A stretch of 63,542 nt of DNA, the filler included, from Folioceros fuciformis (lineage: Eukaryota), in NCBI GenBank assembly GCA_049999805.1. It is 11 parts of 11 records of this genome, joined end to end, with 100 filler letters (N's around TTAATTAATTAA, not from the genome) between each part and the next. Parts side by side here need not be neighbours in the genome. Positions count along the whole stretch, not along the records: positions 41,660 to 46,250 come from JBNGIO010004976.1; 10 more parts are not named here. The stretch is one strand, 5' to 3'. A program made the position numbers and the translations under genes. Below, one piece after another: positions 1-63,542 of this stretch; positions within the stretch are counted from its first letter, which is position 1; the number at the start of each line of letters is the position of its first letter. The notes beneath the pieces were generated by a model. The model was not told the origin of the DNA. It saw only the letters and a program-made list of their open reading frames with translations, and ran no database searches.

Positions 1-3000
1 AGTGGGCTTGGCCACTAATTCAAGAGCACCTGTATTGTCGCAGAGTATCAGGGTTGGATTGTGCTGAACATGTCCGAGGTCAGCAAGGAAGCTTCATTCC
101 CATTCTGCCTCCTTAGCAGCTTCAGTCATGGACTTGTACTCAGCCTCTGTTGAGCTTAAAGCTATTGTAGGCTGTTTTTTGCTGCTCCAATTCACAGCGG
201 CTGAGGCAAGGAGAAAACAGTATGTCGAAAGGCTCCGCCTTGAGTCTGAATCTGAACCCCAGTTCGCATCTGTGAAGCCAGTAAGGGTAAGCTTGGATTC
301 ACCATTACGTCTGTAGATGAGTCCATATTTGACTGTGCCCTTCAGGTAGCGAAACACCCTCTTTACAACTGTCCAATGAGCTCTCCCGGGGTTCTCGAGG
401 TATTGGGAAGCTGTACATACCGCATACTGGATATCAGGTCTTGTCCAGTTTGCTATGAACAGAAGACTGCCAACAGCGTGCCTGTAAGGTACGTCTTGCA
501 TGTCTTTGATTTCTTCTTCTGTCTGGGGGCATTGTGAACGTGTAAGTTTTGTTCCTATGGCATAAGGGGTGGTTGCAGGTCTGGCCTGATCGAGGTTGAA
601 CTTCCTCAAGATTTCATTAACGTACTTGTACTGGTGAATGATCATCAGGCCCTTATCTCGAACTCGCAACAATTGTATGCCAAGACAGAACTTGAGCTCG
701 CCAATATCCTTCATGTCGAATCTGTTGCTCAGCTGTTCCTTGACAACTAACAACAGCTTCTGATCGCTCGTAGCAAAGATTACATCGTCAACATAAAGAG
801 CCAGAAGGACAATGGAAGATCCTTGGGTAAGCTTATAGACATTGGTGTCAGCATGGCTTTGAACAAATTTAATGCTTAGCAGATATAAGTGCATGGTTAT
901 GTACCATACTCGCCCGCTCTACTTAAGGCCATAAATACACTTCAAAAGCTTCAGCACTTTGTGTTGATGTGCAGGGTCTTCATAGCCTTCAGGCTGATGC
1001 ATATACAGCTCTTCATCGAGAGCACCGTACAAGAAGGCCGTGCAGACGTCCATCTGTTGGAGGTCCAGATCATGCTCCGTGGCATAAGCTAGGAGGATAC
1101 GAATCGACTGGGTCCTCACAACAGGTGAGAAAGTTTCTTGATAGTCAATACCCTCAACCTGTGTGAAACCACGGGCTACTAGCCTAGCCTTGTATCGTGC
1201 TACCTCACCCTTGGCGTTTAGCTTAAGCTTGAATACCCATTTGCAGGAAATAGCCTTGCGTCCTGATGGGAGGTCTGAAAGCTGCCATGTTTTATTCTTC
1301 ATAAGAGACTAATATTCTTCCTCGACAGCAGCCTTCCACTGTGAGGACTGTGGGCCTGAGAAGGCTTGAGTTAAAGTGGTTGGCTCATCGGGAAGCGGAG
1401 GGCAAACGGCAAGGTGAGTGCGAAAGTCAATGGACTGATATCGTGGTGCATTCCATTCCTCAGGTGGGGGTCGATAACGGGTGGAACGGCGTAAAGCAGG
1501 AGCTGGTTCTTCTTCATCTTCCGGATCTTCGGCAGCATTGTCAGCAAAAACAAGTAACAGCGGTTCATCTGCATGTACAGCATCCTGGGGCTGACCTTCC
1601 CCCTCTGCTGCAAAATCTGGTAGATCCAGCGTGGGTCCGTCATCCACAATAGCAGGACCAGGCGGGACTGGAAAAACTTCAAGATCAGGGACAACAGACG
1701 CGGTGTCATCTGAGGGGTATTCTGCAGCTACATCTGTCCATGTCTCCATAACAGGATCCGCAGGTACAGATTCAACAGCTGAGGGAGGAGCTTGTGGTTC
1801 AATAAAGGTAACACTCCTGGCAAGCACGATAGATGCCGTTTCCGGGTTGTATAGCTTATATGCCTTGGCCTGCTCGCTATAGCCCACAAAAATAAGGGCC
1901 TGGGCACGCTGGTCAAGTTTCTTATGCTTCTCAACTGGGATATAGGCAAAAGCCTTGGAGCCCAAAACCTTGAGATGAAGCAAGTTGGGCCTCTTGCGCC
2001 AGTACACCTCGAAAGGAGTCCTCTGTGGAACTGAGCTGGTCAGCACCTTGTTGAGGATGTAGGTGGCTGCTACAACGGCTTCGGCCCAATAGCCTTGAGG
2101 TAAGGCTGCCCAAAGTAACATGCTTCAGGTCATGCTAAGGAGCGTTTGATTCTTGCGTTCTGACACGCCATTTTGCTGGGGCGTGTAGGGAACAGTGAGT
2201 TGTCGCAAGATCCCAGCCTCCTGGAGAAGATTATCAAAGGATGAGTTAACAAACTCTGTCCCATTGTCGGTCCTGAGGATCTTCAGCAACTTGCCTGTTT
2301 GCCTCTGAGCAGTAAGGAGCCAGTCCTGAAAGTAGCTAAAGGTATCACTTTTAGCACGCATTGGAAAGGTCCATGTGTAGCGACTGTAATCATCTGTAAG
2401 GGTGAAAAAGTAGTGAGAGCCTCCAAGGGAGGGCTCATGGATTTTTCCAGATATATCGGCATGCACTAATTCCAGCACTTCTGTGGCTCTGTGTGCAGAG
2501 GCATTCGGAAAAGGTGACTCCTTTTGTTTGGCCAGTATGCACGACTCGCAGACAAGTAAATGCTTGAAGCATTTAGGAAGAGGCTCCTTGTGACATTCGG
2601 TGACAGACATCAATGAGCTTAGCCCTATTAACGTGACCTAGTCTAGCGTGCCATAACATTGCCTCCCGTTGTACACTAACTGTATTCAGTGTGGTTGAGT
2701 GAGCGACAGGCTGGGGAACGACAGCAGGGCCGCAACTGATGTTCAACCGATACAGATCGTGATCTAAAATACCTTTGAAGACACATGTATCTGGGTATGC
2801 CTTTCTGTAGAAGGAGCAGTGGTTAGAATTAGCACGCATACAGAAGGTGCGAAGGCGGAGGAGCTGGCTCACGGACATGAGATTTTTAGCCATACTTGGG
2901 ACATACAAGACATCACTCAAACTAAGGTGTGTACCGTCCTGCAGCCGAAATATGCAAGTACCTCTGCCATCAATGCGTAGACTGGTTGTACTTTGCTCAT

Positions 3001-4147
3001 CTCCGAGCAGCACCTTGTCACTAACATGACTAAGGTTAAGGGTAGTAAACAACTCCCTGTCCTTGCAGATATGAGTCGTGGCTCCGGAATCCAAGTACCA
3101 ACTGCCATCATCATTTAAGGAACTAGACAAGCACGCAGTAAGAATCTTAACTGGCGCCTTTGTTTCTCCAGAGTTCTTTTCCTTGACAGCAGAGTTTGCC
3201 TTCGGCTGTCGTTGTGGCTCACCTGCCTTCTTTCTTCGGCATTCTCTTGCCCAGTGGCCAGGGGTGCCACACCAGTTGCACGATCCTGGTCTCTTAGCTG
3301 AACTGCTGGATGGAACAGTCCGCCCAAAAAAGCCTCCAGGTCCAGCCTGGTTACTTTCCCCTTTGAATTTCCCCTTTCCTTTGAGAAAACGAGAATTCAC
3401 AGCTAACACTCACTCTGCCTTGTTCTTAGGAACATGACCAGAGAGAGTGCGCGCCTGTTCTTCCTAGTAGAGAGCGCCAATGATGTCCTCAACAGTGGGG
3501 GCAGCAGTAGCGACAGCTCCAGCAGCAGCAGGCTTAACAGGGCCATTCTAGGCTGTGACGAAATTCTGATATGAGGGTGGGAGGCTAATAAGGAGCTGGG
3601 ATACAGCTTCGACTTCCGGCATCTTATTTCCAGTCAGCGACGTGATCTGGGCACGCAGATGTCGGAACTTGCTGGTATGGACAGCAATCTTCTCTCCCTC
3701 CTTCATTTTCAAGGCGTAAAATTCCATTCTTACATCAGATAGGGACATCATGTTAGTTGAGTGATAAGTGGTTTCTAACTGATGCCATATGGCCTCTGCT
3801 GTGTCCAAGAACTCAATATCAGGCACAAGATCTGCATCCAGGCCATTGATAAGGATAGCCATGGCACTTCCATTGTGATGTAGCCACTTGGCGTGGTTGT
3901 CAGGGTCTGTGGTCGGATCAGGTTTCTTGAACATGCCATCTAGGACTGGCCAGAAGCCACGAGCCGACATGATGGCTTTCATGCGCACTCTCCATATAAG
4001 GTAACCACTTTCCTTGAAGCGATCCTTCTCTTTTAACTCAGAAGTAAAAGTTAATGTAGGACTTGCAGGGCTTGGAGCAGCCATCACAGATGAAGGGGAA
4101 TACAACCAGGAAAAGTATTCGTCAATGTCAAAATCACTGAAGGACAT
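1..4147 (-). mobile_element. Ty1/copia retrotransposon gag-pol, degenerate (gag, zinc knuckle, protease, integrase, RT, RNase H; runs off window start)
   Basis: ORFs 3548-4147 (UBN2-like gag), 2573-3409 (CNWCGTPGHWAREC, WYLDSGATTH), 2125-2613 and 1309-2121 (integrase: LVHADISG, RTDNGTEF, PQQNGVSER), 919-1302 (KARLVARGF, QMDVCTAFL), 94-894 (LYVDD, TDANWG, SSTEAEY). Copia domain order, broken by stops and frameshifts. Confidence 0.95.
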
Positions 4148-5231
4148 ATGTGACTACCTTGCAGAGAAGAATCCTGACTTGATCCTGCCCTGCATTGTCC
4201 TATTTCATGCAATAATATGAAGATCTGATTAGTGTAGTGTAGGAGAGGAGGTTGGAGGGTTTAACAAGAGGCAGGGGATAGTAAGAAGTTATGCCCTCCT
4301 GATGTTAAACTCCTCAACTTCTTTTCAGACACTAGTAAACTGTTGTGCTTATAGGCATAACCCTAAAAACATGTTGTTTCAAGAAACTAAAATGAAAAAT
4401 TAGGGTTCAAGCTAACCGCCACATCTTTGTCAGATGAACAGATACCTACAGGTGGACAAATCAAGAAACAAGCAAGCACAGTCGGTGAGGAGGCGCATTT
4501 CACATCGTGCCTCTTTAGATCCTGGTTGGAGTTGCTCCTGCGCCAGGACGCTCTGCTCGATAGCAACGGAAATTCTCAGGATTCTTCAGCCTGTGACCCA
4601 ACAGCAGCGAAACTGCAGCCAGCTTCAAGTTTTTGCAATCTAAGGTTCATCATTTGCAGAGAATAAGTCACGAAATTCAAATCCTGCTTGATCTCATGTT
4701 TGCATTCTGATATGGCCAATTCTACGTTGCGATTAAGGCTGTCTGCCCTGTTCCTCACAGATTCCTGGTTGGCCAACGTGAGCACCTTCTCCGCACGAGC
4801 CAAGGTAACAGATGTGCGTTGCGCACTATTACTACTACTCAATGGTGGAGAGTTTCTGTTGATGCTGTTTGCGTGTTGATGTGGCACAGGGGGTCTAAGG
4901 CAAGGTGAGGGTACTCCAGTCCTATTGCTGTAAAACAATTCTGGATTCTATCCTCTCTTGCAGTGGCACTCCTTATACAGGCGATCAGTCTCAAGATTAC
5001 TGTTGAGGACGTGAGCCGGTCCAAGGGGGTTGCTACGCTGTGCCACAAAACGTCTCAGCCAGAGTGCAGGGTAGTCGTGCTCGTAGAGATCCAGCAAAGT
5101 GTCAATAGGGACGCTTGTTGTCTGTCTTCGTGGGTGGAACTCCCTCCTTATATTTCTTGGGAGTTGACCCCCCCCAACAGCCGCGCTGCCTCGGCATCCT
5201 TAGAGTCTGTAGATAGGAAACAGAGCACCAT

Positions 5232-5243
5232 GCTCTGATACCA
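5232..5243 (-). promoter_or_regulatory. Primer-binding site (tRNA-iMet) of the copia element; 5' LTR remnant follows at about 5244-5465
   Basis: Plus strand gctctgatacca = TGGTATCAGAGC on minus, the canonical plant iMet PBS, about 1.1 kb upstream of gag. Confidence 0.8.
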
Positions 5244-5465
5244 TATAAATTGTCGAGTGGAAGCGAGAATACTTGCTTAATCTCTTGGTAGATAAATTAA
5301 ACAACAAATGTCAACAAGAAAGTCTTAATACCATTCTAGGTAACGCTTGGCTAAAGGTCACCTCCATTAACCTAAACGACCACAGTCTACTTGACCTAAT
5401 CTATAGGTTAATGTTTAATACAATATATATATATCACCTATATATGTATATCTTTATCTAACAAG

Positions 5466-8400
5466 CACCTCAGGAGCAAGTGCCAGAAATGGAAGTAGCT
5501 CCTCCTAAGGGTATGGGGGAATTAGGGCACGTTCCGGAGCAGGAAGTCTTCCCAAAATGGGAAGAGGTTTTTAAGAAAATCCCGCAGGTGGATAGGCTGC
5601 AGGCAGGGGAGCTGGAGAAGTTACGAGCATTGCTGGGGAGGCAGATAACCAAGAGGGGAATGGCCCCTGGGGAGTCATAGGAGGTGGATCTGCCGGGACT
5701 AACCTTAGCTATGGTACAGGCACAAGTAGACTTGTTGGACCAGGCGGCCAAGGCGCTTACCTGGCTGAGCATGCAGGTGGAAAGAGAGGCTAAGGCCCGG
5801 AGCAAGGAGGCAGAGGTAAGAGGAAAGGAGGCCGAAGCCTGGAGACAGCTGGCAGAGTCCGAGACAGCACGACGGCTCCTGGAAGAGAAGCAGCGGGCCC
5901 TGAGTGAGGATAAGGCACAAGTGGAGGAAGAGGTACGCCAGGCTAGGGCAGAGATCTAGGCGCTGAAGGAGCAACAGGGGTCGCTCCTAGCTCAAGTGAG
6001 GGAAGCCCACGAGACTAACCTGGAAATGGAATAGGAGATGGCTAGGGCTCAGGAGCAGGAGACGGCTGCGATGGAACAAGCCCAGAAGCTGGCGGACAGG
6101 TACAAACGAGAGCAGGACGAGGCCAGGGAGCAAGTAAAGGGAAGGGCAAGGCTGGGCATAGTAGCCAGACGGCGACGCCAGTAGTCGAAGGGGCTACCGG
6201 TAGTCGAGTTCCAGAACCGGTAGCCGACGGGGCTACCGGTAGCCGAGCAACAGTGCCGGTAGCCAACATGGCTACCGGTAGTCGAATGGCCACACCGGTA
6301 GCCGGAGAAGCTATTGGTAGTCTCGCGACACCCGAGGTAGCCAAAGGGGCTACCAGTAGAGGAGGAACGACGTCGGTAGCTGAAGCCACGACCCCGGTAG
6401 CCGAAGAAGTGAGGGCGGAGGCGCCTGTGCCCAGGCATTCCAGGAGGGCGACTCGCACGAGGCGGACTGAGATGGGGGAAGCAATAGTAGCTGGAGGGAT
6501 GGAGGACTCTCAGGTACCCCAGGAGAGCAGGGGACAGGCAGCCCAAGGTAGCCCAAGGGAGGAAGGGGTAAGCACCTCCTTTATGATAGAGGGCCAGGTT
6601 ATGCTGCAGTATGAGGAGGAGGCCTCTTATGTGCCAGGCCCCTATGTGGAAGGAGCCCAAGTTCTGAAGCTATTTTTGTATGTACATATGGGCACAGGAG
6701 GGACATGGGGCTATGGCTTGCAACTAAAGACCCGCAGGGGCATCTACTACTACTGCTGGCGGGTATGAGGGCTGCCCCATTGCTATTCCGAGGCAGTCTT
6801 GGAGGAACTGACGGAGGAGGAGGGGCAGCAGTGGGTTGAGCGGGAGCCTGTCCTCATCCTCAGTAATCGGCGACGGAGAGAGGAGAGGGATTCCCTGCGA
6901 CGGGACCCACTTGCGCCGCCGCCAGCAAGGGCCATCAGCAGCAGCAATGAGGTGGAGGTCCTGTGGGAGGACCTGCCTGACCAGCGGTGGGGTAGGAGGG
7001 CCAGAGGCAGACTTGTAGGGGGAGGAGCGCGACGGTCAAGAAGAAGGCGCCAGCGGCAAAGAGAGGCGATAGTAATTATAGTCTAGACTAGTTTTTGTTT
7101 AGATTGTTTTTGCTTGGACCTAAGCCGCTCAGAATTTAAGAGCGCTGACTGACCCTTGACAGACTTTATGGCGGAAAAACCACCACTACCGTGTACAAGA
7201 GGTCAGTTTGGGGCCTCGGAAAAATCAGCAAGAAACCAGCCCGACATTCCGACCTTGCGGAAGCCTAGCGATGGCCATTGTTGGATAAGAGGTCCAGGCA
7301 AGCGAGCGTACGTAGTGTTCTAAGGGTGTGGGTGCAGGTGGTGGATGCTCCGTAACCACGAACCGGGAACGAATCGGGAGGAGAGACCTCGCTGAGTTGG
7401 AGACGAACTCCCCAGCTATTCCCGTGACGGTTGTGCGGAGTGGTAAGGGTCCCGGAGGCCGAATCCGCGAGTTCGGAGTGGAAGTGGATACCCCTTCCCT
7501 TAGCCTCCGGTGACCCCCTATTCCTTCAATTTCATAGGGAAGGTAGGCCCTGGACAGGCGAGTTGGAGAAGAACGCCGAGAGTCACGAGTGGACTGAGAA
7601 ATGAGAGTGTGTGAGTAAGAGCACTGATGAACGTGCGTTGGTGAAGTGAGAATGTGGTGCTGGGTGACTGCTGTTGTGAGAGCTGTGAGTGGTCGTGGGT
7701 CGCGAGTGTGGCGACGGTAGAGGGAAGAAGTTGTGTGACTGAATGACTATGGCGACTGTGTGCAAGTTTGGGGTGTGTCGAAAGTTGAGCTGAGGGATCG
7801 CAAAACCGGAATGGTGAGTGTGTTGCACCGCGGGGAGGGGATCGTGGCTGACAAGAGAGTGAATGGAGTAGGGGGTGAACGAAAGCTATACGTGACTATG
7901 TACTGACGGAATGACGTGAAGTGAAGAGACAACTGCATGTGTGAGAGACTGAAACGCAGGGACGCGTGGGTGGCTGTGGAAAGCCTGATCGGGGGTTCCG
8001 AGTAGGATCCGGCAGCGAGTGAGAGTGCGCTGACTAGTTGAGAAGCCGTGTATGTGTGTGTGTGTGTGTGTGTGTGGATGCGCTGTCGTGCGCAGTGAAG
8101 CATAAAGGTTCCTGAGGAAAACGGGAAGAGCTAGTGGAGAACGCAGGCAGAGCGCTGGTAGGTGTATGTGTGTATGAACTGAGTGCTCTTGAGTCCTGGG
8201 AGAGGCAGTGATTAATCATGAGTGGGCGGAAAGATGTGAGACAGGGGAGGAGCAATCACGACTGAGAGAGAGAGGATTGAGGTGGGTCACATCTGTCAGG
8301 AGGCATAAGCCGGAAAAGTAAGTCATGGGGTAAATTAGAGAGAGAAAGGGTGAGGAAGAGAGAGAGGGACCGAAAGAGAGAGAGTGGACCCCACCGTGGT

Positions 8401-8732
8401 AGCCGGTTGGGCGACCGTTGTGGAAGGGCAACGGAAGTAGCCGAGCGCAGCGGTAGCTGTAGGGGCGAAGTAGTAGCCGAGCGTCGGTAGTTGGAGTGGT
8501 ACAAGCCCTGATAGCCAAGTAGTTCATCAGGTAGTCCAAGGATAAGGTAGTCGAATAAGCGGTAGGCGTGTGGTAGACGAGTAAGACTGACCTTGGGTAG
8601 TAATTGACTTTGTGAGAAAACTTGTGTTATTTAACACAACTCATTCCCTTGGGATCAAATCCCAGTGCTATAACGACAAAGAGGGTTTGTGTGGACCTTC
8701 TAGCACCCCCGGGTGCGATATTTTCCTCCACA
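5466..8732 (+). repeat. Large LTR-like segment of Athila-like family B (5'-truncated copy) with a degenerate coiled-coil/repeat ORF
   Basis: 5470-8100 is a direct repeat of about 15260-17818. It ends ...cctccaCA immediately before a PBS. Confidence 0.65.
8047..8075. repeat. (GT)n microsatellite inside the LTR-like repeat (homologue near 17800-17818)
   Basis: gtgtatgtgtgtgtgtgtgtgtgtgtgtg. Confidence 0.85.
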
Positions 8733-8735
8733 TTT

Positions 8736-8753
8736 TGGCGCCGTTGCCGGGGA
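8736..8753 (+). promoter_or_regulatory. Athila-type primer-binding site
   Basis: TGGCGCCGTTGCCGGGGA directly after an LTR-type CA end. Confidence 0.85.
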
Positions 8754-8853
8754 ATGAATAGATGTTAGAAACACATGTAGGAGTGACTAACAGCTGAGTA
8801 GAGAAGCTTGGAGCGGACTGGAGAAAGAAAGTCCGTGTAGTCGTGGTTAATGG

Positions 8854-11315
8854 ATGCCTCGTGAAAGGATCAGCGACTCAGAGTCTGACCTAGGGGAACC
8901 CCCGTCGGAGAGGCGACAACGCCAGGCAGTGGAGCGTCTATAGCGAGTTGCGCGGAGGACATAGCGGGAGCATGTGTCTGAGGTGCAGCGGAGGGAGCCA
9001 AGGAGTCCAGCCATTGTGGAAAGGCAACCGTCGCCTGGATCGATTGAGAAGGAGGAAGAGGTATTTGGGGTTGGGTGCTCTCACCTACGACCTGTAGCGG
9101 TGATCACGGGCCATCTTAGTCCCATCTTAGCTTAAACAAATTTTGTGGGTATAAAAGCTGGTGCTGGTACGGTAGCCGTAGCGACTACCTCGGTAGCCCG
9201 CACCGTAACGGTAGCCATGAGCACTACCCCAGTTGCTGTGACCACTAAACAGTCATACCCGCTGTATGGGGAGAAGAAGGGGTATGAGGATCCTAACGAT
9301 TTCGTGGAGCGTTTTGAACAGCTGACCATCTCAAACCAGGAGGTGGACGACGTGCAGTGGGTGCAGTTGTTCTATGGGGTCCTGCAAGGAGCCGTTGCCA
9401 AATGGTACAAAAGAGAATACCTCAAGACAACAACACCGCCAGCCACCTTCGATGCGCTCAAAAGGGCATTTTGTGAAAGATTTCGAGGGGTGGACGTGGA
9501 AGGATATGTTCTATCCAAACTGGAGAGGCTGCGATGAAGGCAAAGGGAGACGCTGCAAGTGTCTGTGGAGAGATTCCATAGTCTGTGAGATCGAGTGGGA
9601 CCTCATTTGGAGCTGATGGCCATTCGATGGTTTGCAAGAGGATTGGGGTCAACAATGGGAAGGCACGTGCATCTACAAGTAGAGAAGGATCTGGAGGAGT
9701 CCAACGCTGAAGTGAAGAAGAAGTCACGCAAGGAGGAGAAATGGAGTCGGGAAGGGAAAAAGAAGAATTCGAGGGGGAAGAAGAAGTACTCCTCTACTTC
9801 AGAAGACGACTCGTCGGAGAGAGAAGGTTCCTCAAGTGCTTCATCAGACAGTCCGACAACCGAGGACTCGTCGAGTTTAGAAGAGGACCCGTCGGAGGAT
9901 GAGGGAAGGCGAAGGAAGCATAAGAAAGTGGTGAAGGCAGGATCAAGCCGGAAACATCAGCCTAAGAGCAAGGAGTCGGGGAAGGTCAAGCCAGAGTCTG
10001 CAAGCACCAGAAGAGGAGCTGAGCAAGTAAGGAAGGAGGTGGAGCTGGCAACCAAAAAGGTCGAGCAGCAAGGAACCAAGATGGGGGAGATTTTGGCCAA
10101 ATTGGAGAAGCTGTAGATCAACGCGGTGAAGGATCAGGAGAGGCGGAGAGTCGCAATGGGAGGAAGAGCCAACCTCTTTTGTTCAACTTGTGGACATCAG
10201 GGTCACTCAAGGGCGAGTTGTCCGCAGGTGAAGGTGCATATTGGGAGTACGAGGAAGAGGGGGAGGAAGCCTACATGGAATACGCCTATCAAATTCAGAA
10301 GGCAACGCTTATGCTGGGATACCCGAAGACGTCCTATCCCTCCAACCTATGCAACAACGCACCTATGGGAATGAGGGGTCAAGCTGCCAGGAATCCAGGG
10401 CAGTTGACGACGATTCAGTGTTACAACTATCAGAGCATAGGGCACTTCACGAATAGTTGTCCTTCGGCGACGCGACAGGGGAACGGCGACTACGAGAGGC
10501 TGTGCACTGACTGTAAACAGATGGGCCATGTTGCTGGGAGTGTCCTGTGTACAGCATTGAAAAAACATGTGCGAATCGCTCCCACCCCAGCAACTGTGAT
10601 TCAGGCCGCTGGACCAAGTGCCCCACTGACTATGCAAGTGACAGACGCGCTGATGGCTATATGGGAGGACGCGGAGGCTCATATGCTAAGAGAACTAGAG
10701 GGCTTGGACAACCTAGACGAAAGGTACTATGAGGAGGCACCCGCCATGGCTATCCGAACCCGAGGCAGAGCTAGAGCCACCAAGGGGACTGATGAGTTGA
10801 CGCAGGCAAAGCGAGGAGGAAGAGGGCGACTTGCCTTCTCTAGTTCGGGGGACACATCGGCAGACGTGTCGATTTCTGCGAGCAGTGGCGAGAAGGCACC
10901 GTCATTACCAGAGGAGCCGGAGGAATCGCCAAAAGACCTAGTGGAGGCTTAGGGTTTAAAGAGACGAGAGAAGAGGTGACCACTGATTCGGTGACGCGCG
11001 CTGAGGAAGAACGACAGTCCATGAGCGAACTAGCCCAAGGGGCGGAAGTAGCAGAAGGAACCTCACGGCTGGATGGATTGAGAGCTCTAGGTTTCCCTCC
11101 AGATGTTCGGCAAGAGGTAGCAAAGATGATTCGAGAGGAGTTGGACCAAACTCCAGAACGTACGGCGATGGCCAGTGAAGGGCGACCCAACTTCTTGACT
11201 ACAGGGGACCAGGAAGGGCCTGAGAAGGTGGATGAACGACCCGTAGCAGAAGCTGAGAAGGGGAGGGCGCGAGTGCTTGACTTGGCAAAAGCCATTATGG
11301 AGTTTCCTCGGCCTT
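8854..11315 (+). mobile_element. Ty3/gypsy (Athila-like family B) gag, degenerate
   Basis: Retrotrans_gag-like EDPNDFVERFEQ...LQGAVAKWY...LKRAFCERF. Zinc knuckles CSTCGHQGHSRASC and CYNxQSIGHFTNSC. In-frame stops. Confidence 0.8.
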
Positions 11316-13333
11316 GCATCGTATTACTGTAAGTTTATTTTGCGATTTGCTCATATAGCTGCCCCACTCACGCAATTACTTCAATGAAGCCAAGTTTGGA
11401 CTTGGGGTGCTGCTCAAGACAACACTTTTTGTGCTATCCAGACTACTTTGGTGACTGCCCTTGTGTTGGGATACCCAAACCCAACCATACCTTTTATTGT
11501 TATAGCCGATACCTCTGACCTTGCCATTGGTGCGGTCCTTCAATAGGACTATGGCCAAGGCCGCCAACCGATTGCTTAGTTCTCGCGAAAGTTGAAGGGC
11601 GCCGAGTTGAATTGGACAACCAATGAGAAGGAGACCTTAGCGGCATTAAAGACATGGCATTGTTTTTTAGAGGGTGCCCCTTTCGAACTTGAGATAGACT
11701 ACTGCCCTCTTATTTATCTCCAGACGCAGACCACTCTCTCTCACAAGAGCCCGATGGCTTGAGTTGCTCTAGCAGTACCAATACAAGATCAGGTTCGTCA
11801 AAGGCCATCATAACCAAGTTGCTGATGCTTTAAGTAGGGTTCAGACCAACACACTGTCAGAGTTACATATTCAATCCAACTGGCGGGATGAAATTGCCAG
11901 GGCCCTTCTACAGGATGCGGACGCCCAATGTGCCCTTCAGGCCCTTCGAGATGGTTCCACTGACCGGACTGAGCAGGATGGCCTGGAATGGTATTGTCAC
12001 CGGCTCTTCATCCCACAAGTTCCCCATATCCGCCGGGCCTTGCTTTCCGAGGCCCACGATGCCCCATCTATAGGTCATCAGGGTATAAATCGTACTACTA
12101 CCACCCTCAGTCGACATTACTTTTGGCCTCAGCTCAATCAGGACGTTTGAGACTATGTTCTTCTCTACGACTTATGTCAACCAACCCAACAAAGCTTGTC
12201 ACCAACGCCTTGCCGGCTTGCTCCAATCCTTGCCTGTTCCTCTACTACCCTGGGAGCCAGTCACACTTGACTTTATAACTGGGCTGCCTCGCACTAATAT
12301 CGGATTTGATGCGTTGCTGGTCTTCACGGATAAACTCACTCGTCAGGTGCTTTTTGCCCCCACTACGGAGACATGCTCTGCTGAACAAACCGCTGACCTT
12401 TTCTTGAAGGTGGTTTATCATGCCCATGGCCTCCCTCGCTCCCTTGTGAACGACCGTGACTCCAAATTTACATCCCATTTTTGGTAGTCATTTCACCGTG
12501 ATCTTGGCACCAAGCTATGTATGTCTACTGCCTTTCATCCACATACGGATGGTGCTACGGAGCGAGCTAATCAAGTCTTGGAAGATATGCTCCGTGCCTA
12601 CACAGGTGTACATCAAGCTTGGTGGCCGGATTTCCTCCACCTCGTCAAGTTTGCTTACAACAACGCCCCTAACACCTCAACCCAAGTTACGCCATTTTTA
12701 TTCAACAAAGGTTTCCACCCCCAAACATTGCTTTCTGCTTCTTTGCCTTCCATCGCTTGTGTTCCTGTTGCTATTGATTTTCTCACCCAGCGTACTCAAG
12801 TCCAACAGCAGGCTCGCTAGTTCACTAATGAGGCCCAAAATTGCCAAGCCCAGTATGCCAATTAGCATCGGCGCCCTCAGGAGTTTATGGTAGGTACCTA
12901 TGTTTTGCTGTCTATCCGAAATTTGTTCCTCCCGGGGACTTGTAAGATCTCCCCTCGCTTTATTGGTCCTTACCATATCCTCAGGCGCATTGGCCTTGTT
13001 GCCTATGAACTTGCCCTTCCTCCTGAATCTCGTATTCATCCTGACTTTCATGTTTCCTTGCTCAATTTGTATGGTGGCCCCCCACTTACTGTCCCAGCCC
13101 CGGTAGATACCTGTGATGGCCCCGCGTACAAAGTAGAGAGCCTCCTCTGCCATCGCCGTATTCGACATCGGTATGAGTTCCTAGTGCTATGGAAGGGTTT
13201 CCCTATTAGCGATGCTTCTTGGGAACCCCTTGCCAACCTTTCTCATTCCTTTGGCCTTATTCGTGCCTATGCTCGTGCTCATCACCTACGTCTCCCCGGC
13301 TTCGAGGATGCAGCCTCTTCTCCCCCAGGGTGA
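11316..13333 (+). mobile_element. Chromoviral Ty3/gypsy pol fragment (RNase H, integrase, chromodomain), degenerate; probable LTR start near 13336
   Basis: PWEPVTLDFITGLP, DRDSKFTSHFW, STAFHPHTDGATERANQ, PRFIGPY, and chromodomain YKVESLL...YEFLVLWKGFPISDASWEP. Confidence 0.9.
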
Positions 13334-13878
13334 GTTGTCATGGGCAAGCACCATTAGAGGCAGATAGCCCACTGTAAGCCACAATCACGGCGATCACGAC
13401 GATAGTAGTCATTATCTCGGGCAGATAAACCACTCTAAGCCATGATCAAGGCGTAGTTATCACCGCAATCTGTGGCATCTACTCCACAAGCTTGAGCTTT
13501 TATGCTTGGCTCCGTGGCTAGCAGGGGGATTGATTTCTAATGCAAGTGCATTCCCGTATCTGTTCCTTGCTCGATGAAATCCGGTTCATGACACCCTGCT
13601 TGATGTCGTGCTTCAAAAGGTCTTGCTCTTGAACATCTGAACTTAACCCTTGTAGAGGAAAAAACCTTTTGGGACTCCCATTTTGAAGAGCAGAATGAAC
13701 AGGTTGTGATTTGTTTTGTGAAGATGCGAGTGGATTGGCTTAGTATGAGAATAAGACTTGGGTAATTATACCCAAAAGGCTCCTTGGCCCTTGGTGTTTC
13801 GCTAGGATTGAGTGACAGGACCAAGGGGAAGGGTGTGCAAGAGAGTCCTTGGCCCTTGGTGGTTTGGGGGGCACTCAG

Positions 13879-16800
13879 GTGTCTATATATGCACCCCCCC
13901 CCTGAAAAATAAGAAATAGAAAGTGGGGTAGGGGCTTAGGTAGTTGTGGACTTAGGCGAAAATCGGAGTGTTGTGACTGGGCGACGGTAGCCGGTTGGGC
14001 GACAGTTGTGGAAGGGGAACTGGCGGTAGCCCAACCAGCGGTAATAGAATGGGAACGGCCGTATAAAACCCTAAAGAGAGTCAAGAGGAAACTGGGTAGT
14101 AATCGAGGTAGGAGCATCCGCGAGTTGGAGCGGGAACGGGAGTAGCCACGGAGCGCGACGACGATCAGGAGTGGAGCGGCCGGAGAACGCCGGGTGACCA
14201 CAGGTGTAGGAGGGCAGCATCGTTCGGAGCACAGGAGGAGATCAGGCAGGATGAGGTCTCGTACAGAGTTGCTGCCAGGAGTAATGGTGCCTGAGCAGGA
14301 GGGAGAACCTTCTGTACCAAAGATTGACGTACTCCTGTGGCCCAACATGGAGCACTGAAGGGTCAGAGCCAGAGGACTGGTCGGAGAACTTGGCCTTGGG
14401 TTCATGACCTAGAGGTGCAACCATGCAGCGCCGCAACTGGTCAGGGAGTGAGCCCTGAAGTTGAGAGAGCCCGTCCGAGAAGAAGGAATCCGTGGCAGGC
14501 CCCATGAATGGAACTTGGAGCTGGTGAGGCGGGTGTATGGTCACGATCAGCAGGAGGAGGGCGGACTAGTGTTGGAGTCCTTGAAGAAACATGGCGGCAC
14601 AGTGGACGCCGAGGTGCTACTCAAACCAGGCACCAAGAAAGAAGCCAATGGGTGGCTGGTTCGCGATATGGCCAACCCCCAGCTGATGGGTCTGGCCAGA
14701 TGGTTCCTGAGTTTCCTGCAGGTTCGCAAGCAGGATTATTTGCCTGATCAGATGCTCCAGTTTGTGCACGAGGTCGTCAAGGGGAGCAAGGTGGATTGGG
14801 GGAAAATCCTATATACCAGGATAGACAAGGAGAGGCAGAATCTAACTCTTTCCTCTCCCCGGCCTTTGATGATTTCTCCCTTTCTAATTCATATCTATTG
14901 CTATGCTAACCTCATGTCTAAACTGGAGGTGCTAGCCTCATTACATATGTGGAGACCAATAAGGGATGTAAAGTGGAAGCCTGCTTGGCCTGTGGAAGTT
15001 GACTCCAGCAGCTGGGAGTCGGGTGGTGTGGACAGCTCGGAGGAGGGGACCCCCGCCAGGCAGAAGAGGAAGGCAAGGTCAGGGAAAAAGACTCCCGCCA
15101 AGAGGAGACGGGCCAGTGGCCAGATTGTTGGGAGAGGAAGTGGGTCCGCGCCACAAGAGGCAGCCCCGGAGCAGGAGCAGGAGCAGGGAGTTGCTCAAGA
15201 GCCAGCGGATCAGGAGCTAGCGGAGCAGGAGCAAAACGAGGAGGAGCCAGAACCACCTCATGAGTAGGTGCCAGAAATGGAAGTGGCCCCTCCTAAGGGT
15301 ATGAGGGAATTAGGGCACGTTCCGGAGCAAGAAGTCTTCTCAGAATGGGAAGATGTTTTTAGAAAAATTCCTCAGGTGGATAGGTTGCAGGCAGGGGAGC
15401 TGGAGAAGTTACGAGCGCTGCAGGGGAGGCAGATAACCAAGAGGGGAATGGCCCCTATGGAGTCATAGGAGGTGGATCTGCCGGGACTAACCTCAACTAT
15501 GGTGCAGGCACAAGCGGATCTGCTGGACAAGGTGGCCAGGGCGCTGACCTGGCTGAGCATGCAGGCGGAGACGGAAGCTGAGGCCCGGAGTAAGGAGGCA
15601 GAGGCAAGAGGAAAGGAGGCCAAAGCCTAGAAACAGCTGGCGGAGTCCGAGACAGCACGGCAGCTCCTGGAGGAGAAGCAGCAGGTCCTGAGTGAGGACA
15701 AGGTACAGGCGGAGGAAGAGGCGCGCCAAGCTAAGGCAGAGATAAAGGCGCTGAAGGAGCAATAGGGGTCGCTCCTAGCTCAGGTGAGGGAAGCCCATGA
15801 GACTAATATGGAAATGCAACAAGAAATGGCTAAGGCTCAAGAGTAGGAGATGGCTGCCATGGAACAAGTCCAAAAGCTGGCTGACAGGTACAAACGAGAG
15901 CGAGACAAGGCTAGGGAGCGAGTAAAAGGGAAGGGCAAGGCTGGGCACAGTAGCCGGACGGCGACGCCTGTAGCCGACGGGGCTACCGATAGTCAAGTTC
16001 CAGCACCGGTAGCTGAGCAACAATGCCGGTAGCCGACATGGCTACCGGTAGTCAAATGGCCACACCGATAGTCGAAGGGACTACCGGTAGTCTCGCGACA
16101 CCTGAGGTAGCCGAAGGGGCTACTGGTAGAGGAGGGACGACGCCGGTAGCCGAAGCCACCACCTTGGTAGCCGAAGAAGTAATGGCCGAGGCGCCTGTGC
16201 CCAGGCGTTTCAGGAGGGCGACTCGCACCAGGCGGACTGAGTCGGGGGAAGCAGCAGCGGCTGGAGGGATGGAGGACTCTCAGGTACCCCAGGAGAGCAG
16301 GGGACAGGCAGCCCGAGGTAGCCCAAGGGAGGAAGGGGTAAGCACCTCCTTTACGACAGAGGGTCAGGTTGTGCTGCAAAATGAGGAGGAGGCCTCTTAT
16401 GTGCTGGGCCTCTATGTGGAAGGAGCTCGAGTTCTGAAGCTATTTTTGTATGTACGCATGGGCACAGGAGGGACGCGCGGCTACAGCTTGCAACTGAGGA
16501 CCCGCAGGGGCCTCTACTACTACCGCTGGCGGATATGGGGACTGCCTCATTGCTATTCCGAGGCAGTCCTGGAGGAATTGACGGAGGAGGAGGCGCAGCA
16601 GTGGGTTGAGTGGGAGCCTGTACTCATCCTCAGCAATCAGCGACGGAGGGAGGAGAGGGATTCCCTGCGATGGGACCCACCTGCGCCACCGCCAGCAGCA
16701 GTGAGGTGGAGGTCCTGTGGGAGGACTTGCCTGACCAGTGGTGGGGTAGGAGGGCCAGAGGTGGGCCAGTAGGGGGAGGAGCGCGACGGCTAGGAGGAAG

Positions 16801-17818
16801 GCGCCAGCGGCAAAGAGAGAGGCGATAGTAATTGCAGTCTAGACTACTTTTTTTAGATTGTTTTTGCTGGGACCTAAGCCGCTCAGAATTTAAGAGCGCT
16901 GACTAACCCCTGACAGACTTTATGGCGGAAGAGACCGCCACTACTGTGTAAAAGAGGCCAGTTTGGGGCCTCGGAAAAATCAGCAAAAACCAGCCCAACA
17001 TTCCAACCTTGTGGAAGCCTAATGATGGCCGTTGCTGGACAAGGGGTCTAGGCAAGCGAGCGCACGTAGTGTTCTGAGGGTGTGGGTGCAAGTGGTGGAT
17101 GCTCCGTGACCGAGCTCAGGGGACGAATCGGGAGGAGAGACCTCGCCGAGTGGGAGACGGGCTCCCCAACTATCCTCAAGACGATCGCGTGGAGTAGTGA
17201 GAGTATCGGAGGCCGAATCCGTGAGTTCGAAGAGGAAGTGGAAACCCCTTACCTTAGCCTCTGGTGACCCATTATTCCTCCAAAATTCAGAGAGAAGAAG
17301 AGGCCCTGGAGGGGCGAGCCAGAGCGAGGTGTCGAGCGTCGTGAGTGGACTAAGAAATGCAAGTGTGCGAGAAAGGGTGTCGATGATCGTGTGTTGGTGA
17401 AGTAAGGAGGTGGTCTGAGTGACCGCTACTATGAGAGCTGTGAGTGGACGCGGGTCGCGAGTGTGGCGACGGCCGAAGGAAGTAGTTGTATGACTGAACG
17501 ACTGTTGCGACTGTGTGTGAGTTGGCGGTGAGTCGAAAGTTGAGCTGATGAATCGTAAATTGGAACGATGAGTGTGTTGCGCCGTGGGGGTGTGGTCGCC
17601 GCTGACAAGCGAGTGAATGGAGTAAGAGGGTGACGAGAACTTGATACAACTGTGTACTGTGACAGAATGCCGTGAAGTGAAGAGAAGTCTCTATGTGTGT
17701 GTGACTGAAGTGTAGGGACGCGCGAGTGGATGTGGGAAGTCTGACCTGGGGTTGCGAGCAAAATGCGCAATGGGTGAGAGCACGCTGATTGATTAAGAGC
17801 TGTGTGTGTGTGTGTGTG
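13879..17818 (+). repeat. Second copy of the family-B large LTR-like segment (5' part) with an internal ORF
   Basis: Starts TGTCTATATATGCACCCCCC, has TATAAAA near 14062 and ORF 14461-15267, then sequence homologous to 5470-8100. Interrupted at about 17817 by another LTR start. Confidence 0.6.
14461..15267 (+). pseudogene. Retrotransposon accessory protein (plant-transposon/Athila extra-ORF-like), continuing in frame through stops into a coiled-coil region
   Basis: NGWLVRD...VDWGKILY...ISPFLIHIY motif pattern followed by an acidic low-complexity tail and a coiled coil. Family assignment is from recall only. Confidence 0.45.
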
Positions 17819-17901
17819 TAAACCTCCAAAGTTTGGGGTAGTAATTTTTTTTGGTTGAAAAAGGGTTAATAGTGGTATGGTTTGGTTTTCTTTTTCTACT
17901 T

Positions 17902-18001
17902 NNNNNNNNNNNNNNNNNNNNNNNNNNNNNNNNNNNNNNNNNNNNTTAATTAATTAANNNNNNNNNNNNNNNNNNNNNNNNNNNNNNNNNNNNNNNNNNN
18001 N
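17902..18001. other. Artificial assembly spacer N44-TTAATTAATTAA-N44 (also 19414-19513, 29263-29362, 34447-34546, 35845-35944, 38738-38837, 41560-41659, 46251-46350, 52193-52292, 62097-62196)
   Basis: Identical 100-nt spacer with stop codons in all six frames. Confidence 0.98.
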
Positions 18002-19413
18002 GTTTGATGTGGAATTTGCCATGTGCAGGCTCATTATTGACACTCTGTTCTGGCGGCGAGAATCTTGATGATGTCGCCAGCCCTAAAGCACTCACGAGCC
18101 TCAAATGCCTCTCCTTGGGCAGGGCCTTGGTCAGTATATCTGCCACGTTCTGTTCGGTTGGCACATATTCAAGGTTGATGACGTTGTCTTCAAGCGCCTT
18201 TCGAACAAAGTGTTGTTTAACCTCAAAGTGCCATGTCCTTGCATGTGCAATTGGATTTCTCGCTATAGCAATCGCGGACTGGTTGTCGCACCACATATTT
18301 GCAGGCTCAACCTGTTTGTATCCAAATGATTCAAGCAAAATTCTCATGTGCATAACCTCTTGCATGGCCGAATTGGCAGCAGCATACTCTGCTTCTGTTG
18401 AAGAGAGCGCGACTATGGACTGTTTCTTCGAAGACCAGCTCACAAGACATCCTCCAACTTTTACATAGTAAGCTGACACAGATTTCCTTGAATCTCGGTC
18501 TGCTGCCCAGTCTGAATCTGACATGCATGTTATCCTCATTTTATGTTGTTCTTCACTCTTTTCATACAACAATCCTATATCTGACGTGCCCTTTAAATAC
18601 CTTAGGATGCGTTTTGCAGCGGACCAGTGCTGCAAGCCTGGGTTGGATAGAAACTGAGACACAACCGACGTGGCATATGATATATCGGGCCTGGTCCACT
18701 TACTCAGCCAGAGCAGGCAGCCAACAAGCATGCGGTATGGCACATCTCGCATCTCTGCTATCTCAGACTCAGTTGTAGGACTCATATCTTGTGTCAAAAA
18801 TTGCTCCCACTGCTACCAGCGTCGCTGCTGGCTTGGCTTGGGCCATGTTGAATTTTTCTAATAGCATGTTCACGTAATGTCTCTGATGTAGCCTTATGCT
18901 ACCCGACCCAGGATTAACAACAACTTGAACGCCCAAGAAGAAAGTGCAGGCACCCAGATCTGACATACTGAATTCAAAGGACAAGATGTTCTTCACTTCA
19001 TCGACCATGCTCATCGACGATCCTACAATCAACGTGTCATCCACGTAAACTGCAAGATAAGCTATCTGTCCATCTTTTTCATATATATACACGCTACCAT
19101 CTGCATCAGACAGCCTGAAGCCTACATTGATAAGAAACTTATGCAGCCTCCTGTTCCAACCTCTGGGTGACTGCTTGAGCCCATACTGGGTTTTCCGTAA
19201 CCTACACACCTTGTTTGGATGCTTGGAATCTACGTAGCCTTCAGGTTGTTCCATGTAAACCTCCTCTTCTAGAATCCCATTCAAAAAAGCCGTCTGGACA
19301 TCCATCTGGTGTACGAGGAATCCTTCTTGTGCAGCTATGGCAAACAGAGTTCTGACCGACGACGACCTGACTACTGGGGAGAAGGTCTCATTGTAGTCGA
19401 TCCCTTCTCTCTG
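18002..19413 (-). mobile_element. Ty1/copia RT-RNase H fragment
   Basis: MDVQTAFLNG, YGLKQSPRGW, VYVDD, SDSDWA, SSTEAEY, CDNQSAI, ADILTK. Confidence 0.95.
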
Positions 19414-19513
19414 NNNNNNNNNNNNNNNNNNNNNNNNNNNNNNNNNNNNNNNNNNNNTTAATTAATTAANNNNNNNNNNNNNNNNNNNNNNNNNNNNNNN
19501 NNNNNNNNNNNNN

Positions 19514-21813
19514 CTCTTGATAACTTTGTGGTTCACAACCAGGTTCGAAAGCAAGGTTAACGAAATCAACCACCACTCCATCGGCAGCTGAACCAGGAGG
19601 TCGAGGGACTTTCCAAAAGTCTTCACTGCTGTAAGGTGCCTCCTTCCAATTCTCACGTGTTCTGTGCACTCGAGTAGACCGCCGAAGAGGGGCAGGCTGG
19701 GGAATGGGCATCACATATTCGACTAGATCATCTTCGAACCACTCCGGATGTTGAATAACAGGCTGTGGAATAACTGGGGCTGGAGGTTCATCATCGTCTG
19801 ACTATACAAGTACAGGAAGCAAGACATCATCGAGATCAGCAGGTGGATCATCTAGATGTGTATCATCAGACTGGTCAGGGGGATCACCAAGGGCTTGTGG
19901 GGGAGGCACCACAGGTAAAGGGTCAGGAGTTGTAAAGGAAGGATCTGAGTCAGGAAACGTGGCAGATTCAAAAGCACTAACATCATCCTCTGGCTCGACA
20001 GGTTGGTTATCAACTTCTACAACATCAGGATCTGTGAAATCATCAAAGGAATGAGCTGGCGGTTTAAGAACAGAACGCTCATCGAAAACAATTGTCCTGG
20101 CATGTGAAACCTTTCGAGTAACAGGGTCGAACAACTTATAACCATGTATACCCGCTGTATAGCCAATGAAGATGTGACGTTTCGACTTATAGTCAAACTA
20201 GTGGCGAAGCTGATCAGGCACATGAGCATAGGCGGTACTCCCAAACACTCGGAGATGTGCCAGATCTGGTTTACACCCAGTCCACACTTCAAAGGGTGTA
20301 CAGCTGCGAAGAGATGAAACAGCAGAACGATTTTGTAGGTATGTCGCAACTTGCACTGCTTCCGCCCAGAATTTAACTGACAGTCTTCCTTGATACAGAA
20401 GAGAGCGAGCAGCATCCTGGATGGTCCTGTGACGACGCTCCGCACGTCCATTCATATCAGAGTGATATGGAATGGTGAGTTGTCTAGTTATCCCCCTCTC
20501 CTGACAATATTCCTGGAAGGCTAGGGATAAGTACTCCTTGCCATTGTCACTTCTGATACACTTCAGCTGATGTCCAGTCTGCCTTTCTGCGTATGCAAGG
20601 TACCGCTTGAAGCTGGAGAATACTTCACTCTTGTGGCGTAAAAGCTCTGTCACTGTGAAGTGTGACTTATCGTCCTCAAACACAACAAAATATTTAGCGC
20701 CTCCCCAGGAGGGTACCGACATTGGGCCACATATGTCGGTATGTACAAGGTCGAGAATATCTGTTGCCTTTCATGGTTTACCACTACCAAAATGTGACTT
20801 GAATTGCTTTCCATATACGCAGGCAACACACAACTCAAGATCAGAGAGTTCATGTTCACTGAATCCAGTTACCAGTTTTTCCCGAAGCATTCTTCTCATA
20901 GCTTGTATGTTGCGGTGACCCAAACGGCAGTGCCACTTAAAGGCACTACTGGAATGTCCGTCCTTGATATTCTGAACAGCAACATTAGCTGTAGAAGGAG
21001 GAACATCGGAGAGAAAGTCTAACAAATATAGATCAAACAGAGGAGTTCCCCTGGCAATAACCACTGTAGGATCTGATAGACGAGATATATGGCACTCAAC
21101 ACCCTCAAAGGTGATTTTGTACTGGTTCATCTTTCCTAGGGCCATTGTACTAACCAAATTCTTTGCAAGAGCTGGAACGTGAAGAGCATTCACGAGGAGT
21201 AAATAGCTGCCATCCTGTAAAGTAATCTGAATTGTTCCAGCTCCCTTGATTGGTATTGTTGAGTTATCTCCTAACACAACTACTGTTTGGTGACATGTAG
21301 GGGATTTCTCGTATGTGATGAAAGACTTCCTCTTTGAACACATATGGTTTGAGGCTCCACTATATAGGAACCACTTCTGACAGCCTTCTTTTGAAGACGT
21401 GAGGCATGCCACCAACAATCCTGGTGTTGAAGCTCTAGCGGTATGAGCTTCTGATGATCTCCCCTTTACACTGTCATCTCTAGCTTTCTTTCTGCAATCC
21501 TTCACCCAATGTCCTGGCTTACCACAGTAGTTGCAGTTTCCAGGCTTTGAGGTGAAGTTAGAGGATGGCTGACTAGGAGATGAGGAGGGAGTCATGGGGT
21601 GACCACGACCCCTGCCTAAACCTCCTCTTCCTCGCCCCCTGCCACGTCCACGCCCTCTACCCCTTCCAGAGAACAGAGCTGTATCACTCTGTTTATGAGA
21701 GGTATGAGAAGAAGAGGGGTTACTCTTCATTTGTTTCCTGTTTGCTTCGAACTGCAACAGTGCTCCAACCACCTTTTGTGTTGAGTTATCGAGCTCTATA
21801 TGAGCTAAACTCA
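19514..21813 (-). mobile_element. Ty1/copia gag C-terminus, protease and integrase; probably the same element as 18002-19413
   Basis: RGRGRG stretch, CNYCGKPGHWVKDC, WFLYSGASNHM, WHCRLGH, RSDNGKEY. Ends at EPQSYQE, just upstream of where the RT contig resumes. Confidence 0.92.
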
Positions 21814-24800
21814 TGTGGTGTTAGTTATCCCAGTTGGGTTCATACTAGACTAGTTCTAGTTATTAGTGAACTTAGGATAGTGTAGATTATCCCATATTGA
21901 ACCTGGAAGTTGTGTAGCCCTAAATGTACTACTTAAATGGAGACCTCGGACCTCCATAGTAAGACAGTGGTGATGTGTATTGTTTTCATGGTTGTGATCA
22001 CCAATACCACCCTCTCTTCTCTCCTCTCCTCTCCTACACTTGCACATAGACTGGAGTCGACCCTATTGACAGGCCGGACCCAGGCAAGCAGGAGGTCGCG
22101 CATCCAGGCTGGTGCAAGAGAATTGAACCCAGACAGGCCATGGCAGCTGAGTAGGGGGCCGAGTCGCAGCGGTCCTGCGATCCACTGGCCGGGACAGAGC
22201 CAGGTAGGGGCTGGCTGGCCGGCACGTCCTCCTTGCTAGCCGAATCTAGCCAACCCGAAGCTAGCCAAGCGGCAGTTGTGGCGGCCTGCAGGCGGATCTG
22301 CTGGCTAGCTGCCTGGCCAGATCCAGGAGGACAGGCCGGCCTGGCATGCGGTCCGGAGGGTGGCTGGGCCATCGGCAGCCCGGCTGTGCGACCAGTGGGG
22401 CTGGCCGGTTGGATGCGGCTGCGGGTGGCCGGACTGGTTGTGACTGCAGGCACGCAACCAGCAATCAAGCTGGCTAGCAAGCGGCCGGCAGGCAATCCTG
22501 CAGGTGGATCCGACCAGGCAGCCGCATGGTGCAGGCCAGTTGGCCGGAGGAGACCTTAGCCGGCAGGGCGAGGAGCAGGGGGCGTCGCTAGAGCAAGTAC
22601 CTGCCTAGCGGCTTGCGGGTGGCTCAGCGGGATCTGGGGCCAGCCAGGCGGGCTGCAGGCAGGGCTGGGGGGACGATGGATCCAGCAGCCAGGTCGACTA
22701 GCTACACCATGGCTAGTCGGCGGCTGGCTGGATCATGGCCAAAGCAGCTGGGCTGTAGGTAGGCGCGGTCACCGGGCCGGCTGCGATGGGGGCTAGAGGA
22801 AATTCAGGCCGGCAGGCGGATCAACAGCTGCTGGATCTGAAATCGGCAGGCAGCTGGCGGGGGGAAGTCCAGGCCAGGGGGAATCCTGGCAGGTGGCTGG
22901 CCCAGCAGCAGCTAGTTGAGGAGCAGGCAGCTGGTTGAGGAGCAGGCAAGGCTGTTTCATCCAGGAGGCGGGTAGAATCCGGGTCACAGGTATACCGAAT
23001 CCAGGGAAGCAATGACGGAAAAGCGGCTAAGGCGGCAGGCTGGTTGGCTCGCAAGCAGCCCGGTCGTCAGTATGGGGAATGGCAAGCAGCACCCCGCCCA
23101 GAAGATCGGGCTGCAGGCAGCCAGCAGCGGCAGTGGGTGGAGTGCAACCAGGTGGTGGGCAGGATCGATCAGGCAACAAGGCAGCCGGGGAAGCCGGGCA
23201 GTGACTTGCTGCAAGAACTAAGCAGCCAAGCACGCTGCCTCGCTAGATCCGGAAGGCAAGAGGCCGGAGTGTGGCCTCGGTGCAAGTGGCATGGCGCTGA
23301 AGGCTGACTGCGTGGGAGGAAGGGCTCCAAATGGTTGGGGCCGAATTTGGTCGGCCAAGGGATTAGAGGGGAGCACTGGCCTCCAGGTGACCGGTGCTCC
23401 GAGCAAGCGGGTGCCAAGATCAGTCTAGCAGACAGGCTGGTTGGTGGAGAATCTAAGCCTGGCCATATTGCGGGGGCTGAGCGGGCCGGGGTGGCAGGAT
23501 CCAAGCAACCATGCCGGTGGAATCCAAGCAGGAATGAGGGGCTCGGGCAGCCATGCAGGTGGTTGGATTGTGACCGGTCGACGGGCTGGCTGAATCCCAG
23601 TAGGTGGCTGGCCTAGCAACAGCTGGCTGGATCGAGGCCAGGCCTACCAAGCGGGGAGCAAGGGTGGCCCTCGTGAGACAGCTGGGGGCTGGATTCGGGA
23701 GCCACGCAGCGACCTGCGGCCTGGCTACAAGATCCTAAGCAAGAAAGTTAGCGGGATTTGGGCTGTGGTCTCAGGCGGATCCAGCGGACTGCAGATGCAA
23801 TGGAAGGTGCCTAGGCCCTGGCTGATGGTTAGCTGTCTGGATACGGGCTGCAGGGCACTAGACGAGTAGATCTACCGGGTCATGGGCCTTGGCCAACAGA
23901 ATGGAGGGAAGGGTCTGAAGACGGCGAATCTTTGAAGGATTGCAGATGATCTAAGAGAAAGGAGAGGGTCAAAGAGGGGAAAAGGGTGTCGAGAGGCACT
24001 CGTGAGTTTTGGTAGTTTGGAGAGGTTGATTAATTTTGATAAGAGCAACCAGGGCCACAAGTTGGGGTTAGGGTTAGGTCAGAGTCAGGTTAGGATTAGG
24101 TCGGAGTTAGGTTTAGGGTTTTGACAAGTGGAGGGTTCTGTCGGAGGCGGGTTGGCCTGGTTAGAGAGTGACAGGAGTTCCTGGCCAAGGGGGGATAAGA
24201 GGCCAAGCCTGTCATTGAGTGGGGGGTTTTTTTGGTGAGAGCCCCCTTGACCTTGTGTGTAGGCTGCTGGGTTAGAGGGTTAATCCAATGTGCAGATGCA
24301 CCTCGGCCTTGATTCCCATGCCACTAGGGGAACGTGGCGGCTCCCAAAATTGCTGAGATCTGGGTGGCCATATCCGCAGGGACTAATCTTTCTTGCAGGC
24401 TGGTTGGGTGGTTGGGGTACCTTGACGTCCCTAAGGGGTTTCCAAGGCGATAGATTGCAGGGCTGTGAGCCGAGGAGGCTATCCAACCTGGGTCTGCACA
24501 TCTTGGCCCCAAGGACTGCAAGTGGGGGGCTACTCTGTTCCAAAATCCAAGAGTGAGATGTGGAGGCGAAGGGTTGAAGAGCTGAAGTGCTGGGCAGAGA
24601 TTTGAAGGGCTGGAGAAGTGCTGGAGTAGGGACTTCAAGTGCTGGAGTAGAGACTTGAGATCTGGAGTTTGGAGTTTCTGTGCTGGTACTGAAGTTCTCA
24701 ATCAGCTGCTGAAGTAGCTGGCATTTAGGGCTAAGAGTGGAGGTCGAGGCCGGGGCTAGGGCCCCCTCTCAACTGCTGAGGCGGCTGATACTAGGAGCTA

Positions 24801-25142
24801 GAAGTGAGGGCTGAGGATGATGCTGAACCCTCATTCAACTGGGGTTCTGATCTTTTTGCTGTAGCGTGGTTAGGTCTAGGAGCCGGCTGACAGATAGGGT
24901 TAGATTTGGCAATGTGGGGAAGATTGTGGGGAACCTTGACACTAGTTCTCTCCCTTGGGAGTGAACCCTAGTACTACGATGATATTAAGGGGAAAGTGTG
25001 GCCCTTGGTGGTTCTTGGGGGCAAGATCCATTCCACATGCTCTCACAATAGGTGAGAATGTCTCTTGATAATCTAGTCCTTCTACCTGAGTGAATCCCCT
25101 TGTGACCAATCTGGCCTTATACCTTGTTATCTCTCCCTTACA
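21814..25142. repeat. 3.3-kb TG...CA-bounded non-coding insertion with a very GC-rich core (probable large LTR or non-autonomous element)
   Basis: Starts tgtggtgttag and ends ctcccttaca. Separates two different copia fragments. No credible ORF and no TSD seen. Confidence 0.4.
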
Positions 25143-27428
25143 TTAAGCTTTAGTTTGAATACCCACTTAGAGGAGATAAGTTTTTGGCCAGGAGGTAAGT
25201 CTACCAACATCCAGGTTTTGTTCTTCACCAGAGAGTTGTACTCTTTGTCAACAGCGAATTCCCATCTGTCCCTTTCAGATCCTGAGAATGCTTCTGTGAG
25301 GGACTTTGGTTCTAGATGTGTGGTGCTAGAGGCAGAATGACAGGTATCTGCATAGGATGTCTTGAAATCAACTGACTCATATCTTGGCTCCTTCCATTGA
25401 TATGGTGGAGAGCGATGTCGGGTTGATCGTCAAGGTAGAGGGTCTGGTTTCGCATCTGGAACAAAAGGTAATAGACCATCTCCCTCTGCTTCTCCAACAT
25501 TTATCTCTATGTCAAGATTAGGAGCTGGTGGTTGATTTGGGACTATGACATCAACAGGTTTGGGGGTTACTGGTGGTATGACAGGAGGAATAGGAGGAGG
25601 GGGTGGCTGGTTCACTGGCTGAACAAGCTGAAGAGGCGGTTGGGTCACCGGCTAACCAACTTGTGCATCTTCCTCATCATGAGATTCGTCCATTGGAAAA
25701 TGAACAATATTATCCCCTGTTGCAGGTAAAGTTACTCCCTTTGTGTCAAAAAACCCTGTTGGTTTATCAATCTCAATAAATGTAACAGAACGGACTAACA
25801 CTACCCGCCTATTCTCAGGATCATACAATTTGTAGGCTTTGGACTGTTCGCTATAGCCAACGAAGACAAGTGCTTAAGCTCTCGGATCCAGTTTCTTCCT
25901 CTTCTCCTCTGGAATGAGAGCAAAAGCACAAGAACCAAATACTCGTAAATGCAGCAAACTAGGTTTTCGTTTCCATAATGCTTCATATGGGGTCTTTGAG
26001 GGAACGGAGCTAGTTAAAAATCGATTCAGGATATATGTAGCAGCAACAATAGCTTCAGCCCAATACTCCTGAGGTAAATTTGCCCACAACAGCATACTCC
26101 TAGTTATAGCCAGCAAAGTTTGATTCTTTCGCTCTGCCACTCCGTTTTGTTGTGGTGTATAAGGGACTATGAGTTGACGCTGGATCCCCCTCTCTTGTAG
26201 GAATGTATCAAAAGCAAAGTTCAAGAATTTTGTTCCATTGTCAGTCCGGATATACTTAACGGACTGTCCTATTTGTTTTTCAGCCATCAGCAACCATTCT
26301 CAAAAGAGCTCGAAGGTGTCACTCTTCAGTCGCATTGGATATGTCCAAGTGTAGTGAGAGTAATCATCTGTGATGCATAGGTAATATATGGAACCCCCCA
26401 GAGATGGGATATGAATTTTTCCAGATATGTCTGCATGCACTAGTTCTAACACATTTTTGGCTTTGTAGGATGCTGCAACTGGAAACGGATGAGCCTTCAG
26501 TTTTGCAACAATACAAGCTTCACAGGACGGCAGATCCCTGAAAACTTGAAGTAAGGGTTCTAGGTGACACTCTTGTAGAGACATGTCTACCAATTTGCGT
26601 TTATTAACATGACCTAGCCTGGCATGCCACATGACAGCAAGGTGTTGGGGATTGTTTGGAGACTAGCTTGCCTTATGATGAAGGGCACAGATATCAAGTC
26701 TATAAAGATCATGATCAAGTGTACCTTTGAACACCAGCATGGATGGATCTGACCTTTTGTAGAAAAGACAGATTTCATTGCTAGCTTTCATGTAGCTTGC
26801 TAAGAGAAAACAAATTCTTGGCCATGGAGGGTACATAGAGAACGCCATCCAAGGTAAGAATGGATATGTCGTCAAGTGTGAACTTACACGCCCCACAGCC
26901 TAGAATAGGGAGACTGGAATGGTTCCTTTCATCTCCCAGTAGAACTCTTTTAGCCGTGTGATCAGCTTTCAACATGTAGAACTGATCCTTGTTTTTGCAA
27001 ATGTGCAACGTTACACTAGAATCTAAATACCAACCATCTTCATTACTTATGCATCTAGCAAGGCAGACTGTAAGTATCTTCACCACTGGTTTGGTGTCAC
27101 CTGTGTTCTTCTCCTTGATCACAACAATTGCAGTATTCTTAGGAGTTCTTCAAGGTTCTCCTGCCTTCTTCTTCTTGCATTCTCGAGCACAGTGACCAGC
27201 TATGCCACACCAGTTGCAATTTCTAGGTTGTTTTGATGGGCAAGAAAAATCAGAAGTTTGCGCAGGTTTACCTCCTGCCTTGCCCTTTCCTTTGAATGTC
27301 CTATGAATTGTTGCTAATGCCTTCTCTATTCTGCTCTTAGGAGCTCCCATCGAAAACATTCTACTTTGCTCTTCCTGGTACAAGGCACTGAGTCCTTCTC
27401 CAGCTAGAACACACATGTCTAGCACCAT
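25143..27428 (-). mobile_element. Degenerate Ty1/copia (zinc knuckle, protease, integrase, start of RT), related to the 1-4147 family
   Basis: CNWCGIAGHCAREC, WYLDSS, WHARLGHVN, LVHADISG, RTDNGT, PQQNGVAERKN. Confidence 0.9.
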
Positions 27429-27439
27429 GTTGTAGTTTC

Positions 27440-29115
27440 TTGTTTATGACAGATAGTTTAGACTCTGAGGATGAAATTGTTGTGGACATTTCATCTCTCT
27501 TTGCTAAACCTCTTAACCTCTCTGTCTGGGATTTCTCCCTAAGCAATCTCTTAGAGAGGCAACGTCCACAACTATCAATCCCTAATAGGACTCTTAATCC
27601 TGTAGTCATGTTTGGAGCCTCATCTTCTGTCCCTGTTGTTCCTGTCTTGAAAATTGAATTCAGGGACAAGGACAAATTCAATAGCATAGACTATAACATT
27701 TGGGCTATGAGTCTTACCCAAATTTTTGAGGAGAATGAGCTGTTGTCCATCGTGGATGGCACAGAACCTAAGGTGACGACACCTGCTAGAACGGCTGACG
27801 AAATCCTAGCATGGGAGCGTAAGGATAGACGAGCAAGTTCCATACTCATTGCTGCCTTAGACAAAAATGTTATGCCACATACAATAGATGCGAAGACATC
27901 TGTAGATGTGTGGAAAGTTTTTCATTCAATTTACCAGGATAAGAGCTCAACCTCTCTGGTGCATGCGTACGGAGATTTTTTGAATTTGAGAATGAGGGAC
28001 AATGAGCCTGTCGAGGCTTACATCAACAAGTTTAGGACTCTCTGTACTAATTTTGCATATTGTGGCACAGTGCTTACGGAAGTACAAGCAGCGATAAGCA
28101 TCCTGGCTTCACTTCTTGAGAGCTAGCTATCAGCATTTTGTTGGCAGTCAAAATGCCAAAATACATGCAGCTGTTTAGGCGGCAACTTCAGGCCAACCAC
28201 CAAAAGTGACTCTCGAAGAAGTCATTGGTGCCCTCATATCTGAAGAACGCATAAGGAGCTTCCACAAGAATAAGAGTTCCACTACCAACAACACAAGAGT
28301 GCTCTTCATGTCAAGAGGACGAGGTGGTTTACGTGGGCGTGGCAGAGGACGCGGTTCCTACACAAACTCACAGCGTGATGTGACCACAAAGAAGACCTTT
28401 GTTTGCAACTGGTGCAAGATACTTGGACATTACAAACGTGACACCCGCAAGAAGAAGGGAGGTGAACCCAGACGAGAACATCCTCTAGAGAGCAACATCA
28501 CTACCAACAAGACTAAGCAGCCCACCATCTTGGCAGTTTGTTTGTCATTCACACAAGTACAATCTGACACATGGTTCCTCGACTCTAAAGCCACAAGTCA
28601 CATTTGCTTTCACAGGCATGCTTTTTCTTCTGTCATTCCTTCTGCTGATGCAAAACAGTTTGTCTTACTGGGAAACAACAGTGGACTTTCTATCAAAGGC
28701 TCTTTCTCAATTATTATTTCCCTGTGTGATTCTTCTAAACTCACACTCACAAATATTCTTTATGTCCCTTCAATGACCAAAAACTTGATGTTTGTTCTAA
28801 AGTTGTCACGATAACATTATTGCTGAGTGTGCTTTGATCAGCAAGGGTGTTATGTCACAAGTGCTAGGTCTGGACATGATCTTTTCTCAGGCTCACCTTT
28901 TCATGACTTGTACCTCCTGAATGTCAAAACTGTGATCAGTACCATTCAGTTAGTTCATTCTACAGAAGTCCCCTCCACACAATTGTGGCACTATCGTCTT
29001 AGACATGTCAACTTCCAACGTCTTAGTTCCCTTGTCAAAGGTGAGATTTATAGAGAGCCTCTGGATTTTTCTTTTGATAAGAATACTTTTTGTGAAGCCT
29101 GTTAGTTGAGTAAGT
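27440..29115 (+). mobile_element. Degenerate Ty1/copia gag-protease-GAG-pre-integrase
   Basis: DYNIWA...DGTEPK, RGRGRG, CNWCKILGHYKRD, WFLDSKATSH, LWHYRLRH. Confidence 0.88.
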
Positions 29116-29262
29116 GTGAACCTCCAAAGTTTGGGGTAGTAGTTTGTTTTGGTTGAAAAAGGGTTAATAGTGGTATGGTTTGGTTTTCTTTTTCAACTTA
29201 TTTTCCCTAATTTTTCTTGATTTTCTGGTCATTTTTCCTATTTTTCTTTGTGTTAATTGGGT
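29116..29262 (+). repeat. 5' end of Athila-like family A LTR (TGTGAACCTCCAAAG...); also at about 17817-17901 and on minus ending near 54690
   Basis: Three near-identical copies in the window. The minus copy leads into a PBS and gag. Confidence 0.8.
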
Positions 29263-29362
29263 NNNNNNNNNNNNNNNNNNNNNNNNNNNNNNNNNNNNNN
29301 NNNNNNTTAATTAATTAANNNNNNNNNNNNNNNNNNNNNNNNNNNNNNNNNNNNNNNNNNNN

Positions 29363-31049
29363 TGCTGCCGACTTAGAATCTGGCAGAACAGTGCACCGCG
29401 ACGTGTTGCGCAGTGGCTTCCGTACTGACTTGTTTGCTAACAACTGCTTGGTGGACATGTATGCAAAATGTGGCCAAATGAAAGATGCACGCCAGGTTTT
29501 TGACAGCATGGACACGAAGGATGTGGTGACATGGACGGCCCTGATCGCTGGGTATGCACAGCAAGGACTCGGCGAAGAGGCACTTGTTGTGTATGGAGAA
29601 ATGGAGGAGGCGGGCCTCGTGGTGGCTGACCGTGTTACTTTTACTTGCCTTCTGAAGGCGTGTGCAAGCACTGGTGCCTTGCGGAAGGGCAGGGAGCTTC
29701 ACTCACAGATTGTCAAGAGAGAGCTGCTGGATAATATAGTGCTGGGAAACTGCCTGGTGGACATGTACGCGAAATGTGGTGAGCTGGAATGTGCCCGCCA
29801 GGTTTTCGACGGCATGGCCTTGAAGGATGTGGTGACTTGGACAGCCATGATCGCTGGGTATTCACAGCAAGGACTCGGCCAAGAGGCGCTTGTTGTGTAT
29901 GGACAGATGGAGGAGGCAGGCCTCGTTTTGGCTAATGATGTTACTTTTGCTTGCCTTCTGAAGGCGTGTGGAAGCACTGGTGCCTTGCACAAAGGCAGGG
30001 AGCTGCACTCACAGATTGTCAAGAGGGGTCTGTTGGATGGTATAGTGTCGGGAACCTGTCTGGTGGACATGTATGCAAAATGTGGTGAGCTGGAAGATGC
30101 ACGCCAGGTTTTTGACAGCATGGCCACTAAAGATGTTGTTACATGGACAGCCCTGATTGCTGGGTATGGTGCTTGTGATGAAGGTGGCAAGGCGCTAGCT
30201 TGTTTTGAGGAGATGTTAGCTGCCAGTGTTCAGCCTGACGATGCTACTTTTACTTGCCTTCTAGTAGCATGCAGTCATGGGGGTCTGGTCGAGGAGGGTC
30301 GCAAGCTCTTTGATTCCATGGCTGAACAGCATGGTGTCACACCTACTGTTGAGCATCACACCTGCATGATTGATCTTCTTGGGCGTGCTGGCCAATTAGA
30401 TGAGGCAGAGAGGATGGTATCATCATGTGAGGGCGAAAGTGAGGTGGTGTGTTTGACATCTTTGTTGAATGCCTGCAAAAGTCACGGAGATCTAGAGAGG
30501 GCTGTGTGGTGTTTTGAAAGTATTGTTAGGCTGGACCCCCAGGAGGCACCTGCCTATGTTCTCATGGCCAATGCCTATGCAGATGCAGGTAGGTGGACCG
30601 ATGTAGACAGGATTGAAACACAGAGGAAGGCAGCAGGAGCTAAGAAGAAGCCAGCAGTGGCAAGCATTGAGGTGAATAAGGAGGTACACAGATTTCTAGT
30701 GGGAGAAAGGAGAAATGATATTGTGCTTAAGGTAGAGAGCACGAATGCGCGTGTGAAGCAGGAAGGAGGCCACGTACCTCACACAAAGTTGGTGTTGCAG
30801 CCACTGAGTGAGAAGGAAAAGGAAGACGTGCTTTGTGGGCATGCTGAGAAGCTAGCTCTGGCGTTTGGTCTGTTGAACACTCCGAATGGGACACCTCTGA
30901 TGGTAACCAAGAATCTACGCATGTGCAGTGATTGCCACAGCTCCACGGCTATCATGTCGAGGCTTGAGCAGAGAGACATTGTTGTGAGGGATGGGTACCG
31001 TGTGCATCGATTCGCAAATGGTTGTTGCAGTTGTAAGGGTCGACCATGA
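29363..31049 (+). CDS. PLS-class PPR protein with E1/E2 and a DYW:KP deaminase-like domain ending in GRP (5'-truncated by the contig edge); candidate U-to-C organellar RNA editing factor
   Basis: Repeated P-L-S motifs (NCLVDMYAKCG, DVVTWTALIAGY, VTFTCLLKAC), KKKPAVASIEV in place of the PG box, HAEKLA, KNLRMCSDCH, HRFANGCCSCKGRP*. Open and intronless. Confidence 0.95.
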
Positions 31050-31857
31050 GAAAAATGAACAAGTGAGTGTAGCCAGTGCCAGGCGGATTCCTAGAGGTGT
31101 GCGGATTCTTCGTGGTGGCAAGGACCATTGTGGCACTTGAGGGCATTTCGCTCTGTGGGACTAGGTACTTCACAACTTTGTAGCAAGCCTAGCATGTTTT
31201 CGCTGCACCCCCTGCACACTCTTCATGGTGAGCACGTTGTACACGTGCTTTGCAGGGTCTCCTCAACTCCATCTCCTTACCAATACTGCCCTATGTATAT
31301 CATGCTGTACAGTGCGGGTGAAAGCACATTGGTAGCCAGTATGCCGAGGAGTATCACGGCACAAGAGCTTTGCAGTTCACAGGAAGCAGGTGAAACTAGG
31401 AACCCCAATCACAATCCAGGCAGTGCGAGGCACATATCTAGACTTTTACTTAACGACAATTCCTCGTCTAGTTACATCGAGGACCGCGTTGTCGTTTCGG
31501 CCTTCAAGATACCAACTGACCCAACTGCGTGATCAGGAACAGAGACCGTGATACCATGGCTCGCTGAAAATTTCTTGGTATATGTAGCTTGGCTTGCACT
31601 TAACGTTGACAAGCCTTAAATGAAATTCTTGGTTCTCTTATGGCAGCTGACTAGCAATTAACTGTTTTGTATATCTAAAGTTACTACCTAATATCCGTCA
31701 CATGGTCGAGTGGTCTTAAGTACCAGTCCGACAGCTCGCCCACAGGTATTAGAGGACGGCTCACCCCTTCAGGCAGGACGGCTCACGGTTCACCCCTTCA
31801 GGCTGCTGTGGTCACACATACATACGTACAGTGTACCCGGCTGGGGATATGCCCAGA

Positions 31858-32010
31858 CGAGACATTGTTGTAAGGGATGGGTAGTGTGCATCGATTCGCA
31901 AATGGTTGTTGCAGTTGTAAGGATTGACCATGAAAAAAATGAAGTGAGTGTAGTCAATGCCAGGCGGATTCTTAGTGGTGTGCAGATTCTTCTTGGTGGC
32001 ATGTACCATT
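31858..32010 (+). pseudogene. Degenerate duplicate of the 3' end and 3' flank of the PPR-DYW gene
   Basis: gagacattgttgtaagggatggg...cgattcgcaaatggttgttgcagttgtaaggattgaccatga... matches about 30973-31130, with an indel and a premature stop. Confidence 0.8.
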
Positions 32011-32071
32011 GTTCCCCGAACAAGAAGACGAAAGAAAAAAAAGAAGCTGTAGCCTAGAGATACATAAATGA

Positions 32072-32702
32072 GTGAAACTTGTAATACCAATCCCTGGTTG
32101 CCTGCCTGAAACCATAATGGTTTCTTCAACGTGCACACTAGCCTTTTTTGCCCTTCTCAATGGAACCCTGTGGTTGTTGCACATATATCTATACCTCTTC
32201 CTGGAGATCACCATGCATAAATGTCGACTTCACATCCATCTGGATAAGTTCCATGTCGTCACAACCACACTAAGAACACATTGCATGGTGGTCATTTTGA
32301 CTATTGGTAAAAAATCTCATCAACGTTAACACCTTACTGTTGTTTAATACCTTTAGCAACCAATCGCGCCTTGTACTTGGGTTTGCCATAATGGGGTATG
32401 TCCTTCATCTCATACATCAATTTGCATGGCAATGCCTTCTTGTCCCTTGGAAACCAAACCAACTTCCAAGTTTGGTTCTTATGGAGCGAAGCCTTCTACG
32501 AATGCATCGCAATCTCCCACTTGTCCTTGTCAGTCACTGACATAGCCTGTTGATAACTAGAGGACTTCCCACAATCCGTCAGCATAAAATAATCAAGAGA
32601 TGCAACATACCTGTCAGGAGGACGTGAAATCCTTCTTGAACTACGAAGCAATGGCGCCTCGATTGGAGCTGGTTGCACTCTCTCCTCTTCTACAAGTAGA
32701 GG
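32072..32702 (-). mobile_element. Ty1/copia (Tnt1/Tork-like) RT N-terminal remnant
   Basis: LRSSRRISRPPDRY, LTDCGKSSSYQQAM...KWEIAM, plus degenerate RT motifs. Confidence 0.7.
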
Positions 32703-34446
32703 TGTAGGGTTATTAAAGCCCAATGTGCTTAGACTAATGTGTTTAGTCTAAGATTAGTGTCTAGTTAAGTGCCATTAGTTTAGATTAGTTTAAGCTAATC
32801 TGTAGGAAGCTTCTTGTGCAGCTTCTTGTGCGCTTCCTGTGAAGCTTCCTAGGGAGCTCTTCTAGAGGGTATAAATACCCTCTTGAGCTCCCTTGCTATT
32901 GAGAGACTCTATTGTAAGAGTGTGACCTCTCTTTCTCCTCTCCTCCTTGCCTCCCCTCTCCTCTCCTTCACCATGCTCCTCTAGCGATCCTTCAAGTGGT
33001 ATCAAAGCTTGGTGTGGAGCAAGATGGTGATGTCCTTGGTGCTGTGGACAAGGTGGATGTGAGGGAGACAACATTGGAGTGAATAAGGGCTGTGTGTGGC
33101 ATTCCAGGGACCCAGGGCGCCGGGAGCACGTGTGCACAGGCCACAAGTGCAAGTGCAAGGCGCAAGTGGAGGCGGACGCCCAGCCACAGGGCGTTGTGAG
33201 ACCTCGGGGTTATGGCACAGCCAAGACCCCAGGCACGGTGCAGGGCATTGCCAAGCGAAGCGGGCGCCAGGCCCTAGCCTCCCCGCTATGAGGGGCGCCG
33301 AGAGGTGCGAGAGGCACCTATCACGGGTGCCTGGGGCAGGCTCAGGCGGCCAGCCAGCCGTGGGGGTGCAAGCCAAGCCCCAGCCCGAGGGAGGCGCCAG
33401 GTTGCCCGGCACAGGCCGGGCGCCGGCCCAGTTAACCGGGTGCCCCAAACTCCCCAGCCGCCCCGCTCAGGGGTGCCAAGCGCCAGGAGGCGCCGGACCC
33501 TGGCAGGTGCGGCGCAAGGCTCCCCGGTGGGGGGGTTGCCATGCCGTTAGGCCCCCACCCCCGGAGCAGGGGCTATTCCCGAGCACCAGGGGGTGCCGCT
33601 AGGCCGCAGGCTAGGCCACCAGCCTGGCCCACGGGGACCGCCTGACCCAGCCGCCCCACTGAGGGGGCGCCAGGCCCCCGCAGCCGTCAGGCACAGGGGC
33701 GTCGGCCTAGGCCGCTGCCACTAAGGTGCGGCCAAGCCGCAGGTGCCGTGGCACTGAAGTGCCTCTGGACGCTGAGCGCTGGAGCGCGGGGCGTTGCCGA
33801 ACGCGGCCGCGGGTGCCAGTGCGACTCGAGTAGGCTGCCGGCCACCAGCAGCGCAGGTGGGTGTAGACCCAACCGGTGGGCGACATGGACGAGGCGAGTC
33901 GGGCCAGTGAGCGTTGCGGACGCCGGGACGTTGGGCCGTAAACGCAAACAAAGAAGCGGGTGCAAACGTGGGCGACGAAGGAGTGAGCCAGCTGAGATTC
34001 CGATTGCAAGGCGGCAAAATCTCAATCGAAAGATTTAGGCCCGTCGAGTCGACTTGTGGATAGCCAATTCGGAACGAGAGTGAGGGTAACAAAATCTACA
34101 TTACATTTCAACAGTTTCTAACTAGCATTTTGCTTTATTTGCATCGATTTTGAAACATGGCGTCCTCAGAAAACGTCATGTTCAATATTGAGAAGTGAGA
34201 TGGTACTTACTTCCCGTTCTAGAAAGAACAAGTGTATAATGTTCTAGTGCAGAAGAAGCAAATCAAGCCGATAAACTTGCTACGAGTCAAACGCGTTAGG
34301 ATGAGTGGCAGGACCTAGATGAGCTTGCCTAGGTCTACCATCATCATAACATTGTCAAAGTCGGTCTACTTCAACGTGAAAGACAAGACCACTAGCTATG
34401 AGCTATGGCAGAAATAGTGTGACCTGTATGAGAAGCAAAGTGCGGC
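32703..34446 (+). mobile_element. Ty1/copia 5' end: LTR 32703-32994, iMet PBS 32997-33008, GC-rich leader, degenerate gag from about 34157
   Basis: TGTAGGG...TTCA LTR with TATAAAT, then TGGTATCAAAGC, then gag MASSENVMFNIEK*DGTYFPF*KEQV. Confidence 0.85.
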
Positions 34447-34546
34447 NNNNNNNNNNNNNNNNNNNNNNNNNNNNNNNNNNNNNNNNNNNNTTAATTAATT
34501 AANNNNNNNNNNNNNNNNNNNNNNNNNNNNNNNNNNNNNNNNNNNN

Positions 34547-35844
34547 AAAGGTGGGACCCTTCGGCAATCAGTGCCCGGGGTTTTGCCTCCACATTTTTGG
34601 CGCCGTTGCCGGGGAGCGGCTTGGGAGTTTCTTTTGCTGATCGGATGGAGAGTCTAAGTTGTCCTGTCGATGTCTGGTGGAAGAGGTGATCGCAGAACTG
34701 GTAGAGGAAGAGCAGTTGCAACCCCGTCACCAAGGGATCTGCGTGCAACAAGGAGGAATTTGCTGAGAGGAGAGAGTAGCTTGACCCCTAAGGCTAGCGC
34801 CCTTGTGCAGGAGGAGCTGCCTTGGTCAAGTGGAGAGCACGAATCTGAAGGGTTGATTGCCGGAGAGCGTGACATCCAGGAGTCGAGTGTTGTGCAGTCA
34901 ACTCTAGCCCCTGTAGTGGTTTCAGTAGGGGCTGTACTTCCTACGTCAAGTATCAGCCAAGTGGGTGGAGGAGTTGCTGCAAGGATGGCTGCTCCTATTC
35001 ACAGTCGTCAGCAATACGTGAAGTTCGGAGACAAGAGAAGAGGGGAGGATGCTGAATCCTTCCTAAGGACGTTCGAGCATGTGTCTCGTGCCAACATGGA
35101 GGACACTACAGCTGATCGTTTGAGGATCTTTCCAGGTTTGCTGAGAGGACAAGCTCAGCAGTGGTACAGCCGGACGTATGGAGTAACACCACCAGTGGAT
35201 TGGGACAGCCTGAAGGACGATTTCTTAACCAGGTTCCGAGGTCTCAGCCATGGCCATCACACCTACGCGAGGTTGAGGACTTTGAAGCGAGGAAGGAAGG
35301 AGGATCTCTATGACTACATTGAGAGGTTCTACAGCTATGTGGACAGGATTCCACGTGGTAGGCCAGTTGTTCCGGGAGGTCCGAGTACTCCAGGGTACAC
35401 GGATGCTCAAGCTTTGGATTGGTTTGCTGGAGGACTACCCGATAGGATGGCGACCTACTGCACAAGAGGTGTGACCACTTTGCAGGAGGCTTTGAAGGCT
35501 GCTGAAGATTTTGAGCTTTCGGAGTTGAGCAGAGAGAAGAGGAAGCAGAACCGGAAGTATGGGCATCATAGGAGGTCAAGACATCACAGCCCATCTTCCT
35601 CTTCAAGGTCGAGGTCACCGTCTCACTCAGATCCAGATTATGACAGCCTTGTGTCAGATTCTTACACCGATGAGGAGTCCGATAAGGCTTATGAGAAGAG
35701 GATGAGGAAGGACCTGGAGAAAGCACGCAAGAGGCGCGAGGAGGATGAGGATCGTCGAGCTGAGAAGGACAAGAGAGGCAAAGGATCCTATAGGATGGAG
35801 AGAGGCGAACCGTCCTCAAGTGGTGGAGGACTGACCAGTCAGGT
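34547..35844 (+). mobile_element. Athila-like family A: LTR 3' end, PBS at about 34597 and gag ORF from 34670 (intron-less version)
   Basis: cctccaCA-tttt-TGGCGCCGTTGCCGGGGA, then gag EDAESFLRTFE...LLRGQAQQWY...WDSLKDDFLTRF. Confidence 0.9.
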
Positions 35845-36070
35845 NNNNNNNNNNNNNNNNNNNNNNNNNNNNNNNNNNNNNNNNNNNNTTAATTAATTAA
35901 NNNNNNNNNNNNNNNNNNNNNNNNNNNNNNNNNNNNNNNNNNNNTCAGGAATGGGCCGTCCAAATTGAACAACTTGAAATCTGAAGTCGCCGTACCACAT
36001 GCCGTTCGTTAGTTCACAAAACGTGAACCACACGCACGAAGAATTCCAGGACAGGACTCTCAAATCTCAC

Positions 36071-37790
36071 CTGACTCATACTCCATTCACTGTCTGGAAC
36101 ATTGTCAATGAGATACGACCACATCTCAGAGGGTGAGACGCTGGCAAAGTAGTCAAAGCCCAACCCGCCTTTACTGATGGGTTCAGTCAATCCTGGATAC
36201 TGTGAGGCCTGTGGGAAGTAGCAATCGACTCAGTCAAGAGTGCTGGTGCTGTGCACACAAGCAATCCAGAATTTGTCAATTAAGAGAAGAGAGGCAGGAT
36301 TGTGCATACATCCCCTGCAATTGTGACAATGTTCGAGTTGAGCTTGTGCAGCATCTCATTAGCCAGAATCACATACAGCAATGCATCTCTGTCCACGTAT
36401 TGATTGCAGTAGCTGCACAACCAGAGAAATGTGAGAAAGAGCGAGGAAGCAGTCTATGTAATTCGACCAACATGGAGCTCCTGCGAGCAATTTCCTGAAT
36501 GACAGCAGCCCTACTCATTCAAGCCATTTGTGAACTCTGCAAATACATTGTGGTTGTAAAACATGGACTGCAGCGAATGGAAGTGGAAACCATCTATTTG
36601 ACACTCTTCCACCCACCTGCCATGAGAAAGAAACGTGTGACTTCCAAGCTACCTTGCTCTAGATGCGAACTGCCTGAGAGAGCAAATTCAAACACAGCAT
36701 TCAGAAAGATCAGTCACACTGGAGATCATCGAGGCGGACTAAATCCACTAACCACTTCAAGTTTGATAAGAGGTAGCGAAGCACTTCGTTTTCATATTCA
36801 ACTGCCTGAGAGAGCAAATTCAAACACAGCATTCAGAAAGATCAGTCACACTAGAGATCATCGAGGCGGACTAAATCCAATAACCACTTCAACTTTGATA
36901 AGAGGTAGGGAAGCACTTCGTATTCACCATAGTTGAATATGCGGGTGCCTGTATGTTTGTGACGCCCTCGCCGTCCTGCAATGCAAGGGTGAACTCAGCT
37001 GCTACAGTGAACGGGATGGTGAACGGACTAAAAAACAACCTCAGCATTCTGCACCAATCCTTGCAAGGCAGTGCACACTAACCATCATGGAAGTAACACT
37101 CATTAGCACCATCGAATGAAGAAAGGCCAAACCATCTCGTCTGCAGCCGCAAGTGAGTGGACTATGTCCATGATGGAAAACAGGCCCATTCCTGTTTCAT
37201 CATGAACTCAAAACATGAGAAACGAAACGCTGACTTGATGTAAACTGGGCTTCAGTAGCAGGCTTGCAAGGAATGCCTAACGAACCATGGGCACTGTCAA
37301 CCAGATGTTTGAAATCTTCTGGGGTTCCAAAGCGACTACTTACCGCAAACATATTCGTAACCTGCCCAGTTGGCAAATTCTGCACATTAAATGGGCGCAG
37401 AATAATCTCAACGAACCTTCAAACATCAGGCACATGAAGAGCACAACAGGGTTGTACCTTATAGCCAGCACTTGCATAGTCTACATGCTCCTGAATACCC
37501 ATGAGCTGGACAGCGTTGTACCTAGGCTTCTTGACATGAGGAAGAGCCCTATTTGTCATAAAACATGGTTTCTCAGACTGCAAACTACATACTACAGACA
37601 TTCTGAGCAGGGCACAAAACAAAGGCAACGAACCACCAGACTCAATCCAAAATTGCCTTCGCAGTAAACTGTTGGAACGTTGTTACACCAAGTTCTTCTC
37701 CACTTATTCCGACATCACGTTCATAAATCCGTAATGGCTGTGGTCTCTTGGGACTCTTGTTGAGGTGGATCCCACATACAGGCGCTATAT
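36071..37790 (-). pseudogene. SBE3: Starch branching enzyme 3 (SBE3/BE1-type, GH13) multi-exon pseudogene fragment
   Basis: Exons encode [60 protein letters not shown](frameshift)GLSSFDGANECYF, WVEECQIDGFHFHSL, YCNQYVDRDALLYVILANEML...TIAGD (36310-36412) and YPGLTEPISKGGLGFDY...EWSMSQ (36071-36208), with GT-AG borders. Confidence 0.88.
36668..36925. repeat. Tandem duplication of a ~130-bp unit spanning an SBE3 exon/intron junction
   Basis: aactgcctgagagagcaaattc...gaagcacttcgt occurs twice. Confidence 0.9.
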
Positions 37791-38231
37791 GTATTACTCC
37801 CAACATCTGAATACATTGGTTAAGATCAACTTAACATCATCGTCCATCCTGCAGAACACATTCACATCCTTTGTCTCAGCAGGTTCAACCTGCCGGATAT
37901 ACAGGTCATTACATCTGCTGCTACAGGCATTAGAAGAATTTTCCTTACAGCACACCCCAATGCCATCAACATTAGAAGAAACCATCAGTCACAGAGTACA
38001 GGGTGTGGTTGATATGCTCACGTGGTTGCAGCGCATTCGCTCAACGTCGAGAAAGCTGTTGAGAAGGCTACCATGGCCAAAACCAGTATGCACCGCTTGC
38101 CAAAGTTGGAAACAAATATAGGAGAACAAATACAGCAGACATTCTCTTTGTCCATAGTTCACAAGTTGTGAACATTCTTTGTCCATAGTTCACAGTTCAC
38201 ATCCTAATAGTAAAACAGGTTGCATTGAAAT

Positions 38232-38737
38232 TTATGAGTCATCCGAATCTATCACTAAGTGATAGCCTAGAGAGTCAGCTACGCAAACTATTGCCGAAGC
38301 TTGAGCAAATGTTAGTGGAAACCTGGATATCTTCCATGCTCCATTCTGACTTTCAAGTTGCGAAAGGTCACGAAATTTATCGTCGTGAACATGGGCAGAA
38401 AGAATTTTGTACATATCCACCATGGCTCTAACTTGATCATCAATGGATTGCCAACCTCCAGAGACCTTGATACACTGAAACAACTTCACATCTGAGGATA
38501 GAACATACCGCCACCAATCAGCTCTGGTTCTTCTATCCTTGGTGTCTCCAGTTCTGGTTCCTCTATCCGTGGTGTCTCCATACTTCCCCTTCAAGTGTTC
38601 TTCAAAGAGCTCGAAAATGCCTCTCAAGTTGTTGGTGCTTTTTGCCGTTAAGAGATCGAATTCGAGATCCCGAATTCTTCGTTCACAGAAAGAAATAGCC
38701 AGCTCCTTAGCCCTCGAAGCTTCTATGGCCTGCTGCA
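38232..38737 (-). CDS. Hypothetical protein, 5'-truncated (coiled coil, NLRGIFE, YKILSAHVH)
   Basis: Frame is open from the contig edge (QQAIEASRAKELAISFCERRIRDLEFDLLTAKSTNNLRGIFE...) with globular-protein-like composition. Confidence 0.45.
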
Positions 38738-38837
38738 NNNNNNNNNNNNNNNNNNNNNNNNNNNNNNNNNNNNNNNNNNNNTTAATTAATTAANNNNNNN
38801 NNNNNNNNNNNNNNNNNNNNNNNNNNNNNNNNNNNNN

Positions 38838-39265
38838 GCCGTATGGTTGAGAAAGCTCATGGAGGAGATTGGTTATGAACAATTGCATCCGACCACTCTT
38901 AGGAGCGATAGTCAAGGAAGTATGGCCTTGATCAAGAATCCAGTGCATCATGCAAGGACAAAGCATATTGACATTCAACATCACTTTGTACGTGAGAAGG
39001 TGAAGTTATTGGAGGTTACCTTTGAATATTGCAACACTGAGGAAATGGCTGCAGATTTCTTAACCAAGGCAGTGAGTAAGTTCAAGTTTGAGAAATGCAG
39101 GGGACTACTTGGATTGAAGCAAACTCAAGTGCGCTGAGTGGGAGTGTTAAGCATGATTAATGTTGATATTAATTAGTGCTAATCCAGCTTATTGAGTTTG
39201 TACTAATTAGTGGTAAGAGTGATTAAGGTTATGATTAATATATATATATAGCTTATTAGACTTTG
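38838..39265 (+). mobile_element. Ty1/copia RNase H end, PPT and start of 3' LTR
   Basis: SDSQGSMAL..NPVHHARTKHIDIQHHFVRE..ADFLTK, then gagtgggag followed by TGTTAAG. Confidence 0.9.
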
Positions 39266-39268
39266 CTA

Positions 39269-39549
39269 TGTTGGGCAAAAGAAGTATTGTAGGGTTTGGT
39301 TGGGGTCATTTATCCCATATTGGGCATGAAATGAGAGTGCCACCCATAGGTCCATAAAAGAAGGGATGAACCCACTTAGTAGAGGCAGTCTAACTCCCTC
39401 TTCACTTGTATTGTGTTGTTTTTGTAATTCTCCTTTTTTATTTGAGTTTAAGAGCCTTGTTATAGTGCTCTTAGTTTTGGTATTCTGCATCTTGCTTCAA
39501 CTAACTTGTTTTAACCTCCTTTGAGCATGGCGGGGGTGACATCTCAACA
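39269..39549 (+). repeat. Solo LTR-like repeat; inverted second copy at 41401-41559
   Basis: TGTTGGG...TCTCAACA. Its last ~155 bp are the reverse complement of 41401-41559. Confidence 0.75.
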
Positions 39550-41400
39550 GCCAGGACCTATGATAGCCCCTAGAGCTTGCATAACTTGATTGTTGAACTT
39601 CCTAAGACTTGATAAGAAAACTAGTGACGACGCATCATTTCTAGTGAGGTAACCTAGTCGCCGCGCAAAATAGGACAAAGTAGGACCAAACGCAATATGA
39701 GGATCACCGATTTGTGAGAGGTCCATGATATGAGCCAAATCTTCATCCAACGCTATAGCAACAAAACATATGATTAAAATCAGGATGTCCTATAGGAATA
39801 CCCAAGACTCGAAGTCTTTGCAAGGGAGCAATATGCCCCCTAAATATTGAAGGGGACGGAGTGATGTACGAAGGGAATTAAATCCTACATTTAGACAACT
39901 TAACTCTTAACCCCACCTTTGAGAGCTCCGAGGAGAAGAAATCAAATGCTACTTTGACTAAGACTCCTAGCCCAAGAATATGAGTATCATCGACCACCAA
40001 TGCGAAAAGGAATAGTTAAGCCATGTTGGTAGTAGAGCTTGGATGGTGAACCACAGAAGGAGCAAACAAAAGGGATGAGACGAGCCAAGTGACCTTATGC
40101 ACTCTTGAGCTCCGAGAGTATGGCAACTTGAAGGAGGTAGTACACTTAAGTGTGGCACATCTTTAGGATATAGGGTTAATGGTGGGACAAACACATGCAT
40201 ACATAGTGATGTTGTATTAAGGTAAACAATACTTTATAGAGAGCGTTAAAAGGAGCCATTTCCAGTTATGCTTAGAACAAAAGTTTGATTAGAAGTAACT
40301 TTCATTTTATGTTCTCACATGCATGATTATGAACAATAACCCAAGCATTAATTAGTAATGCTTGATAAACAATAAGTGTGAAAAAAGGTTTGGTTGATTC
40401 CCAATCACATGTGTCTAGCCATAACTTGGAAACTATAAATTTCAATAAAGGAATGGCAATCAGAAACTAAATGAGCATGCGAGAGATATGTGTATAACAT
40501 AGGGTGATGACAATGTGCTCACAAATCGAATCCCTAGTGGGATCCGTAACAACCCCACCAACGACACAAACCTATTCCCCCCAAGTACCTCCCGACAAGA
40601 CACCATGCCAGATGGTACCCTATGTTGATAATGGCAACCCCACGACTACATGTAGAGAGAGAAAAAATCAAGGGGTGGGCCTAACCTAAGCGAAATCTCA
40701 TTGCAGTGGCCAAAGTTGTTCATGTGGTTTAAAACCCTGAATGCAAGGTTAAGCCGAAAAGCAAAGAGCTCACTTCTTTACCTAAACAAGAGCAAATACG
40801 AGTTCGAGAAGAGCTAGGGATGGATGAGTCCAAAAGAAGGGCTCTTAGTGCTTGGCCATATTGCTTTCCAAGATCTCTTCAAGACCCCTCAACCCTTCCC
40901 TAGAAAAGAAGGTAGAGCCTTATGACCCTCCAAAGGGAAAGAGTCTCTTGCTTACCTACAAGGTACCTGTACAGGAAAACTGCCCTCCTCAATGCTTGAA
41001 ATAAAACCTTCAAGAGAGGAATCTTGCAGCAAAAAACAAGAGGCCAAAATTGGTGCTGAGAGCACCTAGCTACCGAGAAAGGCAGCTAGGGTAGAAGCCT
41101 CCATGGCCAAAAGGCCAAACCCCCTGAAAGGTGACTGTAAAAACATCATTCCACTATTACAAAAAGCAACATATAGTGGGCTACATTGTAGTAGTGCAAA
41201 CCAATATACAAGTATATGAGATCTAGCTATCTTAGAAAGTTGGATTTTTCAAAATGAATCCATACCTGAAACTCAAGATGGTCCAACCCGATGCACAAGC
41301 GATGGCAGTTGTTTAAGAATTGGAAGGTCCAGCTCTATTGTGGTGGCAAGGAAAAAAGCAGTCGATAGTAGATGCAAGAGCAAGTTATTTCGGTAATCTA
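39550..41400 (-). mobile_element. Highly degenerate non-LTR retrotransposon RT (CRE-like)
   Basis: Minus-strand remnants ALVVDDTHILG (about 39970-40000) and LRVLGIPIGHPDF (about 39778-39815). Boundaries uncertain. Confidence 0.5.
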
Positions 41401-41659
41401 TGTTGAGATGTCACCCCCGCCATGCTCAAAGGAGGTTAAAACAAGTTAGTTGAAGCAAGATGCAGAATCCCAAAACTAAGAGCACTATAACAAGGCTCTT
41501 AAACTCAAATAAAAAAGGAGAATTACGAAAACAACACAATACAAGTGAAGAGGGAGTTANNNNNNNNNNNNNNNNNNNNNNNNNNNNNNNNNNNNNNNNN
41601 NNNTTAATTAATTAANNNNNNNNNNNNNNNNNNNNNNNNNNNNNNNNNNNNNNNNNNNN

Positions 41660-44600
41660 GCCAAACTGGCAGCAGCCATTAACGACCATCAGGCGGAGAT
41701 TGTAGCTAAGACCATCTCCGCCACCACACCACCTCCAACGGTGGTGAATTTGACACTAGCAGATTGGGCTACTGCCATAGCTGGTGTGCAGGAGTTTCTA
41801 CACACCTGCAAGTACCTGAACCCAGTGGAGGAGTTCCTAGCTATTTTGGAGAGAGCATTCTCATTGAAGACCTCAAAGAAAATTGCAGAACTTGTTGCCT
41901 TTGCTCGCAAAAAGGGGGAGACAGTCCAGATGTGCTTCAGGAGGCTATAGAAATTGAGGGAAGGTACAGGGATGTTAACAAATCAGGAAGCAGCGTAGAG
42001 GTTTTTGACTGCACTTGAAGGAGACCCGTTGTTTCATTTCCAGCTGGCTACGTCCTTGGTGGACAAATATGGAGACAAGTACACTTTGGAGCAACTGCAT
42101 GAAGAAGCTCAGAAGAAGGAGGTAGCCTTCTCGGTCTATGCCTCTCGGCATTCCAAGGCCTTCACGCACTACCAGTCCATGTTCTCTAGCAAGGGGGCAG
42201 CTAACACAGGTGCAGGAGCCAAGACTGGTCAGACTAAGCCAGTTAAGGTAGTTTCAGCAGCAGCTCCAACAGCAGCAGTGGTAGCCATGTGTAACCACTG
42301 TGGCAGCCCTGAGCACATGTGCCCTGCATGCAAGTGTCCTCCAAAGGGACTCTACTACATCCATTGCCAAAAGAATGGACACGTGGTTATTGTGTGCTTC
42401 CAAAAGCACCCCGAACGAAGATACCAGAAGATTGGTACCATGGGGTCTGCAGGAGCCACAACTGCGAGTGTGGAAGCAGGAGGAACGAGGAGCGCTGTTG
42501 GGTTGTCCCGCAGTAAGCAATAGCGTGACAAGGTCAAGGCTAAGGCAGCCGCCACTACTGACAAGGTTAGCTCCCTTGAGGCTTCCATGGCCGCCACGAC
42601 AGCTCAACTTGTAGTCTTAACAGCCAACATCACCGGCTCTTCCAAACCAGCCAATGCGGTGAAGTTGGTACCAGTACAAGAGGATGAGGATTATGGCCCA
42701 GCACACCAAGTATGTATGGTTGACAGAATTGGTGACAGCAGCATGGAGGTTGAATTGCCAGCCACATGGGTGGTGTAGAATTTACAGGTGGTCATGAGAA
42801 CAACAGCACCTGCCTTAGGGCCTGTCACCAGGAATCGAGGGGCCAGGGCTACCATGCCAAAGTCCTTTTCCCCGTTGCCATCGGGGTCTACAATTCCGGT
42901 ACGAGCCCAGGAGCACTCAACGTTGTGTGTGGAATAGCTGGCCACGAGTAGAACACCTGGCCAGAGCATGCCAACACCAGAGCATGTGTATCTCTTACCT
43001 CAAGCCACCAAAGTCACACAACTCGCTGCCAAGCTAACTTAGGTGCCAGTTTTCACACTGCAGAACATGGGCATCATGACCAGCAGGCTGAAGGAAGTTC
43101 TTCAAATTGCAGAAGCCACGGCTGCATCTGCTGACCCTAGCCTAGGTGCAGCATACACTTCACAATGGGTGCTTCCAACAGAGGTGTCACACTCTACAGG
43201 TGGGCAGACTGCACCGAGTCATTGTAGTGGCTCTTACACTGTACAGCTAGCTAAGGGAGTTGACAGCCAACCGCGAGTGCAGTCCACCAATCGACTGCAG
43301 GCTCGTGTCAACAATGCAGTTGTTGACAATCGTGGTGGGCACATCACAATCAATGGGTATGCACCCAGAGTGGTGTTGCTGGACACGAGAGCCCAACCTG
43401 TACTCGTTGGGAAGATTCTGGCTGCAAGGTTGCATCTTCAGGGTGATGCATTGCATACCTCGCCCTGGAACATCAGAACGGCATCTAGGGCTATTGAACC
43501 AGTCTGTGGTGAGATAGTCCAACCCTTGGACATCACCTTGAACTCAGGCACGCCAGATGCCATGACATTGTCCTTGCCCTGCCTAGTAACCACAGCCACC
43601 AACTATGATTTGTTGTTGGGGCAAGAGTTCCTCTTCCCACCAGGAGTTGGTGTGGATAATTGGACTGAGTAAGCCTTCTATAGGCCTGACTAGAAGCAAG
43701 GAGGTCGTCACATTGGATATCTGCCGTTAGATTTGCATGGCCGGGTGGAGGTTGATGTAGCCACTTTGGTGAAAAGCCTGGCTGTAGGTGGTATCAAAAG
43801 TAGCAATGTGGTGGAGCTTGTCCAAGACACATACCAAGTGGACAAGCATCTAAAGACCAATGTTGCCGAGGCCCAAGTGAGGTGTACCAGTTTGCAGCAA
43901 GCTCAGCCTGACTGTCCAGAGCAGGCAGAGGCATTGCTGACCAAGGCACAAGAGCAGGTCAACAAGGCGCAACAATTGTTGGAAGCCGGGACTCTGTCAT
44001 CTTGTCCCACATCTTATGTGGACAATACTGTCAACATATGGGCACCGGCTGCGCCAGCCCTTACAGTCATTGAACTGTTTGGTGGTATTTGTACCAGGTT
44101 AGAAGCCTTGCTCTTGACAGGTTTGAGCATTCAAAGGTACCTTTACTGTGACAAAGACCCCGTTGCCAGGCAAATTGCTGCATTTCGGCTGCAGAGCCTA
44201 CAGCATCGTTTCCCACAGCAACTATCAGCTGAGGCTGTGGCTAATACATTCACGTCCTTACCTCAGGACGTCCAATACATACAGTAGGGCCACATCCAAG
44301 CCTTGGGCCCCATCGACATGGTCATAGCTGGCTGGGAATGCCAAGGATTCTCTCAAGCTGGGGTAGGTGCAGGATTGAGAGATCCACATTCTGGTCTGTT
44401 TAGAGATCTCCAACAAATCTTGGCATGGGCACAAGATAGTAACCCTCAATGTGCAAACCTGCTAAACACACCAGCCCAGTTTGATACCCGGCCACAGGTG
44501 CAGCAGGATATGGCCATTGTGCGACATTTTGCAGGGCCACCATTCCTCATGGATGTTGTGCAGGTGGGCAGCTATGCCCACAAGCTTCGTAACTACTAGA

Positions 44601-46098
44601 CCATTTGGTCCCTGTCTCCGTGTTGGACTTGGCTCTCTAGAACACCAGCAGGGATCCAGGGCTGCAACTTTGTACTGTATTGGAGAACTACCATCAGCCA
44701 CGACTTGAGGTGGCCAGTGAGAAAGCCCCTTGGTTCAAGACCAACATTCCAGGTCAGCCAAGGCACACGTTGCCCATGCTAGTAAGCCTTCCGGGTTCAT
44801 TCGCTTACAGAGGAGAAGGAGCTGGCTTATTACTGAATACAGAAAGGTAGCGGTGGGAAGAACCAACAGTTGAGGAGCGAGAGCGACTCATGGGTTTTCA
44901 AACCCATAGTACAGCGGCCCCCACTATCACCAATTGGCAGCGCAAGGGCACTCTAGGACGAGCCATGGACCTCCATGCCATCACATGGTTGGTGAGTTTG
45001 TGCCTTGCCTTTCAGCTGCACACTCAGGTCACTCCCATGCTACTCCCAGGCTTGTTTGCTAGCATGTGCCCTCGAGATGCTATTCACCTCCCATTCCTAG
45101 GATACACACAGTTGCCTTTCTGGCTAGATGCTGGGGGGGTGGAGTACGTAGTATTGGCATCACGTACTGTTTACTCAGTATCTGATCAAGCCAAGGCAGA
45201 AAAGGAGGATCCAGGAGCTACACCCAAGATGTCTGCTGCTAATTTCCCTTGGAAGATGGGCTCAGAACTCAGTCTGAAGCAACAGGACCGCATTCGTAAC
45301 TTGCTGCTTAAGTACAGGGACTGTTTTGCCTTTTCCATGCATGAGCTCAAGAGGTGCAATGTCACAACCTTTCGCATCAACCTTACCACCCAAGAGCCTG
45401 TATACAGGCGACGATATAGGTTAAGTAAGACGGAATGGGACATGGTGGATGCAAGATGCAAGGAACTGTACGAGGCAGACCTAATACATCCTTCTAACAG
45501 TGACTATGCTGCTGCCACTATGATGCCACCCAAAAAGGGCAGCCAGGGTTTGTGGACTGAGAAGAGGATGTGTGGCGATTATAGGCCCATCAATGAAGTA
45601 ACTGCCCAGGATCGGTACTCAATGCCGACACCAGAGGAGATCTTTGACCGTATTGGACAGTCTATGTTCTTTTCCACGCTGGACCTGCAACAAGGGTTTA
45701 ACCAGGTCCTAGTGGCAACTGAAGATATCAAGAAGACAGCCTTCCATGGTTCTCAACAACTATGGGAATGGCTAGTGATGCCCTTTGGATTCAAGAATGT
45801 GCCAGTGACCTTTCCTCGCATCATGGACATAGTACTAGCTGGAGCCGGCTATCTCATGTGCTACATTGATGATGTGCTAGTCCACAACATGGACTTCGAG
45901 GATCATTTGGTACACCTAGAAGACCTGTTTGTAAGATTGCAAAAGGCATAACTCACATGCCACCCAGCCAAGTGTGAGTTTGGCATGAGCACTGTGGCGT
46001 ATTTGGGCCACAGAATTGTTCCCAATGGTGTCACCCCATATGCTACCAAGGTTCAGGCAATTATGCAAGTTAAGGAACCGACCACCGTATCAGCCCTG
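41660..46098 (+). mobile_element. Ty3/gypsy polyprotein: gag, protease, C5 DNA methyltransferase, RT (degenerate, both ends missing)
   Basis: Zinc knuckles (CNHCGSPEHMCPAC), protease VLLDTRAQPV, MTase motifs, RT RMCGDYRPIN, STLDLQQGFNQ, VMPFGFKN, CYIDDVLV. Confidence 0.92.
44060..44995 (+). pseudogene. DNMT3-like DNA (cytosine-5)-methyltransferase domain within the gypsy polyprotein
   Basis: Motif I LTVIELFGGI, II YCDKD, III DV, IV DMVIAGWECQGFS (catalytic Cys at 44339-44341), V SGLF, VIII GSYAHKLRNY, IX ERERLMGF, X LGRAMD. Confidence 0.88.
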
Positions 46099-46350
46099 AT
46101 GTGACATAAGCAGAACTCAAGGGTTTCTGTAAACAAAGAATATAAAGGGACATGCAAAATTAGGTTTGGATGGAAATCTAATTCATTTATGTTCCAACAT
46201 ATCGTTCATGGTGGGATTGGGTCGTGACGTGTGTGCATTCTTTAATTTTANNNNNNNNNNNNNNNNNNNNNNNNNNNNNNNNNNNNNNNNNNNNTTAATT
46301 AATTAANNNNNNNNNNNNNNNNNNNNNNNNNNNNNNNNNNNNNNNNNNNN

Positions 46351-46424
46351 CAACACAACACACGACAGTAACATATGGTACAACACAACACACGACAATA
46401 ACATATGGTACAACACAACACACC
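46351..46424. repeat. 30-bp tandem repeat (CAACACAACACACGACAGTAACATATGGTA); the same repeat ends the contig at about 52146-52192
   Basis: About 2.5 contiguous units with no spacers. Confidence 0.9.
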
Positions 46425-46631
46425 ACAATAGGCTGGAGCTCGACCTCCATTTCCTCGCATCTTGCCTCCCTAGTTAATGATGCTTTGTCTTTGGGTTTCT
46501 TTGATCTTTGCTTTACCTCCTTCTCCTTGCATTTTGCCAGCCTGTTTAACGATGCGGTTTTCTTATCTTTTGTGTGAGAATGATATCCACTTCATTCTCT
46601 TCATTCTCAAGGCTGGCGATCCTTATATCTT

Positions 46632-46732
46632 TCTCTAATTACCGATTTATCACCGTGGAGTCTCTTCCTCTAATTACCGATTTATCACCATGGAGTCTCT
46701 TCCTCTAATTACTGATTTATCACCGTGGAGTC
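46632..46732. repeat. 34-bp tandem repeat x3 at the 5' end of the LINE fragment
   Basis: tctctaattaccgatttatcaccgtggagtctcttcc repeated. Confidence 0.85.
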
Positions 46733-47650
46733 TATTTATGCTAAGATCTTTAGCTCTTGTTTGGAAACTTTGACTACGTCTTGGGTTGAAGTTGCTCGGG
46801 GACAAGCCGGTTTCCGCCCCGGTAGGAATACTTTGTATCATCTTTTTACTCTCTGGGCTATTATTGAGGGGGCTCGACATCTGAAGAAGCACGTATACTA
46901 TTGTTTTGTTGACTTTAAGCGTGCTTTCAACTCTATGCCTTGGGATAAGTTGTTTGACAGACTTCAGTCTCTTAAGATGCCTCCTCATTTGTGGCATGCT
47001 GCTACCCTTCCCTACAAAAGGGTCTTCGCTCGAATCAAGACTCCCCGTGGTTTGTCTTCCCACCAAATCCCTATCCAACTTGGCATTCGTGAGGGTGACT
47101 CTTTGTCCCCAAATCTCTTTGGGTTGTATATTGATGAGCTTAAGGAATGGCTTCTTCGATCTGACGACCTTGGTGCTCGGCTATTTCTGGAAAGGATTCC
47201 TATCCTTCTATATGTGGATGATACTGTTCTTTTATCTCATTCCCTGGAGGGCCTGCAAAAGCAATTGGATGTTTTATTCCTTTTTTGCAAAACCAAGGGT
47301 CTCTTTGTCAATCTGTGCAAGACCAAGATTATGTGGTTCAACACTCGGGATTACAAGGGTGATTGCAAATTTTATTATGATGGTTAGGAGGTGGAGATGG
47401 TCCGATCGTATACTTATTTGGGTATCACTATTTTCGGTTCTAAATTTAATTAGACCTCCTTTGCGTCCTCCGCGCTACCAAGGGGATGGGCTCTGTCCGT
47501 GCTTTGCGTCGTTCTTTATACAGGATGAATCGTTAGGATATCAATCTTCCAAAGCAGCTATTCAATATTATGGTAATTCCCTCCGCCTTGTATGGTGCTG
47601 AAATTTGGGACCCGGATCTTTCCCCTTCTTGGGCGATGGTGGAAAAGGTG
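46725..47650 (+). mobile_element. LINE (non-LTR) reverse transcriptase fragment
   Basis: QAGFRPGR, CFVDFKRAFNS, GIREGDSLSPNLF, LLYVDDTVLL, VNLCKTKIM, YTYLG. Confidence 0.92.
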
Positions 47651-47989
47651 AGCCCCGCAATCACCAAGGGTGACGACTGGCCTGTTAACTAGCAAGACGT
47701 ACAGTACGTACTCCCCATGGACTCTGGGTTGTCGCTAATCAAACACACTGGACGCCACGTCAACTGAACTGACCTAACCGCTAGTTGGAGGGTACAGGGC
47801 ATGATCAGGATCCCATGCTGAACGACAGAAAGTGTCAGACATATCTTTCTGCAACAGTTGCCGTTGTCAGAAAACACACTCATCTCTCTCGTGTTCACAT
47901 GAGCGTTGGAGAAATAACATGGGTTAGTTCTGGATAATGTAGGTACTTACACCTTTGCGAAACCCTTTGCCTCGCCCACTGGGCCACGT

Positions 47990-50900
47990 CTACTCTCCTT
48001 TGCAGCTGTAAACCATTCCAACCTCCAGAAGGTTTGGAGCTGGAATCTGCAGATCGGCGATGCTGGACCTGCAATTGGTTTGGAGAAGGTAGAAAACCTT
48101 GTTCACCACAAACCTGTGAAGCCATCCAGCTTCCTGGGTGAGCTGCACTTTTGCTCTACCTATGACGTAGACTGCTCCGTTTTTGAGTTCATCTTGCAGC
48201 CTTTGCATCTCCTCCGGAATGGTTCTGAGGAACTGGCTCCGCGCATCGGCCTTAAGCCTTTCAGCGTACACCTCGGCCGAGAGTTTCTTGGCCTCCAGAT
48301 ATTCGTTGAGTGAGGCTACGACCTGCTGCATGAAGCCCTGATCTCTGACATTTACGAAATCTTTGTAGCCGTACCGGGCTATGCACCTGTACACTCCCCC
48401 GGGTCCGCATCCGGATGCGACCCTGCCCACCAGAAAACGCTCGCTTGGCAGGACGGTCTTCACAGGCACAAACCTTACGGTCGTGAAAACCAGTGTTCGG
48501 TGGAGGCTGCGGACATTTTTGACATAGTGGGTGAACACCGGAGGTGGTCCATCCGAGAGGTCGCTGAAGAAGAAGCATATTCCTGGCACCCTTTGGAGGT
48601 CAGGGCTCTCTAGGAGTTCCTTCAAGCTGTCCCCTGACAATCGGTTCTGCGCCTCATACGCTTGCTTCACACGTCGACCTATGTTCCAGGTGAGCATCAC
48701 CAAGAGGAGGAGGATGGCTATGGCAAATGGCACCCAACCTCCCTGCGGAATTTTTTTCATCACCGCTGTGATGTACACGCCTTCTATGGATATGAAGCTA
48801 ACGAAGAAGAGCAGTATGAGCGGCCAAGCTGTCTCCCAAATCACCAGCATCACTAGAGTGACCAGGCAAGTTGTTATCGCCATCACAAAGATCACAGCTA
48901 CCCCTGCAACATTTTAAACAAATATGACTCGTGAAGAAAAGTTTCAAGGATCTTGGCTGTGGACTTCACACTGAAGGAAAGTTCAATTCGGAAGACGGAG
49001 AGCTCAAAAACATCTTACCATAAGCATTCCCGATCTGGGTTCCATCCCGGAATCCGAGCACAACCGCAAGGCAGAGAATCATGAGGGCGTAGTTCGCTGC
49101 AGGGCAGTACACCTGCCCCTCTTCCTGTTCGGACGTGTGAGTTATCTTCACTCGGGGAAAGGACCCAAGAGCCACCGCCTGCTTGACTATGGAGAAGGTA
49201 GCAGAGATCAAAGCTTGGCTAGCAACAATTGCAGCAAGTGTTGATATCACAAACATAGGCCAGTACACCTTGTCTGGGATAGAGGCAAAGAAGGTAGTCC
49301 CGATCTTCGATGGATCATGGATTATGAAGGCAGTCTGGCCCAAGTATGTGAGTACGAGCGAGGGATAAACAAAACAGGAAAATGCTAGCTGCAAACAACG
49401 ACAAGCCAGTCAATCCTTCGTTCCTCCATGATTGTTCAACCGACAAATGTATGAAAAGCTCCTAGCCTGTAGTGCTGGACTACTTGCTTACTTGAATGGC
49501 TCGATGATTAAAGTGGCCCAAATCGGCAAACATGGCCTCAGCACCTGCGTTCATTATCATGATTGAGAATCTGAGAGTTTGGAGGGGAGGGTAAGGTAAG
49601 GTGAAGGATGATGCCGCTAGTCTACCTGTGATGACGAGGATGATGCCGCTAAGTGCTTCCCATCCGTGCAACTTGTTCTTTTGGAAGAAAAAATAAATGT
49701 AGTGCGGGGATAAAGCCTTGAAGACTCCCGGATAATATTTCACGATGTTGTAGAGGCCAATTATGGGTGTGCAGGCAAACCATAGGACCATGACCGGCGA
49801 AAACAGGAAGGCAACCTTGGAGGTGCCAAAGCGTTGAAGCAGGAACACTAACAGCAGTATGACCGCTGAGACGCCTACCACCGTTGCTGCATTTGTCACG
49901 AGTCACACACAAGACATATCAGATGGGAAAGCTAGAAACTATTGGCCGAAACGGCTAGTAGCTCATGACGATTATGCATGAAACTTGTACGAAGAGTTGA
50001 TCAGGAAGCTGTCTTTCGAGTAATACCTTGATTGATGTGGGAGCCCTTTGCCTGCTGGATGCCAACCACAGCTGAGAGAACTGCAGGAGGTCAAGCAATA
50101 CCACCTGTTCAGCAGACTATGTCGCAGCGGACTGGTCCCAGGGGTGCAGGCCGACAAAATGACGACACCAACATTTAAAGTGATTGTTTGCAGCTAGTTA
50201 ACGGGCCTGTTAGTCTCTACCTGATATAGCTGGCGTGAGTACACCATCACCCATCACCATGCTCGTGCCAATCATAACGAGGATGAGCAATGCTCTCTGT
50301 GCCGTCTTGCTACTCTCCAAGAATTTTATGGTACGGGAGTGTATCCCCTTACTATTTTTGCTGAAAAATTGCAGCTGTGAATCGGACTGCAGGGGCTTGT
50401 AAGATCTGCCAGCCGTCTGTCCGATTCTTGCATGCTGACACAACTTAGAGTATAACGCAGCCGTACCTCCTGTAAAACGCAGCCGTCCACGGTTGGGTGG
50501 ATGTGAATGATATTGAGCTGACTCCAAAACCGCTTTATACTCTTAAGTGGGTTCAAACAAGAAAGAAATGAAAAGAAAAGAAAAAAACAGTCGTCCATTG
50601 TACAGGACCTCAAAACTCACCTTCCCCGTGGTCGTCAGCTCGGAGCACTATAGAAACGTATTTGAGAAGCGCGATCAACGTCAGAGTCCAGAACATGATG
50701 CTCATGACTCCTAGCACATCCATCTCCGTCACAGGATTCTGCCACTGCGTGCTAGAGAAAACGTAGAGCGGAGACGTGCCTACGTCGCCATACACCACTC
50801 CCAAAGTCTGGTACGCAAGCAACAAGGTCTGCCAAGTGCCATAGTTCTGCAGAAGAAAACACGATCAAACAGCTGCATAAGCATCCGTCACAATTCAAGC

Positions 50901-51210
50901 ACGTGTTTGAACCAAAGCAATCCTAGCAAGAAATAACACCAATGGAGCAGAAAATCACCTTTGCTTCCTTGCGGAAGGGAGCCAAATGTTCAGAAAATCG
51001 AATCTCGGAACCCGTCCTTCCGACAAGATTACGTTCAACGGCCCCAACTACCTCGTCGTCGGTGGTGAAATTGCATTCCTCATTGTCCGATCCCATGTCC
51101 GTTATCTCCATGTGCACATTCGCTCCATTGGAACACACACTCATAGTACCTGCCTCGATGTCCATCACTGCTGGAGGAAGCGAAGACTCGTCAAACGAAA
51201 CACGCCTCAT
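47990..51210 (-). CDS. HAK: HAK/KUP/KT potassium transporter, 8 exons: 51210-50959, 50846-50621, 50469-50221, 50080-50027, 49886-49626, 49544-49492, 49388-49019, 48903-47990
   Basis: Signatures [92 protein letters not shown]. All introns are GT-AG with compatible phases. Start codon is tentative. Confidence 0.93.
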
Positions 51211-52292
51211 CGCGTCAGCACCAAATTCCACAAGGCACGAGCATACCGTGAAGAAGTGAATTTTGCTAGCATTGTGAAACCATATATATACACAATCGAG
51301 CACAAGGACCGCGAAATATTTCCGTTTCCATCCCCATTCCTCAACAAGAAACACTATATATCGAGACCTGCCAAACACGACTCGCTCATGAAATGAGGAC
51401 CTCACGCTTTAAGAGTTGCTAATTCCAGCCGCAGCAATATACCAATTGGAGGTCGCAGTGGCCGGAAGAGAAGAGCTCCGGACACGAGAGCGCGCCAATA
51501 AGCTGGTGAAATTTTTTAGCAGCGGGCATTCTAGTGAAGTAGTCGGAGGCGGCGCGCGCGCGGGCGGCGGCGCCGGGGGACGTGAGATTCAACTGCCGAA
51601 CTCGTGAAGCAATAGCGGGCGCAGCTTTCCCCGTCACATTCAATGGTTGGCCAGTCCGAGAGGCGAATACATAACTGCGGTCACGGTTGCCTGCTGCGGT
51701 GCGCCAACCGGATGTGCATCTGCATCTGTAGCTCTGGACGTCACGAGACGAGAGTGGATGAAAGTAGGTTGCGAGGTTCTTTGCCGTTGCACGCTGCAGC
51801 ATCCCGGGAAGTGCTGTGGACTGGAGAGCGCACGCGCCGCTGCTCTCAACGCGGCTGCATGAGATATATTTGGAGGATTCCTTGGCCGTGTGCGCGTGCG
51901 GGACGAGAGTTTGTCAGTGGGACGAGAAAGGCGGGAGCGGGGAACGGGGGCATGATGGGGTCGCAGTTGAACTTACGGACGGGGTAGCGGAGCGGAGCGG
52001 ATCGGATCGGAGCGGAACGGAAACAAGTCAGAAATGCGGAGCGGAAACAAAGACGCTGGACTGGACCATCGCCAAGGGAGGGAGGAGAAGGCGCCGCTAC
52101 GGCCTCTTGAGGGCGTGCCTGAAATGAATGAAACCTCGTTAAACATAACATATGGTACAACACAACACACGACAGTAACATATGGTACAACANNNNNNNN
52201 NNNNNNNNNNNNNNNNNNNNNNNNNNNNNNNNNNNNTTAATTAATTAANNNNNNNNNNNNNNNNNNNNNNNNNNNNNNNNNNNNNNNNNNNN

Positions 52293-54690
52293 CTGTGATG
52301 CCTCGACCTCCTATGATGCCCATACTTCCGGTTCTGCTTCCTCTTCTCTCTGCTCAACTCCGACAGCTCAAAATCTTCAGCAGCCTTCAAAGCGTCCTGC
52401 AAAGTGGTCACACACCTCTCATGCAGTAGGTTGCCATCCGATCGGGCAGTCCTCCAGCAAACCAATCCAAAGCTTGAGCATCCGTGTACCCTGGAGTATT
52501 CGGACCTCCTGGAACAACTGGCCTGCCACGTGGGATCCTATCCACATAGCTGTAGAACCTCTCAATGTAATCATAGAGATCCTCCTTCCTTCCTCGCTTC
52601 AAAGTCCTCAACCTCGCGTAGGTGTGATGGCCATGGCTGAGACCTTGAAACCTGGTCAAGAAATCGTCCTTCAGGCTGTCCCAATCCACTGGTGGTGTCA
52701 CTCCATACGTCCGGCTATACCACTACTAAGCTTGTCCTCTCAGCAAACCTGGAAAGATCCTCAAACGATCAGCTGTAGTGTCCTCCATGTTGGCACGAGA
52801 CACATGCTCCAACGTCCTTAGGAAGGATTCAACATCCTCCCCTCCTCTCTTGTCTTCAAACTTCACGTATTGCTGACGACTATGAATAGAAGCAGCCATC
52901 CTTGCAGCAACTCCTCCACCCACTTGGCCGATACTTGACGTAGGAAGTATAGCCCCTACTGAAACCACTACGGGGGCTGACAATGGAACAATGGCCGGCA
53001 AGGGGTTGGGCTAACCACCAACAAGTGACTGCAAGCTATCCAGCAATGATACCACGACTGAAGTATCACCTAGAGTTGACTGCAAAGCACTCGACTGTAA
53101 CACAGACTCCCTCTCAACACGACCCACTTGTTGGTTGTAAGACTCCTTCCTGCAACCGGATGTAATACCAACCTCCTGGATGTCACGCTCTCCGTCAATC
53201 GACCCTTCAGATTCGTGCTCTCCACTTGACCAAGGCAGCTCCTCCTCCACAAGGGTGCTAGCCTTAGGGGTCAAGCTACTCTCCCCTCTCAACAAATTCC
53301 TCCTTGTTGCACGTAGATCCGTAGGTGAAGGGGGTTACAGCTACTCTCCCTCTACCAGTTCTGCGATCACCTCTTCCACCAGACATCTACAGGACAACTT
53401 AGACTCTCCATCCGATCAGCAAAAGAAACTACCAAGGCGCTCCCCAGCAACGGCGCCAAAAATGTGGAGGCAAAACCCCGGGCACTGATTGCCGACGGGT
53501 TCCACCTTTAGTGGCCACACTTATCCCATTATCGTTGAGACATTGGATTCTGTTCCCACGAAGGAGCGATGAGGTTCCTTGCTGCTGTGGATGGAGGGTC
53601 GGACTCAATCGACTTGATGATGGATTCGAGGGCTCCCCTCCAGCTCTGATCAGGCGTAGGACAGGCCTTGCTGTCCAGCAGTCAGCTGCACCTCTCTTGG
53701 TGCCCACAAACTCACTCCAGTCACTACAACGACCCTGACCTCTCAGATTTGTGACTTCCCTCACTCACTTTACTCACTCTCTCACTCCAGCACCAACACC
53801 ACCAACTAACAACGACACCACTACCTTCTACACTTCCCTATTGACTCCTCCTACCCGGCAAGAGTCACTAGACTAACCCCAAAGAAGAGAAAGAAGGGAA
53901 CACACTCTCCCCCCCCCCTTCCCCCTCGGATATCTCCTGTCCACAACCTTACCAGACGCCATGAAACATGGCCAGCCTACAGCACTTGTCCAAACAGGGA
54001 ACAAGAGTGGACAGGTCGAGAGAAAAACGCATCCTTTACAATCAAGAGCTAGGGGCAAGCCCCTTCACCCTAGTCATTACACCTTGTGATCCTTGAAGGA
54101 TTGGAAAGGGAGCCACATGATGAAGGAGAAGAGGAGAGGAGAGGAGGAGAGGAGAAAGAGAGGTCTCATAGTGTCTCTCACAGCTCTATTGCAAAGGGAG
54201 CTCAAGAGGGTATTTATACCCTCTAGAAAAGCTCCCAAGGAAGCTTCACAAGAAGCTCACATGAAGCTTCACAAGAAGCTCACAGGAAGCTATGCAGGAA
54301 GCTTCCTAAAAATTAGCTTAAGCTAATCTAAACTAATGATACTTAATTAGACACTAATATTAGACTAATCACATTAGTCTAATTAGACTAATCACATTAG
54401 TCTAATTAGACTAATCACATTAGTCTAAGCACATTGGGCTTTAATAACCCTATGGCCCGGTACCGGACCTAAACTTTCCCAGGTCCGGAACCAGACCTGT
54501 ACCCACTTTAATAACCAAACCAACTATTCCCTAGTCAATTAACCCAATTAGCACAAAGAGAAATAGGAAAAATGACCAAAAAAATAAAGAAAAAATTAGG
54601 AAAAAGAAGTAGAAAAAGAAAGCCAAACCATAGCACTATCAACCCTTTTTCAACCAAAACAAACTACTACCCCAAACTTTGGAGGTTCAT
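52293..54690 (-). mobile_element. Athila-like family A 5' end: LTR about 54690-53463, PBS about 53441-53458, gag from about 53385 (intron-containing version)
   Basis: Reverse complement of the 34547-35590 copy with two extra GT-AG segments. Confidence 0.9.
54094..54454 (-). repeat. Solo copia LTR (same family as 32703-32994) nested in the family A LTR
   Basis: Reverse-complement match, e.g. ctctagagggtataaataccctcttgagctccc, with an expanded attagactaatcacattagtcta palindromic repeat. Confidence 0.8.
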
Positions 54691-54954
54691 ACTTCATCCC
54701 ATTTCTTTGCCTGATTCTAGTTCTTATCACTATGGTGCCCATGCCAGTCATGTCCTGCTTGGCTGTTCATCTCTTGTACCCTTACATCCCCCATTTTTCA
54801 CTCTTGCTCTATCAATTAATCATATCCTTTTGGACAACAGATCTTTGTGAACTGTGCTTATCTTTGAGAGGCCATGGAAGGGCATCCCCAATTTTTTACT
54901 CTTGATCTATCAATTAATCATATCCTTTTTTACAACAAACCTTTGTATCAAGGT

Positions 54955-57900
54955 CTAACCCAAACGGTCATTTTCCATGAAGCACATTTGGTGCACATTT
55001 GAATTTACACCATCCTAGTTACATATCCACATTTTAGCCTTTTTTTCAAATACCACTTATATTGACGTGTGGTGAACATAATCGATCTCCACACATTTGC
55101 TTCAAGCCCACAACCAAGTGGTACATAAACCCTTCAAACTCCAAAACTTTGAGAAATAAAAGAATCTTACTTTCGGTGCGCCGGTCTACCAGCGCTCTAA
55201 AGTGTATGTTTGAAGGACAGGAAACTGGCTATCTACATCCCATGGATGTAAAAACGAAATAGTCATTTTTTTTCTTAATCATAATATACCATCCACTTCC
55301 ACTACTCTCAAAATCAGCTTTAAACAAAACCATGAACGTCTTGATTGGCCTCGGAATCGACTACAACATCTATGTCTTTAAGTCGCTGGCCCTCTATGTC
55401 TCCAAAGTTGTCCCCCTCCACATCTAGAACAGAGAAATGCGGGTTGTCCACAATCTCAGGCGAAATTGTTCCATTCTCATCCCATATAGTCATAGCATAA
55501 AGGTCTTCCGCTGGTTTGTCATCCGATTGTGAAAAAATCTCTCCTTTGTTTCCCAACAAACTGAATACCTGCATCTGACGATCCATGCTACCATCCGCGC
55601 AGACTTCTTTGGCCCAAAACTTTGTGGGCCCGTGCGAGAAATGCTCTGTACTGATCTCCTCATCAGAGTCTGGCAAAGAGCCTATGCCATTCACCCGCTA
55701 CATGATGTAAGTGGTACATGGATCATCAAATCTTATAAGTGGATCGTCGGATCTTATCAGATGGATTTTCACAGAAAGCAACAAAAAACGCCCATTTCGG
55801 ACACAGTAGCTAGGCTGCGCCGATCTACCGGCACACTCTGGCCATTTTCACAGAAAGCAACAAAAAATGCCCATTTTGGACACAGTAGCTAGGCTGCGCC
55901 GGTCTACCGGCGCACCCCTTCCATAATGTATAACCCATTACGGAAAAATGGCCAAAGTGCGCCAATCTACTAGTGCACCCCTTCAGTAATGTATAATGCA
56001 TTATGGAAAAATGGCCGGAGAGCACCAGTCTACCGGCGCACTCTGGCCATTTTTCTACAATGCGCTATTAAACAGTGCATTCCAGAGATTTGGGCAGAGT
56101 GCGTCGGTCTGCCGACGCACTCCAGCCATTTTTCCGCAATGCGCTGGAAGACAGCGCATTCCAAAGAAATCAGCTGGAGTGCGCCGGAAGACCGGCGCAC
56201 TCCACAAAACTAGGAGAAGTGCGCCGGTAGATGAGCGTACTCCAACCAACATGCTCAAAAACATCTTCAGAAAAGCAAGCGTACCACTTTTGTGAAGGAG
56301 GTTTGGAAGTTGAGTAGATGTGCGTCTTCTGTGTGCTTGGGATACAAGACTTCCGCTTCCTCAAATGTTGCGCACTTCAAAGCCATCCGGAAAGCATGTT
56401 GTATCAAATGTATCTTTTTCTTCTTCCCTACCTCTGTGTCCATGTGTTTTAGGTGTAGCTTGCCCTGGATAACCTTTTGCGTCATAGCTATAAGCATTTC
56501 CTCGCCTTTAACCCATGTTGGGACTCCTTGAAAAGCCCTCCAAGGCCTTCCTTGCATAGCTGCAACCTTCTTCGATGACTCATATGACATTTGCGCACTA
56601 CTGCAAGTGAGTCCAGCTTCCCCAGGTTTCCTATTGCTTTTGCACGTTTCTTTGTCCTAGAGCTTCCTCCTACTATCTGTTCAGGGAGCTCACTCCTCTC
56701 GCACATTCAGAATATCATGTCTACGTTTTCCCACAAGATCCCACTACACCTAGCCACATGATATAGTAATGTCTGCTTGTCTACCATTTTTTGCACCCAA
56801 TCAGTGTCCCGAGGGTCTCTTCCTTCATCCATCATTCCAAGCAACCTGTACAAGTTGAACTTCCACTTCAAAGGGGGCTTCTCATCCACGCCATGTTTTC
56901 TATAAAAGATATCAAGCTCGTCGTGGATATACCGAACTTGCTCAATGAAGCCCATTCTCTTATCTGATATACCTTATGATCCACTGCGAGCACTCTCATT
57001 TCCTCATCTGATAGTCCTGCATATACATGCCCCTCCATCCATTCATACTTGTCTTCAGCTGGGTACACGTCGGGAGTATTGTACAGATGAATATTGGTCG
57101 CCAGACGAGGGTTTCGAGTTTCTCAAGCATATTCCGGACACAAATATCAAAGCTGCTCCATTTATACATCTACAATCCAGGAGCAAAAGACATAGGACAG
57201 TTCCGGACAACGTGCTTGAATATCATCTAACACAAATCAGATCAAAATTGGAGCTGAGATTAGGACAACACTTAGGAGCAGGCGAGAACTTGTGGTGGGA
57301 TGGGTTTTGGGCAGAGCAAGAGGCTATCGTGCATTCACTCAACTCTGGTGTAGACAAAGACCTTGATTCTCCTTGGTGATGGTATAATCGAGAGGTGGCA
57401 GAATTATTGAACGCACCCATAACTGTTTCGGACGAAATCGTTGTTTATAATCCACAAATCCAAGAGATTCCCAAAAGAAACATGTATGTGGGTGCATACC
57501 GTAGAGAGGCGGAACTCAGTGACAACTGCGAAAGTTTGAACGGAGACATAGCAAAAATAGAAAAAGGGCATATGATTGCTGCTGTCCCTTGCAAGATTGA
57601 TGAAGACAATAGGCCATTTTGGATTGCCAAAGTCTTAGAGGCTGATGTTACATGCAAAAAACCATATGTGAAAGTGCATTGGTGGGTCACCAAATGTTCA
57701 GGTGCTTTTGAGGGTCATTACCAAGAAGAGATGATTTTACCACATGAAGATCTAGCAAGAGGGTTACGAGGAGGTCGCAGACGCAGGCCAAGCAGAAGAC
57801 TTTGGAAGCATATGGATACATTATTGATTGAAGACACTTTCATTCTAGCATATGGATTTGATTTGACACGCCAAAAATAGCTTCCCTCCTGCATGAGGAC

Positions 57901-58496
57901 CCTAATTTGCAGAAACCTATACGTCCTCAATCGCAACCAAGATACACTGCCGTCTGAAAATAATGAAAACTTGTTAGACATTTAGATAAAAGTATTAAAT
58001 ACAAACTGGTATGATAACTTTTGTATGGAGCGGCAGACAATTTTCGCTTTCCAATTGCCATATATGTGACTTTGGTAGTGTGTGCCAGTCTACCGGCGCA
58101 CTTCAACTTGATTTAGGCTGGTTGACTTGCAGTCTATCCCGCTACCCTTTTTGGAAAATGCAAACAGACATCGACGGGTGATAATTTTCAAGAATAGGGT
58201 CAAATGATATGAGGTATAGCTCAAACACACAGGACCTTACATGGAATTGGATAACACCTGAATTAAGTGATACCCACCATATTACGAGGTTTTGTCATGT
58301 ATTTGAATGCAAGGACACCCGCAAATTTGCTTATACTTTCAAAAAAATTGATGTTTATGTTTGTACACAACACTCTTTTCTGCCACATTTATGCATCCTT
58401 GGACAAAAACGCATGAAAATGCAAATATCTGACACAAATTTTGAGCATCAAAATTTTGCGAAGCCCGAAATGGCGAAATCCGCCCGTCTGGGTTAG
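54955..58496. mobile_element. Putative TIR DNA transposon-like element with degenerate divergent ORFs
   Basis: ctaacccaaacgg at 54955 versus ccgtctgggttag ending at 58496 (12/13 inverted match). Internal palindromic repeats. ORF pieces at 55320-55694(-), 56267-57068(-) and 57395-57880(+). Confidence 0.4.
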
Positions 58497-58499
58497 GCA

Positions 58500-59400
58500 T
58501 TGTTAGAGATCCAATTTCACTTTATCCACCAAGTAGTGGAAACAGGAGTTATCAAGTTGCAATATGTTCATACATCAGACAACTTTGCAGACCTGCTGAC
58601 TAAGGGCCTCCCAAAAGCTACACATGAGCAACATAGAAGCTCCCTAGGCTTAAGAAGTACAAGGACTTATCTTAACCAACAGTAACATGGGCTCATGTCA
58701 GAGTAGCAGAAACGACTAAGCTAGGATGCCACAGCAGAGTTTGGGCATACTCGCAAGGCACAATCTCTGTGTGTGATGCACAAGACTATCTCTACACACA
58801 CACATATCATAAGCAGCTGTCAGTTTTGGATAAAGCATAAAGGTAATACAATCAGGACCAATTGCCCTCATCACCCTTTTTTTTTTTGCTTCTTCAGTAC
58901 CCCTGCTGTAGACTGTGGTTTCGTCGTCCAGAAGCGGTAGCTTGCACGTTGCCATGAAGACAGCCCACTCAGCTTCTCTCGCCACCCTGATGCAAGAGCA
59001 AGAAGGTTCTAGTGGCCTCTATCTTCTCCCCGGGACTTCAACTCCAGGTCTCTCCAGCAGCAAGCGCCTTCTCCTCACAGCAACCTTTGAATGGCATCTC
59101 CCGCTTTCCTTGTGGTGTCGCGCCTCAAGCTTAGTAGGCATAAGGATCCAACAAGCTAGCAGTATCGCGATTGCGAGCTCTAACAGGTGCGCAATGAATA
59201 GCAAGCAAGGACCTACCATGGAGTTCCAAGCTGAGCAGTTTAGTCTCACAATGCTGTTCGTGGAGATAGCATCTACACCTCTGGCCACTCTAAATTGGAT
59301 AATCCCTTTTTAGTTAGGTATGAGGGGGAGTATTGGGATCCCATTAGGGTTTCCAGATTCTAACTCAACGGATATTCAACTTAAGTTTATAGAACAACGT
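58500..59400 (+). mobile_element. Ty1/copia 3' end: RNase H tail, ~640-bp extra region, PPT 59322-59330, LTR start
   Basis: EIQFHFIHQ..YVHTSDNFADLLTKGL, then gagggggag followed by tattggg. Confidence 0.75.
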
Positions 59401-59609
59401 TTATATTAAGGTCATAAAATGGTTACACACAAAAACTCCTTTATAGTCTCTTGACCACTTATGGAAGTTATCTTTCATGCCTCTCTTGCTCTCGCTCTCT
59501 AATGCTCTCGTACATGTCCCAGTTGATGGTGCATTGCTGCTGAATACCACTTTAGCTAACAACATAACTAACGCTAACAAACAAGCTTATGAATAGCTTA
59601 TTTTTTTGT

Positions 59610-61049
59610 AACACTCCCTCTTAAGCTAGAAACAAGGCCCAGGTGGAACGCCAAGGCCAGGCAATTTGAGAGGCATTAAGACTTCATCCGCGTGGCTTGG
59701 CAAAGATGACTTGCTTGTGACGGATGGATGCTACAATGCTCCCTTTGAAAGCTAAGCCTTTGCTTCAACTTCTAGTTCTGATAAATTGCAGTGAGAAGTC
59801 AATAAGACGTAGCTTCTGCATATACTAATAGTGGCACAACTTAGGTAAGCCGTTAGTCAATATATGTGCAACATTGTCCTCAGTAGAGACATAGGTGGCC
59901 TTGACTACACCCCGCTCAACAACATCACAAACGTAATGGTGCTGAATCTCAATGTGCTTTGTCCTGGCGTCAAACTTAGGGTTTGCAACCAAGGCCAGAG
60001 TTGACATGTTGTCGCAATGTAGGGGCATGGGAGAATCCTGCTTCTGGTCTATGTTTGTGAGGAAGGATCTTTCCCACTTTGGCTCCTTAGCAGCATCAGT
60101 GAGTGACCTATACTACGCTTTAGTGGAGGAGAAGGCAATGGAGGGTTGCTTCTTGCAACTCCAATTCACTGCTGTTCAGGACAAGAGGAAAGAGTGGGCG
60201 GTAAGACTTTTACGCAAGTCGTGATTGAAGGCCCAATATGAGTCAGTATACTCTGTGAGTACCAACTTTCTTGTGCCTTGACTCTTGTAGGCTAGGCCAT
60301 AAGTGAGGGTCTCCTTAAGATAGCGGAATATCCTCTTGACTGCTGCCCAGTGAGCCCTTTCGGGTGATTCCATGAATTGAGATGTTGTGGAGACGGAGTA
60401 CTAGATGTTAGACCTGGTCCATCCACTTACAAAAATAAGACTACCAACAATATGACGGTAGGGGACGGATTCCATCTCCTTGGCCTCTTTTGCTATTTGT
60501 GGGCATTGGTCTGTTATGAGCTTTGTGCCTATAGTGTAGGGGGTGCTAACAGGTTTGGCTTGGTCTAACGTAAACCTTGCAAGAATTTCCCTTATATACT
60601 TGTACTGATGAATGATCAGGCTGCCCTGGGCTCTATCTTTGAGAATCTAAATTCCTAGGCAAAATTGCAATTCCCGATGTCTTTCATATCAACCGTGCAC
60701 TAAGCAATTGCTTGACCTCTCCTAGCAAAGCTGGGCTGTTTGTTGCAAGGATAAGGTCATCCACATAGAGAGCAAGGAGCAAGAAGTGCGGTCCTTGGGA
60801 GAGCTTGTAAACATTTCCATTTGCCAAACTTTGCACAAAGGAGTGCATGGTAGTGTACCAGACGCGGCCGCTCTGCTTGAGGCCATAAATGCACTTCTTC
60901 AATCTCAGGACCTTAAGTAGGAATTGCTTGCTAACATATCCCTTAGGTTGATCCATATAGAGCTCTTCATCAAGTGCTCTGTAGAGGAATGTTGTGCAAA
61001 CATCCATCTGGTGTAAACCCAGATCCAACTTTGCAGCCAGAGATGTCAA
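59610..61049 (-). mobile_element. Degenerate Ty1/copia RT-RNase H with PPT near 59613-59621
   Basis: HQMDVCTTFL, YGLKQSGRVW, LYVDDL, YTDSYWA, CDNMST..ARTKHIEIQHH. Confidence 0.9.
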
Positions 61050-62635
61050 GACGTGTTAAGCTGTGCTGGCAGTTAACCTAGTTGTTAGTTAAGACGTAAA
61101 ATAGGGTCAGCTGACAAACATGTTTAGGCTAATGTGTTTAGTACTGGTAACCAATTGCAAGGTAGTCTTCATGCTTGAGCAACGAGGTGGAAGAATGGTC
61201 GGACCAACCTGATCACGTGAATGCGCATTGGTTTGAGAAGGAGCGTGAATGAGACACTGAAGAGGAGTGCAACACTAGTGTGAAGTGCGTGGCTCGCGAG
61301 AGGTGCATCATCAGAGCGAGGTGCTACGTAGTAGCTAAGTGCAAAGCAATCGGGGGAAACCTCAGTTGTGAGAAGTCTTTCCGGTTGACCAGACTTAGCG
61401 CCGCCGAGGTTCTCCTGACGTTGCTGATGGAAACCCACATACAAGAATATAGTATCAAGACTTTCTGCGTTCTCAAAAGCTGAATGATTGATGTCGGCAC
61501 AAGCCGAGCTTCCAAAGTCCTGCGTCCAGGGTCACGCTCTGAGGATCCGAGAGTGGGTGTGCTTGTGTTTGTTGATGGTGCTGCTTGTCGGTGTGCTCGT
61601 AAGGGAGATGACTTACCTCAGCTCACGTTTTTGTGTTGCCCGATCGCTGAGAGTGCGTGTTGGGTAGCCTAGGGATTAGCCACTGGTGATTGCCGTGACT
61701 ATCGTGGTGGATACTGAGGCCTAAATTAGGGATGACTCGAATGACGTGTGCGTTGTGTGCCGTCTGCGAGTTCCTTCAAACTTCAATTGAATTTACTTCT
61801 CACAACTAATGTTTGTGCCTTGGCTGATTGCTAGGGTCTCAGGATAGGGACGTCAGCTGATGCAAGCAGCTGACAGGTTTTGCTGATCACGGCTGTGAAG
61901 ACTTGTGCTTGAAGTGATACATGTGTCTAGGGTACACCCTTGGACAGACTGTTTGGGCAAAGGATTCATAGTATGTGGTTCATGCTTGTTGATTTTGTAA
62001 ATAAAGCGGAAGCTCTCGTGTACACGAAACAAGTGCACAAGCAAGAATAAATTTAATTAAGACAAAGTATGCTTAAATACAAAAATGTCCGTGTAANNNN
62101 NNNNNNNNNNNNNNNNNNNNNNNNNNNNNNNNNNNNNNNNTTAATTAATTAANNNNNNNNNNNNNNNNNNNNNNNNNNNNNNNNNNNNNNNNNNNNTAGA
62201 GAAGATCAAATGCAGTACTGGTGAGGCCTAGTTCGCTAAATCACCTACAATGGCTTGAGTGACCAATAATGAAGAGGAAATTATTCCAAATCCCCCATTA
62301 GGTAATGATAATGCTAACACCTCATTGCATTATCATTAAAGTAACATCTTCAAAGGGAAAGACAGATTCAATGGAAAAGACTGAAATATGGGCATTGAGA
62401 ATGCAAGGAGCCTTACAACAAAGAGACCTTTGTGGCATTGTTGATTTTATCAATTCCAAGACTAGAAAATTGATTTGAACGTGATCTTCAACCTTCATAG
62501 AACGCTGTAGAGGAAAAAAACTTTCGGAACTCCCATTTTGAGAGACAGAATACACAGGTTTTGATTTTTTTCTTGTGAAAGTGTGAGTGAAACCGCTTAG
62601 CTTGAGAATAAGACTTGGGTATTTATACCCAAAGT

Positions 62636-63542
62636 CTCCTTCCTACGTCAAGTATCAGCCAAGTGGGTGGAGGAGTTGCTGCAAGGATGGCTGCTCCTAT
62701 TCACAGTCGTCAGCAATACGTGAAGTTTGGAGACAAGAGAAGAGGGGAGGATGTTGAATCCTTCCTAAGGACGTTCGAGCATGTGTCTCGTGCCAACATG
62801 GAGGACACTACAGCTGATCGTTTGAGGATCTTTCCAGGTTTGCTGAGAGGACAAGCTCAGCAGTGGTACAGCCGGACGTATGGAGTGACACCACTAGTGG
62901 ATTGGGACAGCCTGAAGGACGATTTCTTGACCAGGTTCCGAGGTCTCAGCCATGGCCATCACACCTACGCGAGGTTGAGGACTTTGAAGCGAGGAAGGAA
63001 GGAGGATCTCTATGACTACATTGAGAGGTTCTACAGCTATGTGGATAGGATCCCACGTGGCAGGCCAGTTGTTCCGGGAGGTTCGAGTACTCCAGGGTAC
63101 ACGGATGCTCAGCTTTGGATTGGTTTGCTGGAGGACTACCCGATACGATGGCAACCTACTGCACAAGAGGTGTGACCACTTTGCAGGAGGCTTTGAAGGC
63201 TGCTGAAGATTTTGACCTTTCGGAGTTGAGCAGAGAGAAGAGGAAGCAGAACCGGAAGTATGGGCATCATAGGAGGTCGAGGCACCACAGCCCATCTTCC
63301 TCTTCAAGGTCGAGGTCACCGTCTCACTCCGATCCGGATTATGACAGCCTTGTGTCGGATCCTTACACCGATGAGGAGTCCGATAAGGCTTATGAGAAGA
63401 GGATGAGGAAGGATCTGGAGAAAGCACGCAAGAGGCGCGAAGAGGATGAGGATCGTCGAGCTGAGAAGGACAAGAGAGGCAAAGGATCCTATAGGATGGA
63501 GAGAGGCGAACCGTCCTCAAGTGGTGGAGGACTGACCAGTCA
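62636..63542 (+). mobile_element. Third Athila-like family A gag copy (5'-truncated, frameshifted)
   Basis: Nearly identical to about 34937-35842. Confidence 0.92.

What the first reader, a model, noticed from the sequence alone, without database searches (positions are those of the whole stretch)
41660..46098. Ty3/gypsy retrotransposon encoding its own DNMT3-like cytosine methyltransferase between protease and RT, in a land plant
Seen in sequence: gag (41741, 42005, 42587), protease (43043) and the MTase N-half (43733, 44303) lie in one reading frame broken only by point stops. MTase motifs IX-X are in the same ORF (44890-45951) as the RT. The MTase is therefore an integral polyprotein domain, not an unrelated insertion. 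Motifs run in linear DNMT3 order (I FGG, IV GWECQ with the catalytic Cys, VIII SxAHxxRxY, IX ERERLMGF, X LGxAMD) rather than the permuted order of DRM. Motif VI appears to have lost its Glu, and there is one frameshift near 44600-44700, so this copy is dead. Established: cytosine-MTase-carrying retrotransposons are known from dinoflagellates and charophyte algae such as Klebsormidium (de Mendoza and colleagues). I do not know of a characterised family in embryophytes. Inference: the family could methylate its own cDNA or insertions, and might have persisted from streptophyte algae into hornwort-like plants.
Basis: partly seen in the sequence, partly recalled or inferred. Interest (0 to 1): 0.9.

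Follow-up and report, generated by a model that had tools for sequence, protein, structure and literature searches.

The report
Dead methyltransferase-carrying gypsy retrotransposon copy
This is a broken copy of a jumping gene that carries its own DNA-methylating enzyme, a kind first described in a freshwater alga, and its relatives turn out to sit in moss and liverwort chromosomes as well.

Summary
Contig 41660-46250, one of 11 contigs joined by artificial linkers, carries gag, protease, a DNMT3-type C5-methyltransferase and reverse transcriptase in that order. MTase motifs IX-X share one open frame with the RT. This copy is dead. It has 13 stops, one frameshift near 44602 and no Glu in motif VI. 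It is cut by the contig start and leaves the family at 46098.

It belongs to the Gypsy-DNMT3 lineage described from Klebsormidium nitens (de Mendoza 2018). A named K. nitens protein with CCHC, protease and MTase in the same order matches it. Closer relatives are named proteins of Closterium species, the liverwort Calypogeia fissa and the moss Sphagnum magellanicum. RT and MTase trees both place the window with the bryophyte sequences. A family profile and a confident fold model match DNMT3A/B/C best, and the motif order is not the permuted order of DRM.

Runs of three studies under one species label hold many copies, and these read differently at several of the breaks.

A neighbouring contig has a DYW-type PPR gene, so the host is probably a land plant. 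A hornwort is not shown. Enzyme activity and self-methylation are untested.

Verdict: new member of a known kind. I found no paper reporting it in land plants.

The parts
41560..41659 (.). Artificial linker (N44, TTAATTAATTAA, N44) before the element's contig. It is not biology.
41660..42778 (+). gag-like region, cut at its 5' end by the contig start (it begins at about residue 93 of relative P0191). CCHC knuckle at 42290-42331. A second knuckle at 42362-42397 lacks its first Cys. Four of the 13 stops lie here (41948, 41996, 42521, 42776).
   Evidence: tblastn: P0191 residues 93-1136 against 41660-44611 in one frame, E 1.8e-154. Translation. Coordinates.
43343..43630 (+). Aspartyl protease domain. 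The active-site motif reads D-T-R (43376-43396) where relatives read D-T-G.
   Evidence: Pfam Asp_protease_2 E 1.4e-4 and gag-asp_proteas E 1.8e-4, both just under their cut-offs. Relatives P0191 and P0192 read LLDTGAQP.
44048..45018 (+). DNMT3-type C5 cytosine methyltransferase domain, split over two frames. Motif I at 44072-44095, IV (GWECQGFS, catalytic Cys present) at 44330-44353, VI without its Glu at 44459-44473, VIII at 44570-44596, IX at 44875-44898, X at 44953-44970. Stops at 44285, 44597, 44638 and 44848.
   Evidence: PF00145, 23.1 bits. tblastn of K. nitens P0207, and of P0002 and P0010. DNMT3A is the best solved relative. Motif table.
44600..44605 (+). Frameshift: the reading passes from the frame of 41660 to the frame of 41662.
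   Evidence: All tblastn matches change frame at 44602. Translation.
45223..46098 (+). Reverse transcriptase (YIDD at 45862-45873), in the same open frame (44851-45951) as MTase motifs IX-X. One stop at 45949. Homology to the family ends at 46098, inside the RT thumb region.
   Evidence: RVT_1, 64.6 bits. tblastn of P0010 and P0002. Other copies run on past 46098 with family sequence (table 7).
46099..46250 (.). Unrelated AT-rich sequence that starts with TG. It may be the edge of another insertion, or a rearrangement. It has no second copy in the window.
   Evidence: Summed word depth here is 8 (X1) and 5.2 (X2), against roughly 270-720 and 180-380 over the element (table 2).

Best explanation
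Bases 41660-46098 are a decayed, end-truncated copy of an LTR retrotransposon of the Gypsy-DNMT3 lineage. This is a Ty3/gypsy lineage whose polyprotein reads gag(CCHC)-protease-DNMT3-type methyltransferase-RT, followed in relatives by RNase H, integrase and often a PHD finger. The lineage was described from the charophyte Klebsormidium nitens. It also occurs in Closterium, a moss, a liverwort and, most probably, the land plant this assembly comes from.

Shown here: the MTase is an inherited part of Pol, not a nested insertion. It shares an open frame with the RT, the same order recurs in relatives, and the RT and MTase trees agree.

Shown here: this copy cannot make protein. It differs from the other copies mostly by C-to-T and G-to-A changes. 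Those listed are enriched at CHG sites, as expected for DNA that the host methylates.

Inferred, not shown: in working copies the domain acts as a de novo cytosine-5 methyltransferase on the element's own DNA (cDNA or a new insertion) or on nearby chromatin, and the PHD finger of relatives reads histone tails.
For: Anatomy.

Fusion seen elsewhere: the 366-aa MTase-RT frame found 67 proteins (E<=0.001, of 1655 candidates). Of these, 31 also hold the MTase, and P0002 covers 100% of the query at 50% identity. Pfam order in relatives: P0021 has CCHC 515, protease 787-878, MTase 969-1266, RT 1415-1569, RNase H 1632-1760; P0006 has RT-RNase H-integrase-PHD; C. fissa P0192 has protease then MTase.

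Link to K. nitens: P0207 (GAQ93235.1) has CCHC 297-313, protease 598-691 and MTase from 833. It matches the window's MTase at 36.6% over 194 aa (E 4e-31) and its gag (E 2e-7).

Trees: in the RT tree, one clade of 39 of 58 rows (99) holds every MTase-bearing row, and the window groups with P0002 and C. fissa P0003 (98). In the MTase tree, the window groups with P0191, P0002, P0189 and C. fissa P0192 (99).

DNMT3 likeness: the family profile scores DNMT3A at 7.5e-17, M.HhaI at 5.5e-8 and DRM2 at 7e-7, in three collinear stretches. A model of family member P0209 (pLDDT 92.8) has DNMT3A/B/C at every listed rank down to 46 (E 2e-17, TM 0.80).

Copies in reads: 132 contigs of run X1 and 104 of run X2 lay on the stretch at 85-100% likeness. 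A 9251-base contig of X3, from another study, covers 41660-46098 with 237 other letters and 19 gaps and runs on at both ends. X8, from a third study, gave 2 pieces. Other copies read differently at two of the stops, at motif VI and at the frameshift.

Decay: the reads show G or C where the window has A or T at 126 places, and the reverse at 64. CpG observed/expected is 0.33, the lowest of the 11 contigs. Of 25 listed changes of this kind, 13 lie at CHG sites, against 21.8% expected (p 9e-4).
Against: - The contig has no LTR, RNase H or integrase, so the gypsy order beyond RT is read from relatives only.
- PF00145 passes its cut-off by only 1 bit on this copy, and the protease hits are below theirs.
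- No enzyme activity is known for this lineage. The K. nitens domain gave no methylation in yeast, which the authors call inconclusive (PMC5890265, passages read).
- Motif IV has Glu instead of the usual Pro before the Cys, here and in 68 of 150 family representatives. Its effect is unknown.
- The host is inferred from other contigs of the same assembly. The species label of the runs is coded, and the best DNA holder may be the assembly's own sample.
- The CHG count rests on the 40 best-supported of 259 listed differences.
Confidence: 0.85

Rival explanations
1. The contig is contamination from a streptophyte alga living on or with the sequenced plant, not part of the plant's genome.
For: The element lies on a short contig of its own, so nothing on that contig ties it to a plant gene. 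Many of its relatives are algal: Closterium in 31 of 67 rows and K. nitens.
Against: Its nearest named relatives in both trees are bryophyte proteins on contigs of 8.9 to 66.6 Mb, not algal ones. Runs of three studies under one species label hold the family. Summed depth over the element is tens of times that of the adjoining 152 bases on the same contig, although the tool warns that this is no copy number.
Confidence: 0.05
2. A host DNMT3 gene, or a fragment of one, lies next to or nested in an ordinary gypsy element, so the fusion is an accident of this locus.
For: The MTase region holds a frameshift and four stops, so continuity with the RT had to be argued.
Against: Motifs IX-X and the RT share one open frame. 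The same order is found in 31 of 67 RT-matched proteins of other organisms. The RT and MTase trees agree. There are no introns and no PWWP or ADD-type companion domain.
Confidence: 0.02
3. The lineage reached land plants by horizontal transfer from algae, or between plants, rather than by unbroken descent from a streptophyte ancestor.
For: LTR retrotransposons do move between plants (general knowledge). The family's known distribution is patchy: K. nitens, Closterium, one moss, one liverwort and this plant. A variant occurs in the chlorophyte Haematococcus. In the unrooted MTase tree, the bryophyte group sits nearer the RT-before-MTase group than to Closterium or K. nitens.
Against: The moss-like, liverwort and window sequences form one clade yet are only 50-69% identical in protein. 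That fits old divergence better than recent transfer. No rooted tree or test of clades was made.
Confidence: 0.25
4. The domain no longer methylates DNA. It may serve instead as a binding or structural module of Pol, or act on RNA.
For: The K. nitens domain gave no methylation in yeast. Motif IV reads ECQ, not PCQ, in 68 of 150 representatives.
Against: Apart from the Pro-to-Glu change in motif IV (ECQ for PCQ), motifs I, IV (Cys), VI (ENV/ENT), VIII (R-x-R), IX and X are kept in the relatives aligned from K. nitens, Closterium and the bryophyte group, wherever the gene model covers them. The fold model overlays DNMT3 catalytic domains. The yeast result was inconclusive because human DNMT3B also failed there.
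Confidence: 0.25

Closest known systems
KnitGypsy-Dnmt3 of Klebsormidium nitens (de Mendoza et al. 2018, PMC5890265; passages read)
   Same: Both are LTR gypsy elements with an unrearranged Dnmt3-type domain inside the Pol frame. A named K. nitens protein (P0207) has the same CCHC-protease-MTase order and matches the window's MTase and gag. K. nitens P0213 spans the MTase-to-RT junction.
   Different: The host here is probably a land plant, and the MTase is only about 37% identical to P0207. The window belongs to a separate clade with moss-like and liverwort sequences. I could not check that P0207 is one of the published copies, because supplements are closed and the figure is not held.
SymbioDIRS-Dnmt3 of Symbiodinium (same paper)
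   Same: A Dnmt3-type domain sits in the Pol polyprotein of a retrotransposon, and two domain orders coexist.
   Different: It is a DIRS element with a tyrosine recombinase, in a dinoflagellate host. It is the only retrotransposon DNMT type with shown de novo CG activity in yeast. Its relation to this family was not tested here.
Host DNMT3 (human DNMT3A/B/C catalytic domains; plant DNMT3 of mosses, Yaari 2019, cited from PMC10952607 and PMC12344493; passages read)
   Same: They are the best sequence and fold matches. Motifs I-X are collinear, with the catalytic Cys, ENV, R-x-R and the IX/X pattern ER..GF...LGR.
   Different: About 20% identity. There are no PWWP, ADD or plant companion domains and no introns, and the domain is embedded in Pol. 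Motif IV often reads ECQ instead of PC(N/Q). The domain is longer than DNMT3's: 385 model residues against about 285 in the chains.
DRM2, the plant rearranged de novo methyltransferase
   Same: It is a distant relative of DNMT3 and is found in streptophytes.
   Different: DRM2 matches only weakly (E 7e-7), and at the permuted place in the chain. The element's motifs run in the normal order.
Chromoviruses and the EpiLTRs of the 2026 preprint 10.64898/2026.05.21.726589 (passages read)
   Same: Both are gypsy-type elements that carry chromatin or methylation modules.
   Different: Relatives of this element end in a PHD finger, not a chromodomain. The EpiLTR DNMT is reported as sister to DNMT4 and sits at the 3' end of pol. 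That preprint lists 'streptophytes (Gypsy-DNMT3)' only as previously known.

Membership tests
Ty3/gypsy LTR retrotransposon | RT of the gypsy type | tested here: met
   RVT_1 at 64.6 bits. All RT matches are gypsy-type polyproteins that also carry RNase H and integrase families. In the RT tree, the window sits inside a starred clade of such proteins.
Ty3/gypsy LTR retrotransposon | Pol order protease-RT-RNase H-integrase | tested here: inconclusive
   Protease lies before RT on the contig. RNase H and integrase lie beyond the break at 46098 and are seen only in relatives (P0006, P0010, P0021).
Ty3/gypsy LTR retrotransposon | Long terminal repeats and target-site duplication | tested here: inconclusive
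   The contig starts inside gag and leaves the element at 46098. No repeat of the element is found in the window. A 9251-base contig of run X3 extends 2173 and 2620 bases beyond, but its sequence cannot be read here.
Ty3/gypsy LTR retrotransposon | gag with a CCHC zinc knuckle | tested here: met
   C-X2-C-X4-H-X4-C at 42290-42331. The gag region aligns to P0191 and to K. nitens P0207.
Gypsy-DNMT3 (KnitGypsy-Dnmt3 lineage) | C5-MTase domain inside the Pol reading frame | tested here: met
   Motifs IX-X and the RT lie in the one frame 44851-45951. The N-half lies in the frame of gag and protease.
Gypsy-DNMT3 (KnitGypsy-Dnmt3 lineage) | Homology to the K. nitens element proteins, with the same domain order | tested here: met
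   P0207 [K. nitens] has CCHC, protease and MTase in that order. tblastn to the window gives E 4e-31 for the MTase and E 2e-7 for gag. In the MTase tree, P0207 falls among rows with the MTase before the RT or with no RT in the model, in the half that also holds Closterium.
Gypsy-DNMT3 (KnitGypsy-Dnmt3 lineage) | Identity of P0207 and P0213 with the copies published as KnitGypsy-Dnmt3 | not testable with these tools
   The paper's sequences are in supplements, which are closed, and figures are not held.
Gypsy-DNMT3 (KnitGypsy-Dnmt3 lineage) | Conserved catalytic residues | tested here: not met
   Not met in this copy: the motif VI Glu is missing, the first Arg of motif VIII is Lys, motif I reads TRL for TGL, and there are four stops and a frameshift. 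Met in the relatives aligned, and other copies in the reads differ at motif VI.
DNMT3-type C5 cytosine methyltransferase | Motifs I, IV, VI, VIII, IX and X in the unpermuted order | tested here: met
   Three collinear stretches against DNMT3A. Motif coordinates rise along the strand.
DNMT3-type C5 cytosine methyltransferase | Closest solved relatives by sequence and by fold are DNMT3 enzymes | tested here: met
   The profile scores DNMT3A at 7.5e-17, M.HhaI at 5.5e-8 and DRM2 at 7e-7. The window's own N-half scores DNMT3A at 2e-3. Foldseek lists DNMT3A/B/C at every listed rank down to 46 for the model of family member P0209.
DNMT3-type C5 cytosine methyltransferase | Placement inside the DNMT3 clade in a tree with DRM, DNMT1, CMT, DNMT2/4/5/6 and bacterial enzymes | not tested
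   No such outgroup sequences could be obtained. Only the best 150 of 10887 matches were returned.
DNMT3-type C5 cytosine methyltransferase | Methyl transfer to cytosine in DNA | not testable with these tools
   This needs a bench assay. The published K. nitens test was inconclusive.
DRM (domains-rearranged methyltransferase) | Permuted motif order (VI-X before I-IV) | tested here: not met
   The order is linear. DRM2 matches only the motif I-IV part, at chain positions 222-350.

The most novel reading that the evidence does not exclude
A gypsy lineage carrying a DNMT3-type methyltransferase, and often a PHD finger, is much older and wider than the single Klebsormidium acquisition described. 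It spans chlorophytes (in a variant order), charophytes and land plants. In at least one land plant it still has unbroken, transcribed copies whose enzyme methylates the element's own DNA. Some 'DNMT3' genes counted in bryophyte genomes would then be transposon genes.
Probability: 0.3. Interest if true: 0.8.

Novelty: new member of a known kind. Interest (0 to 1): 0.6.

Why it matters
Cytosine methylation is the main way plants silence transposons, so a transposon that brings its own de novo methyltransferase is a paradox worth testing. It was known from one charophyte and from dinoflagellates, and was read as a lineage-specific capture. Finding the same architecture in Closterium, a moss, a liverwort and this plant moves the question into organisms with genetics and methylome data. 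Sphagnum is itself one of the hosts, and mosses and liverworts include the laboratory models Physcomitrium and Marchantia. It also changes the evolutionary reading towards an old, long-kept Pol domain. It warns that DNMT3 gene counts in non-seed plants can include transposon copies. This particular locus is only a dead fragment, and the value lies in the family.

Tried and rejected
- No whole genome is held for this window, so copies, LTRs and flanks could not be sought in the assembly.
- Rfam found nothing in the window.
- The earlier-findings index had nothing for this genome. A look-up by sequence gave only a chance word match.
- No RNA holder is listed for the stretch. Run X3 is RNA only by the tool's guess, so expression stays open.
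- The first fold model, from a 6-row alignment, was poor (pLDDT 47) and was not searched.
- The protein atlas placed the K+ transporter exon only in its family and did not help with the host's lineage.
- Names: 30 family representatives were looked up, and only 4 carry an organism (K. nitens twice, Closterium, Haematococcus).
- Literature searches that found no report of the lineage in land plants or Closterium. The library lacks many subscription papers, and supplements were closed, including those of PMC5890265 and PMC12344493, which may list more hosts.
- The idea that the private C-to-T changes sit at CpG was rejected. Only 3 of the 25 listed do.
- No binding or complex prediction was tried.
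Full report
**What the window is.** The 63,542 bases are not one stretch of a chromosome. Ten identical linkers (44 N, TTAATTAATTAA, 44 N) join 11 contigs of 1.3 to 17.9 kb. The finding lies on its own contig, 41660-46250 (4591 bases, 50.4% G+C). Nothing on either side of it in the window is its genomic neighbour. No whole genome is held for the window.

**The observation.**
- In the frame of 41660 lie a gag-like region with a CCHC knuckle (42290-42331), a protease region (43043-43672) and the N-half of a C5-methyltransferase. The MTase motifs there are I ELFGG (44072-44095), IV GWECQGFS (44330-44353) and VIII (44570-44596).
- In the frame of 41662 one open frame, 44851-45951, holds motif IX ERERLMGF (44875-44898), motif X LGRAMD (44953-44970) and the RT with YIDD (45862-45873).
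- Pfam, on 8 pieces, gave PF00145 on 44288-44599 (23.1 bits, cut-off 22) and RVT_1 on 44851-45951 (64.6 bits). Two protease families fell just under their cut-offs, and the other five pieces gave nothing relevant.
It has 13 stops, 11 TAG and 2 TAA, and one frameshift at about 44602. Motif VI lacks its Glu, the protease reads D-T-R for D-T-G, motif I reads TRL for TGL, and the first Arg of motif VIII is Lys.
- Homology to relatives begins at the first base of the contig, at about residue 93 of P0191, and stops at 46098. The last 152 bases are unrelated, begin with TG and occur once in the window.

**Relatives.** The 366-aa frame that spans MTase motifs IX-X and the RT was searched among longer proteins. 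It found 67 proteins (E<=0.001, of 1655 candidates).
- Thirty-one rows are named Closterium species. One is the liverwort Calypogeia fissa (P0003, 58% identity over the RT part).
- The unnamed P0002 covers the whole query at 50% identity. By BLAST, 31 of the 67 hold an MTase-like stretch as well as the RT.
- A search with the MTase part of P0002 (18 proteins of 1665 candidates) added three useful proteins. C. fissa P0192 has protease and MTase (69% identity to P0002). Sphagnum magellanicum P0196 is a chimeric gene model holding protease, MTase pieces, integrase and a PHD finger (93% identity over the shared part). The unnamed P0191 (1214 aa) has gag, protease and MTase.
- P0191 aligns to the window from 41660 to 44611 in one frame, over 1094 columns at 32% identity. 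Gag, protease, the linker and the MTase are therefore all homologous, not only the enzyme.
- Pfam on relatives gives the full order: CCHC, protease, MTase, RT, RNase H (P0021); MTase, RT, RNase H, integrase (P0010); RT, RNase H, integrase, PHD (P0006).

**The link to the known family.** A profile of six mostly MTase-only family proteins (A1) was run against 1.84 billion representative proteins. It matched 10887 at E<=0.001, 2224 at <=1e-10 and 484 at <=1e-30. Thirty of the best 150 were looked up by name, and four carry an organism.
- P0207 and P0213 are Klebsormidium nitens proteins, P0216 is from Closterium, and P0248 is from the chlorophyte Haematococcus lacustris.
- P0207 has CCHC at 297-313, protease at 598-691 and the MTase from 833, the same order as the window. 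It matches the window's MTase (36.6% over 194 aa, E 4e-31; 41% over 95 aa) and its gag (E 2e-7). P0213 spans the MTase-to-RT junction.
- De Mendoza et al. 2018 (PMC5890265; passages read) described exactly such elements in K. nitens as KnitGypsy-Dnmt3. These carry an unrearranged Dnmt3 domain in the Pol frame of an LTR gypsy element, with Ka/Ks under 0.2. The authors read it as an acquisition in the K. nitens lineage.
- I could not check that P0207 is one of their copies, because supplements are closed.

**Trees.**
- The RT tree has 58 rows: the window plus 57 hits with at least 170 aligned residues (shorter ones were left out). It used the quick method. One clade of 39 rows (support 99) holds every row in which an MTase was seen. 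Rows without one in that clade are gene models that start at or after the RT. Inside it the window groups with P0002 and C. fissa P0003 (98).
- The MTase tree has 45 rows: the window, read through with X at each break, plus 44 that I chose. It gives the same grouping: the window with P0191, P0002, P0189 and C. fissa P0192 (99).
- The agreement means that the enzyme and the RT have travelled together. The trees are unrooted, so they do not decide between descent and transfer.

**Is it DNMT3-like?**
- Against all solved structures by sequence, profile A1 scores DNMT3A, 3B and 3C at 7.5e-17 to 1.2e-12, M.HhaI at 5.5e-8 and DRM2 at 7e-7. The DRM2 match lies at the permuted place in the chain. DNMT3A matches in three collinear stretches (motif I; IV-VIII; IX-X).
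- The window's own N-half finds DNMT3A at 2e-3, and the unbroken P0002 domain finds it at 1e-6.
- A fold model of family member P0209, from a 48-row alignment, reached pLDDT 92.8. P0209 is K. nitens-like in its motifs. Foldseek lists DNMT3A/B/C catalytic domains at every listed rank down to 46 (E 2e-17, TM 0.80 on the target).

**The family in the reads.** Coded runs under one species label hold the stretch.
- In two DNA runs of one sample (X1, X2), 132 and 104 contigs lay on it at 85-100% likeness. Summed word depth was roughly 270-720 and 180-380 across the element, but 8 and 5.2 over the unrelated last bin. The tool warns that this is no copy number, and that the best holder may be the assembly's own sample.
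- X3 comes from another study, and its kind (RNA) is only a guess. It has one 9251-base contig covering 41660-46098 with 237 other letters and 19 gaps. That contig runs 2173 bases beyond the 5' end and 2620 bases beyond 46098. X8, from a third study, gave two short pieces.
- Other copies read on past 46098 with family sequence. They also differ from the window at two of its stops, at motif VI (three more letters) and at the frameshift (one more letter). The breaks are therefore private to this copy or to a subgroup of copies.
- The window has A or T where the reads have G or C at 126 places, and the reverse at 64. Its CpG observed/expected is 0.33, the lowest of the 11 contigs, and its TpG+CpA value of 1.47 is the highest.
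- Of the 25 such private changes among the 40 differences shown (of 259), 13 lie in CHG context, against 21.8% expected (p 9e-4). Three lie in CG. This fits decay of a copy that the host methylates at non-CG sites, but it rests on a partial list.

**The host.** Contig 29363-34446 has an intronless PPR-E-DYW frame, a gene type typical of land plants (general knowledge). Its best named matches are in the lycophyte Diphasiastrum complanatum (45-51% identity), then ferns, Ginkgo and Cryptomeria. Unnamed proteins reach 62%. A land plant is therefore likely, but a hornwort is not shown. The tie between that contig and the element's contig is the shared assembly.

**How it most likely works.** The architecture and its persistence are shown. 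The rest is inferred from the family. In working copies the Pol polyprotein would deliver a DNMT3-type enzyme together with RT and integrase, so the element could methylate its own cDNA or new insertion, as de Mendoza et al. proposed. The C-terminal PHD finger seen in relatives could read histone tails for targeting. Activity is unproven: the K. nitens domain gave no methylation in yeast, and the authors called this inconclusive because human DNMT3B also failed.

**Novelty.** Searches for the lineage in hornworts, bryophytes, Sphagnum, Closterium or Zygnematophyceae found no report. Later papers from the same field mention it only as previously reported in streptophytes (PMC12344493 and the 2026 preprint; passages read). 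The element type is known. Its presence in land plants and Closterium appears to be unreported in the library searched.

Noticed in passing
whole window; linkers at 17902-18001, 19414-19513, 29263-29362, 34447-34546, 35845-35944, 38738-38837, 41560-41659, 46251-46350, 52193-52292, 62097-62196: The window is 11 separate contigs joined by six-frame stop linkers (N44, TTAATTAATTAA, N44). Adjacency between contigs means nothing.
   Followed up: yes
relatives P0226, P0227, P0261, P0285, P0248 and others (not in the window): A second architecture exists, with the same type of MTase lying after the RT. In the 5 proteins scanned, Pfam gives RT-RNase H-MTase-integrase-PHD in two (P0226, P0227), and the same order in two more if the MTase is placed (P0285's model ends in the integrase zinc domain); the fifth, P0206, showed only the MTase. 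Of the best 150 family representatives, 50 have the RT before the MTase, 6 have the MTase first, and 94 show no RT. One RT-first protein is named Haematococcus lacustris, a chlorophyte, on contigs of 10-21 Mb. These form their own clade in the MTase tree.
   Followed up: partly
relatives P0006, P0005, P0013, P0016, P0018, P0020, P0022, P0042, P0196, P0226, P0227, P0261: Many members end in a PHD finger after the integrase, where chromoviruses carry a chromodomain. The window's copy is cut before this region.
   Followed up: partly
window 44330-44353 and family representatives: Motif IV reads E-C-Q instead of the usual P-C-Q in 68 of 150 representatives; 47 have PCQ. The ECQ members include the window, the bryophyte group and some Closterium copies. 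K. nitens P0207 has PCQ.
   Followed up: partly
protein P0195 (not in the window): A 455-aa member of this eukaryotic transposon MTase family is labelled in NCBI as a DNA cytosine methyltransferase of a 'Candidatus Obscuribacterales' metagenome bin. It lies on a 2.4-kb contig, so it is probably a mis-binned eukaryotic fragment.
   Followed up: no
window 29364-31046 (+): An intronless PPR-E-DYW frame, cut by the contig start. It is the best clue to a land-plant host.
   Followed up: partly
window 47990-50864 (-): A multi-exon KUP/HAK/KT potassium transporter gene with short introns (K_trans and K_trans_C).
   Followed up: partly
window 94-3409 (-) and 20771-21820 (-): Copia-type retrotransposon pieces (RVT_2, SH3_retrovirus, Pol_BBD, gag_pre-integrase, CCHC). 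A Retrotrans_gag frame lies at 34658-35842.
   Followed up: no
window 11295-12228 (+): RNase H and integrase-like region of another, more distant gypsy element, 31-40% identical to the family's proteins.
   Followed up: no
window 46716-47387 (+): An open frame with an RT-like YVDD motif lies on the same contig as the potassium transporter gene, next to it. It was seen in translation only and not scanned.
   Followed up: no
window 39330-39524 (+) and 41426-41559 (-): Two nearly identical translated strings lie on opposite strands of contig 38838-41559, which suggests an inverted repeat.
   Followed up: no

Follow-up and report, generated by a model that had tools for sequence, protein, structure and literature searches.

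In this study, we compared copies of an LTR retrotransposon family that differ by the exact absence of two short segments near the start of gag. The explanation that we favour, and that we regard as likely, is that the two segments are introns that can be spliced from the element's transcript, and that reverse transcription of the spliced RNA gave rise to the intron-less copies. According to this model, the element would belong to an LTR retrotransposon family of the Ty3/gypsy type, present in high copy number in a streptophyte (a land plant or a close algal relative), and its transcript would contain two GT-AG spliceosomal introns of 78 and 93 nt, placed around a 25-nt micro-exon and beginning 213 nt into a long reading frame that leads into gag. 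Doubly spliced RNA, with R-U5, the PBS and all remaining parts of the element still in place, would have been packaged, reverse transcribed and integrated at least once, and the outcome would be DNA copies that lack both segments exactly and that form a minority beside the intron-bearing majority. The model is built on the sequence difference between the copies, on the GT..AG borders of the missing segments, on the agreement of these segments with introns of a host gene and on the presence of both joins in contigs from a separate run.

Structure of the two copies and borders of the segments

The window, that is the whole stretch of DNA analysed here, is 63.5 kb long and consists of eleven contigs split by ten N44-TTAATTAATTAA-N44 linkers; it is a chain of unplaced contigs. 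The intron-bearing copy lies on the minus strand of the contig at 52293-62096 and the intron-less copy on the plus strand of a 1298-bp contig at 34547-35844. Because the window joins unplaced contigs, the two copies that we compared are unlinked members of one repeat family rather than neighbours. A third copy of the family (62639-63542, plus strand) is 97.6% identical to 34937-35841; its 5' end is cut downstream of both joins and it is therefore uninformative.

In the intron-bearing copy, the 5' LTR occupies 53463-54689 on the minus strand; its CA end at 53463 is firm and its start, placed where the similarity to 29112-29262 begins, is approximate. The contig of the intron-less copy begins inside the LTR, of which the last 47 nt are present (34547-34593, plus strand), and 34547-34882 aligns with 53509-53173 at 93.8% identity. 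After the CA end of the LTR (53463 and, in the intron-less copy, 34593) there are four T residues and then an 18-mer PBS starting with TGG. In the intron-bearing copy the PBS is located at 53441-53458 on the minus strand and differs at one position from the two further copies within the window, and in the intron-less copy it is an exact match at 34598-34615 on the plus strand. The 18-mer has three matches in the window (8736-8753, 34598-34615 and 53441-53458), compared with 0.02 expected. The PBS of the element is probably complementary to the 3' end of a tRNA-Asp. A search of the window for tRNA genes found none, and an Rfam search of 52293-54800 gave no match.

Alignment of the two copies covers 625 positions with 34 mismatches (94.6% identity) and contains three internal gaps, of 1, 78 and 93 nt, the latter two being the only long ones. 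Read on the minus strand, exon 1 of the intron-bearing copy ends at 53173 with the letters ...CATCCAGGAG and is followed by segment 1, a candidate phase 0 intron of 78 nt (53095-53172, minus strand; GAG/GTTGGT...GTGTTACAG/TC; GC 0.487), which in this copy is open in the gag frame. Next come the 25-nt micro-exon (53070-53094, minus strand), which is kept in both forms and shows 2 differences from its counterpart at 34883-34907, and segment 2, a candidate phase 1 intron of 93 nt (52977-53069, minus strand; GC 0.505), which runs from GTGATA to TGTCAG in the context TAG/GTGATA...CCATTGTCAG/CC; the sequence after it starts with CCCCCGTAG. In the intron-less copy, exon 1 extends to 34882 and the 25-nt piece at 34883-34907 on the plus strand is followed by the downstream part from 34908 onwards, which places the joins at 34882/34883 and 34907/34908. 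The sequence-only reading had proposed that the two copies differ by exact losses with GT..AG borders around a 25-nt micro-exon and that the length of each segment is a multiple of three; the alignment, with its gaps of 78 and 93 nt, confirms both points.

As an alternative explanation, two independent deletions, at the DNA level or through template switching, could have taken place at 2-nt AG microhomologies and been tolerated in frame, in which case the GT..AG borders would be coincidental. A 2-nt AG microhomology is indeed found at each gap: the shared AG lets each long gap slide by 2 nt, and GT..AG borders are obtained from one placement only. Furthermore, with lengths that are multiples of three and a position in a variable N-terminal region, two in-frame losses could have been tolerable. 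However, when deletions of 60-150 nt were enumerated in 52300-53440, a GT..AG placement was possible for just 1543 of 93366 (1.65%), and by simple multiplication two such deletions would occur by chance in about 3 in 10,000 cases. An exon-final AG precedes the GT at both segments, and this use of the same AG twice is what the splice consensus predicts. Together with the observations on host introns and on public runs given below, these numbers lead us to consider chance deletions improbable. A direct-repeat origin of the 93-nt gap was considered as well and rejected: judged by eye, the weak similarity after the two borders is out of register.

Host introns and contigs from public runs

For the comparison of the candidate introns with host introns, we used a gene for a KUP/HAK-family K+ transporter, located at approximately 47993-50849 on the minus strand of the same window. 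The database proteins that match it best come from bryophytes and other land plants, with at most 49% identity. These matches indicate that the host is a streptophyte whose own proteins are absent from the database, and on the same basis Oomycota, the taxon lead suggested by the top protein-atlas clusters (scores 0.90-0.91), was rejected. The intron borders of the transporter gene were placed from tblastn pieces and the sequence (n=6), which gave introns of 151, 140, 140, 81, 103 and 115 nt with a GC content of 0.39-0.51, all of them GT..AG and some with weak donors, among them GTATTA and GTAGAC. The candidate introns (GC 0.49 and 0.51) lie at the short, GC-rich edge of the range of these six host introns, the 78-nt segment being 3 nt shorter than the shortest. 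Both segment donors differ from GTAAGT, and the GC content of the segments (0.49-0.51, compared with 0.50-0.53 in the flanks) reveals no AT or U enrichment. Because they are not more AT-rich than their flanks, the candidate introns are weak by seed-plant rules. The 3' end is, by eye, pyrimidine-rich in segment 2 and purine-rich in segment 1. With regard to the features that define U2-type GT-AG introns, both segments have the GT..AG ends as well as a host-like length and composition. The GT..AG borders, the exon-final AG, and a length and GC content within or near the host range support the view that both segments are spliceosomal introns. The exon-like GC content of the segments could also be explained by chance deletions; however, the finding that both gaps have the size of host introns argues against them.

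The two joins predicted by splicing were also sought in contigs of four public runs (X1-X4), of which X1 and X2 represent one sample and X3 carries a second species label. The kind of run was guessed by the tool, as 'DNA?' for the supporting runs and as RNA for X4; the run search listed no RNA run that contains the sequence. In X1-X3, the longest contigs are 71-131 kb, and contigs diverge exactly at 53462/53463, with 6+15 loose ends in X1 and 8+22 in X2, as would be given by the flanks of insertion sites at the LTR end. Based on the length of their longest contigs and the many distinct flanks beyond the LTR end, X1-X3 behave like genomic DNA.

One contig in X2 joins 52976 to 53070 and skips exactly 93 nt, with CT..AC borders on the plus strand and a depth of 192.1. 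The shorter side of this joint contig is 27 letters long; the 25-nt micro-exon and the shared AG add up to this length, which would be expected of a doubly joined form. In addition, X1 and X2 each have one contig that ends at 53173 and carries 21 loose letters. In reverse complement these letters are identical to 34883-34903, and hence exon 1 is joined directly to the micro-exon. Neither a joint that skips the 78 nt nor a singly spliced form is seen among the listed pieces, where only one joint is given and the 25-nt exon is too short to serve as an anchor. Outside support for the joins comes from one sample, with one contig per join per run. No skipping joints were found in X1, X3 and X4 among the listed pieces (30 of 747), and X4, the run guessed to be RNA, is represented among these pieces by the unspliced form, with no joint. 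A further point against two independent deletions is that both losses are found together in the intron-less copy of the window and that the 27-letter side of the X2 contig fits the doubly joined form.

All four runs have contigs that bridge the intron-bearing form. It is represented by X1 record 4 (52932-53157, depth 593.5) and X2 records 11-13, which cover the segments, and both segments are bridged by X3 record 20 (52908-53218) and X4 record 24 (52930-53246). It is the majority form in X1 and X2 and is also present under the second species label. In X2, the word depth of the joined form is about one-sixth of the total at the site (192 compared with 855-1223), a depth that is not a copy number.

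These contigs also bear on the question of whether the intron-less contig could be a cDNA or an assembly artefact of the draft assembly. The contig is just 1298 bp long and begins inside the LTR end, as an R-U5 cDNA would. However, both joins recur in a separate run with the features of genomic DNA, namely a longest contig of 131 kb and dozens of flanks beyond the LTR end, and we regard an artefact as very improbable. As in a SpIRE-like copy, the LTR end, PBS and gag are kept in the contig at 34547-35844 and both segments are exactly gone; at 1298 bp, it is too short to hold an LTR pair or a target-site duplication. We infer that the joins were made by the spliceosome and that the copies were made by reverse transcription of spliced RNA. 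The sequence-only reading had gone in the same direction by suggesting that spliced transcripts of an Athila-like family were re-integrated together with LTR and PBS. This part of the claim stands, in that LTR end, PBS and an open gag are all retained in the short copy, from which the two segments are missing, and the same joins are seen in contigs of public runs; the name given to the family does not (see below).

The opposite direction of change, in which an ancestral short form would have acquired the segments at a later time, in the majority lineage, through intron gain or small insertions, also has to be considered. The comparison of copies is unrooted and the frame is better preserved in the short copy, both of which would be compatible with a later gain. 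However, the long form is the majority in X1 and X2 and the form seen under the second species label (X3) and in X4, and no other copy of the segments is present in the window beyond 16-nt matches, which makes the segments unlike mobile introner-type insertions. It would moreover be a demanding coincidence if two in-frame segments, both stop-free in the listed differences, had been gained separately at a distance of just 25 nt. We therefore think that a later gain is quite improbable and that the loss of two introns through a spliced RNA is the better description of the difference.

The gag frame and complementarity between the segments

The gag frame of the intron-less copy (34670-35844, plus strand) stays open over 391 codons, between the first ATG and the end of the contig, and the joins lie after residue 71 and within residue 80. 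The corresponding region of the intron-bearing copy (52293-53386, minus strand; first ATG to contig end) is decayed, with a 1-nt indel relative to the other copy, a stop at 53013-53011 and, downstream of it, a pair of adjacent stops. The sole Pfam match of the intron-less gag is Retrotrans_gag (residues 153-229, E 2.3e-11). The first 105 codons of the frame contain 0 stops, where the two alternative frames contain 6 and 7, and this stretch remained open in 106 of 20000 shuffles. Because the frame is open beyond chance expectation, the N-terminal part of gag, upstream of the conserved domain, is probably translated. An exhaustive protein search against 1.84 billion representatives returned distant relatives only, the best with 45% identity and none of them a further copy of the family. 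None of the 139 matches starts before query residue 65, and the best four start at 100-112; since these relatives leave its start uncovered, the N-terminal part is not conserved. The location of the segments outside the coverage of the protein relatives could also be accommodated by chance deletions. Word-index searches with the gag protein gave no match, and a metagenome scan gave 111 pattern matches with no relative among them. The differences between the copies are distributed over codon positions as 6/7/6 for the N-terminal and 4/2/4 for the conserved part, counts that are uninformative and fit neutral decay.

With regard to the lineage of the family, the label "Athila-like" given to it earlier is unsupported. 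Pfam recognizes only Retrotrans_gag; among 25 gag relatives that were scanned, Retrotrans_gag was found in 25, Ty3_capsid in 12, RVT_1 in 2 and PF03078 (Athila ORF-1) in 0, and a gag relative in the window goes together with a chromodomain integrase. The latter belongs to a second element, on contig 1, which has the same PBS and LTR end and a gag that is 29% identical (E 2e-18). No pol of the intron-bearing/intron-less family was found within the window. The family is of the Ty3/gypsy type.

The effect of the segments on the reading frame is of interest for their classification. Unspliced, singly spliced and doubly spliced RNA would all keep the gag frame, and skipping of the micro-exon (196 nt) would break it. 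Splicing might, as the sequence-only reading put forward, tune gag isoforms or gate expression; this is a conjecture, and spliced RNA was not seen among the listed pieces of the four runs. An in-frame TAG is present at 53013-53011 in segment 2 of the intron-bearing window copy, as had been noted before; the idea that this stop might be fixed in the family did not hold, as all depth in the four runs has another letter at 53013. When the listed contig differences within both segments were checked singly, none created an in-frame stop, and for this reason the segments are not simply non-coding spacers. Exitrons are exonic introns of plant and animal genes that are defined by alternative splicing seen in RNA. 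The segments have lengths that are multiples of three and no listed difference that gives an in-frame stop, and they look more like exitrons than like ordinary non-coding introns. Like exitrons, these candidate introns lie in an open frame, have an exon-like GC content and weak splice sites and fall in a non-conserved, probably disordered region.

A further feature of the two segments is a perfect complementarity of 11 nt between 53125-53135 in segment 1 and 53017-53027 in segment 2 (both minus strand; 53135-53125 pairs with the latter), which was reached in 2 of 5000 shuffles. MFE and centroid folds alike contain the corresponding stem in contexts of both 216 and 661 nt, with the micro-exon looped out. 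As a whole, the region does not fold more favourably than shuffles (z 0.10 and 0.90), and only the stem between the segments stands out. The listed differences within the stem, at 53135 and 53131, are A-to-G changes on the element strand opposite U, and a G-U pair is kept. In the absence of a compensatory double change, the stem is a lead rather than proof. Taken further, the two segments might constitute one regulated RNA module, in which the 11-bp stem loops out the micro-exon and genomic RNA is recognizable by its structured, unspliced state, the spliced mRNA encodes a Gag shortened by 57 residues, and leaky discrimination against spliced RNA has led to a heritable intron-less subfamily, free of weak introns and possibly dependent on or competing with intron-bearing masters. 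This joint reading is speculative and, taken as a whole, rather unlikely.

Relation to known systems and implications

According to excerpts of a review, plant LTR retrotransposons are mostly intron-free, with Ogre and EVADE as exceptions (PMC12786077). In Ogre, an element of the Tat lineage in legumes, a spliceosomal intron is removed from a subset of its own transcripts, as described in parts of two sources (PMC6317226, PMC12786077). To this extent, Ogre and the family described here are alike, as LTR retrotransposons with a spliceosomal intron, in the present case a candidate one, within their own transcript. Unlike in Ogre, there are two small in-frame segments in the present family, which are placed far upstream, before the conserved gag domain, and the frame is kept even without splicing.

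The barley Copia element BARE1 has, according to the relevant portion of the report, a facultative intron of 104 nt at the end of gag, the splicing of which creates a stop and thus an RNA for Gag only (PMC3735527). As far as this portion goes, what the two plant LTR families share is a small alternative intron, a candidate one here, within the gag region. The same portion states that attempts to amplify the spliced form as DNA from the genome were unsuccessful (PMC3735527), whereas such copies exist in the present family and are not rare. Alternatively spliced RNAs are also mentioned for sunflower elements in part of a further source (PMC7730604).

A precedent for the second half of our model is provided by the SpIREs of human LINE-1, for which excerpts of the report describe that splicing followed by retrotransposition gives genomic copies that lack the intron exactly and that can form a subfamily (PMC5860796). 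The same excerpts state that SpIREs lose promoter sites or ORF1 function and call them evolutionary dead ends (PMC5860796). The likeness, within the limits of these excerpts, is that the present family also has genomic copies from which intron-like segments are exactly missing. Unlike the non-LTR SpIREs as characterized there, the intron-less copy described here has retained an open gag frame as well as LTR end and PBS.

It is generally assumed that LTR retrotransposons exclude spliced RNA from their particles, and we are not aware of an earlier description of exitron-like, in-frame introns in the gag of a retrotransposon. In our literature search, no title or abstract among the papers listed linked exitrons to retrotransposon gag, and no LTR family was found that combines in-frame introns at the gag start with a genomic subfamily devoid of them; the 2008 paper on Ogre splicing (Steinbauerova), which is possibly relevant, lay outside the scope of this search.

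If the doubly spliced form is a sizeable minority in the genome, the family would provide a natural record of spliced RNA that was subsequently reverse transcribed. It would then follow that replication, either in cis or with help in trans, does not require approximately 170 nt close to the gag start. In addition, the presence of both segments, the loss of one or the loss of both would provide a countable marker for how often spliced RNA gets packaged.

Composition of the window

Eleven unplaced contigs have been chained into the window through ten linkers (within 17902-62196, for example 34447-34546 and 62097-62196), in which the spacers read N44-TTAATTAATTAA-N44, and therefore features that adjoin across different contigs are not physically linked. 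Almost the entire window is made up of retroelement debris. Several Ty1/copia fragments are scattered across it, at 97-4153, 19805-21820 and 60687-61055 on the minus strand and at 25877-28811, with RVT_2, rve, Retrotran_gag_2 and Pol_BBD among their domains. The window also holds a KUP/HAK-type K+ transporter gene (47993-50849, minus strand), which has at least six short GT-AG introns of 81-151 nt and whose product most closely resembles proteins of bryophytes and other land plants, with an identity of at most 49%.

A second Ty3/gypsy element

Another Ty3/gypsy element, flanked by two LTRs, lies on the first contig (5463-17819, plus strand); its LTRs, at 5463-8065 and 15251-17819, are 84.7% identical. 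Its 18-mer PBS (8736-8753) is the same as that of the family with intron-bearing and intron-less gag copies; its gag is related to that of this family, and its integrase bears a chromodomain. The stretch from gag to integrase yielded neither a protease nor an RT domain, and therefore the element probably carries an internal deletion.

Matches in public sequencing runs

Record 25 of X4, a public run guessed to be RNA, is a 3954-nt contig with a depth of 44. It matches 52930-53017 (minus strand), where the 3' portion of segment 2, the 93-nt candidate intron, is followed by downstream gag, and departs into unrelated sequence upstream, starting at about 53017; it may belong to a diverged subfamily or be a chimeric transcript.

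In X1 and X2, public runs of one sample with genomic-DNA-like contigs, word depth, which is not copy number, was about 100,000-170,000 for the final ~55 nt of the intron-bearing copy's LTR (53463-53520, minus strand) versus about 600-3000 for gag, and dozens of differing flanks were found beyond the LTR end (53463). This LTR end is also present in the first-contig element. The high depth and the many flanks suggest either that solo or 3' LTRs are very numerous or that several families have this LTR end in common.
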